Shown here piece after piece: positions 1 through 64,000 of a DNA stretch of 64,000 nt (within the stretch, counting starts at the first letter, position 1; every line of letters starts with the position of its first letter). The notes under the pieces were generated by a model that made no database searches, had not been told where the DNA came from, and saw nothing but the letters and a program-made list of their open reading frames with translations. Source of the DNA: an uncultured delta proteobacterium (lineage in GTDB: Bacteria > Myxococcota_A > Polyangia > Polyangiales > Polyangiaceae); the NCBI GenBank assembly GCA_963696385.1, contig CAVOKF010000007.1, positions 480,001-544,000 of the forward strand, in the 5' to 3' direction. Made by a program: the position numbers and the translations under genes.

Positions 1-588
1 CCGGGGAAGTCGATGGGAGGCCAGGCCGCAGTCGGGCATGGCTCGCGATGCGCACGCCTCGCGAAGTCTTCGAGTAGATTGGCCGGCCTCACTTTTTCCC
101 GTACGGCAACATGTGCCGACCGCCGTTGGGCCGAGCACGCATGGAAGGATGGCGACTCCCGAGCGGAGGTCCCGAATCGGTGCCGCGATGAACACGAATC
201 CGTCCAGTCACATGGCTGGCCGAAGGAGACGTCTGTCTTGAAGCCCAACTGCACGTTGAGTCTCGTCCCCTCGCGCGAGGGCGTTCTCGCTCGCTGCTCG
301 GAAAAAAACGCCTCGCCGCACTTGACGGTCAACATGGAAGCCCGTTCAAAGCCTGCGGGTCGGCGTGCCTCTTGCAGTGCCCTTGCTCCCGCCTTGGCCG
401 GTCGGCCCTTCCCCACTCGGACGACTACGTGAGGTTCTCCATGGACTTCCTCGTCACCCAGGCTTCGCCTGGCGCACCTGGAAGCGCCGTCCCAATTGAA
501 CGTTTTGGATACAGGTCGTGAGTCGTGCCGGTCGAGCGAAGTCCGCTGCTGGGCTGTGGCCGCTCTCTCGGCTAAGCTCGGAAGCGCC

Positions 589-1251
589 ATGGAGATCGCG
601 CGCCGAGCGATCGCTCTCTGCGCCGTCGCGCTCGGGCGCTTTGCGATTTCCTGCTCGACGGGCGACGCAGGTTCCGGCGGCCATGAAGGCGGCGTTGACT
701 CCCGTGCCGGAGAGCCGATCGACTCCACCGCACAAGAGCTCTCCGACGACCACGCATCCGCATCGACCGACGTCGGCACGGTCGGACCTTTCGATGCCCC
801 TTCGGTCGATTCGTCGCAGTGCACGGCCCAACTCGAAGAAGCCGGCGTGTGCAACGACCTGACGCTCTCAAGTTCGGCGGTCACCCCGACGTGCGTGGCC
901 GGCGAGGCGCCGACGGCCCAAGGCGGCAGCATTTCCGACGGCACCTATGTGCTGCAATCCGTCGTGCTGTACGGCGGATGCCCGGCCGAAGGAACTTTTA
1001 TCACCACGTGGAGCATTTGCGGCAGCGCGTGGCAGGTTGCCGAAACCGCCAGTTCGGAAGCCGGCAGCTCCACGTTGCGCGTCGACTTCACGGCGGACGT
1101 GGGCGCCACGTCGGTCACGCTGACGCCGACGTGCCTCGCCGACGTGAACGAGCCTACGAGCGTGCGCGGTTACACGGTGTTCGGCGAGCAGCTTTTGTCT
1201 CTGCAGACCATCGAGGGCGCCACGTCCGTGGGCATCTACCAGAGGCAATAG
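589..1251 (+). CDS. Hypothetical exported/lipoprotein
   Basis: ATG at 589 inside ORF 496..1251; hydrophobic N-terminus ending in ISC (lipobox-like), low-complexity DAG/S linker, Cys-containing beta-rich C-terminal domain. Confidence 0.6.
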   Translation: MEIARRAIALCAVALGRFAISCSTGDAGSGGHEGGVDSRAGEPIDSTAQELSDDHASASTDVGTVGPFDAPSVDSSQCTAQLEEAGVCNDLTLSSSAVTPTCVAGEAPTAQGGSISDGTYVLQSVVLYGGCPAEGTFITTWSICGSAWQVAETASSEAGSSTLRVDFTADVGATSVTLTPTCLADVNEPTSVRGYTVFGEQLLSLQTIEGATSVGIYQRQ

Positions 1252-2174
1252 GTCTTGGGTGCTCAGTCGGGACGCGCGGCCACGGTGCTCGCGCTTCGCC
1301 TGGATCCCAGCGCTACAGACGCGGCAAGCGCAACACGAAGTGGTTCGTGTGCTTGCACCCCCCCCGATCGTGCATCGCACTTCGAATCGACCACGCGCGC
1401 ATCGTTCGCCTGCCGATGCTGAGTTGCGGCGTGCGCTCGCGCAAGCTGTGAGCCGGCGCTCAAATTCTAACGCGATCCTCCTGCACAGCCTCAAGCTGGA
1501 ACAGGCTCTGACACTCGCGTGACTACGCGTCGGCTGCGAGTACGCGGTCGATCCCAGACTTGCCAGGCCACCCCGACCCCGACCCAATACTTTCACCGCC
1601 GCCGGGGGAGTCGTCGGGGTTGGCTCTTGAGCCCGTGCGGATTCGGAAAAGAGGGGGAGCGATGCTGCAACAATAAGGAGGGAGCGACCCGCGAACAATA
1701 ATGGCATATGGCAAATAAATCAGGGGTGTGGGTTTGTATGTTTTGAGATTCCCCCGACAAAAGTAGTTTCGGATCCGGAAAGACCCTACCAGGAGCTGCG
1801 GGTGCGTGCGGCGAGAAATATTATAAAATCTCTGCTCCAAACAATGCGTCGGAGACACCGAAACGATGGAGACATTCGCGTGAAACTGCCCGGTGCTCCC
1901 CCTTCGGGATCCGGACCGATTGCCAAGATGCCCGATCCGTCGCGCGTTTATCTGCGACTGGAAGCCCTTTACAACCATGGATTGCCAAGAAGGAATTCCT
2001 GACTGCCCAAAGATCGCGGAAACTTCCTTCTCACCTCCTTTTCGGATCGAACGTGGCGCGGAAGCGCGTGGCAAGTCGCCGAAGACATGCCCTACCCCCG
2101 CTCGATACGTTCCTTACTTCCTGTAAGGCAAGACGCAGTCCTTGCGCAACCTTCGTCGTCTCAGTGCCGTTCGC

Positions 2175-2612
2175 TCAGCTTCGGCTGCTTGGACACATGG
2201 CGCGGGCGAGGACCAGGGCGTCCGACAGCGGGATCTCGAAGACGCCACGGCGGGCGAGCCGGCCCCACGCACGATCGCGCGCGAAGGTCAGCTGGCCTTT
2301 CAGGTCGACGAAGGGAACCTCTCGCGCGCGTTCGTAAGCGACCGCGCGGCGAAAGGGCACGAAGCCGCCGCCCATGTCGACTGGCGCGGCGGCCTCGCCC
2401 ACGACGCGGCCGATGGCCGTGAACGCACGCAACGGCGCGCCGTCGGCCATGGCGGCCCGGGGCGAGTAGTAGACAAGCCAGTCGCCGACTCCGATGCGCG
2501 CGAGCGGTCCACGCTTGCCGTGACAGAGCTGTGCGAAACCGCCTTCCACTCCGAGCCGCACGTGGGCGCGCGACACGACGCCCACCCAGGCCCGCTGCAC
2601 GGCGCCGTTCAC
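2175..2612 (-). CDS. EVE domain-containing protein (PUA-like)
   Basis: WVGVVSRAHV..GVEGGFAQLCHGK..PL.R...GDWLVYYSP is typical of EVE/UPF0310; GTG start overlaps the upstream TGA (GTGA). Confidence 0.85.
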   Translation of the reverse strand: MNGAVQRAWVGVVSRAHVRLGVEGGFAQLCHGKRGPLARIGVGDWLVYYSPRAAMADGAPLRAFTAIGRVVGEAAAPVDMGGGFVPFRRAVAYERAREVPFVDLKGQLTFARDRAWGRLARRGVFEIPLSDALVLARAMCPSSRS

Positions 2613-3028
2613 GAAGCCGCCTCGGCGTATCGAACCAGCGACTGCGTCTGCGTCGCGGCGCCTGCCGCCTGCTTGCGCGCGACCACGCGATCCCACAGGA
2701 AGGCGAGCAAACCGGTGATCTCGATGACCAGCCGCAGGCGGGTGCCCCCGGCGACGACCTCCATCTCGTGTGCCGTTCGCATCTTCGCGAGCGCCAGATG
2801 CGACACATCGACGAACCGGCGAAACGGCTCCGCCGCCTCGACCGTCATCGCCACGGCGGGCGCGCCCTTCGGCTTGAGGGTGAACCGGGCGCCGGCTGCG
2901 ATCGGCTCGGGCGCGTCGATGGACTCGATGTCCGAGTCCCAGGCCGGCCACGAGGCCACGTCGATGAGGGCGCGGTAGAGCTTGTCCGGCGCGATGGGGA
3001 CGACAGTCTCGTAAGTGTATCTCTTCAT
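2609..3028 (-). CDS. SRPBCC/polyketide-cyclase-like protein
   Basis: 139 aa; DVASWPAWDSDIE and G.RF.LKPKG pattern; GGAGG RBS upstream; coupled to the EVE gene. Confidence 0.8.
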   Translation of the reverse strand: MKRYTYETVVPIAPDKLYRALIDVASWPAWDSDIESIDAPEPIAAGARFTLKPKGAPAVAMTVEAAEPFRRFVDVSHLALAKMRTAHEMEVVAGGTRLRLVIEITGLLAFLWDRVVARKQAAGAATQTQSLVRYAEAAS

Positions 3029-3058
3029 GGGTCAACCTCCGAGAGCAGACCTTACGAG

Positions 3059-3114
3059 GCGGCACTGACAGATCCTGTCAGGAGCGTGGGTCGCCGACCA
3101 CCGGCTCGGGGATG
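3059..3114. repeat. Left copy of 56-bp imperfect inverted repeat (partner 3990-4045)
   Basis: Manual alignment of the reverse complement to 3990-4045 gives 50/56 identity. Confidence 0.9.
3065..3081. promoter_or_regulatory. Palindromic operator CTGACA-N5-TGTCAG, probable WYL/YafY-family site
   Basis: Perfect 6-bp inverted repeat about 40 bp upstream of the SRPBCC start; degenerate second copy at 4023-4039 over the WYL stop codon. Confidence 0.6.
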
Positions 3115-3321
3115 CGGCAAGAGCCGTGCTTATGGGCCCCTATAAGGGGCACGGCGCGGACGCGCGGACCGATCCCGCTCGACGTGGTCGGCGGGCTATC
3201 CGACCCGAACGCCGCGCGCGCGAAAGGAACCGGCGCAAGGCCGCCCGCCAGGCGTGGAAGAAGAGTCGTAAGGCGGACCGCAACAGACGACTGCCGTTGC
3301 TGTACGCTTCGCTCCGCGTCC

Positions 3322-4026
3322 GTGTCGCGTTCCAGTCGACTCCTCCAGCTTCTGCAGGTCCTGCGCCGCCGACGTAGCCCCGTGCGTGCCGAGGCCATCG
3401 CCGGCGAGCTCGGCGTGTCGGTGCGCTCGATCTATCGCGACGTCGCGACCCTCCGCACACAAGGAGCCTCGATCGATGGCGAGGCCGGCGTGGGATATAT
3501 CCTGCGTCCGGGATTCCTGCTGCCGCCGCTCATGTTCTCCGAGGACGAGATCGAGGCGCTCGTCCTCGGCCTACGCCTCGCCCACGAGGACGGTGACCCG
3601 ACTCTCGCGAAGGCGGCCGTCGAAGCCGACGCAAAGATCCGCGCCGTGCTGCCCGCGCAACTCCTCGCCGACGCCGCACCGCTCCTCGCAGGTCCGCGGC
3701 CGGCCCGCGCGCCCGATCGGATCGACCTCGCGCAAGTGCGGCGCGACATCCGCGCAGAGCGCAAGGTCTCCATCGACTACCTGGATCTGAGCGGCGCGGC
3801 GACGACCCGGATCGTCTGGCCTTTCGCGCTGGCCTTCTTCGAGCGCGCCCGTGTGATCCTCGCCTGGTGCGAGGACCGCCAGGACTATCGCTCGTTTCGC
3901 GCCGACCGCGTCGGCGCCTGGCGAGCGCTCGCCGATCGCGCGCCGCGCACGCGCGCCGCTCTTCTTCGGGAGTGGCGCGAGAAGAACGCCATTCCCGAGC
4001 CGGAGGTCGGCGGCCCACGCTCCTGA
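3322..4026 (+). CDS. YafY-family HTH-WYL-WCX transcriptional regulator
   Basis: SRSSRLLQLLQVL...LGVSVRSIYRD (HTH_11), GEAGVGY, LPPLMF, AWCEDRQDYRSFRADR (WYL); GTG start at 3322. Confidence 0.92.
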   Translation: MSRSSRLLQLLQVLRRRRSPVRAEAIAGELGVSVRSIYRDVATLRTQGASIDGEAGVGYILRPGFLLPPLMFSEDEIEALVLGLRLAHEDGDPTLAKAAVEADAKIRAVLPAQLLADAAPLLAGPRPARAPDRIDLAQVRRDIRAERKVSIDYLDLSGAATTRIVWPFALAFFERARVILAWCEDRQDYRSFRADRVGAWRALADRAPRTRAALLREWREKNAIPEPEVGGPRS

Positions 4027-4045
4027 CACGGTCTGTCCGTGCCGC
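3990..4045. repeat. Right copy of 56-bp imperfect inverted repeat (partner 3059-3114)
   Basis: Covers the last codons and stop of the WYL gene plus the degenerate operator. Confidence 0.9.
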
Positions 4046-4097
4046 GCGCCCGACGCCATGGCACGTCACGGCTGGGTCACACAACGCCGACGTTCGC

Positions 4098-5366
4098 TCA
4101 ACGGTCTGCGTCGATCCGTCCCGGCGGATGAGGCTCCGCCGGGTCCGGAATCCACGCACCGTGAAGACCGATGGGCACGCGGCAAGGAAGCCGGATCGTC
4201 GCGACCGGATCGCCTTCGAAACGGCTGGCGTCGAGGATCACGAGATCGCCCGCCTCCCGGGCGCGGTCGTACACGAAGGTGATGGCCCAGGCTTCGTCCT
4301 CGTCGATGGCCCCGGCGCGCGGCGCAAGGGCGCATTCGCCAGGCATGCGCGCCGGTCCGAAATCGTGTGCGCACGAAGTTCCGGTGGCGACGTCGTACTT
4401 CCTCAAGACCGCGCGCTGCCAGGTGCCCGTGCCCCAGTCCGAGAGCTCCACCGCGTACCCGTGCCGATAGGGCCTTCCCTCGCGCGAGGGGTGGACCCGG
4501 GGAAAGTCAACGAACCGAGCATCGAGCACGTTCTCGGTGACGCGACCGGTGCGCAGATCCAGCGCATACCGGTAGAGTTCGCATGCGGTCATCAGCCGTG
4601 GCGCACGGACTACGTCCAGGACCACATGAGTTCCGTCCTCGTACGCGTTTAGGCAATGCGAGATGAAACCAGGCTGCACATCGAACCAGGCGACGTCTTC
4701 GTCCCGACCGTCACGGCCAAGGACGCCGATGCGCGAGCGGTAGTCGTCCGACCAGCGAAGCGGCTGCGGCGAGCCCCAGTCCTCGACCAGCACCGGCAGG
4801 TCCCAGAACACGACGTATCGATCCGTGATGCCCATATCGTGCATGTACGTCGCAGCGGGCACGCGTATCGGCGCCCGGTGGACAATGCGACCCTCGGCGT
4901 CCGCGCGGTAGTACGTTACGTGCGGGATCTCTCGCCCGTATGAAAGGAAGAGGAGCTCGCCCGTGGTCGGGCACTTCTTTGGGTGGGCGATCATGGATCG
5001 CTGCAGCCCCCCGGCGAAGTCGAAGCGACCCACCGTCTCGAGCTCTGCATCGATCTCGACGGGAAGCTGCGCTTCGGCGAGCGCGAGGATGCGGCCCGCG
5101 TGCGACACAACGCTCGTGTTGGGCCCGCGCTTGCGCATCCAGCGGCTCCGGTACCACCTCGCGCGCCCGGCCTCGAGCCGTACGCCGTGGAGCATGCCCT
5201 CGCCTGCAAACCACGCAGGCGAGGTGCCGCTGCGTGGATTCGGCCCGTTTCGGACGTACGTACCGCACAGGTCGCGAGGGATCTCGCCGATGACCGCCAG
5301 ATCGTGCAGTGTGCGCTCCTCCAGCACCGGCGCATAGGCGCCCGTCAGATGAAACGGTTTCATCAA
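4098..5366 (-). CDS. Carotenoid oxygenase / lignostilbene dioxygenase family (RPE65-like)
   Basis: L.GTYVRNGPNP, F.GEGMLH, AHPK, YMHD, SHCLNAYE, RVPIGLHGAW: the four Fe-binding His motifs. Confidence 0.9.
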   Translation of the reverse strand: MMKPFHLTGAYAPVLEERTLHDLAVIGEIPRDLCGTYVRNGPNPRSGTSPAWFAGEGMLHGVRLEAGRARWYRSRWMRKRGPNTSVVSHAGRILALAEAQLPVEIDAELETVGRFDFAGGLQRSMIAHPKKCPTTGELLFLSYGREIPHVTYYRADAEGRIVHRAPIRVPAATYMHDMGITDRYVVFWDLPVLVEDWGSPQPLRWSDDYRSRIGVLGRDGRDEDVAWFDVQPGFISHCLNAYEDGTHVVLDVVRAPRLMTACELYRYALDLRTGRVTENVLDARFVDFPRVHPSREGRPYRHGYAVELSDWGTGTWQRAVLRKYDVATGTSCAHDFGPARMPGECALAPRAGAIDEDEAWAITFVYDRAREAGDLVILDASRFEGDPVATIRLPCRVPIGLHGAWIPDPAEPHPPGRIDADR

Positions 5367-5414
5367 TCTCCCATCGCCAATGTATGCGATGTAAATGCGA
5401 TGTATACTTTGAGG

Positions 5415-5521
5415 TCGTCCACGCTGCTCGTCGAAGGGCAGCTCGGTCGATTCGACCGGCCCGCGGAGGCCGCGAAGCTCGTCTCGGGCCTGCTCTTCGA
5501 AGGATTGCTCTGTCGGACTGA
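5415..5521 (+). pseudogene. Probable C-terminal remnant of a TetR (WHG-type) regulator
   Basis: Reads STLLVEGQLGRFDRPAEAAKLVSGLLFEGL, like TetR C-terminal helices; no HTH; directly follows an AT-rich repeat divergent from the oxygenase. Confidence 0.4.
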
Positions 5522-5677
5522 GTGGTCGGGAATGGAAAGCCGTCGTTGCCCGTCGGCGGATCGGCCAGTCGCAGGTGGCGCAATCTGGCTCAGGAGCATC
5601 GCGGGGAAGTGTGGGACTCGATTGGAGCGGGCAACGGCCCAGAGTTTGCTACCGTCTTGAAGCTGGAAGCTATCCGC

Positions 5678-6562
5678 ATGCGGGCATGGTCGAAGATCTT
5701 GAGAGTGGCCCTCGTGTCGTTGCTGTCCGCCGTGACCGCCGGCTGCGGAGGCCAATCGCTGTCCGATCCGGCGGAATCGCACAACGCGCAGCCCGCGGCC
5801 GGATTGGAGGGCTCGGGCGGGGACACGACGGAGGGGATCGCAGGCAGCGGCGCGTCGCCCGAAGCGGATGCGAGCGGGGTCGCGGTGAGCACCCCCGGCA
5901 CGGTCACGGGTGTCGGCTCGTGTTCGGGCGGCGGCAGTGCCGCGCCGTGCCTCATCGACGGCGCAAGTCCTGGGACTCCCATGACGTGTCCCAGCAATCA
6001 GTGCAACGTGCTCGGCTCCACGGGACCGGAGATCGCGATCACCGACGCCTGGGAGGGCGGGGCCTCCTCGGCGATGCTTGCCGGGGACCAGGCGTGCATG
6101 TCAGGCGAGACCGCCGCGTGGAGCAGCCAGACATGGGGAGCGATGCTTACGTTCAACTTGGGCCCAGAGGTCGACTCGACCGGCGACGCGGGCGTCCCTG
6201 GCTTGCCCGCCGCGATTGCGGCCCCCGTGCAGCTCACCGGATCGGGCGTCGACGTGCAGATTTCCCTCTCGAGCGGCCAGACCCCGACGGTACAGCAGGT
6301 CCTGCTCGTCGTCTTCGTGGCGGGCGCTGACGCGGGCACGTGGTACGCGGACGAATACTGCACGCAGCTCCCCGCGGCTGATGGACGACTGGTTTATGTA
6401 CCGTGGACGGCGCTCACGTACCAGTGCTGGCAGCCGGGCAACCCGGCACTGGCCGGGCCGCCTCAAACGGGAGTGGTGGGCGTTCAGGTGAGCGCCGTGT
6501 ATGAATCGACGGTGGCGGCCACGTACAACCTCTGCGTCGATCAGCTTTCGATCGCCCCCTGA
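5678..6562 (+). CDS. Lipoprotein with possible carbohydrate-binding C-terminal domain
   Basis: MRAWSKILRVALVSLLSAVTAGC lipobox; G/S linker; C-terminal VPWTALTYQCW...YNLCVDQL beta-sandwich-like domain. Confidence 0.65.
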   Translation: MRAWSKILRVALVSLLSAVTAGCGGQSLSDPAESHNAQPAAGLEGSGGDTTEGIAGSGASPEADASGVAVSTPGTVTGVGSCSGGGSAAPCLIDGASPGTPMTCPSNQCNVLGSTGPEIAITDAWEGGASSAMLAGDQACMSGETAAWSSQTWGAMLTFNLGPEVDSTGDAGVPGLPAAIAAPVQLTGSGVDVQISLSSGQTPTVQQVLLVVFVAGADAGTWYADEYCTQLPAADGRLVYVPWTALTYQCWQPGNPALAGPPQTGVVGVQVSAVYESTVAATYNLCVDQLSIAP

Positions 6563-6686
6563 TCCCATCGGCGTGCTCACCGAGCGCGAGCTCCACATCC
6601 GCGACGGGCGCTTTCTCCGACGGCGCGGTCGGGGGCTTCGTGGGGCGGTACCCTCGCGCAAGCCCGCCGCGTGATACAACGCGCAG

Positions 6687-8531
6687 GTGACCGAGATCCT
6701 CTGGGACGGAAAGTACCGCGACCACGCGAGGATCGCGCCGGTCCGAATCGAGCTGCCGTTCCAGACCGTGGAGACGGTCAACAGCGCTCGCGATCGTGCG
6801 CGCACCCTTGAGCTCTTCGCTTCGGGCGGGTCCACGGAGTGGCGGAACCGGCTGATCTGGGGCGACAAGAAGTACGTTCTGCCCAGCTTACGCGCCGAGT
6901 TTTCTGCCAAGATCGACCTCATCTACATCGACCCGCCGTTCGACACGGGCGCCGACTTCTCGGTTACCGCCGACGTTCCGGAAACCGACCAGCTGCTGCC
7001 GAAGCGGCCGTCGATCATGGAGATGAAGGCGTACCGAGACACCTGGGGAGTGACGCCTGACGAGCGAGCTCGGGGCGTCACGTCGAAGGACAAGTACCTG
7101 CGCTGGTTCTCCGACGCAGCGTTTCTCCTCCGCGACCTTCTCGCCGACGCCGGCCTGCTCTTTGTTCACCTCGACGACAACATCGGACACGAGGCGAAGG
7201 TGGTCCTCGACGAAGTCTTCGGACCCGAGCGGTTCCGCGGAGAGATCGTCTGGCAGCTCGGTACGGGCGCGAAGAGCCGCAAGTTCTTCTCGATCCAGCA
7301 CAACATCATCCTCGTCTACTCGGGTGGGGAAACCTGGACGTTCAATCATGAGACGAACATTGCGCGCGAGCCGTTTGCTGAGGGGAGCCTCGCGACGCAC
7401 TTTCGTCACATCGACGAAAACGGGCGACGCTATCGCGTGCGCACGGTAAACGGGAAAGACTATCGCTACTACGCCGATGAAGGTCGTTTGATCGGGAGCG
7501 TTTGGACGGACATCTCCTCCATGACCGCCAACTCTCCGATCCTCGACGAGGGCACCGGTTACCCCACTCAGAAGCCGGAAAAGCTTCTCGAGCGCATCAT
7601 CGCGGTATGCAGCAACAAGAACGACCTCGTGCTCGACTGTTTCTGCGGTTCCGGAACGACCGCCGTAGTTGCGGAGAAACTCGGTCGCCGATGGATCGCG
7701 TGCGACTTGAGCCGGTTCGCCATCCACACGACGCGAAAGCGTCTACTGGCGGTCTCCGGCGCGAAGCCGTTCGTCGTCCAGAACCTCGGCAAATACGAGC
7801 GAAGCGCCTGGGCCGCGGCAGAGTTCAAAGCGGATCACCAAGCGCGCGAGGATGCCTACCGGCGCTTCATCCTCCAATTCTTCCGGGCCGAACCGCTCTC
7901 TGGCTACGTATGGCTCCATGGGGCCAAGGCAGGCCGCTTCGTCCATGTCGGCGCCGTGGACGCGCCGGTCACGGCGTCGGATGTAAAGGGCATAGCGCGT
8001 GACGTTCTTCGCGCCGCAGGTCGAGGTGGAGGAGCGGTGGACATCCTCGGATGGGAATTCGCCTTCGAGCTGAACGAGACCGCCAAGCAGATCGCCGCGG
8101 AAGCGAAGGTCCACGTTCAGTTTCGGCGCATTCCCAGAGACGTTCTGGACAAACGAGCGGTGGAGCAAGGCGACATTCAAGAGAGAGACTTTCTTGAGTT
8201 GCGTGTCTTTTCTACGAAACAACAACAAAAGGGCCGCGAGCTGACCGTTTCTCTTACCGACTTCATGATGCCATCCGAGGACCTTCCGGAGGACATCCAG
8301 TCGCTCGTGACTCATTGGTCTCAGTGGGTCGACTACTGGGCGATCGATTGGGACTTCAGGGGCGACACGTTCCACAACCAGTGGCAGTCTTACCGCACCC
8401 GCGACCTACCGAACGTCGAGTTGTCCGCGAAGCATGTGTACAAGGAACCCGGTAGCTACGTCGTCATGGTGAAGGTCATCGACCTCTTGGGCTGCGACAC
8501 GACGACGACGATCCCCGCGAAGGTGGAGTGA
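6687..8531 (+). CDS. mod: Type III-like restriction-modification DNA methyltransferase (beta-class N6-A/N4-C)
   Basis: IDLIYIDPPF (motif IV) precedes YPTQKPEKLLERII and VLDCFCGSGTT (motif I); extended C-terminus; Res gene starts 3 bp downstream. Confidence 0.92.
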   Translation: MTEILWDGKYRDHARIAPVRIELPFQTVETVNSARDRARTLELFASGGSTEWRNRLIWGDKKYVLPSLRAEFSAKIDLIYIDPPFDTGADFSVTADVPETDQLLPKRPSIMEMKAYRDTWGVTPDERARGVTSKDKYLRWFSDAAFLLRDLLADAGLLFVHLDDNIGHEAKVVLDEVFGPERFRGEIVWQLGTGAKSRKFFSIQHNIILVYSGGETWTFNHETNIAREPFAEGSLATHFRHIDENGRRYRVRTVNGKDYRYYADEGRLIGSVWTDISSMTANSPILDEGTGYPTQKPEKLLERIIAVCSNKNDLVLDCFCGSGTTAVVAEKLGRRWIACDLSRFAIHTTRKRLLAVSGAKPFVVQNLGKYERSAWAAAEFKADHQAREDAYRRFILQFFRAEPLSGYVWLHGAKAGRFVHVGAVDAPVTASDVKGIARDVLRAAGRGGGAVDILGWEFAFELNETAKQIAAEAKVHVQFRRIPRDVLDKRAVEQGDIQERDFLELRVFSTKQQQKGRELTVSLTDFMMPSEDLPEDIQSLVTHWSQWVDYWAIDWDFRGDTFHNQWQSYRTRDLPNVELSAKHVYKEPGSYVVMVKVIDLLGCDTTTTIPAKVE

Positions 8532-8534
8532 CCC

Positions 8535-11153
8535 TTGGCCGCACCAAAAGGCGGAGGACGACCGCGAAGTGTAAGGAAGCGCGATTCGGCAGCGGACAAG
8601 ACCGACAACCTGCTCGATGCGACGTCGAAGCTCAAGACGGCGCCGTGCATTCCCGCGCTTCGTGAAGCCGTCCGCGCTTGGCGCGTTGGGGGCTACGAGG
8701 GCACCACGGACACGACGCGGCGCCTTTTGTCCTACTGGTTCCAGAGCGATCATCGACGTCCGAACGGGGCACGGTTCGCCTATCACCCTGCGCAACGCGA
8801 GGCCATCGAGACGCTGATCTTCGTGTGGGAGTCCGAGCGGGTCCGTTCGCGCGCGGCGCTTTTCGAACGGTACGCGCTCGACCTGGACGAGACGCCCGGC
8901 TCGCTCACCGATGCCTTCGCTCGATACGCCATCAAGATGGCCACCGGAAGCGGCAAGACCAAAGTGATCGCGCTCGCCGTGGCGTGGCAGTTCCTCAACG
9001 CGCAGCGAGAAAGCGGAGCCGCCAAGGACTACGCCCGGACCTTCCTTCTGCTCGCGCCAAACGTCATTGTGCATGAGAGGCTCCGGACGGACTTCGCCAG
9101 CGGTCGAATCTTTGAGGCCGATCCGGTTGTGCCACGCGACCTTCGCATGCTCTGGGACTTCGACTGCGTTCTTCGCGGGGACGGTGCGAAGGCGCATGCG
9201 GAGGGAACACTCTTTGTCACCAACATCCAGCAGTTCTACGAGCGGGGGCAGGAGGCGAGCACGGAGCCGGGGCCCATGGCGGCCGTCCTTGGGCCTCGCT
9301 CTATGTCAGCCTCGAAGCTCGAGGTGGCCGATTTTCGCGAGCGCATTGGCCTGCGCAGCGGCCCTCTTATGGTGTTGAACGACGAGGCTCATCACACCCA
9401 CGCCGAAGACGGTGAGTGGACCCGTGTCGTTCGAACCCTTCATGGCAGGACTCCGCTCAACCTGCAGGTTGATCTCTCCGCAACTCCCCGCTACCCGAAC
9501 GGCGCTCTCTTTCCGTGGACGATCTTCGACTACCCGTTGAAGCAGGCTCTTCTTGACGGGGTCGTCAAACGGCCGATGCGCGGCGTCCTCGACGTCCAGG
9601 AAGTGAAGTCCGAGCGAGCTTCGATCCGCTACGAGGGCTACCTCGTCGCTGCCGTCGAGAGGTGGAAGGAGTACGTCGAGCAGCTCAGCCCGCTTAGGAA
9701 GAAGCCTCTTCTGTTCGTGATGCTCTCGAGCACATCGGAGGCCGACGACGTCGCCGACTGGCTGCGCCGAACGTATCCCCACGAGCTCGGGGCTCCGCAC
9801 GTCCTGGTCATCCATACGAACGCGGCCGGTGAAGTCAACAAGGCCGACATCGAGAAGGCGCGCGCGCTCGCTCGAACGGTCGACGAGGAGACCAACGACA
9901 TCAGAGCCATCGTCTCCGTCCTGATGCTGCGCGAGGGATGGGATGTGCAGAACGTCACGGTCGTCGTCGGGCTACGCCCCTTCACGGCCCGCGCGAACAT
10001 CCTCCCTGAGCAAGCGATCGGACGCGGGCTTCGCCTGATGTTCCGGGGGCAACCCGCAGCTGGGTACCAAGAGCGGGTCGACATCATCGGCAACGACAAA
10101 TTTCTCGAGTTGGTCGATGACCTCGAGGAGCTGGAGGGGATCCGCTTCGATGCCTTCGAGGCGGACAAGGATCGCGTCCAGATCGACACGGTCGGTCCTA
10201 CGCCAGACCGCGCCGAATTCGACATCGCCATCCCGGTTCTCTCTTTTGCCCTCGTGCGCAAAAAAGGGCTTTCCGAAGCAATCGCCGCCCTCGACGTGAG
10301 GCGACTCGACCTCCCGCCCGGATTCAGCATCCGAATCGAGAGCGACGACCCGGCGACGTTCACGTACGAAGGCTTCGACGCCGCCACGGATCGCGAGGAG
10401 ATCGAGCGACGTTACGCCGTGCCCCGGGCGCGCACGGCGCAGGAGGTGATCGGCTACTACGCGCGCCGGATCGGCGATGATCTGAAGCTGCCTTCTCAGT
10501 TCGCTACTCTTGCGCCAAAGGTCCGGGAGTTCTTCGAGCACCGCTTTTTCGGCGAGCCGGTCGACCTCGACAATCCAAGGGTTGTCCGGTTCATGGCGAG
10601 TGCTGCTGCGCGCCATCTCACGGTCGGCGCGTTCGCAAGGGCTTTTCGAGCCGTCGCTGCAGCAAGCGCCGAGCCGCGCGTCGTCGCACAGGCTCGCCGG
10701 CTTTCAGAGTGCCCGCCCTTCCCATGGTCGCAGTGGCTCGTCGACACCGGCCGCACGGTCTTCAACCTCGTGGCCTGCGACAACGAGTACGAGCGCACGT
10801 TCGCGCGCTTTCTGGAGAGTGCCGAAGGCGTAAAGGCCTTCGCGAAGCTTCCGCTCCGTTTCGGTTTCGCCGTGGAGTACCTCGACGAGAAGGGCAGCCT
10901 GCGGCTTTACTACCCCGACTGGGTGGTTCGGGCCGCTGACGGTCGGTCGTACCTCCTGGAGACAACGAGGCAAGTCGCCTCCGACGTCGCCGCGAAGGAT
11001 CGCGCGGCGCGGCTGTGGTGCGAGAACGCGACGACCGTCGCAGGTCAAGAATGGCGCTACATGCGCGTCGAGCAGAGTGAATTCGAGCGCCTCGCGCCAG
11101 CGCAGTTCTCCGACCTCACCGCCCTCAGCAGGACGGTACACGGGGTCGCATGA
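8535..11153 (+). CDS. res: Type III restriction subunit (SF2 helicase-like plus PD-(D/E)XK domain)
   Basis: MATGSGKT, LNDEAHH, LSATP, MLREGWDV, EQAIGRGLR, C-terminal YYPDW...LLETT. Confidence 0.9.
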   Translation: MAAPKGGGRPRSVRKRDSAADKTDNLLDATSKLKTAPCIPALREAVRAWRVGGYEGTTDTTRRLLSYWFQSDHRRPNGARFAYHPAQREAIETLIFVWESERVRSRAALFERYALDLDETPGSLTDAFARYAIKMATGSGKTKVIALAVAWQFLNAQRESGAAKDYARTFLLLAPNVIVHERLRTDFASGRIFEADPVVPRDLRMLWDFDCVLRGDGAKAHAEGTLFVTNIQQFYERGQEASTEPGPMAAVLGPRSMSASKLEVADFRERIGLRSGPLMVLNDEAHHTHAEDGEWTRVVRTLHGRTPLNLQVDLSATPRYPNGALFPWTIFDYPLKQALLDGVVKRPMRGVLDVQEVKSERASIRYEGYLVAAVERWKEYVEQLSPLRKKPLLFVMLSSTSEADDVADWLRRTYPHELGAPHVLVIHTNAAGEVNKADIEKARALARTVDEETNDIRAIVSVLMLREGWDVQNVTVVVGLRPFTARANILPEQAIGRGLRLMFRGQPAAGYQERVDIIGNDKFLELVDDLEELEGIRFDAFEADKDRVQIDTVGPTPDRAEFDIAIPVLSFALVRKKGLSEAIAALDVRRLDLPPGFSIRIESDDPATFTYEGFDAATDREEIERRYAVPRARTAQEVIGYYARRIGDDLKLPSQFATLAPKVREFFEHRFFGEPVDLDNPRVVRFMASAAARHLTVGAFARAFRAVAAASAEPRVVAQARRLSECPPFPWSQWLVDTGRTVFNLVACDNEYERTFARFLESAEGVKAFAKLPLRFGFAVEYLDEKGSLRLYYPDWVVRAADGRSYLLETTRQVASDVAAKDRAARLWCENATTVAGQEWRYMRVEQSEFERLAPAQFSDLTALSRTVHGVA

Positions 11154-11276
11154 GAGTGGAGCTCGAACAGGTCGGCCCGTGCCGCGCCGGTCCTCCGCGT
11201 CGCTTGCGTGGCACGCTTCGCGCAACCGGTCGCGATTCCGCGGACGTGGGCGCTTCCGTGCACTAAGGTGAGGGCC

Positions 11277-11924
11277 ATGACGACCATCGGACTCATCGGC
11301 GCAGGCCGCATCGGAAGCCAGGTCGCGCGCCTGGCCATCGCACACAACTACAACGTCGTGATCAGCAACTCGCGCGGCCCCGATACACTTGCGGATCTCG
11401 TCAAGGAGCTCGGCCCGAGAGCTCGCGCAGCAACGTCCGTCGATGCGGCGAAGGCAGGCGACGTCGTCGTCGTCACCGTCCCGCTCAAGAACTACCGGAG
11501 CGTTCCGGTCGAGCCCCTTGCAGGCAAGGTCGTCATCGACACGAACAACTATTACCCGCAGCGTGACGGGCACATCCCCGAGCTCGACAACGAGTCGACG
11601 ACGACCGCCGAGCTGTTGCAAGCGCACCTTCCGAAATCGAAGGTGGTCAAGGCGTTCAACCACATCTACGCGGCCGAGCTCACGACGCACGGCCAACCCG
11701 CCGGCACCGCGAACCGGCGCGCCCTCGTCATCGCGGGCGACGACGCGAACGCGAAGGCCACCGTAAGCAAGATGCTCGACGCGTTTGGCTTCGACACGGT
11801 CGACGCAGGACCGCTTAAGGAGGGCTGGCGCATCCAGCGCGACACGCCGGGCTACGGACCGCGACGCAATGCCGAGGAGCTGCGGAGGGACCTTGCGGCA
11901 GCGAAGCGGTACCGGGATATGTGA
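11277..11924 (+). CDS. NADPH-dependent F420 reductase-family dinucleotide-binding oxidoreductase
   Basis: GLIGAGRIG, SNSRGP, VIDTNNYYP, VVKAFN. Confidence 0.88.
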   Translation: MTTIGLIGAGRIGSQVARLAIAHNYNVVISNSRGPDTLADLVKELGPRARAATSVDAAKAGDVVVVTVPLKNYRSVPVEPLAGKVVIDTNNYYPQRDGHIPELDNESTTTAELLQAHLPKSKVVKAFNHIYAAELTTHGQPAGTANRRALVIAGDDANAKATVSKMLDAFGFDTVDAGPLKEGWRIQRDTPGYGPRRNAEELRRDLAAAKRYRDM

Positions 11925-12073
11925 GCGAGGCACGCTCCAGAAGGACACGATTGCACGTGCGGTCTCAACGAGCCCCACGAGCCCTGCGATCCGAATGGCC
12001 AATACGCGCAACCATGGGGCCCCAGACGCAAGGGATCTTGTGGGGCCGCCGAGGAGCGCGTCTACTCGCTCTC

Positions 12074-13009
12074 ATGTGCGACAACGATTCCTTCGACGAC
12101 ATGGTGGCGTACCGCCTTCGCTCCGAGCCCCTCTCGCGGCGAGGCTTCGGCTCTCTCTCGCTCGGCGCAGGATTCGCGTCGCTCCTGCCGATCGGGTGCC
12201 AATCAGCCGATCCGGCAGTGGGTCCGGTGCCCGCACCGACGGCGGCGGCAGCCGGAGCGGGGATCGCGACGTCCGAGTCGGAGGTCAGCATCACGACGCC
12301 GGACGGCGCGTGTGACGCCTACTTCGTACATCCAACGAACGGCACGGCTCCGGCAGTCCTCATCTGGCCGGACATTTTCGGTCTCCGTCCGGCGTTCCGT
12401 CAGATGGGAAAGCGGCTCGCCGAGTCGGGATACGCCGTGCTGGTGGTGAACCCCTTCTACCGGACGAAAAAGGCGCCGACGTCGTCTCCGCATGCGCAAT
12501 TCGACGATCCGGCGACGCGTGAAGCGCTGATGGCGCTAGCGCATTCGCTGACGCCGGAGACCGAGGTCACCGACGCGAAGGCTCTCACGGCGTGGCTCGA
12601 CCAGCAACGATCCGTCGACAGGTCTCGCAAGATGGGAACGACCGGCTACTGCATGGGCGGGCCGCCCGTCATGCGCACGGCGGCGACGAATCCGGATCGC
12701 ATCGGAGCCGCTGCGACGTTCCACGGCGGAGGCCTGGTGACCGACAAGCCGGACAGCCCGCACCTTCTGATTCCGAAGATGAAGGCGCATTTCCTCGTCG
12801 CGATCGCCGCCAACGACGACGCCAAGCAGCCGGATGCGAAGGAAACGCTCAAAGCGGCGTTCGCCCAAGCGTCTCTGCCGGCGCATGTCGAAGTGTACGA
12901 AGGGACGATGCACGGTTGGTGTCCGCCGGATTCGCACGTATACAACCGCGATGCGGCGGAGAAGGCGTGGGGCGAGCTCCTCATGCTGTTGAAGAGTGCG
13001 CTCGGGTAG
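12074..13009 (+). CDS. Dienelactone hydrolase family protein with Tat-like signal
   Basis: LSRRGFG twin-arginine motif; WPDIFGLR, GYCMGG nucleophile, HGW. Confidence 0.9.
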   Translation: MCDNDSFDDMVAYRLRSEPLSRRGFGSLSLGAGFASLLPIGCQSADPAVGPVPAPTAAAAGAGIATSESEVSITTPDGACDAYFVHPTNGTAPAVLIWPDIFGLRPAFRQMGKRLAESGYAVLVVNPFYRTKKAPTSSPHAQFDDPATREALMALAHSLTPETEVTDAKALTAWLDQQRSVDRSRKMGTTGYCMGGPPVMRTAATNPDRIGAAATFHGGGLVTDKPDSPHLLIPKMKAHFLVAIAANDDAKQPDAKETLKAAFAQASLPAHVEVYEGTMHGWCPPDSHVYNRDAAEKAWGELLMLLKSALG

Positions 13010-13022
13010 GGCGTCACGACAA

Positions 13023-15629
13023 TCACCCGAGCTCCATTCTCGGCGCGAGCAGGGCTTCGAGCGCACCGATCAGTTCGTCCACTTTCACCGGTTTTGTGAG
13101 GTACCGATAGAACCCAGCCTCGATGCCACGATGCTTGTCCCGTTCGGATGCGGCGGCGGTGAGGGCGATCACGGGAATGTCCTTGGTGTCGGGAAAGTCG
13201 CGAAGCGCTCGGAGCGCGTCGAGTCCGCTCATTCCCGGCAAGTTGATGTCCATGATGATGACCTCGGGCTGACGTCTGCGCGCCAGATCGACTCCGAGCT
13301 CGGCTGTCGCCGCGGCGAGCAAGTCGATGTTCTCGAACGTGCTGACGAGATCCTTCATGAACGTCACGTTGGCCTGGTTGTCCTCGACGTAAAGGATGAG
13401 CCTGCGTCCTTCGCCTGCGAGACGATTCGTGATGACGACCCCAACCGGGGGTGGAAGGCTCGATCTCGCTTGGGAGACGTGAACCGGCAGGTCGACCCAG
13501 AACTGAGAACCTTCGCCGAAGACGCTCTGGAAGCCGACCTCGCCGTGCATGAATTCGGCGAGGCGCTTCGTGATGACCAGCCCGATACCCGTCCCCTCGA
13601 TCGGCCCCGTCTCCTGTCCCGCCCTCTGGAACGGCTGGAAGAGCTTGGCCTGCTTCTCGGCCGGGATGCCCATCCCCGTATCGCGCACGGTGACGCGCAC
13701 CGACTCGGCGCGCGGGAGCGAGACCGTGAAGGTCACCTTCCCCGATGGCCGGTTGTACTTAATCGCATTGGATCCCAGGTTCATGAGAATTTGCGAGAAC
13801 CTGGTTCGGTCCACCGAAACCAGGGGAAGGTCCGCGGGCAGCGCATCGACATCGACCCGAATCCCTTGGCGCGCGGCCATCGTTTCGAGCGTTGTCCTCA
13901 CTTCATCCAAGACCTCGGTCACGCTGACAGGCTCCAGCGAGATCGACACCCCTCCCGCTTCGATGCGCGACAAATCCAGGATGTCGTCGATCAGGTGGAG
14001 CAGGTGCTCGCCACCCTTCAGGATCTGATCGACGCGCTCGTTTTGGCGAAGCGAGAGCGGCGTGTTCCTGTCCCGTTGCAGCAGTTGCGCAAACCCCAGG
14101 ATCGCGTTGAGCGGCGTGCGAAGTTCGTGGCTCATGGACGCCAGAAAGTCACTCTTGGCTTGATTCGCCGCCTCGGCTGCCGTGCGGGCCTCGCGCAGTT
14201 CCTCGGCCAGACGGACATCGTCGGTGAGGTCCCAAATCGTCTTGACGATGCCCCCTTCCGCCGTGCGCCGATCGATGACCCGCAGGCTGCGCCCGTCCTT
14301 CATGCGCAAGTCGAAGGTCGTCGTTTGATCGTGTCGTCGCCTGGCCATCCGCTCCGCACGAAAGCGTTCGCGCTCCGCATCGTCTTGAAACGCGACGTCG
14401 TGGATCCAAGCGTCGAGCAGGGCCTCGTACGGTCGCCCGACCACGGCCCCTGAAATGGAGTCGCCGATGAAGCGCCGATAGACGCTGTTGCACAGGACGA
14501 GTCGATCGTTGTCGTCGAAAAGCGCGAACGCGTCCTGAATGCTCTCGACCGAGCTTGCAAGCCTGTCCGCGAGGAGCTTGGCTTGCGCCTCCATCCGCTT
14601 GCGCTCCGTGATATCGCGGATCGCGGCGGAGACGGTCCGGCCTTTCTCGGTCTGACGGGGGCTCAGGCTTACCTCGATCGGCAGCTCCGTGCCGTCCTTT
14701 CGACGGCCAAAGAGTTCAAGTCCCGAGCCCATCGGACGGGCGCTTGGATGCGCGAAGAAGCTCGCCAGACGTGCGACATGCGCGTGCCGGAACCGCTCAG
14801 GGATCAAGACGTCGAGGGGCTGGCCGATGAGTTCGGAGCGCGTGTAGCCGAACAGTCGTTCGGTCTGTACGTTCACGAGATCGATCCGGCCGTCGGCGGC
14901 CACCACCACGATCGCGTCGGGCGCCGTGTCGAGGAGTTGAAGGTACCCCTGCGAAGATGCGAGCTCTACGACCTTGGCGTTCAGCTCGGCGGTTCGCGCC
15001 TGAAGGGCACGAGCGGTCTCCCTCTCGGCAACTTGAGCCTTTACAGCGGCGGCATGCGCAGCCTGCTCCGCTGAATAGGACCGGGCGTTTCCTATGGCGA
15101 GTGCCGCATGGTCAGCCAGAATCTGGGCCAGATCCCGATCGCGCTCATCGAACGGCAGGGAATCGTGCCTGAAACGGCCCCACGCCAGGACACCAATGGA
15201 TTGCCCGCGTAACCGCAACGGAACCAGCAATCGACTGTGCAAGCCAAGCATCCTCGCCCGCTCATCGTTCTCGGGTGACATGCCCGACGTAGCAAGGGAC
15301 GACGCTCCTGATTGCAGTACCTCTCTTAGGAGCGGGTTTTCCCCAAGCTGGAAAGGCTGCGTCGCGAGCACGAAGCGCAGTGTCTCTGCCTCGCAGGAAT
15401 GGATGGCCACGGTGTCGAGCGTTTGCCCGTCCTCCGAGAGCAGGAGCACGCGACAGACGTCTCTGAGCGACTCCGCCAGTTTGCGCGCCATGGTGTCGAG
15501 CAGGCGCCTATAGTCGCGCGTGTCCTCCGCAAAGGAGCGCGTGACCTCGGAAAGGACGCGGAACCATCCCTCGAGGCGCTGAACTTGTTCTGCCGCTCCC
15601 GGCGCGTTCGGCACGATAGCGCTAGTCAT
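13023..15629 (-). CDS. Hybrid sensor histidine kinase (GAF-PAS-PAS-HisKA-HATPase-REC)
   Basis: [17 protein letters not shown]-box, NAIKYN, DTGMG, GTGIGL, C-terminal receiver (MDINLP...TKP). Confidence 0.95.
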
Positions 15630-15817
15630 GGAATCTTCGCCTCTGGCTTGCTCTCAAGGTGCAACGGTCAGGGCCGACGGGGAGATCCCCCGGAGCAGGT
15701 GGCCGTCGTTCGAGAGATGTCGCCGTGCGAGTCGTAGACGCCGAACGGGCTCATTGCACGCCGGAGAAACGCCGGCCGTGGGCGGTTCTGCCTTGCGTGA
15801 AGACCGCGCGCCGCGGC

Positions 15818-16234
15818 CTATGCGTCCGGACGTCGGAGGGACGCTGTTGGCGAGGGGGGTAGCCCGCCGGCGACATCGCCGGTCGCCCTCGACGAGGACC
15901 GGGACAGGAGCTCGACACGCTTGCCCGTCAGGCTAGGGGTGAGCACGCGATACAGGACGCTAGAGCCGCATCCGGTAACCGCATACTGTCGCTCCCGGTC
16001 CAAGCGCCTCATTTCGAGGTTGTTGCTCTCGCACGGTAAATCACGAGAAGCACTCGCCTTGAGAGCCGACACGAGCGGGTCCGGCGTCGTCTCCGATTGT
16101 TGGAAAACGGTGCCGCCGGTGGCGGTAACCGAATACGCACCGCACCCCGCGCATAGCCAAATGCCACCGATCGTCGCGCCTACCCGCAGCGGCCACCTCA
16201 GCCTTTTCACCGTCTCGTCACGTTCCATAGCCAA
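15818..16234 (-). CDS. Small hypothetical lipoprotein
   Basis: Lipobox-like CAGC; ASRDLPC...YAVTGCG...LY motif. Confidence 0.55.
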   Translation of the reverse strand: MAMERDETVKRLRWPLRVGATIGGIWLCAGCGAYSVTATGGTVFQQSETTPDPLVSALKASASRDLPCESNNLEMRRLDRERQYAVTGCGSSVLYRVLTPSLTGKRVELLSRSSSRATGDVAGGLPPSPTASLRRPDA

Positions 16235-16426
16235 GCCCCAGTGCGGCGCCTCCGGCTGTGCCGTTCATTGACGTGGAAACGCGTCGCTTGCCGGACCTCC
16301 GTAAAACGTCCGGCAGAAGCATTTCTTCCGCGTGTGGCCAATAAATTTGCACTTCAGAGCGCCAATGCTGCTGCCAGCGGAATGCGCGGACGTGTGCGGG
16401 GCAAGTCGCCGCGCCGTGGTCGCCCG

Positions 16427-16531
16427 TATCTGGAGCTGGCCCAGCGGATGAATCTTTCGCTGGCGACGCTCGACTAGGAACTGCTTACCGCGAGCGCCGC
16501 CCTTGGTGTCCCCCTGCTCGGCCTGTCCTGA
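16427..16531 (+). pseudogene. VapC (PIN-domain toxin) C-terminal remnant with in-frame stop
   Basis: YLELAQRMNLSLATLD*ELLTASAALGVPLLG matches the PIN C-terminal pattern YLELA...LATLD..L..AA...GV; TAG at 16475-16477; no N-terminus or antitoxin. Confidence 0.7.
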
Positions 16532-16851
16532 CCGAGAGCGCGTTCGGCCCATCGGGCGCTTCTGCTGGGCACCCTCTCCTCGCCGGAATCCCACTTTGCC
16601 TACAGAGGACTTACGGCTGAGCTATAGTGTCCGTATGAATCGCCCCTCGAGTGGAGGCACAACTCACCCGTCGGCGAGCATCGGCGAGCGCGGCACGCCC
16701 CAAGGCCGCCTCGTCCTGCGCTGGTTTTTCCGTCGCCAAGCGACACCGCTTGCGGACAGCCCGGTCTTCGGGATCGTGGGCGGCCGCATAGATGGCGGTC
16801 CTTCGTGGCTCCACCTCTTGCCGTGGAACTCTCAACTGGAGGAAGCAGAAC

Positions 16852-17558
16852 ATGGGACTCACGATGATGAACATGGCGAGCCTCGGATTTGGCCTGTCTC
16901 TGGTTGCCGCAAACGTGGCATGTGGCGGTGGATTAAGCGGGGCGGGGGCGGATCCCCCGGCCTCGGCCACCGGTTCCGCTCAAGTCACGGTCAATCTCGA
17001 TCTGCCGAACGTCGGCAATCCGAAGTACGACACATTTTTCAGTAGCGTCGTCGAACTGGAGCAACGCGTCGCCGACGCGCGTGCGGCTCTCGAGAATGCA
17101 CCAGCGACGCTGAACAAGGCGATGAACCTGGCCGAGGCGACCGACTTCGAAACGGCCGTCAAGAACATAAGCGGTAGGCTCAAGGGCAAGGTGACGGTGA
17201 CCATCAACGTCGGCCCAGCCGGCGCGGACGTGAACGTCGTGGCCGCCTCCGGCGTGACCTTGTCCACCGAAGAGCAGGCGATGGTGGATGCCTACAGGAA
17301 GGTGGCGACCGATGTCGCCGCCATTCCCATAAAGCTCGAGCCCGTGGTGCCTAAGTCGATCGACATCGTCAAGCAGGGCGCGGTACTCACGGTCAGCGCC
17401 AGGTCGGATTTACCGGCATCAAGGGCATAATCACGCTGCCCTCGGTCATTGGTGGAATCAACAAGGCGACGGCCGCAATGGGTGAGATCAAGACCGATGT
17501 TCCGCTCGTGATCGAGAAGTCCAAGACGATGACGGTCGCCCTGTCGGGCGCCATCTGA
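16852..17558 (+). CDS. Helical lipoprotein, frameshifted near 17410
   Basis: GGAGG RBS; VANVAC lipobox-like; frame stops at 17430, but adding one T at 17409-17411 continues it as FTGIKGIITLPSV...LSGAI* to 17558. Confidence 0.7.
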
Positions 17559-17661
17559 GCCGTCCCGATCCGGAAAGCATGGCGCCGACGTACGGGAAAC
17601 GAGAAGCTACAACGTCGAGCGTCAGCATGAGGACGCCGGCACTGAGCGCCGATGTCGGCCG

Positions 17662-18576
17662 TCAGCGCGCTCGGCGCGGCACGCGCCCATATGGCGCCGT
17701 CCTCAGCTCGTCGGCGAGAAGCTCCGCGACGGCCCGCACCCGCGGGATGGCCAGCGAGCTGCGAGCGCAGACGAGGTGCATCGATGAGGAGATGGGCCCG
17801 AGATCGAGCTTCATTTCCACAAGCGTCGTCGGCACGGCCCGCGGGCTACGGACACGACCGAGCGGGATCGCTCCGACGCCCGCCTCCGCGGCTCGCCGCT
17901 GCACGAGAAAGTCGTCGGACGCGAACACGGGACGGAAGCCCGGAATGCGCGAGGCCAGCTGCGGGTTGGGCGGGAGGTGCTCAAGCGGCGGCGCCCAGCC
18001 GATCCAGCCAACGTCGCCGGGGCCGTACCCACGCGGCAACCGTTCGATGTACCCGGGCGTCGCGTAGACCGCGACATCGAACTCGATAGTGGCCACCGTC
18101 ATCAGATCGCGCCGGGCTGTGGCGCGATCGAGGCGCTCCATGCGTAAGCCGAGATCCGCCTCGCGTCGCGCGAGATCGAGGTATGCCACCGTGGACACCA
18201 CCTCGAGTCGGACGTCCGGCAGTTCGTCGCGCGCCCGCTGCGCGAACGGCGCGATGAAGTCGAACGCGACGCCGGGAGGCGCGGTGAGGCGCACGACGCC
18301 GCGGGGCTTGGTGTCCGCGCCGGAGACGACGTGGTCGACATCGCGAGCCGATTCGGCCATCCGCCGCGCCGGATCGACAACGCGCTCGCCGAACGGCGTC
18401 AAGCGCGTTCCGTCGACCGCGCGCGTGAAGAGCGGCTCGCCCAGGCGCGCCTCCAGGTCCGCGAGCTGACGGCTCACCGTGGGCTGGGTAACCTGCAGGA
18501 CCTTGGCCGCCCCACTCAAGCTCCCCGCTTCGGAAACGGCGAGGATCATCTCGATTTCGCTCCAGTGGACATGCAC
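17662..18576 (-). CDS. LysR-family transcriptional regulator
   Basis: GSLSGAAKVLQVTQPTVSRQLADLE HTH; LARREADL. Confidence 0.93.
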   Translation of the reverse strand: MHVHWSEIEMILAVSEAGSLSGAAKVLQVTQPTVSRQLADLEARLGEPLFTRAVDGTRLTPFGERVVDPARRMAESARDVDHVVSGADTKPRGVVRLTAPPGVAFDFIAPFAQRARDELPDVRLEVVSTVAYLDLARREADLGLRMERLDRATARRDLMTVATIEFDVAVYATPGYIERLPRGYGPGDVGWIGWAPPLEHLPPNPQLASRIPGFRPVFASDDFLVQRRAAEAGVGAIPLGRVRSPRAVPTTLVEMKLDLGPISSSMHLVCARSSLAIPRVRAVAELLADELRTAPYGRVPRRAR

Positions 18577-18642
18577 TGGCGCATGATACCATTCGTACTT
18601 TGGCGGTTTTCATGTATTCGCGCATAGCTCAGACTCGCGGGC

Positions 18643-19608
18643 ATGAAGACGCTCACTTCCCTCCCCACCCTCGTCCTCGCCTCCCTCCTTTCACTCGCGC
18701 TCGACGGCTGCGCAGCCACGAGCCACCCAACCGCCCCGGCGTCGATCGGGACGCCGGGCGCAGCGTCCACCTTCGATGCTCTCATCGACCACCCCGGCCC
18801 GATCGAGGTCGACACCATTGTCTCGGCCCGCTGGCAGGTCGACCGCAGCGGCCTCCTTGACCTGAGCGACGCCAAGGCAAAGGCGGCCGGCCTGGTCGAT
18901 GGCCCCGAGCCCATCGACCTGTTCATTCACGTCATCCGCCATCCGCAGAAGGGAACGTTCCTCGTCGACTCCGGTGTCGAGCGCGCGTTCCTTGCGGATC
19001 CGGACCACGCGCTCATCCACGGATGGCTCGGCGGCATGGCCCACCTCGACAAGCTGCGTGTCGACCGCGACATGGCGTCGGTCGTGGCAGCCACCGGCTC
19101 GGTCCAGGGTCTCTTCCTCACTCATCTGCACCTGGATCACGTCCTGGGCTTGCGGGACGTCCCCTCGTCGACGCCGGTGTACGTAGGCGTCGGCGACGCG
19201 CGCGACCGATCGTTCATGAACCTTTTCGAGAGCGGCGTTTACAACGACGCGCTTTCCGGCAAGGGCCCGCTACGCGAGATCCGCTTCGATGCCGATCCGG
19301 ACGGTCGCTTCGACGGCCTGCTCGACATCTTCAACGACGGCTCGCTCTGGGCCATCTGGGTTCCAGGGCACACGCCCGGAAGCATGGCATTCCTTGCGCG
19401 CACCCCCCACGGTCCCGTGCTCCTTACGGGCGACGCGTGCCACACTGCGTGGGGCTGGGAACACGGAGTCGGCCCGGGGAAGTTCTCCGACGACATCGCG
19501 AAGAGTGCCGAGAGCCTCTCGCGACTCGAGGCGCTCGTCACGCGGCACCCGCGCATTGAGGTCCGCCTCGGTCACCAGCAGCTGCCGGTGGCCTCGGCGC
19601 AGCGGTAG
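18643..19608 (+). CDS. Metallo-beta-lactamase-fold hydrolase lipoprotein (AHL-lactonase-like)
   Basis: LDGC lipobox; THLHLDH, PGHTPG, TGDA, LGH metal motifs; divergent from LysR. Confidence 0.85.
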   Translation: MKTLTSLPTLVLASLLSLALDGCAATSHPTAPASIGTPGAASTFDALIDHPGPIEVDTIVSARWQVDRSGLLDLSDAKAKAAGLVDGPEPIDLFIHVIRHPQKGTFLVDSGVERAFLADPDHALIHGWLGGMAHLDKLRVDRDMASVVAATGSVQGLFLTHLHLDHVLGLRDVPSSTPVYVGVGDARDRSFMNLFESGVYNDALSGKGPLREIRFDADPDGRFDGLLDIFNDGSLWAIWVPGHTPGSMAFLARTPHGPVLLTGDACHTAWGWEHGVGPGKFSDDIAKSAESLSRLEALVTRHPRIEVRLGHQQLPVASAQR

Positions 19609-19652
19609 TCGTCGACCCCGACCCCGACCGAGCGTGGTATCCGTATGGGCGG

Positions 19653-19802
19653 ATGAAGGTCATGATCTTCGGCGCCACGGGCATGGTTGGGCAGGCCGCG
19701 CTGCGCGAGTCTCTGCTGGACCCGGCCGTGGAGCGAGTTCTCACGGTTGGGCGAAGAACACGCTACGCGATCCCGACCTCTCAGAACGACGCCTGGCCGT
19801 AG
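19653..19802 (+). pseudogene. N-terminal fragment of NAD-dependent epimerase/oxidoreductase
   Basis: MKVMIFGATGMVGQAALRESLLDPAVERVLTVGRR (Rossmann GxxGxxG), then stops after 49 aa inside the end of the convergent gene. Confidence 0.75.
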
Positions 19803-20938
19803 AGACCCGCTTGCCAGACGTCGCCGCGGGGAGCGCCCGGGTAGACGTCGAGGGGGAAAACGAGGGAGACGACAGGAAAAGACAGCGTGAGTTGGCCGCG
19901 GAAACCGACCCGCGGCGAGGAGCCAGACCGGAGCTGGACGGGGACGCCGGCGCCAACGCCGACGGAGGGAATGAAGACGAGCAGATTGGGGGACGCGACC
20001 TCGGCGAGGGGGGCGAGGGTCGTCACGGACGCGAAGTCCGTGTCGACCGCCGCAGAGACGATGAGCCACGACGGCGCGGCGACTTCGTAGCCGAAGCGGG
20101 CGCGGATGCCCCGGGTGTCGAAGCGCGAGCCGACGCCGACCAGGGGCCCGCCGTGGAGCACCGAGGTGCCGGGGGCGGTCACGAGCTCGAAGCGCAGCGT
20201 AGTGACGTCGCGCGAGGCGATGCGGCGCCGGGCGACCGTCTCGCCGCGCTCGTCGGTCGCGGTCCAATCATCCTGGCCATCGGCCCAAAAGCGCGCGTCG
20301 GGGACATGCACCTCTACATCAATCATGGGCGCGCCGCCCCAGCTCCGGATCGGCGAGACAGCGTACGCGTACGAGCTTTTGGCCTCGCGGCGCTCGCGCG
20401 TACCGAGCCAGACGTGCCGTACTTCGATGGGCGACTGCGCGAAGCCGTGCGCCGCGGCGCCTGTGATCCTCGAGACGGGGCGCATGCGGCCCGAGAACGT
20501 AATCGTGGCGCGCTCGCCCGCTTCGACCGCGAGGGCGAAGCCGCTCCGCCCGACGGACGCGTCGTGCGCAAGCGCCGGATCGATCGCGGCGACGTTCGCG
20601 TCGACGGCAGCGAGCTGCTCGGGGGTGAGCTCGCGGCGCGCGTCGGCCCCGTCCGCGACGGCCTGGAAGGCGTCGGTCGCGATGCCGTAGAACGCGCCGA
20701 GAACTTCCTCGCGGACATCGCCGGGGTTGCGCACGTGGTAAACGGCAGTGAAGGCGCAGTCCGTCGCGTCGCACCGGAAGGAGAGCTCTTCGTGCTCGAC
20801 GACGAGCCTCGTCGGTCGCTCGAGGAAAGCCCCGCCCTCCGCTTCGGGCGCGCGCACGAACGTTTGGGCGGCGTTGGCCTCGGCCACGCCGGCGACCGCG
20901 AGCGGAAAGACGAATGCGGCGAGTGCGATCGCGCGCAC
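19781..20938 (-). CDS. Exported hypothetical protein with beta-strand-rich C-terminus ending in Phe
   Basis: Signal peptide (AEA-NA); YAVSPIRSWGG; C-terminal GLYGQASF resembles an outer-membrane beta-signal. Confidence 0.65.
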   Translation of the reverse strand: MRAIALAAFVFPLAVAGVAEANAAQTFVRAPEAEGGAFLERPTRLVVEHEELSFRCDATDCAFTAVYHVRNPGDVREEVLGAFYGIATDAFQAVADGADARRELTPEQLAAVDANVAAIDPALAHDASVGRSGFALAVEAGERATITFSGRMRPVSRITGAAAHGFAQSPIEVRHVWLGTRERREAKSSYAYAVSPIRSWGGAPMIDVEVHVPDARFWADGQDDWTATDERGETVARRRIASRDVTTLRFELVTAPGTSVLHGGPLVGVGSRFDTRGIRARFGYEVAAPSWLIVSAAVDTDFASVTTLAPLAEVASPNLLVFIPSVGVGAGVPVQLRSGSSPRVGFRGQLTLSFPVVSLVFPLDVYPGAPRGDVWQAGLYGQASF

Positions 20939-21931
20939 TCAACCGCCCTGCGCGGGGATTGTCGTCGTGATAGCGCCGAAGTAGTTGTCGACGAAGTCCT
21001 TCGTCGGGATTTGCTTCGCGAGCTCGGATTCGCCCCACGTCCAGAAGCTCAAGTTCGCGACCTGGCGCGTGGCGTCCGGTACGATCTCGCTGAGGAGCGT
21101 AATCCAGTGGTTGGGGAACGCATTCATTATGAACGTGTCGTCGACGCTCGTGAGCTGGAGGGGCGCGAGGAGGTTCGCGTTAATGAGGAGAGCGTTGTCC
21201 GTCCCCGGCGCGCAGGTCAGCGTCGACGCGGAAGGAATGCCCGGCCGCGACGCCCAGCGCCCATTGTCGACCACCGAGGCGAAGAACCCCGTCGCCCTGA
21301 ACCACGACGCGACCTCTTCAGGACGCGTCATCGCCGCGATCGTCTGGTCGGGATCGCCGCGCCAGTCGGCGTGCCACCAGACATTCATCGTGTTGCGCAG
21401 CGCGCCGAGCAACATCCAGACGGCCTGCGTTGCCGGGAAAGCCTCCATCTTCTTTCGCATCGACGCGTAGTCGGCACTGAGCAGGTTGGCGTTGGGCCGG
21501 AGCTGCAGGCTGCCGAGAGGCGCCGCGCCCATTTCGAAGAGCATCGTGGCCGCCTTCGCGACGGCGACGGGGTGGCGACCGATGACGATGTTGAAGAACG
21601 CGGCCGGGCCGCAGAGGTTCATCATGCCCTGCCGGATCTGGCGCGGGTCGCGGATGATCTCCTCGAGCCCGTCGGCGACCGTGCCGCGATCGAGCGACGC
21701 CCAGGCACCCTTCGGCGTCGTCGCGACGGAGACCGTGCCCCCGGGGACAACGGGGATCGTTCGTGGCAACGCAGGCGGCCCCCGGCGAAAGGTGTCGATG
21801 ACGGCGAGCGCGTCGGCGACGGTGGAGAGCTTGAGTGTGTCGGCGCCGCGCTGGTCGTTGACGAACGCCGTCAGGCTGTCGACGTCGTCGAAGGCGTCGG
21901 TCGAGGCGGAACCGGAGACGAGATTGCCCAT
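20939..21931 (-). CDS. Hypothetical protein, putative papain-like cysteine peptidase fold
   Basis: IRQGMMNLCGPAAF (Q..C), PNHWITL (H), FWTWG; stop abuts the next gene's GTG. Confidence 0.55.
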   Translation of the reverse strand: MGNLVSGSASTDAFDDVDSLTAFVNDQRGADTLKLSTVADALAVIDTFRRGPPALPRTIPVVPGGTVSVATTPKGAWASLDRGTVADGLEEIIRDPRQIRQGMMNLCGPAAFFNIVIGRHPVAVAKAATMLFEMGAAPLGSLQLRPNANLLSADYASMRKKMEAFPATQAVWMLLGALRNTMNVWWHADWRGDPDQTIAAMTRPEEVASWFRATGFFASVVDNGRWASRPGIPSASTLTCAPGTDNALLINANLLAPLQLTSVDDTFIMNAFPNHWITLLSEIVPDATRQVANLSFWTWGESELAKQIPTKDFVDNYFGAITTTIPAQGG

Positions 21932-22048
21932 GGATCGCCCTCTCTCGCCAGCGTGCCAGCGAGTGCTCGACGCTAGTCAATCGACTTCGGCTTTCCAACG
22001 GTACCCGAACAGGTGGTGCGCGGTCGCCGAGCGAGGTAAACACCACCC

Positions 22049-22810
22049 GTGCAGCCGTACGTCGTTCGCCAAGGCGACTTCATGGACCAGCTCGCGAGCC
22101 GGTACGGCTTCGATGGCGACGCGGCGTGGAACGACGGGAGCAATGATGGCCTTCGGAGAGCGGGCCGACTACCGAACCAGCTCTTCCCGGGTGACAAGCT
22201 GTCGCTTCCGGATCCCACCCCGCTAAAGGCTCACGCGCTCACCGTGGGCTCCATGAACACCTTCACGGCCCCCGCCCCGACGACGACGACGATCGGCGTG
22301 AAGTTCATTTCCACCGAGGGCGGCGCCTCGTACGCATCAAAGGCGTTCTTCGTCTCCGAGCTGCCGGAGCTGACCGACCTTTCGACGACGGGCGAGGGCG
22401 TCGCAACGTTCGACACGCCGGTCACGCTTTCGAAAGCGACGATCGTCTTCTCGGAGACCGGCGAGACGTGGGTGCTCGCCATCGGCGCGATGGACCCGAT
22501 GACGACGCTGAGCGGCATCTTCAAGCGCCTGCAGAACCTCGGTTATATCGCCGCGAACATCGAGTTCGACAGAAACGAACCGAGCAGCAACCTTCCGACC
22601 CTTCGCAACGGCCTTTTGGCCCTCAAGGAGAGCGAAGGCCGGGCTCCCGAGTCGTCCCCTCCGAGCGGCTCTCCCGATTCGTCGCCGCCGAGCGCGGACG
22701 CTGGAGGAGACGACAACGCCTCGGCCTCCGCTGCTGCCAGTGGGCTCTCCGACGACGGCACGCTCGACGGCGACACCGCCAATCTCCTGAAGGACGCCCA
22801 CGGCTGCTGA
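22049..22810 (+). CDS. LysM plus peptidoglycan-binding-like domain protein
   Basis: YVVRQGD.MDQLASRYG...PNQLFPGDKLSLP (LysM); GIFKRLQNLGY...GLSDDGTLDGDT (PG_binding_1-like). Confidence 0.75.
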   Translation: MQPYVVRQGDFMDQLASRYGFDGDAAWNDGSNDGLRRAGRLPNQLFPGDKLSLPDPTPLKAHALTVGSMNTFTAPAPTTTTIGVKFISTEGGASYASKAFFVSELPELTDLSTTGEGVATFDTPVTLSKATIVFSETGETWVLAIGAMDPMTTLSGIFKRLQNLGYIAANIEFDRNEPSSNLPTLRNGLLALKESEGRAPESSPPSGSPDSSPPSADAGGDDNASASAAASGLSDDGTLDGDTANLLKDAHGC

Positions 22811-22992
22811 GCCGAACGGCGCCGAGGGCTATCGGGGCCGCTCAAGGCCATCGTCGGCTTGCGCGCGCTGAAAGCCGCGCAGGGGACCCCGACGGCGCGA
22901 CAGCGGTTCGGGTATCCGAGCGCTCCGTGCAATCCAGGCACTGGACTTTCCGAAGGCCACGATCTTAGAGACTTCGTTCGGAGGAAACGACG

Positions 22993-23625
22993 ATGAAGTG
23001 CTGGATTCTCGTCATCGCTGCGAGCGTGGCGGGGTGCTCGTCGGGCACGGGATCCCTTGGCCAGGCGTGCACGTACACCTCGGCGGGGTCGGACACGCTT
23101 TTCGGCGGTACCTACTCGTGTAACGGCGGGCTGCTTTGCAATCAGGCGCCCCAGCTGAACGGGCAGCCGGTCTGCCAGGCGCCAAACTCCCAAGGGGCCG
23201 GCGCCGCTTGCGACGACGACGCTCTTTGTGAGTCGGGCTTGTTTTGCGCGCCCATGGCGGGCGGGGCCACGTGCCAGCCTCTTCTCCAGGAGGGCGCCCC
23301 GTGCCCGAGCGGCGGCGGCTGTGCCCCGAACCTGCAGTGCGTCAAGGTCGTCATGAGCAACGGGGCCTATTGCCTAACGGCTGAGGATGGAGGGGCAGAG
23401 GCCGGCGAAACCGATGAAGCGGGCACCGTCGATGCGACCGCAGCGGGTGACGCGGCCCAGGCTACGGAGGGCGGCGAAGCCGGGGACGCGGCCGCGATCG
23501 AGAGCCAAGACTCGGCTCAACGCGGCCGCGGTGGCGACCACCACGAGATTGAAGATGCCGCGCGGTTCGACCCCGCTACTCGGACCCGGCCGCTCGGACG
23601 CCAAGATGCTCCGATTGGCGGATGA
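22993..23625 (+). CDS. Cys-rich lipoprotein
   Basis: GAGGA RBS; VAGC lipobox; repeated G.AC....C..GL.C modules. Confidence 0.75.
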   Translation: MKCWILVIAASVAGCSSGTGSLGQACTYTSAGSDTLFGGTYSCNGGLLCNQAPQLNGQPVCQAPNSQGAGAACDDDALCESGLFCAPMAGGATCQPLLQEGAPCPSGGGCAPNLQCVKVVMSNGAYCLTAEDGGAEAGETDEAGTVDATAAGDAAQATEGGEAGDAAAIESQDSAQRGRGGDHHEIEDAARFDPATRTRPLGRQDAPIGG

Positions 23626-23686
23626 ATGGTCCGTCGGCTCCCAGGTCGGCACGACCTTTCACATCTCCGACCAAGGATGAACTGCC

Positions 23687-25342
23687 ATGCCCGAATCCCC
23701 GAGCCTGTCCTACGCAGCCGAACGCCTCTTCCGAACGGCGTTCCCGAAGCTCACGGTCGTAGCGCCTCCGGCAGGAATCCGCGTGGAGCGGGACGTCGCC
23801 ATCCCCATGCACGACGGGACGACGCTGCGCGCGAACGTCTTCCGACCCGACCGAGAGGGCCGGTGTCCCGTGATCATGTACGCGCACCCGTACGGCAAGG
23901 ACGTGCTGCCGACGCGGACGCCGTTCGGGTATCTCCCCCTGAAGCGCTATCGTTTCATGCGGCAACCGGAGCGCGTCACTTTCTCGGCCTACACAGCCTG
24001 GGAGGCGCCGGATCCGGGCTACTGGGTTCCGCGCGGCTACGTCCTGGTAAACCTCGACCTCCGCGGCTTCGGGACGTCGGAGGGCAAGGGAACGCTCCTC
24101 TCGGACCAAGAGGCCACCGACTACGCCGAGGCGATCGAGTGGGCCGCTGCGCAACCGTGGTCCTCCGGCAAGGTGGGTCTGAACGGTGTCTCGTACCTCG
24201 CGATCAGCCAGTGGAAAGTGGCTGCACTTCGCCCCAAGTCGCTTGCGGCGATCTGTCCGTGGGAAGGGTGGACCGACCCCTACCGTGACACCGCCTACCC
24301 GGGCGGCGTCCGCGAGGACGGCTTCCTCCCTTTCTGGGCCAACATGACGGAACGCGCCGGCCACGTCACAGAGTCGCTGCGACAGCAGCAGCTCGCTCAC
24401 CCCGAGCTGGACGACTTCTGGGCCTCGCGTACGCCGGTTCTCGAACGCATCGAGGTGCCGGCGCTCATCTGCGCGAGCTTCTCCGACCAGGGCCTCCACT
24501 CGCGCGGTTGCTTCGAGGGCTTCCGCCGCATTGGGTCACAGCACCGCTTCCTCTACACGCATCGAGGCGGCAAGTGGTCGACCTACTACTCGCCTGACGT
24601 TCTGGCGCTGCAAGCACGCTTCTTCGATTGCTTCCTCAAGGGCGAGGACAACGGAATGCGCGACGTATCGCCCGTACGGCTCGAAGTACGAACGCAGGGT
24701 GACCTCGTCCACGCGGTGCGCGAGGAGCGAGCTTGGCCGCCTCCCGGGGTCCGCTGGACGCCGCTCTACCTCGCACCCGGAGGACTACACGCCACGCCGA
24801 CGACCGCCCCGGCGACGTCGCAGTTCGACGTCCCGCACGGTGGCGCGAGCTTCGACCTTCGAGTTGCAGAGGACATGGAGCTCGTCGGGCCGATGACGCT
24901 TCGTCTGCACGTCGAGCTCGAAGGTGCGTCGGATGCACACCTCTTCGTTGCCGTCTCCAAGATCGAGGCCGCAGGTCGCGAGGTTCCCTTCGAGGGCTCT
25001 AGCGGCTTCGGCTGCGACGTCGTAGCGAAGGGGTGGCAACGGCTCGCCCATCGTCGCATCGACGATGCGCGTGGAGAGCCTCACCGGCCGTACCACCCGC
25101 ACGACGTCCCGGAGCCGGTACGCCCCGGGGACATCGTGCCCGTCGACATCGAGATCCTTCCATCGGCGACGTACTTCGCGCGCGGCGACACGTTGCGTCT
25201 TCATGTGCAGGGCCAATGGCTCTGGCGGCGCAGCATGTTCTTCGGGATGTTCCCCTTCACCTACACGCCGAGCCCCAAGGGGAAGGTGGTTCTGCACCTC
25301 GGGGACGGCCGCGACTCGCATCTCCTCGTGCCGCGGGCATGA
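23687..25342 (+). CDS. CocE/NonD-family serine hydrolase (peptidase S15-like)
   Basis: IPMHDGTTLRANVFRP, HPYGK, DLRGFGTSEG, GVSYL nucleophile, C-terminal PepX_C-like domain. Confidence 0.92.
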   Translation: MPESPSLSYAAERLFRTAFPKLTVVAPPAGIRVERDVAIPMHDGTTLRANVFRPDREGRCPVIMYAHPYGKDVLPTRTPFGYLPLKRYRFMRQPERVTFSAYTAWEAPDPGYWVPRGYVLVNLDLRGFGTSEGKGTLLSDQEATDYAEAIEWAAAQPWSSGKVGLNGVSYLAISQWKVAALRPKSLAAICPWEGWTDPYRDTAYPGGVREDGFLPFWANMTERAGHVTESLRQQQLAHPELDDFWASRTPVLERIEVPALICASFSDQGLHSRGCFEGFRRIGSQHRFLYTHRGGKWSTYYSPDVLALQARFFDCFLKGEDNGMRDVSPVRLEVRTQGDLVHAVREERAWPPPGVRWTPLYLAPGGLHATPTTAPATSQFDVPHGGASFDLRVAEDMELVGPMTLRLHVELEGASDAHLFVAVSKIEAAGREVPFEGSSGFGCDVVAKGWQRLAHRRIDDARGEPHRPYHPHDVPEPVRPGDIVPVDIEILPSATYFARGDTLRLHVQGQWLWRRSMFFGMFPFTYTPSPKGKVVLHLGDGRDSHLLVPRA

Positions 25343-25365
25343 CCGACGACGTTGGTCGGCGCCTG

Positions 25366-25794
25366 TCAACTCGGGAGGCCGCCAGGTTGGGAGCCCTCTA
25401 TAGCGCCGTGGAAGACGGCTTCGATGTCGTGCCCGTCCGGATCGAGAACGAAAGCCCCGTAGTAGTTCGGGTGGTAGTGCGCGCGGATCCCGGGGGCGCC
25501 AAAGTCCCTTCCGCCAGCGGCAAGGGCCGCCCGGTGGAAGGCGTCGACCTCGGCGCGATTGCGCGCGGCGAACGCGAGATGGGTCGGGACCACGACGCCC
25601 ACGTGTTCGGGTTTCAGGAAGGAGGTGGGTCCCGTCCCGATCCAGAAGGCCGGCATGCCGCCGCGACCGAAACCGCACGCGTTGCCGAACTCCATGATGG
25701 GGGCGATTCCCAGCGGCGCCAACGCGCGCTCGAAGAATGCTTTGGATCGCGCGTAGTCGGAGACGGACAGGCTCACGTGGTCCAGGATCGACAT
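25366..25794 (-). CDS. VOC-family glyoxalase-like protein
   Basis: LDHVSLSVSD...HLAF.A..RAEVDAFH...YYGAFVLDPDGHDIEAV. Confidence 0.92.
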   Translation of the reverse strand: MSILDHVSLSVSDYARSKAFFERALAPLGIAPIMEFGNACGFGRGGMPAFWIGTGPTSFLKPEHVGVVVPTHLAFAARNRAEVDAFHRAALAAGGRDFGAPGIRAHYHPNYYGAFVLDPDGHDIEAVFHGAIEGSQPGGLPS

Positions 25795-25839
25795 AGTGGA
25801 CCCTGCCACATCTTCCGGCGCGCGTCACGCGACCGCTCG

Positions 25840-27171
25840 TCAGTTGTCCGAAAGGACGACCTCGGCGGGCTTCGCGGGCCTCGGCAAAATCCCCATCCGC
25901 TCGTAGATCGGCCGCACGGCCCGGCGCACCTCAGGCAGCGCGCGCAGGAAGATCGTGGCGGCAACGACGCAGATCGCTCCCCCGACGAGGATCGTGTTCT
26001 CGGCGCCGATGCGGGTTGCGAGCGCGCCGGCGATCAGGCTTCCGAGTGGAACCGTCCCGAAGAGCGACATGGCGAGGAGGCTCATCACCCGGCCGCGCTT
26101 GTCCTCGTCGACGATCGTCTGGATGATCGTGTTGCTCGCAGCGGTCTGCAGCATCATCCCGGTCCCGGCGAGCAGCAGCAGCGGCATCGCGAGCCAGAGG
26201 ATGTGAACCCGCGAGAATGCGATGAGGCCGAAGCCGAAGAGCGCCGCCGACATCACGACCACGCGGCCCAGCCCGAGGACGCTCGTTCGCGCGGCGAGGT
26301 AGAGCGCCCCCGCGAGGGCGCCGACGCCGGCGGTCGCCTGGAGGGTGCCCAGGGTCCCGGCGCCGCCGTGCATGACCTCGCGCGCAATGACCGGCAGGAG
26401 CACCGCGAACGGCCTGCCCGCCAGGCCCGTCACGGCGAGCAGTAGGAGCAGCGCCCGGATCGGCGCGAAGCCGCTCGCGTACCGGAACCCTTCGGCCATC
26501 TCGTGGAGCACGCGCGTGGACTTCGGCGTGCGCGGCGGCTCGTCGAGGCGCATGAGCAGCACCGAGAGGATGACGGCGCCGTAGCTGACCGCGTCGACGA
26601 AAAAACACCACCCCTCGCCGACCGCGGCGATGAGCACGCCGGCGATCGCGGGTCCGAGCAGGCGCGCCGCGTTGACCATCGACGAGTTGAGCGCAATCGC
26701 ATTGGGGAGATCGGCGCGGTCGTCCACCATCTGGACGACCATCGATTGGCGCACGGTCATGTCGAAGGCGTCGATGAGGCCCTGCAGAACGTTCAGCGCA
26801 ATGACCTCCCAGACCCGAATGACCCCGCTGATGGCGAGCCCCGCGAGCAAAAACGACTGGAGCATCGCGAGCGTCTGCGTGGCGAGCAGGACTCGGTACC
26901 GGTTCCAGCGGTCGACCATGACGCCGGCGAGCGGAGCGAGGACGAATGTGGGGATCTGTCCGGCGAACGCGAGCACGCCGAGGAGCCATGCGGAGCCCGT
27001 CAGCCGGTAGACGAGCCATGACGTGGCGACCTTCGTCAGCCAGGTGCCGATGAGCGAAATGCCCTGCCCCGTGAAGAAAAGGCGGTAGTTTCGGTGACGC
27101 AGGGCGCGTCCGACTGACGGCGCCCGGGGCGCGCCCCCTATCGGGTGAGCCGGGGGGGTCTCGGGTGCCAT
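25840..27171 (-). CDS. MFS transporter (MFS_3/DHA3-like)
   Basis: ALRHRNYRLFFTGQ.ISLIGTW, GVMVDRWNR, NAARLLGPAIAG, RGRVMS; about 12 hydrophobic segments. Confidence 0.92.
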   Translation of the reverse strand: MAPETPPAHPIGGAPRAPSVGRALRHRNYRLFFTGQGISLIGTWLTKVATSWLVYRLTGSAWLLGVLAFAGQIPTFVLAPLAGVMVDRWNRYRVLLATQTLAMLQSFLLAGLAISGVIRVWEVIALNVLQGLIDAFDMTVRQSMVVQMVDDRADLPNAIALNSSMVNAARLLGPAIAGVLIAAVGEGWCFFVDAVSYGAVILSVLLMRLDEPPRTPKSTRVLHEMAEGFRYASGFAPIRALLLLLAVTGLAGRPFAVLLPVIAREVMHGGAGTLGTLQATAGVGALAGALYLAARTSVLGLGRVVVMSAALFGFGLIAFSRVHILWLAMPLLLLAGTGMMLQTAASNTIIQTIVDEDKRGRVMSLLAMSLFGTVPLGSLIAGALATRIGAENTILVGGAICVVAATIFLRALPEVRRAVRPIYERMGILPRPAKPAEVVLSDN

Positions 27172-27244
27172 CGATCGGGATGTTACATTTTTGCGCGTGT
27201 CGGCCGACGTCGCCGAAGGGGCGCCTCCAACTCGGGTCGCCGGC

Positions 27245-27460
27245 CTATCCCGACGACGGAATCAAGTCCTGAACGCCCTTGACGATCTGGGCGCCGAGGT
27301 GGAACAGAAACCATAGGACGGCGCCGGCCATGATCACGATGCCGAGCGGGTAGGCCCACGCCATTCGCTTTGCGCGCGGGGTCGGCTGCCCGCATTTCGG
27401 GCAAGCCTGCGCCTCGTCGGAAACGTCCCCGCCGCAAGCCAAACATTTAACGAGACGCAT
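27245..27460 (-). CDS. Small zinc-ribbon membrane protein
   Basis: MRLVKCLACG..VSDEAQACPKCGQP followed by one TM helix. Confidence 0.75.
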   Translation of the reverse strand: MRLVKCLACGGDVSDEAQACPKCGQPTPRAKRMAWAYPLGIVIMAGAVLWFLFHLGAQIVKGVQDLIPSSG

Positions 27461-27570
27461 CAAGGGTGAGCGTAGTCGGTGCAAGGGCGGTGACTCGACC
27501 CATTTGAGATCGCGTCTGCGGGCCCGGCAGACGGTTCTCGCTCAGAAAGTGACCTCCGCGCCGCTGCTCC

Positions 27571-27656
27571 GTCGAGGCGACGCCATGCTCGGCGGACTGC
27601 ATCATGATTACCGCGCCGCGGCGTGAGGGTGGCAGACGACGAGACGAGCGATGACA
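27571..27656 (+). mobile_element. Remnant 3' end of an integrase-core (rve-type) transposase element
   Basis: Encodes (VEATP)MLGGLHHDYRAAA* with TGA at 27624-27626, the characteristic C-terminus of these transposases; an ACA about 30 bp later could be the element end. Confidence 0.6.
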
Positions 27657-27823
27657 GGCCACGGCCGCGGCGCGCAAGACCGGATCGGTCAAGGGCCCGA
27701 GGGCTCCGCCGCGCCCGAACACGCGTTCCGTCGAGGCCCGGTTCATCGTGCGCACTGCCTCGTTCGGGCTTTCGTGCGGACATCTATCGACCGGCTGGCG
27801 CATGTCGTCTACTTTGACGACCC

Positions 27824-28654
27824 ATGGGCGGGCCACGAGCAGCGAGGCACCGACAGGCGAAGTCGAAGCTCACGCCCATCGCCACGGCCGAGGTCGCGGC
27901 GGGGCTGGTCTCCGCCGTCGGACGAGACGGCGCCATCCTGAAGACGGAGGTCACCCGGCGGAGCTCGCGAACGCAGGTGCTCGACGTCTTCGATGCCCTC
28001 GTTCGCGCCGGCCTCGAGGTGAGCGCGCGCTTCGTTCGCCGCCCGCTCGAGACGCAGATCCTGGAACGCCTGAACGGGGGGCCGCTGTCGCTTCGCGGAC
28101 TGGACAAGGTTGTGCGGGGCGCCACCGCGCGCGAGACTGCGCAGATGGCGACGAGCCTGGTGGACCGGAACAGGGCTCGATTCGTCGTCCGCGGAAAGGA
28201 CCTGCTCCTCGCGCGCCCGGACGCACCTGTGCTCGACACGCACGCGCAACAGCGTTTGAAAGCGGCCGTGGGAGCACTCGGCGCCTCGCTGGCGCTGGCC
28301 GACAAGAAAGACGGATGCCTGCTCCAATCGGATGTCGAGGATGCGCTCAGGCCCTTCGTCGGATCGCCTGCGCCGCTTGCCTCCGCGGCGATTCACGATG
28401 TGGCGTCGCTGGTCGACGCACATCGCGAGGGGTCGGGGTTGACATCGGTTCCCAAGCTCGTTCGGCTGCTGGGCGGCCTTTCGGCGCGGGACGCGCTTCA
28501 CGCCGAGCTCTTGCGAGGCGCTCGCGCGGGCCGATTGGAGCTTCGCCCGGAGAGCGGGATGGGGCGCCTGTCGGCCGAAGACGCGTCCTTTTGCATCTCG
28601 GGGCCCCAGGGGTCTCGGCTTTCGTGGGTGCGCCGGATCGAGGGGCCGTCGTGA
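27824..28654 (+). CDS. Hypothetical protein, probable tandem winged-helix DNA-binding protein (gene 1 of operon)
   Basis: 276 aa; ILERLNGGPLSLRGL and LTSVPKLVRLL...LHAELLR...GRLELRP are wHTH-like; TGA overlaps the next GTG; start codon uncertain. Confidence 0.65.
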   Translation: MGGPRAARHRQAKSKLTPIATAEVAAGLVSAVGRDGAILKTEVTRRSSRTQVLDVFDALVRAGLEVSARFVRRPLETQILERLNGGPLSLRGLDKVVRGATARETAQMATSLVDRNRARFVVRGKDLLLARPDAPVLDTHAQQRLKAAVGALGASLALADKKDGCLLQSDVEDALRPFVGSPAPLASAAIHDVASLVDAHREGSGLTSVPKLVRLLGGLSARDALHAELLRGARAGRLELRPESGMGRLSAEDASFCISGPQGSRLSWVRRIEGPS

Positions 28655-30756
28655 CCACGCCGAGGGCCGCGACCAGGCCGTCGACGTCGCCCTTCGAAAA
28701 CAATCACGCGGACCCATGGGGCAAAGCGTTCGTTGACCTTCCCGAACTGAACGCGGGCGTCACCGATGCCATCGCGGGCGCGATCACCCAAGTTCGGAGC
28801 ACCTCGGGGCGCCGCGATGCCGAAGTTCGAACGACGAGTTTGCTGGTCCTCGGGCCCGCGGGGGCGGGCAAGACGCACTTGTTCGCGCGGCTGCGGCGCA
28901 AGCTCGGACCCAAAGCGGTTTTCGTGCATCTGCGACCGCTCGTCGGCACGGAGATGACGCCGCGGTACGTCCTCGGTCAAATCGTGCAGCAGCTTGGATA
29001 CGAAGTCGAGACCCGCGGCGGCGACCGCGGTCTCAAACAGCTCGAGGCGCTCGTTGGGTCCTCGCTCGCCCAGCTCGATGGGGTGTCGCCGGATTGGCCA
29101 AGAGCCTTTCTCGACGAGGTGATGGGGCTCGACGAGGGAGCACGCGCTCACAAGCTCGAGTGGGCGGTCGAGAGGCTGCTCGAGCGACACAGGGAAGCGG
29201 ACGAAACCTATCTGACTCGGCTTCTCCACGCCCCGTTTCTGAAACCGGCGCAGCAACGCGCTGCGCTGGCGTGGCTCTCTGGGCGAGACCTCGAGGAGCA
29301 GCAGATGCAGCGCCTCGGAGTCGCCGGAGGCCTGCCGGAGGAGCGCATCCTCCAGGCGCTGCAGACGCTCGGGCTTTTCGCTGCCCCGGGGTCTCCGATC
29401 GTGCTGGTCTTCGACCAGCTCGAAAATCTCATGGACGCCGAAGCGACAGGCTCGCGCGTGCGCGCGTATGCGAATCTCGTCGCCGAGCTGTTCGATGCGA
29501 CGCGCGGGTTCGTGCTCGTCCAGATGGCACTCGACAGCGAATGGGAGCATGCGATTCGTCCGCAGCTCAGCGAAGCGCAGAAGTCGCGCCTCGGGGGGCA
29601 TGCAATCCCCATCGCGCTGCCGACGCCGAGTCAGGCACGCGAACTCGTGCGCCGTTGGGTCGAGGGTCTGCCGGACCGGCCGCAGCCCTTTCCCTGGCCG
29701 TTCGGCGAAGAACGCGTTGAGCATTGGTCGCGGACCGCGGGCATGACCCCGCGTATGCTCATGATCGAGTGCCGGCAAGCGCTCGCCCTGGGGCCCGACG
29801 CACCCTTCGACGTGCCGGTCGCGGACGCGCAGCCGCCCACCGACGCGGTTCTCCGGAGCGTCGATCCGGACAACGACGACGCGGCGCTGAGGGCGGCTTG
29901 GGAGAGCCATCTCGCCGCGGCCCGGGGGGCACTCGACGAGGCGGCGGCCGATCGCCGGAGTGCGGATCCGGCGCGCCTGGTGGGCGGCATGGCGTCCTGT
30001 CTGCACTTTCTCAAGGACGCGCAGGCGAAGCGCGTCGATGCGCGGCAGCCCGTGCAGATCGTTGCGCGCGTAGGCGCGAGAGTCTGCTTCGTGGCGTTTG
30101 TCCATCAAACTCATCCGCGGTCGGTGGTGACCGCACTCGACCGCGCCTCCGACAGTCTGTCTCAAGGCACTGCGATCGCCGTCCGCGAGCGCGCCCTCGA
30201 ATTCGCGCCGACGTGGAAAAAGGTACACGCCAGTCTGGCGGTGCTTCGCGAGAGGGGACTGCAGTGGATTTCTCTGGAGAGAGACGATGCAGCGCGGCTG
30301 CTGGCGCTCGAGAGTTTCCTCGCCTCGGCCAAGTCGAAGGACCTGGAGGATGGTGCCGGACGGATCTTCGAGGAAGCGGAGGTGCGCGGCTGGATGGACC
30401 GCACGCTCGGGGTGACGAGTTGGCCGGTGGCTCGAGCCCTCGCGGGAGCGCGGGTAGAACGGGAGTGGGAGGGAGACGACGGCGCGGCGGAGCGGCGCTC
30501 CGAGCCCGTCCAAACGGGCAGCGCCCCTTCGAAAGGGCGGAGCGGAGAGATCGTCGCCGCGGAGACAGCGACCACCATCCGGGCGTGCCTCACGCAGCTG
30601 CGGATCGCGTCGCTCGAGCGGCTCGTGCGTGAGGTCGCGCGGGTGAAGTCGGCGGCTTCGCGGGCTGAGGTCGTGAGCGCGCTCGAAGCGATGCCCGGAC
30701 AGGTCCGCTGGTTCGGACGCGCGATTGTGGCCATCCGCGAGCAGGAGCCGCGATGA
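28651..30756 (+). CDS. AAA+ / P-loop ATPase with C-terminal extra domains (gene 2 of operon)
   Basis: GTG at 28651; Walker A GPAGAGKT (28852-28875), Walker B IVLVFDQLE, KSRL and TPRMLM arginine motifs; 701 aa. Confidence 0.85.
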   Translation: MTTPRAATRPSTSPFENNHADPWGKAFVDLPELNAGVTDAIAGAITQVRSTSGRRDAEVRTTSLLVLGPAGAGKTHLFARLRRKLGPKAVFVHLRPLVGTEMTPRYVLGQIVQQLGYEVETRGGDRGLKQLEALVGSSLAQLDGVSPDWPRAFLDEVMGLDEGARAHKLEWAVERLLERHREADETYLTRLLHAPFLKPAQQRAALAWLSGRDLEEQQMQRLGVAGGLPEERILQALQTLGLFAAPGSPIVLVFDQLENLMDAEATGSRVRAYANLVAELFDATRGFVLVQMALDSEWEHAIRPQLSEAQKSRLGGHAIPIALPTPSQARELVRRWVEGLPDRPQPFPWPFGEERVEHWSRTAGMTPRMLMIECRQALALGPDAPFDVPVADAQPPTDAVLRSVDPDNDDAALRAAWESHLAAARGALDEAAADRRSADPARLVGGMASCLHFLKDAQAKRVDARQPVQIVARVGARVCFVAFVHQTHPRSVVTALDRASDSLSQGTAIAVRERALEFAPTWKKVHASLAVLRERGLQWISLERDDAARLLALESFLASAKSKDLEDGAGRIFEEAEVRGWMDRTLGVTSWPVARALAGARVEREWEGDDGAAERRSEPVQTGSAPSKGRSGEIVAAETATTIRACLTQLRIASLERLVREVARVKSAASRAEVVSALEAMPGQVRWFGRAIVAIREQEPR

Positions 30757-32732
30757 GCCCATTTTCCGTCACCGAGGTTCGCAATGCGCTGCGCTGCCCG
30801 CGGATCTTCGCGCTCGGCAGGATGAAGAACCGAGCGGTCGCGTTTCCCATCGGGTCGTCGTGTCTCGGCGCCTCGTTTCATCGGATCGTCGACCGGTTCG
30901 CGCGAACCGTCGAGACCCCTCCTCTGCGCGTGGCCGGGCTCGAAGAGGGAGCCCCGCTCGACGCGATCGAAGCGGAGCTTCGGGCGTGGGTCCTCGGACT
31001 GCTTGCCGACGAGCTCGACGCGGATGCGACCCTCGCCACCATGCCCGGCGAAGTCGACGATCTCGCTCAGGCGCTTCGTGAACTTGCGCGTCACTTGGCT
31101 GCGCGGTTGCGGCGCTTTCCTGGGCGGCCTTCCGACGCGCTCCGCAAGGTCCTGCGAGACAGCGAGCGCCCGATCGAGGCGGTCGTCGAGGAGGGGATCC
31201 TGCTGCGCGGCACCATGGACGCGCTCTATGGCGAACCCGACGGCTCCCTCGAAGTCATCGAGTACAAACTGACCGACGACGCCAATGACGGGCTCGATCG
31301 CGCGCAGGCGGCGCTCTATGGCCACTTGATCGAGCTATCGACGGGAATGGCACCAAAGCCGGTGGTCCTTCGGTTCATGCCGATGCTACGCGAAACCGCG
31401 ATTTCGAAGGTCGAAGCGGACGACCTCGTCCGCCGAACGGTCCTGCCGGTCGTACGGGACATGGTTCGGTGGGTGGACGAGCCGGGCACGGCACCGGCCG
31501 CCGAGCGGCGCGATCTTTGTCCCGTGTGCCCGCTCGCCGAAGCCTGCGCGGAGGCCTATCCGGATCGCGTCGGGCCGCGAGACGACCCGCCTGCGGCCGC
31601 AGCGCGGCCTCGCGTGGATGCCGCCGGGGCCATCGGGCCGGCCGTGACCTCTCCCATCCTCAGCGCATCGTCCTTTGACGAGGACGGCCGAAAACAGGCC
31701 AATCGCCTGCGCGACAGCATCCTCGCCGAGCTTCGCAAACATGGCATCAATGCGATGTGCCCTCGTCCGCCGGTCGTGGGTCCAACGCTGTTCGAGGTCG
31801 AGGTCACACGGGCACGCGGATCGGTCAAGGCCCTCGATCAGATGGCCGAGGACGTGAAGCACCGGCTCGCGAGCGAGGACGGCACGGAGGCGTCCTACGA
31901 ACAACGAGCCGGAAGGCGGCTGTTTGTCGTCCGACGACCCGTGCCGCGCAAGGTGCTGCTCTCGCCGCTGCTCGCCGAAGCTCACGACTACCTCGCCGGG
32001 CAGCCGGGCCGCTTCGTCGTCGGCCAGCGCCCGACGGGCGAGGTCCTATGCGGCGACCTGTCGGACGCGAGCACGCCCCATCTGCTCGTCGGCGGGACGA
32101 CGGGCAGCGGCAAGTCCGTTCTTCTTTGCAGTCTCATCGCGAGTCTCGTCCATTGTCATGGACCGTCCGCGATCCGCTTCATCCTCATCGACCCGAAACG
32201 GGTCACATTCAACCTGCCGTCCTTCCAATCGGCGGTCGGTGCGCACCTGGATGGGCCGATTGGCCACGACGCGGACGAAGCGATCCCGATTATCGAGCGG
32301 CTCGTCGATGTGATGGAGGAACGCTACCGCCTCTTCGAGCAGGCGCACGTGAGCGACATCCGCGAGTACAACGAGAGCCGGATCCCGGGGGAATGCCTCG
32401 AGCGAAAGATCGTGGTGATGGACGAGTTCCAGGATCTGACCGCGGAGAAATCCACCGCGACACCGTTCTTCGCCGGCGTAAAGCGCCTCGGCGCAAAAGC
32501 ACGGGCGGCGGGGGTGCACCTCATTCTCGCCACCCAGCGCCCGGACAAGGATGTCGTCCCTCCCCTGCTGAGGACCAACCTCGCCGGCAAGATCGCCCTC
32601 CGCGTGGCGACGGCAACGAACTCACGGATCATCCTCGACGAAGGAGGAGCGGAGCGCCTGCTCGGCAAGGGAGACCTTCTGGCGAATCTCGGCCACGGCC
32701 TCGTTCGCGCCCAGGCGCCGCTCGTCGGGTGA
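30753..32732 (+). CDS. Cas4/AddB-like Fe-S PD-(D/E)XK nuclease fused to FtsK/SpoIIIE ATPase (gene 3 of operon)
   Basis: RCPR...LRGTMD...VIEYK...QAALY...CPVCPLAEAC, then PHLLVGGTTGSGKS, LIDPK, VMDEFQDL, LILATQRP, GAERLLGKGD; no TM segments; ATGA overlap. Confidence 0.9.
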   Translation: MSPFSVTEVRNALRCPRIFALGRMKNRAVAFPIGSSCLGASFHRIVDRFARTVETPPLRVAGLEEGAPLDAIEAELRAWVLGLLADELDADATLATMPGEVDDLAQALRELARHLAARLRRFPGRPSDALRKVLRDSERPIEAVVEEGILLRGTMDALYGEPDGSLEVIEYKLTDDANDGLDRAQAALYGHLIELSTGMAPKPVVLRFMPMLRETAISKVEADDLVRRTVLPVVRDMVRWVDEPGTAPAAERRDLCPVCPLAEACAEAYPDRVGPRDDPPAAAARPRVDAAGAIGPAVTSPILSASSFDEDGRKQANRLRDSILAELRKHGINAMCPRPPVVGPTLFEVEVTRARGSVKALDQMAEDVKHRLASEDGTEASYEQRAGRRLFVVRRPVPRKVLLSPLLAEAHDYLAGQPGRFVVGQRPTGEVLCGDLSDASTPHLLVGGTTGSGKSVLLCSLIASLVHCHGPSAIRFILIDPKRVTFNLPSFQSAVGAHLDGPIGHDADEAIPIIERLVDVMEERYRLFEQAHVSDIREYNESRIPGECLERKIVVMDEFQDLTAEKSTATPFFAGVKRLGAKARAAGVHLILATQRPDKDVVPPLLRTNLAGKIALRVATATNSRIILDEGGAERLLGKGDLLANLGHGLVRAQAPLVG

Positions 32733-32880
32733 CGGCCGCGATCCCAGAGTCGCAAGTAGGCGGTGTCGCCCGGAGGGGTGACCTCGACTTCGACAGGTGC
32801 TCGCGGACGCGCTGGGGGAGCACCGGGGGCGAAGCGGCTGCGAGATCTCCTCGAGAGCCGTCGGTGAAGCTCGTTTCGGC

Positions 32881-33477
32881 TCAGGCGCGCGCCCGGGCTT
32901 CGACGGCTGAGCATTGACCAGCCCGCACATGCAGGACCCGGGCCTCGACCTGACGCACCAACTCGACGTCGTGCGTCGCGAGGAGCACCGTCGACTCTCG
33001 CAGCCTTCGGACGACCGCGTCGCGCGTCTCCGCGTCGAGGGCGTTGGTGGGCTCGTCGAGCACGAGCAGCGCCGGGGTGCCGAGCAGCGCAGCGCAAAGC
33101 GACACCCGCTGGCGCTGCCCGGTCGACAGCGCCGAGATCCGCCTGCCCAGCAGCGCTTCGACGCCGAGCCCTTCGACCTCGGGAGATCCGACGCCTTGCA
33201 GGGATGCGACCACGTCAAGCCACTCTGAGACGAGCAGGTGGTCCGGGATGTCCGGCTTCTCCGGCGCGTACCCCACCGACGCCGGCCGGACGACCCTCCC
33301 GGAGTTGGGGTCGATCACGCCAGCCGCGATGGCGAGGAGCGTCGACTTGCCGGACCCGTTGTCGCCGAGCAACGCCACGCGCTCTCCGGCGAACACCGTC
33401 AGCGAGATCTCGTGCACAGCCCGCTTGGTGCCGAAGTACTTCGTCACGCGATCGAGCGAAAGGACCGGCGCTACCAC
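32881..33477 (-). CDS. ABC transporter ATP-binding protein
   Basis: GDNGSGKS, LSTGQRQR, LVLDEPTNALD, ATH; GTG overlaps the upstream stop. Confidence 0.9.
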   Translation of the reverse strand: MVAPVLSLDRVTKYFGTKRAVHEISLTVFAGERVALLGDNGSGKSTLLAIAAGVIDPNSGRVVRPASVGYAPEKPDIPDHLLVSEWLDVVASLQGVGSPEVEGLGVEALLGRRISALSTGQRQRVSLCAALLGTPALLVLDEPTNALDAETRDAVVRRLRESTVLLATHDVELVRQVEARVLHVRAGQCSAVEARARA

Positions 33478-34619
33478 GCGACACCGACGCCCGTCGCCAG
33501 CGCCGCGACCACGACCACCCCGACGACGAACAGCGTCGGGCTGCGTCGCGTGCGGCGATCGTGCCAACGCGCCCATCCGGCTGTCGCACAAGCGATGGGC
33601 ACGGCCCAGACCCCTGCGGCCCCGCCGAGTGGCAACGCAGGTACGTGCGCGAGGACGCCCGCGATCGCTCCCGCCGTGGCCGCGAAGGCGGACGACGGTA
33701 CCGCCAGCGCGAGGGCGAACGCCGCGAGCAACGTCGTCCAGCGTGTACGCGTCACGCGGGCGAGGGCGCGCACGCGGTCTTCCGTCTCGCGCACCGGCCC
33801 GACGAGGACTGCAGCGCAGAGCGTGAGCGGAAGGGCCAGGACGGCGAGGGCCCGGGCGACTGGCCGCGCCGGAGGATCGTTCACGAGCGACAACCCCAAA
33901 GCCGCCGTTCCCAGCGCCACGCTCCCCAGGGCGAGCGCCACTCGGGCTCGCGCGACCCGCACCATGCGAAGCAGGTGAACGATGGCAAGGACGAGCACTG
34001 GCGAGGTCACGCGCGTTGCGCGAACGTCCCGAGCGGTTGCGTCGAGCGCTACATTCCAAGCGGAGGCGACTCCTGCGACCGCGAGGACTGCGGCGGGGAC
34101 GACGGTCAGCATCGGGCGTGCGTCTACGACGACGAGCACCAGCGCTCCGAGCGCGAACACCACCGCGGGGGGCCGGCGTGTGGCAGCGACGACGGAAGCC
34201 TGCGCGGCGACTGCGAACGCCATCGCGACAAGCGCGCTGATTGCCCCTTCGGCCCTCGCGAAGAGGAGTCCGTACGGGGCCTGCGCCAGAAGCAGCAGCG
34301 CCGCAAGCGCCGCGACCCAAGCCCTACGGGGGACGGTCAAGGTCCGCAGCGTCCGCGTTCCCGGCGCATCGAAGGCCCCGGAGACGACGGGCGTCGCGAG
34401 CAGGCACCACCCGACCGTCAGCAGCAGGCGTGCGCCCAGGCTGGAATGGAACAGACGGGTGACATCGCGCGCGTGGATGCCGTTACCGGCGAAGAGAATC
34501 GTGGCGACGATGCCCACCGCGCTCCAGAGGGCCAGCGCCCGCAGCAGCACGGGCCAACCCGCCGTCACGAGCAGCGCGCGGAAGACGTGGCGGGCCTTAG
34601 GCGCCATCGCGACGAGCAT
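33471..34619 (-). CDS. Polytopic membrane protein, putative ABC permease
   Basis: Many Ala/Leu/Val-rich TM segments; coupled to the ABC ATPase. Confidence 0.7.
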   Translation of the reverse strand: MLVAMAPKARHVFRALLVTAGWPVLLRALALWSAVGIVATILFAGNGIHARDVTRLFHSSLGARLLLTVGWCLLATPVVSGAFDAPGTRTLRTLTVPRRAWVAALAALLLLAQAPYGLLFARAEGAISALVAMAFAVAAQASVVAATRRPPAVVFALGALVLVVVDARPMLTVVPAAVLAVAGVASAWNVALDATARDVRATRVTSPVLVLAIVHLLRMVRVARARVALALGSVALGTAALGLSLVNDPPARPVARALAVLALPLTLCAAVLVGPVRETEDRVRALARVTRTRWTTLLAAFALALAVPSSAFAATAGAIAGVLAHVPALPLGGAAGVWAVPIACATAGWARWHDRRTRRSPTLFVVGVVVVAALATGVGVAW

Positions 34620-34640
34620 AACGCCAAGATGGCACGAGGT

Positions 34641-34731
34641 CCCCGACCCCGACCTTACCTCGACCTTACCCCGACCCCGACCTTACCCAACCCCGACCCC
34701 GACCTACCTCGACCTCGACCCCGACCCCGAC
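34641..34731. repeat. Degenerate hexamer tandem repeat (CCCCGA/CCTCGA/CCTTA)n
   Basis: About 90 bp of intergenic sequence built from CCCCGA variants; short copy at about 19612-19629. Confidence 0.9.
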
Positions 34732-35510
34732 TATCGCACCCGCCCACGCCCACGCGAGAAGAGGCTCAAGACGAAGCAGGCACCCGCGAACAGGACGACC
34801 AGAGGGCCGGCCTCACGATGCAGGAGGTGCGCGGCGTACGTCCCGGCGAGCGTCGTGAACACGGAGACGGCCACCGCAATGGTGAGCATACTGTTCAAGT
34901 TGCCTGCGAGCCGCTTCGCGGTGGCGGCCGGGATGATCGCCAGCGAGCCGATGAGGAGCACGCCCAGGTAGCGAAGGCCGAGCGCAATCGTGAGGGCAAA
35001 GACGATGAGAAAGTGCAGGTTGAGCCGAGCCACGTCAATGCCGGCCGTGCGCGCCATCTCGGGGGAGATCAACGCGAGGACCAGCCGGTGGCGCTCGTAC
35101 AGCACGAACGCCACGACGACGGTGGCCACGACGAGGCCCGCGACCGTCTCGGCCATCGTGAAGCTGCCGGAGCCACCGAAGAGCGCCTCGATGAGCTCGT
35201 CGCCACTGGCCAGCAGACTGCCGGCCGCGAGCGCCATGGAGAAGACGACGCCGATGACCGTTTCGGTGGACAGGCGCGTTCGCTGCTCCAGGGTCCAGAC
35301 GATCAGCGCGCCGAGCAGCAAGGCGGCGAGCCCGCCGAGCATGGCATGGACGTGCAGCAGGACCGCCACGCCGATGCCAGGCAAAGCGATGTGCGAGATG
35401 GCGTCGGCCGCGAGCGTCATCCTTCGCATCACGGCGAAGCAGCCGACGAGACCAGCGGCGACCCCCGTGCCGATTGCGACGACCACCCCGCTAGCTTCGA
35501 GGCCAGTCAT
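34731..35510 (-). CDS. Metal (Zn/Mn) ABC transporter permease, ZnuB/ABC-3 family
   Basis: VMRRMTLAADAISHIALPGI, LGVLLIGSL.IIPAATA. Confidence 0.9.
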   Translation of the reverse strand: MTGLEASGVVVAIGTGVAAGLVGCFAVMRRMTLAADAISHIALPGIGVAVLLHVHAMLGGLAALLLGALIVWTLEQRTRLSTETVIGVVFSMALAAGSLLASGDELIEALFGGSGSFTMAETVAGLVVATVVVAFVLYERHRLVLALISPEMARTAGIDVARLNLHFLIVFALTIALGLRYLGVLLIGSLAIIPAATAKRLAGNLNSMLTIAVAVSVFTTLAGTYAAHLLHREAGPLVVLFAGACFVLSLFSRGRGRVR

Positions 35511-36264
35511 GGACGTGGTAGCCCACGGGCGCGCCGTAGACCTGCTCCAGCATGGCGGGGGTGAGCACGCTCGCGGGCGCGCCGAGACATGGGCTGCCGC
35601 CGTGCGCCAGGCAGAGCACATTCGACGCGTAGCGATAGACGACGCTGAGGTCGTGCGAGATGAACAGGACCGTCATGCCCCGCTCGCGGCAGAGACGTTC
35701 GATCGTCGCGTTCATGTTCTCCTGGCCGGGCTGGTCCACGCCGGCCGTGGGCTCGTCGAGCAGCAGGACGCTGGGTTCGCCGACCAAGGCCACGGCGACC
35801 AGCAGACGCTGGAACTGGCCTCCGGAGAGCGCACCGATAGGCTTCCGCAGGAGCGCGTCGGGAAAACCGACGGCGGCGGTGGCGCGGGCCACGTCGGCTC
35901 GCGGCACGCCCGTGACCGCCACTTTGGCCCGGAGGAAGTCTGCGGCGGTCACGGGGAGGTCCCGCTCGATGTCGAGCTTCTGCGGCACGTATCCGAGCCT
36001 CATGTCCTTGGCCCACCGGATCTGGCCCTCGAATGGAAGCGCACCCGTGAGCGCCTTGAAGAGCACTGTCTTCCCGGCCCCGTTCGGGCCGAGGATCGCC
36101 AGCGAGGTGGCTCGCGGCACGCTGAAGGACAGGTGATCGAGAACCGTGGTTTCGTCGAACCGTACGAATAGCCCCTCGACCTCGAGAGCACTGCTCGGAT
36201 CGCGGACTGCGTGCAGGATGTCGCGGCGCGCGGGGTGCCTGGAGGCCATGCGGGAGTCGCTCAA
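35491..36264 (-). CDS. Metal ABC transporter ATP-binding protein, ZnuC-like
   Basis: GPNGAGKT, GYVPQK, LSGGQFQR, LDEPTAGVD, ISHDL, His-containing tail; start may be 36249. Confidence 0.9.
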   Translation of the reverse strand: MSDSRMASRHPARRDILHAVRDPSSALEVEGLFVRFDETTVLDHLSFSVPRATSLAILGPNGAGKTVLFKALTGALPFEGQIRWAKDMRLGYVPQKLDIERDLPVTAADFLRAKVAVTGVPRADVARATAAVGFPDALLRKPIGALSGGQFQRLLVAVALVGEPSVLLLDEPTAGVDQPGQENMNATIERLCRERGMTVLFISHDLSVVYRYASNVLCLAHGGSPCLGAPASVLTPAMLEQVYGAPVGYHVHDWPRS

Positions 36265-36373
36265 GGTTTAGCCCCACTCCACGGGCTCCCAGAATGCTTC
36301 GGGCGCCGCATCGGGCACCCAAGCGGCTTCTGGCGAAGTTTGCAGAACGAATATACGTGTTTCTCCCGCGGAC

Positions 36374-37321
36374 CTATTGGGTGAGCGCGGTAAGCGACGA
36401 GACGCAGAAGCTGAAGGGCGTGGCGGTGGCCGAGCCCGGAATCTGGAATTCAATGATCGCGACCAGCGTGGGATCCCAGGTCTCGGCAGTCTCCCACGAG
36501 CCTTGGCCCAGGGGCGGAACCGAAGCAGGAACGGTGTTCAGACCAATCGTGTCGACCATGGCGAAGAAGACGTTGTCGTCGCCCTTCTTGCCATAGGCAA
36601 ACCGAATTCCACCGGCGGGAAGTGTTCCGGACAACATGAAGCTGAATCCCGTGACGCCGTTCTTTGTCAGATTGAATGGCTGTTGCCCGCCGGTGTCGTT
36701 CAGCTCGAACCCGATGCCGCCGTACGAGTTCGCGCTCGCGGCGAGAGTACCTTGCGTGCACATGTTGCCCCCGACGTTCGCGAAGCTGCCCGTGCCGGGA
36801 GATATGGTCGAGGCGGTATCGGCGTAGGTAAACCAGTTGCCGTTTATTCCCAAGGAGTTACTCGCGGCATCCACGTGGCCCGTCGCGTCCGGAGTAATCA
36901 GGACGCCAGTCCCGGTCACCGACGAGTCCCCCGGTCCCGAAGGAGTACCTGCGGCCGATCCGTCGCCACTGGCCGTGGCTGAAGAGCCCCCGCCGGAGGA
37001 GCCGGCCGCGGCCGAAGAGGCGCTGCTGGACGGAGAGCTGCTCGTCGAGGATCCGCCACTGGACGGAGAACTGCTGCTCGTCGAGGATCCGCCGCCGGAC
37101 GGAAAGCCGGCCACGGCCGAAGACCCGCCACTGGCGCTCGTCGAGGATCCGCCGCTGGCTGCGGAACTGCCAACGTCAGAGCCGGCGCTCGCGGCGGAAG
37201 TGCTGCCCAATCCCGCGTTTTCCGTGCCTGCCGTCGCACCGCCGCCCGGCCCCTGGGCGCAAGCCATCCATGGCCCAGCGGCGATTGCAACCAGTGAAAT
37301 GCCCGGCCGACCCAGCTTCAT
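36374..37321 (-). CDS. Secreted/lipoprotein with Ser/Gly linker and beta-sandwich carbohydrate-binding-like domain
   Basis: N-terminal hydrophobic stretch plus Cys; GGSSTSSS repeats; GINGNWFTYAD...PFSFCVSSL. Confidence 0.65.
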   Translation of the reverse strand: MKLGRPGISLVAIAAGPWMACAQGPGGGATAGTENAGLGSTSAASAGSDVGSSAASGGSSTSASGGSSAVAGFPSGGGSSTSSSSPSSGGSSTSSSPSSSASSAAAGSSGGGSSATASGDGSAAGTPSGPGDSSVTGTGVLITPDATGHVDAASNSLGINGNWFTYADTASTISPGTGSFANVGGNMCTQGTLAASANSYGGIGFELNDTGGQQPFNLTKNGVTGFSFMLSGTLPAGGIRFAYGKKGDDNVFFAMVDTIGLNTVPASVPPLGQGSWETAETWDPTLVAIIEFQIPGSATATPFSFCVSSLTALTQ

Positions 37322-37467
37322 GCGCGCGAAGACTACCGCGGCCGAGCGCCCAGCGGAAGCGCTTGCTCGAGGCGCTTGGTCCAGAACTGCTCTGGGTGGA
37401 CGGCGCCGCTCCGTCGATGGTGTCCGTTCGGCGCCGACGCGGGCCATGCGCGGACGGAGCGTGTCCG

Positions 37468-38046
37468 CTAATCGTCCAATCCGAGACCCTCGAGGATCCT
37501 CGGGATGTGCTTCTCCACCCGGGCGGCCCTGGTCGTCGACAGCTTTGGTTGGGAGAAATGGAAGATGTACGCTCGCTGCCGACCCGGCGTCAGCGCGGCG
37601 AAGGCCGCATGCAATTGGGCATTCGCGGCGAGCTTGGACTCAAACTCCGCGGGCAGCTCGATATCCTCGGTCTTTTTGAACTGCACCTTACGCCCGGCGC
37701 GCTCGATCGCGATCGCCTCGCGTACGAAGGCCTTCACCGTCTTCTCGAGCTTGGTCAGCTCTTGGAGGCTCGTGAACCGGATCTGCCGGGCGGCCTGCAC
37801 GTTCTTGGTCTGTTGAATGAGGACGCCCTTGGGGTCCTGGAGCAACGCGCCCTTGTGAAACAGGATGGCGCAATACTCTTTGAAGCCGTGGATGAGCGCG
37901 ACGTTCTTGCCGTCGAGCCCGTAGCATGGCTGGCCCCACTTCAGGTCTTCGGTCAGCCCGCTTTCGAGCAGGATTTCGCGCAGCTTCTCGAACTCCGCGC
38001 GCCACTTGTCCTGCCGCTTCAAAAATGCATCCACCTTGGGGTTCAT
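37468..38046 (-). CDS. YdeI/OmpD-associated (DUF1801 plus OmdA) protein
   Basis: AGGAGG RBS; LKWGQPCY, FHKGALL.DP, LTPGRQRAY. Confidence 0.92.
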   Translation of the reverse strand: MNPKVDAFLKRQDKWRAEFEKLREILLESGLTEDLKWGQPCYGLDGKNVALIHGFKEYCAILFHKGALLQDPKGVLIQQTKNVQAARQIRFTSLQELTKLEKTVKAFVREAIAIERAGRKVQFKKTEDIELPAEFESKLAANAQLHAAFAALTPGRQRAYIFHFSQPKLSTTRAARVEKHIPRILEGLGLDD

Positions 38047-38287
38047 CGGCGACCTCCTGTCCCGCGGTGCACGAGCTCCCTTGTACCGCAACGGCGCGCG
38101 CCATGACGAGGGCGGTGTTTGCTCCCAAGCGTCTCGTGCACCCCTTGGTGCAGGACGGGTGGCGAGAGCGCAAGCATCGCAGCGCTGCCCAAGGCAGCTG
38201 CGTCGCCAGCAACCATCGTGCTTGCGCACTGTTGATCCTCGGGCAGCGGCAACCCGGTTCTGCCTTCGAGAACAACCCCTTTTCTCG

Positions 38288-38303
38288 CGGCATACGGCGT
38301 GCA
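38288..38303 (+). promoter_or_regulatory. sigma54 -24/-12 promoter (di-iron gene)
   Basis: CGGCATACGGCGTGCA: GG-N10-GC about 95 bp upstream of the ATG. Confidence 0.55.
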
Positions 38304-38396
38304 TGCCACGGGTCCCAAACAGGGGGCGTTCCGCCCCGCAACGAGACTCGTGAAGCCGCCGTCTCGATCGCAAGCCCACCCCTACCGGGAGATCCT

Positions 38397-39314
38397 ATGA
38401 CCATTCAACACAACTACACGTACGCTTCGGCTCTGGACGCCGCCACCCGGGTACACTGGCGGGTCGAAGACGTCGTGGGCAACGGCAAAAATCTCGACTT
38501 TACGAAGCCGTTCTTGCCCGATGCCCTCGCCGGCGTGTCCGGCATCGCTTCCTTGAGCGAGAGCGAGAAGCTCGTATTGAATCAGATTCGCGGCGCCACG
38601 TATCTCCATCTGTTCCAGCTCGTCGAGGAATTCATTCTGCCGTATGCCCATCGACACGCCGGCGACGCGATTCATGGAGACAAGGCTCGCGTGCGAGCGT
38701 TGCTCACGTTCGCCGAAGAGGAAGCAAAGCACCAGGTCCTGTTTCACCGCTTCGCAGAAGCGTTCGAAAAGGGTTTCCCGACGAAACCCGAATTCATCGG
38801 TCCGGCCACGGCCATTGCCAGCGCCGTCTTGGGCCACAGCGATCTCGGCGTGGCGCTCCTGGTCCTGCAGCTCGAGTGGCTCACGCAGCGTCACTACCTC
38901 GAGAGCGTGAAAACGGATGAATCGCTCGACCCCTTGTTCGTGAGTCTTTTGCGCCATCACTGGCAGGAGGAGGCCCAGCATGCGAAGCTCGATACACTGG
39001 TGGCGGCGGAGCTCGCGAGCCAGGCGACGCCCCTGCAGATCGAACAGGCCATCGACGACTTCCTGAAGATCGGCGGGATTCTCGACGGCGGTCTCCAGCA
39101 GCAGGTGCAGTTCGACGTCGCCACGCTCGAGCGCGCGATCGGGCGCACACTCACGCCGGCGCAACGCCAGGAGGTGGAGACCGCGCAACTGAAGTCCTAC
39201 CGCTTCACGTTCCTCGTTTCGGGCCTCGAGCAGCCGAATTTCACGCAAGCCATCGCGGACCTGAGTCCCTCCGGCTTGGCCCGGATCGCGCAAGTGGCGC
39301 GGACGCTGTCGTGA
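38397..39314 (+). CDS. Ferritin-like di-iron protein (AurF-like oxygenase fold)
   Basis: LVEEF, EEEAKH, QLEW, QEEAQH: two ExxH motifs. Confidence 0.8.
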   Translation: MTIQHNYTYASALDAATRVHWRVEDVVGNGKNLDFTKPFLPDALAGVSGIASLSESEKLVLNQIRGATYLHLFQLVEEFILPYAHRHAGDAIHGDKARVRALLTFAEEEAKHQVLFHRFAEAFEKGFPTKPEFIGPATAIASAVLGHSDLGVALLVLQLEWLTQRHYLESVKTDESLDPLFVSLLRHHWQEEAQHAKLDTLVAAELASQATPLQIEQAIDDFLKIGGILDGGLQQQVQFDVATLERAIGRTLTPAQRQEVETAQLKSYRFTFLVSGLEQPNFTQAIADLSPSGLARIAQVARTLS

Positions 39315-39390
39315 ACGGGTCCGCCCTGACGCCAAACGATGCGGCGTGGATCCCCTCCCGACACCGACGATCATGAAGGGTTGCGAGGCG

Positions 39391-39421
39391 CTTTCCCCAC
39401 CCGCCCCTCGGGTGGGGGAAG
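39391..39421. terminator. Strong hairpin between convergent genes, probable terminator
   Basis: CTTTCCCCACCCG-ccccT-CGGGTGGGGGAAG, 13-bp stem with one G-T pair. Confidence 0.65.
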
Positions 39422-39428
39422 TGTGCAT

Positions 39429-39977
39429 TCAGGTCTTGGCGGCCGAAGCGAAAAGGGCCACCGCGTCCTGCAAGCTGCGAACGGCGACGGCCAGACGACC
39501 TTCGGCCTCTCGCGTCAGCGCGACCCCAGTGTCTTGCACCGTGATCTCCGCGTCGTTGACGACGAGCGCCGGCAGCGCGCGCGCGCGGAAGAAGCGAAAG
39601 AGAGCCTGAAAGGCAACGCCAACCTCGGCGCCGTGCGAGTCGAGCTTCGTCGTGGCGATACCCAAGGCAGGCCGGTCGACGAGCGCGTCGGGCGGGATCA
39701 GATCGATCAAGGCCTTCAGGCCCGCCGAGTAGGTGGCCTTGTAGACCGGCGTCGAAACAACGATGGCGGCGGCACTCCGGACGACGGACAGAAATGCCGC
39801 GACCGACGGCGCTTCCACGCGGCCCCACAGCAAATCGGCCGCATCGAAGTCGCTCAGCGAAAACAATCGGGTCGACAGGCCGCGACCTTCCAGTTGCCGG
39901 GCGACTTGCTGCGCCACCCGGGTCGACTTCGACGTGGCCGACGGACTGCCCGCGAGAAAAACGACTTGTTGACTCAT
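39429..39977 (-). CDS. ssuE: NADPH-dependent FMN reductase (SsuE/MsuE family)
   Basis: LAGSPS..SKS, STPVYKATYSAGLKALID; sulfur-cluster context. Confidence 0.8.
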   Translation of the reverse strand: MSQQVVFLAGSPSATSKSTRVAQQVARQLEGRGLSTRLFSLSDFDAADLLWGRVEAPSVAAFLSVVRSAAAIVVSTPVYKATYSAGLKALIDLIPPDALVDRPALGIATTKLDSHGAEVGVAFQALFRFFRARALPALVVNDAEITVQDTGVALTREAEGRLAVAVRSLQDAVALFASAAKT

Positions 39978-40516
39978 GCTCCCTGTTCCCTTTCCCTGGT
40001 GATCGTTCGGCTTGCCCCCGATCGCGGCCCCGGATCGACCAGCCACGATCCGAAGCGGCGGTCAAAATGCAGCAGCGGCGACCCCGCGGAAACGGCGGCC
40101 GCCAGCACCTCGGCGACGAAAATGGTGTGGTCGCCACCGTCGTGAAGCGCGTGGCGCCGGCACTCCAAGGCAGCCAGCGATCCCTCGATGAGAGGGACTC
40201 CGTAGCCGGTGCCGATCGAAAGCGGGATGCCGGCAAATCGGTCGATGCCCGATCGAGCGAACTGCGCGGCGATGGGCGCCTGCCGCTCGTCGAGAATGCT
40301 CACGCCGACATGCTCGCAGGTGAGGATGCGATCGTACGCGCTCGCCTTCTTTCCGACGCAGGCAAGAACGAGCGGGGGGCAAAGCGACAGCGCGCTGAAG
40401 GCCGTGGCGGTGAACCCGACGAGGCCGCTCGGATGCCGGGCCGCCACGATGGTGACCCCGGAGGCGAAACGCGCGAGCGCGTCGCGAAATGCATCGGCAG
40501 CCAACGGCACGTTCAT
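39974..40516 (-). CDS. Flavin reductase-like protein
   Basis: FRDALARFASGVTIV, SALSLCPPLV, GGDHTIFVAEV; ATGA overlap with ssuE. Confidence 0.9.
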   Translation of the reverse strand: MNVPLAADAFRDALARFASGVTIVAARHPSGLVGFTATAFSALSLCPPLVLACVGKKASAYDRILTCEHVGVSILDERQAPIAAQFARSGIDRFAGIPLSIGTGYGVPLIEGSLAALECRRHALHDGGDHTIFVAEVLAAAVSAGSPLLHFDRRFGSWLVDPGPRSGASRTITREREQGA

Positions 40517-40571
40517 CGAAAAGGCTCCTCGTCCCGCGCGTCCTTTCGGCCGGCGCCGCTTGGTGCTTGGC

Positions 40572-40588
40572 TGCATGCATCGCGCCAA
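40572..40588 (-). promoter_or_regulatory. sigma54 -24/-12 promoter (flavin reductase-ssuE)
   Basis: Minus strand TTGGCGCGATGCATGCA, GG-N10-GC. Confidence 0.65.
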
Positions 40589-40724
40589 GGCACCGGGAGC
40601 CAGGAGTGACCCGCCGCCGGGCCAAGAGCCCGAGGCTCGATGGCCGCGCGCTTCGCAACCGACTCCCGCCGAAGCCGCGATCTCAACCGAACCGAATCTT
40701 ACGTCTCTTATACTGGACGTGCAT

Positions 40725-40739
40725 CTACTATTATAGTAG
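40725..40739. promoter_or_regulatory. AT-rich palindromic operator CTACTAT-T-ATAGTAG
   Basis: Perfect 7-bp inverted repeat 20 bp upstream of the activator ATG, conspicuous in a GC-rich background. Confidence 0.6.
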
Positions 40740-40758
40740 TCGTTCAGCCCGTGAGACC

Positions 40759-42768
40759 ATGACGCTTCTGCATCTGCCCCGATCCGATGCCCCGCCGTCC
40801 CGTGCGCGAGCTCTCGTCTTCGAAGACCCCCTCTCGCACGAATTACTGAGAAGTCTCGAGCAAATCGCTCCGACCGACGCGACGGTTCTCATCACCGGTG
40901 AGACGGGCACCGGCAAGGAGATCATCGCCCGCCGGCTGCACGAGCGAAGCATGCGCGCGAAGGCTCCCTTCGTCGCAGTCAACTGCGGGGCCTTGGCCCC
41001 ATCGCTCATCGAGAGTGAGCTCTTCGGACACGAAAAGGCGGCGTTCACCGGCGCTCTCACGGCCAAGGCCGGTTGGTTCGAGGCGGCGGGTGGCGGCACG
41101 CTGTTCCTCGACGAGATCGCCGATCTGCCCCTTGCGGCGCAGGTGAAACTCCTGCGTGTCCTGCAGGAGCGGGAAATCGTCCGCATCGGTGCGCGGCGGC
41201 CGGTCGCCATCGACGTCCGTCTCATCGCCGCGACGAACGCCAACCTCGCGCAGGCCGTGACCGAGGGCCGGTTCCGAGAGGACCTCTTTTACCGGCTGCA
41301 CGTCGCCCACTTGACGCTGGCTCCGCTCCGGGACCGGTCCGGCGACATCCTTCCGCTCGCCAAGTATTTCATCGCAACCTACGCGGCCCGACTCGGGCTC
41401 GATGCCGTCCCGCTTACCCCCGAGGCGCAGGCCAAGCTTTTGGCCCATCGATGGTCGGGCAACATCCGCGAACTGGAGAATGCGATGCACCACGCCCTGC
41501 TCGTGCGAAGCGAGGGATGCATCGACGCCGACGATCTGCGTCTCATCGAGGAGGGGCCCATCCGCCCGTCGCCTTCGAGCCCTCCGCCGCCCAAAGACGA
41601 CGCGCCGCGTTCGCGCCCGGGCGACCCGCTCGGGGCGATGGAAGCGGCTCTCGTCGCGTGGTTCGAGCGCGAGCCGCCGAGCCTGCTGCAGCAAATCGAA
41701 GAGGCGGTCTTTCGCAAAGCCTACGAATTTTGCGAACACAACCAGCTGCGTACCGCGCGACTTCTCGGCACGAGTCGAAACATCGTCCGCGCGAGGCTCA
41801 TCCATCATGGCTTGCTCGCCTCGAGTCCCGAGCCTCAGACGTCCGCCGCGCCGGGCGAAAGCCCTCCTGCATGCTCTCCGAAAGCCATCCGCGTGCGCAT
41901 CGGTCACCAGCCGTTCGGCGTGCTGTCTTTGCTCAAAGCGACGCGAGCGCTGGAGGATGCATTTGCCGTGCACGGGGCCGAGGTCGAATGGACACGCTGC
42001 GCCACCGGTATGCAAGTGGTCGACGGACTCGCCGTCGGTGCCATGGATCTCGGCGTGGTCGGCGAGGCGCCTCCGGTCTTCGCACAAGCCGCCTATGCGC
42101 CGCTCGTGTATCTGGCCGCCGAGCCGCCGGCTCCCGAGGGCGAGGGGATCCTGGTCTTGGACGCATCGCCCATCCGCAAGGTCTCGGACCTACGCGGCAA
42201 GACCATTGCCGTCCCACGCGGCTCGAACGCCATGTACTTCGTGCTTCGAGCCCTCGAGGAATGCCGCTTGAACCCCGGCGACGTGGATATCCGTCCGCTC
42301 GCGCCCTCGGAGGGCCACCGCGCGCTGTTGCGGTCGGAGGTGGATGCCTGGGCGATTTGGAATCCGCTCCTGGCGTTCGTCCGGCAGACGACGCCCGTTC
42401 GCCAGATCCGCGACGCCCGCGGCCTCGCCAGCAACCGAGCGTTTTACGTCGCGCGCTTGGCCTTTGCGGATGCTCATCCCGAATGGGTCGACGCGTTTCT
42501 CGGACAAGTGGCCGCCTTGGGCCGGTGGGCCATGGAAAACCGGCGGGCCGCAGCGGACGCGCTTGCGCCGGAGACCGACGTCCCCGCCGACGCGATCGAG
42601 ACGGCGCTCTCGGCGACCCGTTTCGATGTCGGTCCGATCCGAGCGGAGGTCGTGGCCTCTCAACAGCGCATCGCCGACACGTTTTGTCGACTGGGCCTCA
42701 TCGCGCGCCCTGTTCGGGTGGGCGATGCGGTCTGGGCTCCCCCGGGAGCACAACGGCGCTCGGCGTAG
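40759..42768 (+). CDS. SfnR-like sigma54 enhancer-binding protein fused to a C-terminal SsuA-like sulfonate-binding domain
   Basis: ALVFEDP.S N-terminus, [50 protein letters not shown] ([13 protein letters not shown]), then RIGHQ...[12 protein letters not shown]...DLRGKTIAV...VDAWAIWNP...QQRIADTF. Confidence 0.88.
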
Positions 42769-43903
42769 CGGGGACGTGGCCGGGCGCGTAGCGTTGCGCC
42801 AGCATTTCACCGAACGGTCCGGTCAGGTTGTGCTCGAAACCGTTGGCGGGCGTTTCAAGCGGAAGCCTCGGGAAGAGAAGCTCGGCCACCCGATACGCCT
42901 CCTCGAGGTGCGGATAGCCGGAGAGGATGAAGCTGTCGACTCCCGCATCCGCGTATTCGAGTATCCGCGCCGCGACCGTGTCCGGGTCCCCCACGAGCGC
43001 CGTGCCGGCGCCACCCCGAGCGAGACCCACGCCGGCCCACAGGTTGGGGCTCACCTCCAGCTTGTCGCGGCGCCCTCCGTGAAGGGCCACCATACGACGC
43101 TGCCCCTCCGACTCGAAGTGCGCGAACGCATGCTGCGCCGCCGCGATCGCAGCGTCGTCGAGGCGGCTGATGAGAGCCTCGGCCGCCGACCAGGCCTCCG
43201 AGTCGCTTCGTCGGACAATCACGTGCACGCGGAGCCCAAAACGCAAGGTGCGCCCAAGCTTCGCCGCGCGCTCGCGAACATCCGCGATCTTCGCGGCCAC
43301 CGCTCGGGGGGGCTCGCCCCAGCTCAAGTACACGTCGACCTCGCGCGCCGCGACGTCGTGGCCCGCATCCGACGAGCCCCCGATGTAGATCGGCGGGTGC
43401 GGGCGCTGCACCGGCGGATAGAGAATTTTGGCGCCGCGCACCGAAATGTGTCGACCTTCGAAGTCGACGGTTTCGCCACTCAGAACCCGTTTGAAAATCT
43501 GCAAGAACTCCGAGGTCGCCACGTAACGCTCATCGCGTCGCAGGTAGACGCCATCGCCCTCGGACTCGGCCGGATCGCCTCCCGTGACCACGTTGAGTAA
43601 GACGCGCCCCCGGGAGATGCGATCGAGCGATGCCGTCATGCGCGCGGCGAGGGTCGGTGAAAGGATGCCAGGGCGCAGGGCGACGAGAAACCGAAGCCGA
43701 TCGGTTACGGGCACCATGGCGGAGGCCACCACCCACGCGTCTTCGCACGAGCGTCCGGTGGGCAAAAGAACTCCGTAGAACCCGAGTGCGTCCGCCGCCT
43801 GCGCGATCTGCCGCAGATACGGTAGGTCGACGCCCCGAGCCCCGTCGGCGCTTCCGAGAAAGGCACCGTCGCCGTGGGTGGGCAGAAACCAAAATATGTC
43901 CAT
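42698..43903 (-). CDS. ssuD: FMNH2-dependent alkanesulfonate monooxygenase
   Basis: [61 protein letters not shown]. Confidence 0.95.
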
Positions 43904-43993
43904 ACTTGGTGCCCTGCCCGCAAATCTCGGGCCCGGCAGGCGACCCTCGAAGAGGGTGTGGAAGCGGATTCGGGACTGCTGGCCACGCAGCCG

Positions 43994-44009
43994 TGCTCCA
44001 GCAGTGCCG
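43994..44009 (-). promoter_or_regulatory. sigma54 -24/-12 promoter (ssuD)
   Basis: Minus strand CGGCACTGCTGGAGCA, GG-N10-GC; -12 element imperfect. Confidence 0.5.
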
Positions 44010-44138
44010 TTTGCTGCGCAGCAGGTGTCCGGGCGTGGGACGCGACATCAGCCCGTGTCGTGGCGGACAGGATCTTCGAAAGCCGTCCGGCGCTCCAAAG
44101 CCCGGGATTGTCCGCGATCCGACCGACCGCGCTCGCAC

Positions 44139-44155
44139 CCGGCATGTGGCCTGCA
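44139..44155 (+). promoter_or_regulatory. sigma54 -24/-12 promoter (msuC-like gene)
   Basis: CCGGCATGTGGCCTGCA, GG-N10-GC; predicted +1 falls at about the ATG. Confidence 0.6.
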
Positions 44156-44166
44156 CGCGGCCCGGT

Positions 44167-45327
44167 ATGACCGATCTGCTCTCTATGGCCGAGGGCCTGG
44201 CCCGGACCTTCGCGGCGACCGCGATCGAACGCGACCGCGCCGGAGGGACCCCGAAGCGCGAGCGCGATGCCCTGCGCGCAAGCGATCTCTTGGCCATGTC
44301 CATTCCCGTCCGCCTCGGCGGCAGCGGGGCGGACTGGGCCACGACGCTCCGCGCCGTGCGCGCGATTTCGCGCGCGGACGGATCGCTCGGACACGTTTTC
44401 GGCTTCCAGCACCTCTTGCTTGCAACCGTTCGCCTGTTCGGCACGCCCGCCCAGTTCGATGCCCTGGCGCGCGACACGGTGAAACAGCGGTGGTTCTGGG
44501 GTAACGCCCTCAACCCCCTCGACACGCGAGCCAGGCTCGTGCAACGCGGAGACGAGTTCGCGATCTCGGGCACGAAGAGCTTTTGCTCCGGTGCCAGGGA
44601 TGCCGACATGCTCGTCGTGTCGGCGACCGATGCCGTCAACGGTCGGCTCATCGTGGCGGTCGTGCCCGCTTCGCGCCCCGGAATCACCGCTCATGACGAT
44701 TGGGACAATATGGGGCAACGCCAAACCGATAGCGGCACCGTCGTCTTCGACAACGCCCGCGTGCTCGAGAGCGAGATCCTCGCGCATCCCGGGCCGCTCG
44801 GCAGCCCGCTCGCCTCGCTTCGGCCTCTCGTCGCCCAGCTCACCCTCGTCAACGTCTATATCGGGCTTGCGGAGGGTGCCTTCGAGGCCGCCCGGACGAT
44901 CACCCGCGAGCGAGGCAAAGGTTGGTTTGCGAGTGGGGTCGAACGGATCGTCGACGATCCTTACGTCCTGGCCTCGTTCGGTGACCTGTATTGCGAGCTC
45001 GAGGGCGCACGGCTCATCGCGGACGCGGCCGCGGCGAAGCTCGACGGGGCGTGGACCCGCGGCGACGAGCTCACGACCCACGGCCGCGGCGAAGTGGCGG
45101 TCGCCGTGGCCGCCGCCAAGGTGGCTGCGACGCGCGCGGGCTTGGAGGTGACCAGCCGGATCTTCGACGCGACCGGTGCGCGTGCGACGACGGCGCGTCT
45201 CGGACTCGATCGCTTCTGGCGCAACCTGCGCACCCATACCCTGCATGACCCGGTCGACTACAAGCGCCGAGACGTGGGGCGCTGGCTTCTCACCGATGAG
45301 TGGCCGGCCCCCTCTTTCTACTCGTGA
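44167..45327 (+). CDS. Acyl-CoA-dehydrogenase-fold flavin monooxygenase (MsuC/DszC-like)
   Basis: FWGNALNPLD, GTKSFCSGA, DDWDNMGQRQTDSG, DRFWRNLRTHTLHDPVDYK. Confidence 0.88.
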   Translation: MTDLLSMAEGLARTFAATAIERDRAGGTPKRERDALRASDLLAMSIPVRLGGSGADWATTLRAVRAISRADGSLGHVFGFQHLLLATVRLFGTPAQFDALARDTVKQRWFWGNALNPLDTRARLVQRGDEFAISGTKSFCSGARDADMLVVSATDAVNGRLIVAVVPASRPGITAHDDWDNMGQRQTDSGTVVFDNARVLESEILAHPGPLGSPLASLRPLVAQLTLVNVYIGLAEGAFEAARTITRERGKGWFASGVERIVDDPYVLASFGDLYCELEGARLIADAAAAKLDGAWTRGDELTTHGRGEVAVAVAAAKVAATRAGLEVTSRIFDATGARATTARLGLDRFWRNLRTHTLHDPVDYKRRDVGRWLLTDEWPAPSFYS

Positions 45328-45443
45328 GGTCACCGGCTGGCCGCCGCGTGTTCTGTAGCAGCAACAGCCCCGCAGTCGGTGCACATGTCGGGGCAGACGA
45401 CACGACGCTGGGTCGAATTCCGTTCTTTTTGCGGCGATTGGGG

Positions 45444-45460
45444 CCGGCACAAAGCCTGCA
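45444..45460 (+). promoter_or_regulatory. sigma54 -24/-12 promoter (sfnG)
   Basis: CCGGCACAAAGCCTGCA, near-consensus, 50 bp upstream of the ATG. Confidence 0.75.
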
Positions 45461-45510
45461 CCCGAGCAGGGCGAAGGCGAGTGAACCGGACATATCCGAA
45501 GGAGCGCACG

Positions 45511-46617
45511 ATGAGTATCGAGACGAGCACGCGCGTAAACGAACCCATCAAGTTCGCCTACTGGGTCCCCAACGTGAGCGGGGGCCTGGTGATTAGCAAG
45601 ATCGAGCAGCGGACCGACTGGAGCCTCGACTACAATGTGAAGCTCGCGCGGCTCGCCGAGAACCATGGCTTCGAATACGCGCTGAGCCAGGTCCGTTACA
45701 TGGCAAGCTACGGGGCCGAGTTCCAGCATGAGTCGACGACCTTCAGCTTCGCGCTGCTCCAGGCGACGCAGCGGCTCAAGGTCATTGCGGCCATCCACCC
45801 GGGCCTATGGCATCCGGCCGTGCTCGCCAAACTCGTGGCCACGCAGGACCTGCTGAGTGGGGGACGATCGGCCGTGAACGTCGTCAGCGGGTGGTTCAAA
45901 GGTGAATTCACCGCGCTCGGAGAGCCTTGGCTCGAGCACGACGAACGCTACCGGCGGTCGGAGGAATTCATTCGCGTGCTCCGGGGCAGTTGGACCGAGG
46001 ACCACTTTTCATTCTCCGGCGACTTCTATCGCATCCATGGGTACAGCTTGAAGCCGAAGCCCATCCAGTCCCCGCACCCGGAGATCTTCCAGGGCGGCAC
46101 TTCTCGAGCGGCGCGCGACATGGCCGCCCGGGTCTCTGATTGGTATTTTTGCAACGGCAATACGATCGAGGCCATCCAGGCACAAGTCGACGACATCCGA
46201 CGCAAAGCCGCCGAGGTCGGCCGGCGTCCTCCGAAGATTGGAATGAACGCGTTCATCATCGCCCGCGACACGGAAGCCGAAGCGAAGAAGGTCCTCGACG
46301 ACATCGTCAAGCATGCGGACCGCGAAGCGGTCAACGCGTTCGGAGACGCCGTCAAGCAAGCGGGCAAAGCGTCTCCCGAGGGTCAGGGCAATTGGGCCAA
46401 TTCGACGTTCGAAGATCTCGTGCAATACAACGACGGATTTCGGCCGGGATTGGTCGGTACACCGGATCAAATCGCCGGTCGGATCGCCGCATACAAGTCC
46501 GCCGGGGTCGATCTGGTGCTCGCGGGCTTTCTTCACTACTTGGAAGATGTCGAATACTTCGGCAAACGGATCCTGCCGTTGGTGCGCGCGGGCGAGTCCA
46601 ATCGCGTCGCGGCGTAA
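45511..46617 (+). CDS. sfnG: Dimethylsulfone monooxygenase
   Basis: AAGGAG RBS; IKFAYWVPNVSGGLVISKIEQRT, WLEHDERYRRSEEF, FEDLVQYNDGF. Confidence 0.95.
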   Translation: MSIETSTRVNEPIKFAYWVPNVSGGLVISKIEQRTDWSLDYNVKLARLAENHGFEYALSQVRYMASYGAEFQHESTTFSFALLQATQRLKVIAAIHPGLWHPAVLAKLVATQDLLSGGRSAVNVVSGWFKGEFTALGEPWLEHDERYRRSEEFIRVLRGSWTEDHFSFSGDFYRIHGYSLKPKPIQSPHPEIFQGGTSRAARDMAARVSDWYFCNGNTIEAIQAQVDDIRRKAAEVGRRPPKIGMNAFIIARDTEAEAKKVLDDIVKHADREAVNAFGDAVKQAGKASPEGQGNWANSTFEDLVQYNDGFRPGLVGTPDQIAGRIAAYKSAGVDLVLAGFLHYLEDVEYFGKRILPLVRAGESNRVAA

Positions 46618-46790
46618 GGTCCGGACGGCTTTTTGTCCAACACCCAGCGCCTCTCTGCTTGGGGCGGCTCCAGCTGAGCCGCGCGCCAGTGAGAGGCGGC
46701 CCCAGGCGGGGACGCGCTCGCTGACGCGCAGCAGTTGGTGGGGGCGAGAGCCTCGAGCCCATCGGCGAAGCGACGGCTGTACGCCGACCG

Positions 46791-46808
46791 ATCTCCCCTG
46801 GGGGAGAT
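46791..46808. terminator. Inverted repeat between convergent sfnG and sfnB
   Basis: ATCTCCCC-TG-GGGGAGAT. Confidence 0.45.
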
Positions 46809-46859
46809 GCGGGTGGTTACGCGGTTACCGAGCCGCCGCCCGAAGCGGGAGCGACCGCC

Positions 46860-48101
46860 TCAACTCCATGCGTGAAGCGGCGGATTGACCCCATTGAGGT
46901 AGTAGTCGCCGAGGATTGCGTACTTCCAGCGGACCGGATCGTGAAGGGTGTGAGTGCGAGCGTTTCGCCAATGCCGATCGAGGGCGTGTTCGGCCAGCGT
47001 CGAGCGCGTGCCGGCGAGCTCGAAAATCTTGTTGGTGGCCAAAATGGCTAATTCAGTCGAAAAAATCTTGGCTTTGGCCACTTCGATTTGCGCCTCGGCG
47101 ACCGCTTGGGTGCTGGGCTCCGCCACGGCGCGGTCCACCGCCCGCCCCGCCCCGTCGAGCAACGCCTGCGTCGCGCTCAATCGGAGCTCGAGGTCGCCAA
47201 TCGCCTGAATCGTGTACGGATCGGCGGTCGCCGACTCCACACCGCTATCGACCCACGCTCGAGTTTTCGTCTTCACGAATTCGATCGTGTCCTCGATGGC
47301 GGCCCGTGCGATGCCTGTGTCGACCGCGGCCTGGATAATCTGAAAGATCGCGCCGTCGGCGGTCGGGTGGTCGTACCCTTTGTAGCCGGGAACCAGGTGC
47401 GTCTTCGGTACCTTGACGTTTTTGAGCAGCACCGTTCCGCTGAGGGTCGTCCGCTGTCCAAAACTCGACCAATCGTCGATGACGCTCAAGCCGGGCGCAT
47501 CCCGCTCGGCGATCGCATACCAGGCCCTACCCTGATCATCGAGCGCCACGATGGGCACGAGGTGCGCGAGGAGCGCGCCGGTTGCATAAAATTTTCGGCC
47601 GTTCACGATTACGTGGTCGCCCTTGTCCTCGAAGCGCGTCTCGAAGTCGACCGCGCGCTTCGACCCGTATTCTGAAAACGCGTTGCCGAATCGAAGGCCT
47701 CGCAGGACGGCGGCAAACAAGAGCTTCTGCTGGTCCGGATCCGAAACGGTGCGAATCGCGGCCACCACGCCGAGATGATTTTGCGGAATCTGGCCCAGCG
47801 ACGGGTCTGCGGCCGAGATGATTTCGATGACGCGGGAGAGTGTAACGTACGACACTTCGGGCCCGCCGAACTTTTTCGGCACATTGATCGACCAGAGACC
47901 GCTCTGCGAGAAGTCATCGAGTTCCTCGAGCGGCCGACGGCGTGTTCGGTCACGCTCGGCGGCTCCTTTGGCAAATTTCTGTGCGAGCTCTCGCGCGACG
48001 GCAATGGCTTCTCGATCGTCACGAAGGATGTGGGCGGGGTGTTTGGGGCGGGCTACCGCCGGCGCGGGTTCGGTGGCATTCTGCGAAGAAGCACTGGTCA
48101 T
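46860..48101 (-). CDS. sfnB: SfnB-family sulfur acquisition oxidoreductase
   Basis: AHILRDDREAI, SQSGLW, ADPSLGQIPQNH, RFGNAFSE, DDWSSFGQRTT.SG, DRHWRNARTHTLHDPVRWK. Confidence 0.92.
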   Translation of the reverse strand: MTSASSQNATEPAPAVARPKHPAHILRDDREAIAVARELAQKFAKGAAERDRTRRRPLEELDDFSQSGLWSINVPKKFGGPEVSYVTLSRVIEIISAADPSLGQIPQNHLGVVAAIRTVSDPDQQKLLFAAVLRGLRFGNAFSEYGSKRAVDFETRFEDKGDHVIVNGRKFYATGALLAHLVPIVALDDQGRAWYAIAERDAPGLSVIDDWSSFGQRTTLSGTVLLKNVKVPKTHLVPGYKGYDHPTADGAIFQIIQAAVDTGIARAAIEDTIEFVKTKTRAWVDSGVESATADPYTIQAIGDLELRLSATQALLDGAGRAVDRAVAEPSTQAVAEAQIEVAKAKIFSTELAILATNKIFELAGTRSTLAEHALDRHWRNARTHTLHDPVRWKYAILGDYYLNGVNPPLHAWS

Positions 48102-48123
48102 GGGACTCTCCGCAACGCACCGA

Positions 48124-48140
48124 GGCATCGGCCGTGCCAC
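48124..48140 (-). promoter_or_regulatory. sigma54 -24/-12 promoter (sfnB)
   Basis: Minus strand GTGGCACGGCCGATGCC, near-consensus TGGCACG-N4-ATGC. Confidence 0.72.
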
Positions 48141-48453
48141 GGCAACGGACACGGTGCGACGCGCGAAACGGGTGGGCCCGGGCATTGCCGTCCACCCGAA
48201 CGTGATGGGCCTCGCGCAGCGGGTGTTGGCGGACTGCTGCTGGACACGCAAAACGGCCGCCGCCGACGGCGCGCCCGTCGGATCCAGCCACTCGCGTTTC
48301 CTCCGCGCTAATGGCATCGAGGCTGCGCGCCGTACGAACCAACCAGAAGGGTCGTCGATGCCGAGCGTGCACTATGGGGAGGATGCGGCTGCTTCCACGG
48401 ATTGCCGGACAAGGCGTACCCATGAATGACCCTGGCGCTCGCCGTGTTGCAGG

Positions 48454-51400
48454 TTAGGAGAGCAGCAGTTCGAGGTCGGCGCGGGTCAACCCACCGACGG
48501 CAGCTCCACCCTCGCCGAACAGCGCGTCGGCCAGCTCCCGCTTTTGCGACTGCAGCTGCGCGACCTTCTCCTCTACGGTACCGCGTGCGATCAACCGGTA
48601 GGCGAGCACGGTTCGCGCCTGGCCAATCCGATGGGCACGGTCGATCGCCTGCGCCTCGACCGCGGGATTCCACCACGGGTCAAGCAGAAATACGTATTCT
48701 GCCGCGGTGAGGTTCAGCCCTGTCCCGCCGGCCTTGAGGCTCAGCAGGAACACGCTGCACCGTGCGTCCGACTGGAAGCGCGCCACGCATCCGGCGCGGT
48801 CGGTCGTGGCGCCGTCGAGGTACTCGTATTCGATGCCGCTCCGTTCGAGGCGGTCGCGCACGATGGAGAGGAGGCTCGTGAACTGCGAAAATACGAGTGC
48901 CTTCTGACCCTGGGTGCGCAGGGCGTCGAGGTGTTGGAGAAGGACGTCGAGTTTGGCGCTCGGTTCGCCGCGCAGTCCTTCGTCGATGAGCCCCGGATGG
49001 CAAGCTGCCTGACGCAGACGAAGCAGTGCCTCGAGAATGTGGGCGGTCGAGCGGGCCACACCGTCTCGGGCGACTCTCCGGCCGAGCGATCGCCGGTAGT
49101 GGCCGTGCAACTGGTCGTACCGGCGCCGCTGCTCGCCTTCGAGCTCGCACGAGATCGTCTGCTCAATCCGATCGGGCAGCTCGGGCGCGACCTGGCGCTT
49201 CGTGCGGCGAAGAAAGAATGGGCGCACCGCCCGTGCGAGTACGTCACGCGTAGCGTCGTCGATACGATGGGTCCCCTGCGCCAGCGTGGACAGGGCGTTC
49301 GAGGCGCCGAGCAGGCCCGGATTCAAGAAATCGAGCAATGCCGCGAGTTCGCCCAGGTGGTTTTCTACCGGCGTTCCGGTCAGCGCGAGCCGGTGCCGGG
49401 CTCGCAGCGCACGCGCGGCCTGCGCCGTCGCCGTGCGCGCGGTCTTGATGGCCTGGGCCTCGTCGAGGATGACGTAATCGAAGTCAAGCTGCGAGAGCGC
49501 CTCGAGATCGCTGCGGAGCAGCCCGTACGTGGTCAGCACCAAATCGTAGTCACCGAAGTTGCCGCCCGGATCGGCCCGTGTGGGGCCGTCATGTTCCAGC
49601 ACGCGCAGCCGCGGTGCAAAGCGGGCCACCTCCGCCGCCCAGTTGAACAAGACCGACCGGGGTGCCACGACGAGCGAAGGTCCGGGCGCGGGGCGCTCCT
49701 GGCGACGCGCATCGAGCATGGCGAGCACCTGGACCGTCTTGCCGAGACCCATGTCGTCGGCCAGGCAGCCCCCGAACCCAAGCTGGCGAAGCGCTTTGAA
49801 CCATCCAAGCGCATGGCGCTGGTACTCGCGAAGGCTTCCCTGGAATGTGCGCGGAGGGTCGAGCGGCGTGATGTCGGCGAACGCGTGGACATCCCGGCGC
49901 AGCGCGGCGAACCCGGCATCGAACGTAGGGAGTCGTTCGCTCTCCAAAAGCGCGGCGACGAGCGGCGCCTGCACCTTGTGAAAGCGCAGCCCGTCATCGC
50001 GCGGCGCAGCCATCGCGACCCATCGGCGCAATTTCTCGATCTGGTCGTCGGAAAGCTCGCCCACCGAGCCGTCGGCGAGGACGATGTTTCGCCGCTTCTG
50101 CCGAAGCGCCGCGAGCAGTTCGGGAAACGCCGCGTCGATTCCGTCGAAGCGAGCCTGGACCCCCACCTCCAGCCAGTCGATGCCCGTCGAGACCGAGACC
50201 GCGAAAGCGCCGGCGGAACGACGAAGGGTGCCGTTGACTTCGATGCGCCAGCCCAGCCCGACGAGCGCTCGCGCGGCCGGCTCGACCTTGCCGAGCGCAA
50301 TGCGGTGGGCACAGCGCTCCGCCGTCCGACGTTGCCAGTGCTGCAGCGGGCGGACCCCGACGGCCTCGAGTTGTCCGCGAGCGGTGTCCTCGGCGCCCGC
50401 GTCCCGAACGACCAAGCGCCGGCGGGCGCGGTCGAAAACGGCCGAGCCCCGGGTGTCCAATGGGACGCGCACCCCGTCGTAGTCGAAGCCCGCTTCGACC
50501 CGTTGCCCACCCTCGATCGCGGCTTGCCGGTTGGTCTGGAGCAGAGCGTAGGGCCGTCCGGCGCCGTGAACCTCGGGCACGGCATGCTCGGGCGGCAGCG
50601 TCAACCGCGGAGCGCGTGGGGCGCGGAACAACGCGTCGATGAAATCGTCGACCTCATGGATCGGAAGCGCGGCAGGCTGTGAGGCCCTTTCCTCCGCCAA
50701 CCACGCGAAGTGTCCGCGGTCATCGAAGGGGGCCACGCGATCGGCCCAAAACGCGAAACCGCCTATCAGAACGAGCTCCGGATCGCACGCGGGGACGGCT
50801 TCGTCGGCTCGCTCCAGAATGGCCCGGACGCGAAGCGTGTCGCCTTCATCAGGCTGGGTCACCGCGAGGGCGAGCGAGTACGGCTCGGGATCCCAACGGA
50901 GCGGAACACGGTCGGGCTCGCCGAGATACGCGCGGCCGCTCGCGACGAGCCTCTCGAGGAGCTCTCTCGACGCACGTCCGACGGAAAAGGTTCCCGCGCC
51001 GAGCGCACCGTGGGCGGCCCCATGTCCACCGGCGGCCTGGCTGGCCGCGTCGAGGAGCCCGAGCACCCAGGCGTCGGACTCCGGCACGAAGCTCCCCCAA
51101 GGCCTTCCGATGCGGGCGGGACGCCAGAGACCGGCGTTCTGCGGACCGACCCTCTCCACGACCCGCACCACCAGCGAACCCCGAGCCTTGGTCGCCACGG
51201 GATCCAGGACGAAACGAAGCGTGCTCCGTCCGGGCTCCGGAGGCCGAGCGGATGCCGCTCGCGCCGCCATGAGGTCACGCCAGCTCGCTTCAGGACCGCG
51301 CGTGGAGGGACGCTTTGGGATGGCCGGGGTGATCTGCGTCGGTCCTCGGTCCCGCTCGTCCCCGTCCCGGCCTTTGTTGTCATCGTCCGTCGCGTCGCCG

Positions 51401-51741
51401 GCGGACACATCGATCTCGATGGATCGCAGCTCGTCGCCGTGCGGAAGGACACCGTCGCGCTCGGCGACCAAGAGGGTGGCCCACACGTGCTTGCAAGCGT
51501 CGCCTCCCAAGAAATGCGGACAGCTGCAGCTCGCCCGCAGCACGCTATCCACGGCGTGAAGCTCCACGTCGTAGCGCTGCTGCCCTCGCACTTCAGCGAT
51601 CACGGCTTCGGGTGTGGTCCGCACGATCCGGACGAACCCGCGCGTCGCGTAGTCGACCCCTCGAACGCGTGTGATCGGCGTGAAGATGCCCTCCAACCGG
51701 CGGAGGCTGGACGGCGCCACGGCAAATAGCGTACGCGTCAC
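48454..51741 (-). CDS. SWIM zinc-finger SNF2-family helicase/ATPase
   Basis: CSCPHF...CKHVWA (SWIM); LADDMGLGKT, ILDEAQ, LTGTPVEN, SLKAGGTGLNL, DPWWNPAVE.QAIDRAHRIGQ. Confidence 0.95.
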   Translation of the reverse strand: MTRTLFAVAPSSLRRLEGIFTPITRVRGVDYATRGFVRIVRTTPEAVIAEVRGQQRYDVELHAVDSVLRASCSCPHFLGGDACKHVWATLLVAERDGVLPHGDELRSIEIDVSAGDATDDDNKGRDGDERDRGPTQITPAIPKRPSTRGPEASWRDLMAARAASARPPEPGRSTLRFVLDPVATKARGSLVVRVVERVGPQNAGLWRPARIGRPWGSFVPESDAWVLGLLDAASQAAGGHGAAHGALGAGTFSVGRASRELLERLVASGRAYLGEPDRVPLRWDPEPYSLALAVTQPDEGDTLRVRAILERADEAVPACDPELVLIGGFAFWADRVAPFDDRGHFAWLAEERASQPAALPIHEVDDFIDALFRAPRAPRLTLPPEHAVPEVHGAGRPYALLQTNRQAAIEGGQRVEAGFDYDGVRVPLDTRGSAVFDRARRRLVVRDAGAEDTARGQLEAVGVRPLQHWQRRTAERCAHRIALGKVEPAARALVGLGWRIEVNGTLRRSAGAFAVSVSTGIDWLEVGVQARFDGIDAAFPELLAALRQKRRNIVLADGSVGELSDDQIEKLRRWVAMAAPRDDGLRFHKVQAPLVAALLESERLPTFDAGFAALRRDVHAFADITPLDPPRTFQGSLREYQRHALGWFKALRQLGFGGCLADDMGLGKTVQVLAMLDARRQERPAPGPSLVVAPRSVLFNWAAEVARFAPRLRVLEHDGPTRADPGGNFGDYDLVLTTYGLLRSDLEALSQLDFDYVILDEAQAIKTARTATAQAARALRARHRLALTGTPVENHLGELAALLDFLNPGLLGASNALSTLAQGTHRIDDATRDVLARAVRPFFLRRTKRQVAPELPDRIEQTISCELEGEQRRRYDQLHGHYRRSLGRRVARDGVARSTAHILEALLRLRQAACHPGLIDEGLRGEPSAKLDVLLQHLDALRTQGQKALVFSQFTSLLSIVRDRLERSGIEYEYLDGATTDRAGCVARFQSDARCSVFLLSLKAGGTGLNLTAAEYVFLLDPWWNPAVEAQAIDRAHRIGQARTVLAYRLIARGTVEEKVAQLQSQKRELADALFGEGGAAVGGLTRADLELLLS

Positions 51742-51768
51742 GATGCCAAGGCAAGACTGCTGCCACGC

Positions 51769-52194
51769 TCAGGGCGAGGCAAGTTCCATTTCTTGCGGCT
51801 CCCAGCTCTCGCGGGCGAGCAACGCGGAGACGCGAGCACGGACCTCGTCGCGGATCTCGCGTACGCGCTCGATGGGCTTGCCCTTGGGGTCCTCGAGCGG
51901 CCAGTCGTCGCGTCGCAGACCCGGGACAACCGGGCATTGCTCGCCGCATCCCATCGTCACGAGCATGTGCGCGCTGCGCGCCAGGTCGTCGGTCAGCTTT
52001 TGCGGCTTGCGGTCGCTCAGATCGATCCCGACTTCGCGCATCGCCTCAAGCACCTCTGGATGAACATGCGCTCCGGGCTCGGTGCCGGCGGAGATTGCGT
52101 GCGCCTTCGTCGCGTCGGCCAGCGCGTTGAACCAGGCGGCTGCCATTTGCGAGCGACCCGCATTGTGGACGCACGCGAAGATCACGGTATTCAT
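51769..52194 (-). CDS. arsC: Arsenate reductase, LMW-PTP fold
   Basis: ACVHNAGRSQMA, TMGCGEQCP, DWPLEDP. Confidence 0.9.
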   Translation of the reverse strand: MNTVIFACVHNAGRSQMAAAWFNALADATKAHAISAGTEPGAHVHPEVLEAMREVGIDLSDRKPQKLTDDLARSAHMLVTMGCGEQCPVVPGLRRDDWPLEDPKGKPIERVREIRDEVRARVSALLARESWEPQEMELASP

Positions 52195-52235
52195 GGGACC
52201 GCCTCGGCTCTCCTTATTTTTCCACAAACATCGAG

Positions 52236-52322
52236 TTATTCGGCCAAAAAGCGCCTCGATCCGCAGCAGGTGCCCTTGCTGCCATTCTTGCAGCCGTCCT
52301 CCCAGAGGTAGGCGCTCAGCTT
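52236..52322 (-). pseudogene. Probable ArsR C-terminal remnant
   Basis: KLSAYLWEDGCKNGSKGTCC resembles the YL.E.CC.G...C tail of C-terminal-Cys ArsR; no start; directly upstream of arsC. Confidence 0.55.
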
Positions 52323-52325
52323 GCT

Positions 52326-52949
52326 TTAGCCGCCGAGACCGTGCTCCTTGGCGATGGCCGCGTTCTTGGCGTCGGCCCGCTGCGCTGCCGGGCGAGCCGC
52401 GAGCCGCTCGGCGTAGCCGATGAACGTCGGCGTCGCCTCGATCAGCTTGAAGCGCAGCAGGTACCGGACGGCACCGCCAAAGATGCAGTCCGCCATCGAG
52501 AAGCGATCGCCCAGGACGTAGCTTTTTCGAGCGATGGCGCTCTCCATCGAGGCGATCACGCTCTCGTACGTGCCCCAGCCGACCTGGCCCGGCTTGAACT
52601 GCGCGCCCGCGGTCTTGGCCCAAGCGGCCGGCTCAATCACGGACGGCGCAAACAAGGACCAGCGAAGGTACGCGGCGCGTGCCGGATCGTCGGGCGACGG
52701 CGCGAGCGTGCCGAGCGAGTACCGGTCCGCCAGGTATAGGCCAATCGCGGCCGCCTCGGTCACGACGAGGTCGCCGTCGGTCAGGATGGGCACCTTGCCC
52801 ATGGGGTTGAGCGCGACGACATCGGGCGCCTTCTGCCCGCCCTTCATGATGTCGACGAAGCGGAGATCGTACGGCACGCCGAGCTCCTCGAGGACCCAGA
52901 CGACGTTCGCCGCGCGCGAGAAGGGATGGTGGTAGAGCGTGATCGACAT
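52326..52949 (-). CDS. Glutathione S-transferase family protein
   Basis: LYHHPFSRA, LNPMGKVP.L.DG..VTEAAAI..YLAD, GDRFSMAD. Confidence 0.93.
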   Translation of the reverse strand: MSITLYHHPFSRAANVVWVLEELGVPYDLRFVDIMKGGQKAPDVVALNPMGKVPILTDGDLVVTEAAAIGLYLADRYSLGTLAPSPDDPARAAYLRWSLFAPSVIEPAAWAKTAGAQFKPGQVGWGTYESVIASMESAIARKSYVLGDRFSMADCIFGGAVRYLLRFKLIEATPTFIGYAERLAARPAAQRADAKNAAIAKEHGLGG

Positions 52950-53180
52950 GCTGGTGAGGCTAGCCTAGGCGAGTCGCGCGGATAACACGATGCGGTACTC
53001 GGGGGCCGCGTGATTGCGAAAAACGCCTCGCCAGAACACCTTCGTAACCGTAACGGATCCGCCCCATCCGGCTGAAAAGGGTGCTCGGCCGCGTGCTAGG
53101 CTTGGATTGTCGTGTCGGGCACCCCCTCGCCACCGAGGCTGGAACCTCGCAGCTCTCGGCCCGCCGTGGGACGAGAAGGC

Positions 53181-54068
53181 GTGCTCTACGAGGAGCGGCT
53201 TCGACGCGAGCCACGGTGGGCTATGGCCGAATCCGATCGATTCTTCCAGGGTGCCAGCGGACTTCACGAGACGCTTCGCAACCTCACGGCGAAGCTCGAC
53301 GAGCTTGGCATCCCGTACGTCGTGATCGGGGGGATGGCGCTCACCGCCCACGGCTTCGCGCGGATGACGGAAGACATCGACGTGCTCGTCACGAAGCCCG
53401 ACCTCAAGAAGATCCACGCGAAGCTCGTGGGTCTCGGGTACCAGCGCGCGTTCGAGGGCAGTAAGAACATCCGCGACACGAACACGAACGTGAAGATCGA
53501 GTTCGTGCTGACGGGCGACTACCCCGGCAGCGGCGAGCCACAGCCCGTGAGCTTTCCCAATCCGGCCGACGCCGAACCGGTCGTGTTGGAAGGCGTGAAG
53601 TTCGTCGGCCTGCACCGCCTCATCGAGTTGAAGCTCGCCTCGGGCATGACGGGCGGGCCGGACCGCGCGAAGGACATCGTTGATGTTCAACAACTCATCA
53701 AGCTCCTTCAGCTATCTCGTTCCGTCGACAACGATCTGCACGAGTACGTGCGCGGCAAGTACGAGCAGCTATGGGATGAACTGCACGCCGTAAGGAAGAA
53801 GTACGTCCTCCTGTGGCGCAACAAGTTCTCGACCATCGACGCGAAGAGCATCGACGACATGATCGAGACCTTGAGCGGCGCCGCCGATGGGCTACGCCGG
53901 ATGAAGGCCGATGGCGTCACCCTTGATCCGGAGCGGGGGACGGGGGACGACTACGCCTACCTCACGACGACCGACGCCGATGTTGCGAAGAAGTACGGTA
54001 TGCACGACGAGTCCGAGTTCTTCGGCGACCACGGCGAAGAGGAAGTCGAAGAGGACGGCGACAAATAG
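53181..54068 (+). CDS. Pol-beta-type nucleotidyltransferase (AbiEii/DUF6036-like) with extra C-terminal domain
   Basis: YVVIGGMALTAHGFARMTEDIDVLV, LIELKLA, RAKDIVD; start uncertain (53112/53181/53223). Confidence 0.8.
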   Translation: MLYEERLRREPRWAMAESDRFFQGASGLHETLRNLTAKLDELGIPYVVIGGMALTAHGFARMTEDIDVLVTKPDLKKIHAKLVGLGYQRAFEGSKNIRDTNTNVKIEFVLTGDYPGSGEPQPVSFPNPADAEPVVLEGVKFVGLHRLIELKLASGMTGGPDRAKDIVDVQQLIKLLQLSRSVDNDLHEYVRGKYEQLWDELHAVRKKYVLLWRNKFSTIDAKSIDDMIETLSGAADGLRRMKADGVTLDPERGTGDDYAYLTTTDADVAKKYGMHDESEFFGDHGEEEVEEDGDK

Positions 54069-54410
54069 CCCTCCTCGGCAGCAAGGGTCTTGACGCCCGT
54101 CGTCACGAGGACGGCAGCGGGAACGGACTTGGCGAGGGTCGCGTCCGCGCCGTGCCGCGTTTTTGCGAGTTTGCACGCTCATGGCCACGATGGCACACTC
54201 GCGTCGGACGGATCGCGTCGGAGACGTGGGATCGTTTGCGCGTGGGATGAGGATGCAGCACGCTTTTCGGGCGTGTGCGCGTTTGGGGTGAGAGCAGAGC
54301 CTTGAAGCCGGTTTTGCAAATAACGTGACGGAAATACTCGCGTTCGGTCACTTAACTCGTGCGATTCGACGACATGGCCATTTCGAACATCCGCCCAAGG
54401 GGGGGTCATC

Positions 54411-56649
54411 ATGAAGAAGAACGCGTTGGCGGCATCGTGTGCAGCGCTTTTTGCGATCGCAAGCGGTTGCTACACCGGTGGCCCGACGTCGCCACCGGAA
54501 GACCTCCTGCCGTCCGGCGGCCCGGCCGGAACGGCAACCGGGATCGCCAGCGGATCGTCGCCGGGGTTCCCCGGAGCCGTTGGCACGGTCGCGCCCGCGT
54601 TCGGACCGACGGTCGTTGCCGCCGTCACGCCGCCTGCGATCTCGGGCGGCACGCTGATTGTGCTGACCGACGGCGCGACGGCGATCGCCTCGGATCCCGA
54701 CCGCGACGCTGTCTACGTGGTCGACACGGCGACGCTCACCGTGACGGCCACCGTCGCGCTCCAGGCGGGCGACGAACCCGGTCGCCTCGTGGAAGACGGC
54801 GCGGGCCGCGTTCACGTCGCGCTTCGGGGCGGGGGCGCGCTCGAAACGATCGAATCCGACGACGGGCACGATTCTCGAGCGTCGTAGCGTATGCCCCGCT
54901 CCCCGCGGCGTCGCGTGGGACTCGACCCGTGACGCGGTGTGGGTGGCCTGCGCGACCGGTGAGCTCGTGGCGTTGCCGGCCGCGGGCGGCGCCGCGCTGT
55001 CGTCGGTCACGGTCGAACGCGATCTGCGCGACGTCTTGGTCGAGAGCGACGGTTCGCTGGCGATCACGACGTTCCGGTCGGCCGAAGTGCTCCGAGTCGC
55101 AGCCGACGGCAGCGTCACGCGCCGCGACAGCCTCACCTCCCCCGTACAGGCGTTCGCGCCCCACGTCGCCTGGCGCAGCATTCAGGGGGCCAATCAGTCG
55201 ATTGTGGCCGTTTATCAGATCGAGGCGGAACAATCGATTCCGACCGGGGTCCCGAGTGCCTATGGGAGTATCTCCGCGGGCGCGGGCGGGATCGTCGCGA
55301 GCGCGTTGAGCGTCATGGGCCCCGATGGGGGCACCACCGCGACCTTCTTGCTCGACGGAATTCTCCCGGTCGACGTCGCGCTCTCTCCCGATGGCACGAC
55401 CGTGGCCGTCGCGGCACCTGGAAGCGCGTTCCTGACCGCGCAAGGGCAGAACCCCGTCGTCCTGTTCGGCCTCGACGGCACGAACACAACGCCGGCGCCG
55501 TCCTTTGGGATGACGAGTTCGGAGTCTTTCAGCGTCAGCTCCGGGCCACCGCAGACGGCCTCGGCCGCTGCGACCACGACGGGCTCGGCCGCTGCGACCG
55601 CGACGGGCTCGGGGTCATTCAGCGTCAGCTCCGGACCACCGCCAACGGCGGCCTCGGTTGGTTCGGCGCCCACGACGGCAACCGCAACAGCCACGGGAAC
55701 CCTCAGCGGCGCCATCCCCGTTCCGCTGCCGCCGTCCCCGGCCTCTGCGACCGATACGGCCGTGGAGTCCGGCAGCGGGACCAGCCCAGTCGCGGCAAAC
55801 GGCGCCGTGCCGGCGCTCGACGGCCCGGACGCGGCCACGGATACCGGGAACCCGGTTGCCGTCGCCTCCAATACGCCAGGCATCACTTCCAACCAGGTGA
55901 TTGCCGTCGCATTCGACCGCGCGGGTCACCTTCTCGTACAGACGCGCGAGCCCGCTCAACTGTTCGTTGTCGCCAGCGAGAACGCCGTCATCGGTGCAGG
56001 CACGGCGATCACGCTGTCGGCCACGTCTCGCGACGACTCGGGGCACGATATTTTTCACACCGGCGCCGGCGCGCAAATCGCCTGTGCCTCGTGCCACCCC
56101 GAGGGGGGCGACGACGGGTTCGTGTGGACGCTCAACGGCGATTTGCGGCGCACGCCTTCGATGCGCGGCACGATCGAGGGCACGGCCCCGTATCATTGGC
56201 CCGGCGACGAGGCGGACTTCACCGTGCTCACCAACGACGTGTACACGAACCGAATGGCCGGTGCCCCGCTCGACCCCGATCAGTTGAGCGCCCTTCAAGG
56301 CTGGGTCCAGGGGATCCCTGCGCCTCCCGCTCCATCGTGGGTCGATGCCGGCGCCGCGGCGCGGGGCCAAGTCCTTTTCGAGCGAAGCGACACGGCATGC
56401 TCGACCTGCCACTCCGGCGCGAAGTTCACGAACAACGAGACGCTCGATGTCGGAACCGGCGGAGCGTTTCAGGTCCCGCCTTTGGTCGGAGTCAGCTGGC
56501 GGTTCCCTTTCCTGCACGACGGTTGCGCTCAGACGCTCGCCGACCGCTTCGCGCTCGACGGCGGCTGCGACACTCCCGCGCACGGCACGACCTCCCAGCT
56601 GTCCGCCGAGGACCTGTCGGACCTCATCGCGTATCTCGAGTCAATCTAG
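54411..56649 (+). CDS. Lipoprotein with YncE-like beta-propeller and di-heme cytochrome c (CCP/MauG-like); frameshift near 54853
   Basis: ASGC lipobox; removing one A at 54853-54854 joins ORFs 54411 and 54937 (LETIDPTTGTILERRSVCPAPRGVAWD); CASCH and CSTCH heme motifs; PFLHDG. Confidence 0.8.
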
Positions 56650-56651
56650 CG

Positions 56652-58566
56652 TCACGGCCCACAATAGTAAGCACCGACCGCTGCGAGCCAGGCGCCGTAG
56701 TTGCCTTGGTAGGTCGCCGGATTGCACAAGGCGGCGGCCCCGTCGAGGGCTTTCGTGAGGCACGCGTCCGCCTGGATCCAGGCCCCGCACGTCCCGGACT
56801 GGGCCTGCAGGCTGCACTGCACCGCATCGCCCGGGACACAGCCCAGCCCCACTCCCGCGAAGGGGGCCGATTGGCAGGCTTGTGTCAAGCAGTCGTCCAC
56901 GCACGCGGTGCTGTGAACGCACGCTGTGTCGAGAAAGGGCAACGCGCACGCGTGAATCCCCAGGGTCGTCGCCCAGTCGTCGCCGAAGGGCTGCAAGCAC
57001 ACCCCGCACGCGGTACCGGCGGAAAAAATGGAGCTGCACATCTCCGATTCCGGGCCGTCCGCGCAGGCAACGGCCGCGTTCTGAAGGTCGGTCACCGAGC
57101 ACGCCGCTTCGGGCACCAGCGCGAGCTCCTGCAACGCGGCCGGACAGCCGGCGTACGTCGCAGGACACGTCGTTTGCTCGCTCGTGCACGTCCGCGGTGA
57201 CACGCTCAAGTCGCACGTCGACGCCGGAGTCTCGCTCGTGCAGTCCTGGCACGCGGTCGCGTTCTGGCCACACTGCGTATCGATGAACCCGAGCTGGCAG
57301 GCGCCGTTCGCGTCGCAACAGCCGAGACAGCTCCACGGACCGCACGGAACGGACCCGTCCGGGGCCATGCAGCCGCCGGCCCTGCAGTGGTTTCCAGAAT
57401 CGGCGCAGTTCGCACAGGACGCTCCGAACAGACCGCATTGGGTGTCCGAAGAGACGGCGATGCAAGCCCCGGACGCGTCGCAGCACCCGTTGCAGTTGCG
57501 CCAACTGCATCCGGCTCCCCCGTCTTGGGCCGTACACCGCTGATCCGAACAAACGTCGCCGATCGACAGGCAGTTCTGGCAGTTCGTGCCCGACGTCCCG
57601 CACACGACGTTCGTGAGGCCTTGCTGGCAGTTGCCGCTCCAGTCGCAGCAACCCGACGGGCACGACTGCTCATTGCATGCGCCGGCGTCCTCCTGGGCGC
57701 AGCACTGCTGATTGACGCATTCGCCGCCGGAGGCCGTACAATCCGTGCAGTCGCTCCCGTAGATCCCGCACTGCGTGTCCGAGGCGCCGGGAAGGCAATG
57801 GCCGGCTGCATCGACGCATCCGAAGAAACACGCGGTCGGCGCAGGGTAGACGCACTGCTGCGCCGAACAGGTACCGGCCGGCGTGCTGAACGGGATGCCG
57901 TTGCTTTGGTAGCCCGGATCGTAGCCTGACGTGCAATCGGCGCAGGGCGCGCCGCCACTGCCGCATGCGGTGGCCAGACTTCCCGATTGGCAAGTTCCCC
58001 CGAACGCCCCTCCCCCCTCCCGTGCAACATCCGGAGGGGCACGACTCGGGGCCGCAACCGCAAAAGCGGGCCGTCTCGCAGTCGGTTCCCGCAGGGCAGT
58101 CGAAGCACTCCGATCCGGCCGGACACGTTTGACACGCGGCCCCGCCCGCGCCGCAGGCCGCCGGCGACCCGCCCGACTGGCACGTGCCGTTTGCGTCGCA
58201 GCAACCGGCCGGACAATGGGTCGAGTCGCACGGCGCCGGTTCGGAGGGCCCGCAGTCGCCGCCAGCGTCGATGCCGGGGCTGCACGCCATCGCGTCGGGG
58301 GAAGCGTTCGACCCGTCGATGCTGCCGCTGTCCACCCGCGCATCCACGCTCGAATCACCAATCCCGCCGGCATCGGCGTCGCTTCGGGCTTCGGCGTCGC
58401 TCGCATCGACGGGCGACGCGCTCGCATCGACCGAGGCGGCACTGCTGGCGTCGGGGGCGCGAGGCAGGCTGGAATCCGCGCTGCCTCCGCAGCCCACCGA
58501 GACGATCGCGATCCCCAGGATGGCGAACAAGACGAACCGATCCAGACCTTCGGCGCGTGGGTGCAT
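56652..58566 (-). CDS. Cys-rich repeat lipoprotein; frameshift in G-run near 58015
   Basis: AAGGAG RBS; VGCGG lipobox; C.GCCD..G.C...G.....CG..G..C..C repeats; removing one base from C6 at 58012-58017 joins ORFs 57670..58566 and 56652..58442. Confidence 0.8.
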
Positions 58567-58611
58567 GTCGTCGTTTCTCCTTGGGGAACGTCGCGCGGCG
58601 GTCCTGACTGA

Positions 58612-60237
58612 TCACTCGCCGCAGTAGTGGGTACCCACGGCGAGCAGCCAGGCCCCGAAATTTCCTGAGTACGTCGCGGGGTCGCAAAACGCCGCAGGCC
58701 CGCTCAATGCGTCCGTGACGCACGAATCGAGCGCGAGATACGACGCGCACGTTCCCGACTGCGCCTGTGCGACGCACGCGTCGCCGCCGTCGGGGAGATC
58801 CGCCACGCAGTCCAGACAGACCTCGGTCAGGCAGTCGGCGATGCACGCGCTGTTGTGATTGCACGTGGCGTCGACGTAGGGCGCGACGCAGGCACGCATC
58901 GAGGCTTGCATGAGAGGCGACACGGTGGCCTCCGTGTCGGCGCTTACCCATACCGGCGTCCCGAACGCGAAGGTCTGCAAGCAGGCGAAGCACGGCGACC
59001 CCGACGAGGCCATTTGGAAGTCGAGACACTGCACGTCGTCCAACACCGCGCATGCCGCCGCGGCATTTTCAAGCTCGTTCATCGAGCACACCGCCTGGAC
59101 GGCGGGCGGCGCCTCTTGCAATGCCGCGGGGCAGCCCACGTAGGCCGAGGGGCACGTCATGCGCTGGCTCGCACAAGCGCCCGCGTTGATGTCGCACGTC
59201 GAAGGCGGGTCGAGCTGTGTGCAATCCTGGCACAGATCTCCCGGCAACCCGGTGCTGCACTGCGTATCGAGAAACCCCGACTGACAGTTGCCGACCGCAT
59301 CGCAACAGCCGCCGCACGTGTCCACGCACGTGGGCCCTCCGTCGGCGCCCGCGCAGCTGCCCGCCGCGCACTGACCGCCCGAGATCGTGCAGTCGGCGCA
59401 GGCTTGGCCCTCTTGGCCGCACTGCGTGTCGAGCGTGCCAGCCAAGCAGTTGCCCAAGACGTCGCAGCAGCCGCCCCGGCACTCTTGGTTGCAGGGCGGC
59501 CGGCCGCTCGGGGCGGCACACTGCTGATTGGAACACACTTTGCCGACGGCCGCGCAATCCAGGCAATTGCGGCCCCATTGGCCACAAGCGATGCCCGTCA
59601 GGCCTTGTTGGCAGTTGCCGTTGAAATCGCAGCAGCCCGATGGGCACGTGACCCCGTTGCATCCCTCGCCCCCCTCCTCGGGAGCGTAGACACACGTCTG
59701 AAAGCGGCATACGCGGCCCGAAGCGGTGCAATCCGCACAGGGTTCGCCTTGACCGCACAGCGCGTCGACCGAGCCCGATTGGCACACGCCGTTCGGGTCA
59801 CAGCAGCCGGCGGGACACGAGCAGACCCCGGGCAAAGCCTCGGGAGCCGCATCGACGGTGCCGGCCGAGAGGCTCGCATCGGCGTCGATGCTGGCGTTGG
59901 GATTGGGGGTCGCCGTCGAATCGGGGATCGCGCCCGCGTCGACCCGCGCGTCCGCCTCGGCGTGTGCGCTTGCCTCGGTGCCGGCGTCGGGCGTCACGGC
60001 GAGGTTCCCGTCGCTGGGCTCGTCGCCTGAGCCGGTTGCGTCGACGCTTCCGTCGCGCCAATCCTCGCTCGCGTCCGCGCTGGTCATTTCGGCGTCGTCC
60101 AAAACCGCTTTCCCGCCGCAGCCCGCACCGACAAGCACCAGGACGAGCGAGCCCCTCCGGCACACCGCACGGAACGCGGCGCGTCCGCCTCCCACGCGGT
60201 TCAGCCGACCGGCCACTCCTCGTCTCCAGCCCACCAT
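58612..60237 (-). CDS. Cys-rich repeat lipoprotein, paralog of the downstream gene
   Basis: AGCGG lipobox; same repeats; shared C-terminus C.PATY.GN.GAWL.AVG..YCG; start uncertain. Confidence 0.8.
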   Translation of the reverse strand: MVGWRRGVAGRLNRVGGGRAAFRAVCRRGSLVLVLVGAGCGGKAVLDDAEMTSADASEDWRDGSVDATGSGDEPSDGNLAVTPDAGTEASAHAEADARVDAGAIPDSTATPNPNASIDADASLSAGTVDAAPEALPGVCSCPAGCCDPNGVCQSGSVDALCGQGEPCADCTASGRVCRFQTCVYAPEEGGEGCNGVTCPSGCCDFNGNCQQGLTGIACGQWGRNCLDCAAVGKVCSNQQCAAPSGRPPCNQECRGGCCDVLGNCLAGTLDTQCGQEGQACADCTISGGQCAAGSCAGADGGPTCVDTCGGCCDAVGNCQSGFLDTQCSTGLPGDLCQDCTQLDPPSTCDINAGACASQRMTCPSAYVGCPAALQEAPPAVQAVCSMNELENAAAACAVLDDVQCLDFQMASSGSPCFACLQTFAFGTPVWVSADTEATVSPLMQASMRACVAPYVDATCNHNSACIADCLTEVCLDCVADLPDGGDACVAQAQSGTCASYLALDSCVTDALSGPAAFCDPATYSGNFGAWLLAVGTHYCGE

Positions 60238-60499
60238 GGACCTATGAGGGGCGAGCGGGTGAAATTTACCATCGGTTATCGCCTCGCGCCCGAGGAGTGC
60301 GGCTCGAAATGCGTTGCACATTTGCATTATCGCGGTCTACCGCCGAAGTAAGGCTGTTCGGCAGGTTGGCGCGAGCACATGGATCGAGCGGAAACGGCGG
60401 GGGTGGACTTTTGGGCGGGCCTCGGAAAGACTCGCGTTTCGCCCGCGATTGGAATTCTACGCTTGAGCGCCCGATTTTGAAGTCCCGATCGGAGGCAAG

Positions 60500-62737
60500 A
60501 TGAGGCTCGGCACGAAACGCGATGCCCTCGCCGGAGAACGCGCCGAGACGGCGCGGCGATCGGAACGCTCGGCTCCGCGAATCGTCGGCCGCGCGATCTC
60601 GCCGGCCGTCGCAACGATGGCGCTCGCCTTCTTGCAGTGCACCCATTCCACCTGTGCGAGCCAGCCGACTGCGAAACACGAAGCGGCGGGGGCCCCTTCG
60701 GCGGCTGTCCGCGCCGCTGGCCCTTTAGAAATCGCGGAGCTCGTCTACGACGACGGACTCAAAAATCAGTGGCAAGACTGGGGCTGGGCCCCGCGCGAGG
60801 TGCCTCGCGATGGCCCCGCCAAGGTTCGATTCAGCGACTACGGCGGGTGGATTCTCGCCAAGCCCGGACTGAGCGGGAGCTACGACGCGGTCCGCTTTCG
60901 GGTCAAACGGCCCGCGGGCGAGGGAGAGTTCCTGGAAGTCGGTGTGGAGCTCGGCGGCACGAAGAGGCCGCACATCCACGTGACCGCAGGCGATGCCAAG
61001 GATTTGGGCGACGGTTGGACCGAGGTCGTTCTCCCGATGGATCGGCTCAATCCTGGTTCTGCCCCCTTCGACCACGTCGTGTTCCAGGCGTATCGAACCG
61101 TGCCCGGGGATTGGGTACTGCTCAATGGGATTGCGCTCATGCGCCGTGTTTCGAAGCCTTCGACGGCTTACACCCCACAAGAAGCGAGGCCCGTGGCGGC
61201 GCGCGTCGCGTGCGATGCGCAAGCCATTCCGGTGAGCCCCCTCATCTATGGAGCCGCGGGAGACATCGACGCGACGATCCATCGTTGGGGCGGCAACCCA
61301 ACCACGACGTACAACTGGGAAGCCAAGGTGTGGAACGTCGGCAAAGACTGGTTTTTCGAAAATCACTCGGCGCCGGATTATCGGCAGTTTCTGAGTGAGA
61401 ATGCGTCCCACCACACGTTGTCGGCGCTGACGGTGCCCATCCTCGGCTGGGTTGCCAAGGACGGATCGTCGAACGGGTTTCCCGTCTCCGTGTACGGCCC
61501 ACAAGCCGAGACCGACCCGTGGCGTCCCGACGCCGGGAACGGACGGACACGGGCCGGCGCACCGATCAGCCCTATCCTGCCCCCTGCCGCGGGCCAACCA
61601 GCACCGCCCTCCTGGATCAAGCGATGGGTGTCGGAGATCGCCAGCGCGGATGCGAAAAGCGGCAAGCGCAGCGTCGCCGAGTACATCTTGGACAATGAAC
61701 CGATGCTTTGGCACGAGACCCATCGATCGATGCGGCCGGACCCTCTCGGGTACGACGAGTTGTTGCACCGCACGATCGACTACGGCAGCGCCATTCGCGA
61801 GGCAGACCCCACGGCGGTCATCGCCGGACCGGCGGAATGGGGCTGGACCGGGTACTTCTATTCGGCCAAGGACATCGCGCAGGGAGGCCCGTCGGCCCGG
61901 ATCGATCGACGCCTCCACGGCGATGTTCCACTGGTGGAGTGGTACCTTCGAAAGCTGCGCGACCAGGAGCAGACTTCGGGCGTCCGCATTCTCGACGTCT
62001 TCGATCTGCATTATTACCCCCAGGCGGACAAGGTCTATAGCGACGCATCCGATCCGGCGACGTCCGCGCTCCGTCTGCGGTCGACGCGAAGCCTCTGGGA
62101 CAAGACGTACGTCGACGAATCGTGGATCAAGGACACGATCGCGCTTCTGCCCCGCATGAGAGAGTGGGTGGATCGGAATTATCCAGGTCGAGCGATTTCG
62201 ATTGGCGAATGGAACTTCGGGGGAGAAGGGCACATTTCCGGCGCCCTTGCGATCGCCGAGACGCTTGGACGCTTCGCTCAGTTCGGCGTTACCTCGGCGT
62301 TCTACTGGATGGCCCCACCGCGTGGATCCCCGGGGGCGCAGGGATTTGTCGCCTATCGCAATTTCGACGGCAAGGGAGGTCGATTCCTCGACTGGTACGT
62401 TCCCACGACGTCGGCGTCGAGAGACGTGTCGCTCTTCGCCTCGCGGGACGATGGGGGTACCCATGGGGTTGTCGTCGTTGTCAACCTATCGTCCGAGGAT
62501 GCGATCCTCGTGAAGATCGACACGGCGTCGTGCGGCACCGTCGTATCGCGTCAGGCTTATTCGTTCAGCGCTGGAGCCTCGCAATTCCAGGCTACCGCAA
62601 TGCCGCCGACGAACGACGCGACCGTCAACCAGGTGCTGGCTCCCTGGTCGATTGCCGTCATCGACTTGCGCTTCGGGCCACCGATTCGCGGCCAACCGCA
62701 GCCCCCCGCGTCGGCGGCGGCGAGTACCGGCCCGTAG
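60500..62737 (+). CDS. Glycoside hydrolase family 44 with N-terminal accessory domain
   Basis: RWGGN..TTYNWE, LDNEPMLW (acid/base), GPAEWGW, DLHYYPQ, RSTRSLWD.TYVDESWI, IGEWNFGG (nucleophile); start may be later. Confidence 0.88.
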   Translation: MRLGTKRDALAGERAETARRSERSAPRIVGRAISPAVATMALAFLQCTHSTCASQPTAKHEAAGAPSAAVRAAGPLEIAELVYDDGLKNQWQDWGWAPREVPRDGPAKVRFSDYGGWILAKPGLSGSYDAVRFRVKRPAGEGEFLEVGVELGGTKRPHIHVTAGDAKDLGDGWTEVVLPMDRLNPGSAPFDHVVFQAYRTVPGDWVLLNGIALMRRVSKPSTAYTPQEARPVAARVACDAQAIPVSPLIYGAAGDIDATIHRWGGNPTTTYNWEAKVWNVGKDWFFENHSAPDYRQFLSENASHHTLSALTVPILGWVAKDGSSNGFPVSVYGPQAETDPWRPDAGNGRTRAGAPISPILPPAAGQPAPPSWIKRWVSEIASADAKSGKRSVAEYILDNEPMLWHETHRSMRPDPLGYDELLHRTIDYGSAIREADPTAVIAGPAEWGWTGYFYSAKDIAQGGPSARIDRRLHGDVPLVEWYLRKLRDQEQTSGVRILDVFDLHYYPQADKVYSDASDPATSALRLRSTRSLWDKTYVDESWIKDTIALLPRMREWVDRNYPGRAISIGEWNFGGEGHISGALAIAETLGRFAQFGVTSAFYWMAPPRGSPGAQGFVAYRNFDGKGGRFLDWYVPTTSASRDVSLFASRDDGGTHGVVVVVNLSSEDAILVKIDTASCGTVVSRQAYSFSAGASQFQATAMPPTNDATVNQVLAPWSIAVIDLRFGPPIRGQPQPPASAAASTGP

Positions 62738-63068
62738 CGGGCCGTTCTTGCGACGCGCGTCGGGGCGGGACCCGGCAGCCGGGCTCCCCGTCGCGAAGCC
62801 CTACTCAACTTCATCGCGATGCGATTTGCTGCGGTACCGTGAATTTGCAGCTGCGCCACCAAAAGAGCCCGCCGCGCTGGGGCCACGGACCGTGAACGGA
62901 CAGGACGGCAACGGCATCCGCCGTAGAGTTCGACGCTGCGGTTTCGGCGGGAGTGGATTTCCGTCGACCGAGGCGTCAGGATTCCCCGGGACCCGCGCTC
63001 TTTTTGGATCGGCCTGCGCGGGCCTGGTTTGAGACATCGCTTCGAATCAACGACGAGAACGGACTCCC

Positions 63069-64000
63069 ATGCGAACATCGACGACACTCTCGCTCAAGCT
63101 TGCGCTCCGTTTTGCCTCGTGTGCTCTGATCGCATGCGGCAGCAACACGGCGAACGTGGGCTCGGGCAACCAAAATTCCGCGGCCAGCTCGAGTCCGTCC
63201 ACCGTGGGCCTTGGAACCACGAGCTCTTCGAGCACGGGCACCCCGCTCGGCGGCGGGACTACGAGCTCTTCGAGCGCGAGCATGGCAGCCACGGGAGGAA
63301 GCACGAGCAGCAGCACGAGCCTGTCGACCGGCTCGGCCAGCTCGACGGGATCGGGCTCGACGACGAGCACGGGGGCTCCGCCTTCTGACGCCGGCGGAAA
63401 CACGGCCCCGCCCGATTCGGGGAGCGCTTCCGGGGAGGGCGGCACGGCTGGTTGTCCGGCGGGAGCGATCTTCTGCGACGGGTTCGAAGGCAGCACGATG
63501 CTCGACTCGAACTGGACCGTCCTCAATACGGGGGGCGCGGCCAATACCGCCACGGTGGTGACGACCAAGGCGCACACCGGCACGAACTCCGTGCACATCA
63601 GCTTCGCGAGCGGGGCAAGCGGGTACACCTTCATCAGTGAGACAAAGGGCTTTCCGATCACGACTGCCAGTTGGGGCCGGGTCTGGCTGTATGTGATGAC
63701 GACTCCGGGAGCCCACGAGATCTACATCCAGAGTTCGAACGGCATGAGTATCGGGAACAATGGCATCCGCGAGTTGAACACGTACAACGGGCCGGACGTT
63801 CGGACCAATATCGACCCGGTCGGCGGCGGGGAGACAAATGGGATCTCCACTCCTGCAGTGGCTTTGCCGATGGGAGTATGGACGTGCTTCGAGTGGACCG
63901 TGTCCTTGGCCGGCACGATGGGAACCACCTCCCTGTACATGAATGCCACCGGCACGACCACCTCGGCGCTCGTGCCCGGGACGACGGCCACCTTCCCGTC
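63069..64000 (+). CDS. Secreted lipoprotein, Ser/Thr/Gly linker plus Cip1/ConA-like domain (partial, runs off the window)
   Basis: Not in the ORF track because it has no stop; ATG 63069 MRTSTTLSLKLALRFASCALIAC; CPAGAIFCDGFE...KAHTGTNSVHI...WTCFEW. Confidence 0.75.
   Translation, partial: MRTSTTLSLKLALRFASCALIACGSNTANVGSGNQNSAASSSPSTVGLGTTSSSSTGTPLGGGTTSSSSASMAATGGSTSSSTSLSTGSASSTGSGSTTSTGAPPSDAGGNTAPPDSGSASGEGGTAGCPAGAIFCDGFEGSTMLDSNWTVLNTGGAANTATVVTTKAHTGTNSVHISFASGASGYTFISETKGFPITTASWGRVWLYVMTTPGAHEIYIQSSNGMSIGNNGIRELNTYNGPDVRTNIDPVGGGETNGISTPAVALPMGVWTCFEWTVSLAGTMGTTSLYMNATGTTTSALVPGTTATFP

Follow-up and report, generated by a model that had tools for sequence, protein, structure and literature searches.

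In 2024, Rakesh, Aravind and Krishnan described in silico a class of "Orc/CDC6-coupled HerA/FtsK capture systems" (Nucleic Acids Res 2024; PMC10853773), which their paper casts as a predicted 'HerA/FtsK capture' counter-invader system and places in 'mobile gene neighborhoods'. As set out there, the architecture combines an Orc/CDC6 ATPase, an active REase, a HerA/FtsK motor with FtsK-alpha and an extra fast-evolving multi-wHTH gene, and the hallmark of the ATPase is an inactive REase inserted between the AAA+ core and the C-terminal wHTH. Section 19 of the same paper presents SspB-SspC as a triple wHTH protein together with an AAA+ ATPase of the Cdc6/Orc clade. In the literature we found in-silico descriptions of the class only, and no experimental defence phenotype for any member.

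Here we examine a three-gene cassette in a 64,000-nucleotide stretch of DNA from an uncultured member of the Polyangiaceae (hereafter the window). The architecture, originally predicted to be undescribed, had already been predicted computationally in 2024, and it appears in PMC10853773; on balance we consider the cassette a probable member of that class. The domain calls made from the DNA were correct, and the accompanying picture of a sensor/loader (genes 1 and 2) directing a translocating nuclease (gene 3) to foreign DNA equals the model that PMC10853773 had published as a prediction.

Results

A compact operon with sharp borders

Three co-oriented open reading frames, here g1, g2 and g3, occupy the predicted coordinates (Table 1), and a GC3-based gene caller independently arrived at identical starts for all three. 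The GTG start of g2 overlaps the stop of g1 within GTGA (28651-28654) and the ATG start of g3 overlaps the stop of g2 within ATGA (30753-30756), as can be read in the sequence, and similar overlaps recur in relatives: with a crude gene caller, g1 and g2 overlap by 4 bp at 15 of 22 scored loci, and g2 and g3 overlap by some length at 17 of 20, by 4 bp in 9 of these. Brief overlaps of start and stop codons are frequent in GC-rich bacteria, so that a compact genome of this kind might produce them by chance between three adjacent genes of unrelated function. We disfavour this explanation strongly and give it hardly any weight, since 45 of 62 related loci keep the three genes colinear in the predicted order, in Polyangiaceae and Kofleriaceae as well as in cyanobacteria (in the last with g2 at 24-29% identity), and since natural fusions of g2 to the motor exist.

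Table 1. Positions of the cassette and its features in the window
Feature	Position	Strand	Description
Whole cassette	27757..32733	+	Block common to two species of the genus (window genome and G003)
67-nt leader 5' of g1	27757..27823	+	Only upstream stretch common to window and G003
g1	27824..28654	+	276 aa; tandem winged-helix domains at about 18-72, 75-130, 185-271
g2	28651..30756	+	701-aa P-loop ATPase, GTG start; AAA_16/AAA_22
g2 Walker A GPAGAGKT, residues 68-75	28852..28875	+	Homolog alignment
g2 Walker B region VLVFDQLENL, residues 251-260	29401..29430	+	Homolog alignment
g3	30753..32732	+	659 aa, nuclease fused to FtsK alpha-beta motor; ATG start
g3 RecB/Cas4-type PD-(D/E)XK nuclease, residues 4-265	30762..31547	+	PDDEXK_1, E 3.9e-17 (Pfam)
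g3 C-x2-C-x5-C triad C256, C259, C265	31518..31547	+	With C15 forms 1+3 pattern
g3 FtsK-alpha-like region, residues about 300-422	31650..32018	+	Profile alignment to 2iuu
g3 FtsK beta (RecA-like) motor	32019..32729	+	FtsK_SpoIIIE, residues 423-597, E 1e-28 (Pfam)

Searched with blastn against the window, a second species of the genus (G003) carries the cassette at 92.5% identity over 4983 bp (locus L013, 3713-8678), with similarity ending sharply at both borders and differing DNA on either side; a second comparison with this genome placed the left edge at the same position. The flanks are less similar, at 84.6% for the MFS gene and 90.3% for the ABC genes, and the ABC genes lie on another G003 contig. 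The leader, which contains the inverted repeat GTCGTC-N6-GACGAC at 27804-27821, is presumably the promoter or 5' UTR of g1; a scan of 27100-33100 detected no sigma-70 consensus site.

A neighbourhood of metabolic and transport genes

The neighbours of the cassette in the window are ordinary metabolic and transport genes; among 26 flanking genes there is no recognisable defence gene and there are no CRISPR or cas genes, and no methylase or other self-marking gene accompanies the cassette. The 145 genes in the flanks of 25 related loci reveal no shared context. PADLOC-specific defence neighbours, for example a type IV restriction enzyme, Cas3g/Cas8g, AbiEi, GmrSD-like and PDC-M28 genes, occur at 9 of these 25 loci and at none of the other 16, which are raw counts taken without a background rate. 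The proposed check for defence islands found variable flanks and nine loci with specific defence-type neighbours.

An integrase scar suspected about 200 bp upstream found no support: none of six open reading frames located in 27183-27941 resembles an integrase at E<=1, and PF00589 has 36 matches across the genome at that threshold and 0 inside the window. These searches bear on whether the cassette is cargo or a remnant of a mobile element and serves that element, whose DNA it might pump and process for its transfer or partition, or acts as an addiction or exclusion module. FtsK-like motors do drive DNA transfer in conjugative elements, g3 has weak NCBIfam matches to TraB and TraD, and the sharp borders and differing contexts of the cassette, along with the 'mobile gene neighborhoods' of PMC10853773, point the same way, as does a 10-nt direct repeat at the left border and near the 3' end of the cassette. 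The repeat is weak, however: the window has 3 copies where 0.58 would be expected, a count reached by 4 of 100 shuffles, and it is imperfect in G003. No integrase or transposase adjoins the cassette, the window holds no tRNA gene, and the flanks of the 25 related loci contain a single transposase-like gene (at L051). Searches of 72,556 plasmids, 50,697 phages and IMG/VR also gave no match to the system, so that carriage by mobile elements is not obvious, and we regard a mobile-element origin of this kind as quite improbable.

g1 encodes a fast-evolving winged-helix protein

The assignment of g1 as a wHTH protein is borne out by an AF2 model (pLDDT 90) with three wHTH-like modules, by a match of residues 73-135 to MarR/ArsR wHTH domains at Z of about 10 and by Foldseek, whose best matches are tandem winged-helix proteins; no Pfam, PADLOC or NCBIfam family scored above cut-off. 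With its homologs g1 shares a median 35% identity, less than any of the other three parts of the operon in 35 of 36 loci, and by this measure it is the fastest-evolving subunit. Identity rises along the operon, from g1 through g2 (median 40%) and the nuclease (54%) to the motor (62%), a gradient seen in 35 of 36 loci and in keeping with diversifying pressure on a specificity subunit.

g2 encodes an AAA ATPase with an atypical Walker B motif

The g2 product matches AAA_16 (E 6.8e-8) and AAA_22 (E 2.8e-7) in Pfam; in its family (n=21) both are found in all 21 members, BrxC_BrxD in 11 and IstB_IS21 in 8, and the best ORC match among PDB sequences is ORC4, a weak one (E 0.96). Judged by these family matches, the ATPase would be of an ORC/Cdc6- or BrxC-like type, and the arginine-finger/sensor-2-like motifs and wHTH tail proposed for it are candidate features. 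Its N-terminus is consistent with the aligned homologs, and both Walker motifs predicted from the sequence hold across them: LGPAGAGKTH (67-76) and VFDQLENL (253-260) are kept in 21 of 21, with G68, G71, G73, K74 and T75 invariant and P69 and A72 nearly so in the first, and V251, V253, F254, D255, Q256, L257, E258, N259 and L260 invariant at the second. This Walker B (DQLE) is unusual, in that Q occupies the place where a catalytic E is normally found, and a conserved E follows two residues later; a fused relative described below, P0297, has VFDQIEHL in this region. In the C-terminal part, a conserved stretch at 400-600 aligns with a cyanobacterial ATPase family. Sequence-only comparisons in search of an inactive REase insert were negative: neither a profile built on the 300 C-terminal residues and run against the PDB nor an Atlas search with residues 400-701 turned up anything, and hhalign found no match between the g2 family and the g3 nuclease.

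g3 fuses a Cas4/AddB-like nuclease to an FtsK motor

The nuclease motifs of g3 comprise D156, E170-Y-K172 and Q185xxxY189, set within the predicted arrangement of one N-terminal and three C-terminal cysteines. Among 18 sequences, down to 29% identity, D156, K172, Q185 and Y189 are invariant, and E170 and the cysteines C15, C256, C259 and C265 are nearly invariant. A 1+3 cysteine pattern is that of the Cas4/AddB iron-sulfur nucleases, and by analogy the g3 cysteines probably bind an Fe-S cluster. The family profile also matches the nuclease domains of AdnA/AdnB (E 1e-6 to 5e-5).

Downstream of the nuclease, the family profile aligns at positions 288-664 with the FtsK alpha+beta structure 2iuu (E 1e-94), beginning at chain residue 37 of 2iuu, which pairs with profile position 288. 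Pfam makes no FtsK_alpha call in g3 itself at E<=0.1 and does call this domain at the matching place in distant homologs. The motor matches PDB FtsK at E 1.5e-33 and contains Walker A GGTTGSGKS (447-455), Walker B DEFQD (557-561) and ATQRP (593-597), with invariant residues across the family alignment. The motor had been called complete, which holds for the alpha and beta domains but not for FtsK_4TM and FtsK_gamma, neither of which Pfam finds.

Relation to Dnd/Ssp, Cas4 and cellular FtsK proteins

By profile match, the nearest counterpart of the g3 motor is the C-terminal domain of SspH/DndH, a defence protein, with the PADLOC SspH model matching at 1e-62 over model positions 1534-1753 of 1766 only. 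The suggested PADLOC comparison thus yielded a related motor, but no whole-system model exists in PADLOC 2.0. The likeness to DndFGH/SspFGH extends to a REase domain and motor on one polypeptide and to a triple-wHTH partner, DndG there and g1 here. DndH, however, has eight domains over about 1700 aa, ending in REase and HerA/FtsK, and its reported helicase-remnant, TRD and inactive-methylase domains have no equivalent in g3, just as the cassette lacks a DndF-type kinase and nearby dnd/ssp modification genes. We therefore rejected an assignment to DndFGH/SspFGH: at 659 aa g3 is too short, the SspH match covers only the last 220 model positions, and PADLOC gives g1 and g2 no Dnd or Ssp match at E<=0.1. 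A parallel to the first two genes is SspB-SspC as presented in section 19 of PMC10853773, where a triple winged-helix binder is paired with an ORC-like ATPase; in contrast to that system, the cassette has no phosphorothioation genes and no Ssp-model match for g1 or g2.

With Cas4, AddB and AdnAB, g3 shares D...E-x-K, QxxxY and the cysteine arrangement, and differs in that its partner is an FtsK ring ATPase rather than an SF1 helicase. We rejected g3 as a CRISPR Cas4 because its TIGR00372 score of 22.4 bits falls short of the cut-off of 65 and no cas genes lie among the 26 flanks; its score for Pfam Cas_Cas4 is 15.0 against a cut-off of 22.7. Identification as a cellular FtsK/SpoIIIE was likewise rejected. 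The alpha and beta motor is shared, and g3 is 50% identical over residues 546-656 to the genome's own FtsK, a separate gene on contig C4, but g3 has neither a 4TM membrane anchor nor the gamma (KOPS-reading) domain; a conventional FtsK from the genus (L006) has both.

Patchy distribution and exchangeable effectors

Within the order, g2 was found in 46 of 401 genomes, or 41 of the 305 that are of high quality, and it is spread over 26 of 136 genera. A full-length g3 ortholog was found in 2 of 25 genomes from the genus (G000 and 24 others), with one further partial copy; another genome of the genus (G008) carries a second, divergent subtype. The family is sampled by >120 clusters each for g2 and g3 and occurs in cultured Polyangium and Sorangium strains. 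The checks for conserved order and patchy occurrence, proposed to separate such a system from core housekeeping genes, both came out in its favour: the kept order, patchy spread, variable flanks and defence-type neighbours at 9 of 25 loci speak for an accessory system.

Among relatives the effectors are shuffled, with HerA or FtsK, with or without exonuclease and with or without nuclease. Natural fusions, as encoded, link g2 to the motor: L061 encodes a 951-aa g2::FtsK fusion, and P0297 (1436 aa) joins a g2-like part (27% identity over residues 22-591, E 5e-33), a nuclease and HerA in one protein. Four loci (L047, L067, L068 and L071) have no effector gene, and the cassette copies in L048 and L060 are decayed.

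An equivalent operon in cyanobacteria with a first gene annotated as RcaD

The similar cyanobacterial clusters that the original prediction mentioned do exist, as filamentous cyanobacteria carry an equivalent three-gene operon; 12 of 16 inspected loci have the order of a protein of ~280 aa, an ATPase of ~700 aa and a nuclease-FtsK protein. The g2 and cyanobacterial ATPase families match by hhalign with a probability of 98.9% (E 1.5e-17, 552 columns), and they differ in Walker B, which is FDQLE in g2 and FDNLD in the cyanobacterial family. The third genes are homologous to g3, with 21-26% identity in the nuclease domain and 42-47% in the motor domain, and many of the cyanobacterial ones have an extra N-terminal 3'-5' exonuclease that g3 lacks. 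In NCBI the product of the first gene goes by 'transcription factor RcaD'. Between g1 and RcaD there is no blastp match, and hhalign gives a probability of 2.6% (E 0.018) for an alignment limited to 79 colinear columns at the C-terminus. PMC2799420, citing Noubir et al. 2002, reports binding of RcaD to a phycocyanin promoter, helped by RcaG, a putative ATPase; RcaD was interpreted as a transcription factor of chromatic adaptation and not as an immunity protein.

These findings raise the alternative of a host DNA-transaction or regulatory module, in which g1 and g2, as a sequence-specific DNA-binding pair in the manner of RcaD/RcaG, would control transcription or chromosome organisation and g3 would process or move the cell's own DNA, for instance double-strand-break ends or DNA trapped in the course of the myxobacterial life cycle. 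The shared gene order, the homology of g2 to the ATPase that follows RcaD, the reported promoter binding of RcaD, the resemblance of the g3 nuclease to the end-processing nucleases AdnA/AdnB and the metabolic and transport neighbours in the window all favour it. On the other side, the occurrence of g2 in a minority of genomes, a genomic context that is not conserved, cassette borders that are sharp between sister species, the very fast divergence of g1, decaying copies and shuffled effector domains are traits of accessory conflict systems and not of housekeeping, and we consider a host module unlikely.

Discussion

The cassette shares with the capture systems, as PMC10853773 describes them, a P-loop AAA+ ATPase (by family matches a candidate member of the ORC/Cdc6-like assemblage), an active REase-fold nuclease with conserved catalytic residues, an FtsK ATPase following FtsK-alpha (found in a subset of the class) and a fast-evolving multi-wHTH gene, which here is g1. 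The likeness extends to relatives in which a 3'-5' exonuclease is fused to the motor protein or several domains are merged into single polypeptides, and to a patchy, context-free distribution with shuffled domain arrangements. The four-cysteine, Cas4/AddB-type feature of g3 is a point on which sections 19, 22 and 26 of that paper make no mention.

Taken with the family comparisons, this architecture suggests that the three-gene operon probably attacks invading DNA, and we infer both the formation of a complex and an order of events. The fast-evolving, triple winged-helix g1 would recognise particular DNA sequences or structures, and g2, ORC/Cdc6- or BrxC-like and with a DQLE Walker B of the slow-hydrolysis type, would serve with it as an ATP-gated switch or loader. 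The g3 protein would form an FtsK-like ring on double-stranded DNA and pump it, while its N-terminal RecB/Cas4-type, probably Fe-S, nuclease domains may cut or degrade the DNA during pumping. As no modification gene is present, discrimination between self and foreign would have to rest on recognition by g1-g2 or on a feature of the invading DNA, which might be free ends or intermediates of replication, transfer or packaging.

A bolder and, in our estimation, rather unlikely extension is that g1-g2 constitutes a sequence-reading, ATP-gated 'licensing' core of ORC type with swappable effectors: in this cassette it would load a DNA-shredding nuclease-FtsK ring, and elsewhere it would act with FtsK alone (L061), with HerA (P0297) or, at the four effector-less loci, with none. 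If this were true, six Fe-S nucleases on an FtsK pump would shred replicons bearing the recognised site or structure, and immunity would read the replication or packaging sites of invaders rather than unmodified DNA, leaving the host genome unmarked. The cyanobacterial RcaD would then be the reader subunit of such a system. More generally, the RcaD-annotated gene sits in a nuclease-pump operon, and its published role may merit a second look.

Should the prediction of a capture system hold, this would be one of few immune architectures to combine an ORC-like loader with a nuclease-bearing ring translocase; it would work without a modification enzyme. The myxobacterial family suits a first experimental test, as it is compact (three genes, 5 kb) and well sampled, and its natural variants, namely fusions, two-gene forms and decayed copies, can guide mutagenesis.

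The predicted HerA/FtsK capture class

Judged from its sequence, the cassette formed by g1 (winged-helix protein), g2 (AAA ATPase) and g3 (nuclease-FtsK fusion) is genuine and well conserved, and is a probable member of a class known by in-silico prediction only. The original prediction had presented the system as undescribed, a claim that falls away because the available text of Rakesh, Aravind and Krishnan (NAR 2024; PMC10853773) already predicts this architecture, in which an Orc/CDC6 AAA+ ATPase accompanies what the authors name 'HerA/FtsK capture' systems. The core set out in that text comprises an Orc/CDC6 ATPase with an inactive REase inserted before a C-terminal wHTH, together with an active REase, a HerA/FtsK motor and a wHTH protein; one HerA/FtsK set carries an FtsK-alpha captured from cellular FtsK, and in some systems the motor protein also bears a fused 3'-5' exonuclease. 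The cassette agrees with the class, as that text describes it, in every feature compared; an Orc/Cdc6 fold and an inactive-REase insert are putative in g2, as are the wHTH-like tail and arginine-finger motifs of the original prediction. The model recurs in the available text of a subsequent publication by that group (PMC12839542). We looked in the literature for experiments on 'FtsK capture' systems and found none, the search bringing up PMC10853773 only; PADLOC holds no model for the whole system.

Gene order, fusions and a single unit

The start/stop overlaps described in the original prediction were read directly, as GTGA at the g1/g2 junction and ATGA at the g2/g3 junction, each start codon overlapping the preceding stop, and a codon-position GC caller chose the same three starts (see table). 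Scanning with a g2 alignment and one genome per species, we found 62 related loci, and the order g1-g2-g3 on one strand is preserved by tblastn in 45 of them, g3 following g2 in 51. In four of the 11 loci that lack g3 the sequence runs out within 500 bp of g2; the other seven have room for it (L047, L067, L068, L070, L071, L072, L073), and four of these show a clean two-gene g1-g2 form. Two natural fusions bear on joint action: locus L061 encodes one 951-aa protein that joins g2 to an FtsK domain and has no nuclease, and the metagenomic protein P0297 (1436 aa) unites a g2-like half (27% identity across residues 22-591, E 5e-33) with a nuclease domain and a HerA-type ATPase. These fusions are the best available evidence for cooperation between g2 and the motor.

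Coordinates of the cassette, neighbouring features and related loci
Feature	Sequence	Position	Strand	Detail
Zinc-ribbon protein gene	window	27245-27463	-	hydrophobic tail
Block shared with G003	window	27757-32733
10-mer GCCTCGTTCG	window	27757-27766		exact left border of shared block
Inverted repeat GTCGTC-N6-GACGAC	window	27804-27821		perfect; ends 2 nt before g1 ATG
g1	window	27824-28654	+	276 aa
g2	window	28651-30756	+	701 aa, GTG start
g3	window	30753-32732	+	659 aa
10-mer GCCTCGTTCG	window	32698-32707		35 nt before g3 stop
SWIM + SNF2-associated + SNF2 helicase gene	window	48454-51720	-	1088 aa
Divergent three-gene version	L161 (G008:C2)	4909-9586
Gapped g2-g3 region	L048 (Polyangium sp. 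y55x31)	8001-10804
g3 in two ORFs	L060	10028-11979
RcaD-annotated first gene	L159	2374-3231

Borders and surroundings

The window has a GC content of about 67%, the nearest homologs of its genes are named Polyangiaceae (Myxococcota), and the genes around the cassette are ordinary, with MFS transporter, glyoxalase and S15 peptidase genes upstream and ABC transporter genes downstream. The block shared with the sister species G003 is 92.5% identical across 4983 bp, and the likeness to the window ends at both cassette borders: in place of the 640 bp separating the MFS gene from the cassette, G003 has 2.1 kb of unrelated DNA, and the downstream ABC genes are found on a different contig of G003, with at least 6.6 kb of other sequence before them. 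MFS orthologs in three further genomes (G017, G021, G014) have wholly different neighbours, so no unoccupied cassette site is definable. An integrase scar had been proposed upstream of the cassette, for which we find no support: a Pfam search of six ORFs at 27183-27941 (E<=1) gave no integrase, and neither PF00589, searched for across the genome, nor a tRNA gene turned up in or near the cassette.

Several smaller features accompany these borders. The small zinc-ribbon gene lies in the 640-bp stretch that separates the cassette from the MFS gene and has no counterpart in G003, and a large SNF2-type helicase gene lies 16 kb downstream. The inverted repeat sits within a 67-nt conserved leader, differs in one arm in G003, and may act as an operator or form an RNA hairpin. 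There are three copies of the 10-mer GCCTCGTTCG in the window where 0.58 would be expected, a statistically weak excess (4 of 100 shuffles reach that count); each of the two copies at the cassette has one mismatch in G003, and the recurrence may be chance.

Distribution and accessory character

The cassette is patchily distributed. Within the genus, 2 of 25 genomes (24 relatives and the source genome G000) carry a full-length g3 ortholog, and one further, partial copy lies at the end of a contig; g2 is detected at E<=1e-20 in at least 46 of 401 genomes across the order, a lower bound as a divergent version in the congener G008 falls below this cut-off (41 of 305 high-quality genomes; 26 of 136 genera). 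Identity to G000 for cellular FtsK and g2, respectively, is 96 and 92% in G003, 87 and 69% in G044, 80 and 33% in G014, 67 and 64% in G138, and 75 and 55% in G382; on these figures the G014 copy of g2 is evidently far too divergent for an ortholog, and the one from G138, of another genus, is little more distant than the one from the congener G044. Going along the operon, median identity to homologs climbs from g1 (35%) through g2 (40%) and the nuclease (54%) to the motor (62%), a gradient found in 35 of 36 loci.

The flanks of 25 loci, three genes on each side (145 proteins), share no context. Specific defence-type neighbours appear in 9 of the 25 (PADLOC, raw count), including a full-length type IV restriction enzyme, Cas3g/Cas8g, AbiEi with PDC-S70, PDC-M28A-C, a GmrSD-like protein and Uma2/PDC-S03. 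This count leaves out hits judged generic, namely Ser/Thr kinases matching PD-T4-6, sigma-54 activators matching RtcR, an ABC ATPase matching mad3, OmpA matching ZorB, cysteine desulfurase matching SspA/DndA, UvrD matching GajB, and a partial mad2 (L014, L018, L035, L054, L056, L060, L062, L063). Two copies look decayed: in L048 the match to g2 ends at residue 450 and g3 is taken up again from residue 149, a gap that suggests an internal deletion, and in L060 g3 is split. Patchy distribution, varied context, sharp borders in G003, the rate gradient and the decayed copies together give the cassette the profile of an accessory conflict system and not of a housekeeping gene set.

Side branches of this family are also visible. 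G008 carries, within the genus, a second and divergent three-gene version (L161) encoding proteins of 271 aa, 635 aa (g2-like; 28% identity to g2, E 7e-18) and 639 aa (PDDEXK and FtsK, the motor 37% identical to that of g3), its second and third genes overlapping by 4 bp; a g3-like match similar to the G008 one occurs in G013. In a quick IQ-TREE tree of g2 (42 rows), L040 and L036, a locus whose MAG carries the label Holophagaceae (Acidobacteriota) and a locus with the label Kofleriaceae, fall inside the Polyangiaceae rows, a position that points to horizontal transfer or mis-binning. That the cassette serves a mobile element is a reading we consider improbable: searches of plasmids gave no match of g2 or of the g3 nuclease domain, those of phages no g2 match, and IMG/VR one P-loop-only match.

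Components and proposed mechanism

No family in Pfam, PADLOC or NCBIfam matched g1 over cut-off. Its AlphaFold2 model, built from an alignment of 28 homologs drawn from the related loci, has a mean pLDDT of 90 and contains three helix-strand modules (approximately 18-72, 75-130 and 185-271); residues 73-135 superpose on MarR/ArsR-type winged helices (Z ~10, rmsd 1.6-2.4 Å over 60-62 residues), and the top whole-chain Foldseek matches are tandem winged-helix proteins (RNA polymerase III subunit, UFL1, SelB). Among the best 50 matches listed by the Foldseek and structure superposition searches, DndG, SspB and FokI are absent.

For g2, Pfam gives AAA_16 (6.8e-8), AAA_22 (2.8e-7) and weakly BrxC_BrxD, the first two matching all 21 family members and the last 11 of 21. 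The Walker A motif GPAGAGKT of the original prediction is conserved across these 21 members (G68, G71, G73, K74 and T75 invariant), and the Walker B noted there as atypical is equally constant, its region VFDQLENL being invariant, with Q at the usual catalytic-E position and E two residues further, a substitution that we infer would make it a switch-type, slow-hydrolysis site. Against the PDB, the whole-family profile gives weak P-loop matches (best E 0.13) and a profile of the last 300 residues gives nothing; an Atlas search with residues 400-701 reached a best score of 0.78. By hhalign, g2 matches g1 with a probability of 0.4% and g3 at the P-loop only.

Pfam assigns g3 to PDDEXK_1 (residues 4-265, 3.9e-17) and FtsK_SpoIIIE (423-597, 1e-28), with no membrane anchor or gamma domain; a separate, ordinary FtsK is encoded on another contig of the genome. 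Across 18 sequences, down to 29% identity, D156, K172, Q185 and Y189 are invariant, and the 1+3 Cys arrangement first pointed out in the original prediction likewise holds (C15, C256, C259 and C265 nearly invariant, as is E170). This RecB-family motif set and one-plus-three cysteine pattern are those of the Cas4 and AddB Fe-S nucleases, by analogy with which the cysteines may bind a putative Fe-S cluster. The g3 family profile matches the nuclease domains of AdnA/AdnB (E 1e-6 to 5e-5) and, over positions 288-664, the FtsK alpha+beta structure 2iuu (E 1e-94); in PADLOC the motor matches the last 220 model positions of SspH (1e-62) and mad8 (4e-24).

Most likely, g1 reads, g2 licenses, and g3 pumps and cuts DNA. 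As a DNA reader, g1 would define a site at which g2, an ATP-gated ORC-like partner, would license assembly of g3, an FtsK-type ring that would pump duplex DNA past its own nuclease domains. As the cassette has no modification enzyme, sparing of the chromosome would have to rest on g1-g2 recognition or on features of incoming DNA, such as ends and transfer or packaging intermediates. A similar mechanism is proposed for HerA/FtsK capture in the available text of PMC10853773.

The cyanobacterial counterpart and RcaD

Scanning metagenomes with a remote homolog of g3 gave 80 loci, and the similar cyanobacterial clusters mentioned in the original prediction proved real, with an ORF of ~280 aa, one of ~700 aa and a nuclease-FtsK gene in succession in 12 of the 16 loci inspected. 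The second and third cyanobacterial genes are homologs of g2 and g3, respectively (for g2, by hhalign at 98.9% probability, E 1.5e-17, 552 columns), and the third often bears an N-terminal 3'-5' exonuclease. The first gene of L159 encodes a protein 100% identical to one that NCBI names 'transcription factor RcaD', as many of its further matches are named; the second is named only 'AAA family ATPase'. In Nostocales and other cyanobacteria (L159, L081-L129), an RcaD-annotated gene opens an operon of the exonuclease-nuclease-FtsK kind. According to the available text of PMC2799420, RcaD binds a phycocyanin promoter and is followed downstream by RcaG, a putative ATPase. That the Polyangiaceae cassette regulates host genes or processes host DNA in the manner of RcaD/RcaG, a reading to which this shared operon lends some weight, seems to us unlikely. 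Any homology of g1 itself to RcaD is tentative, the hhalign probability being 2.6%, in a colinear C-terminal stretch only. For the cyanobacteria, the role of RcaD as a chromatic-adaptation regulator may deserve re-examination.
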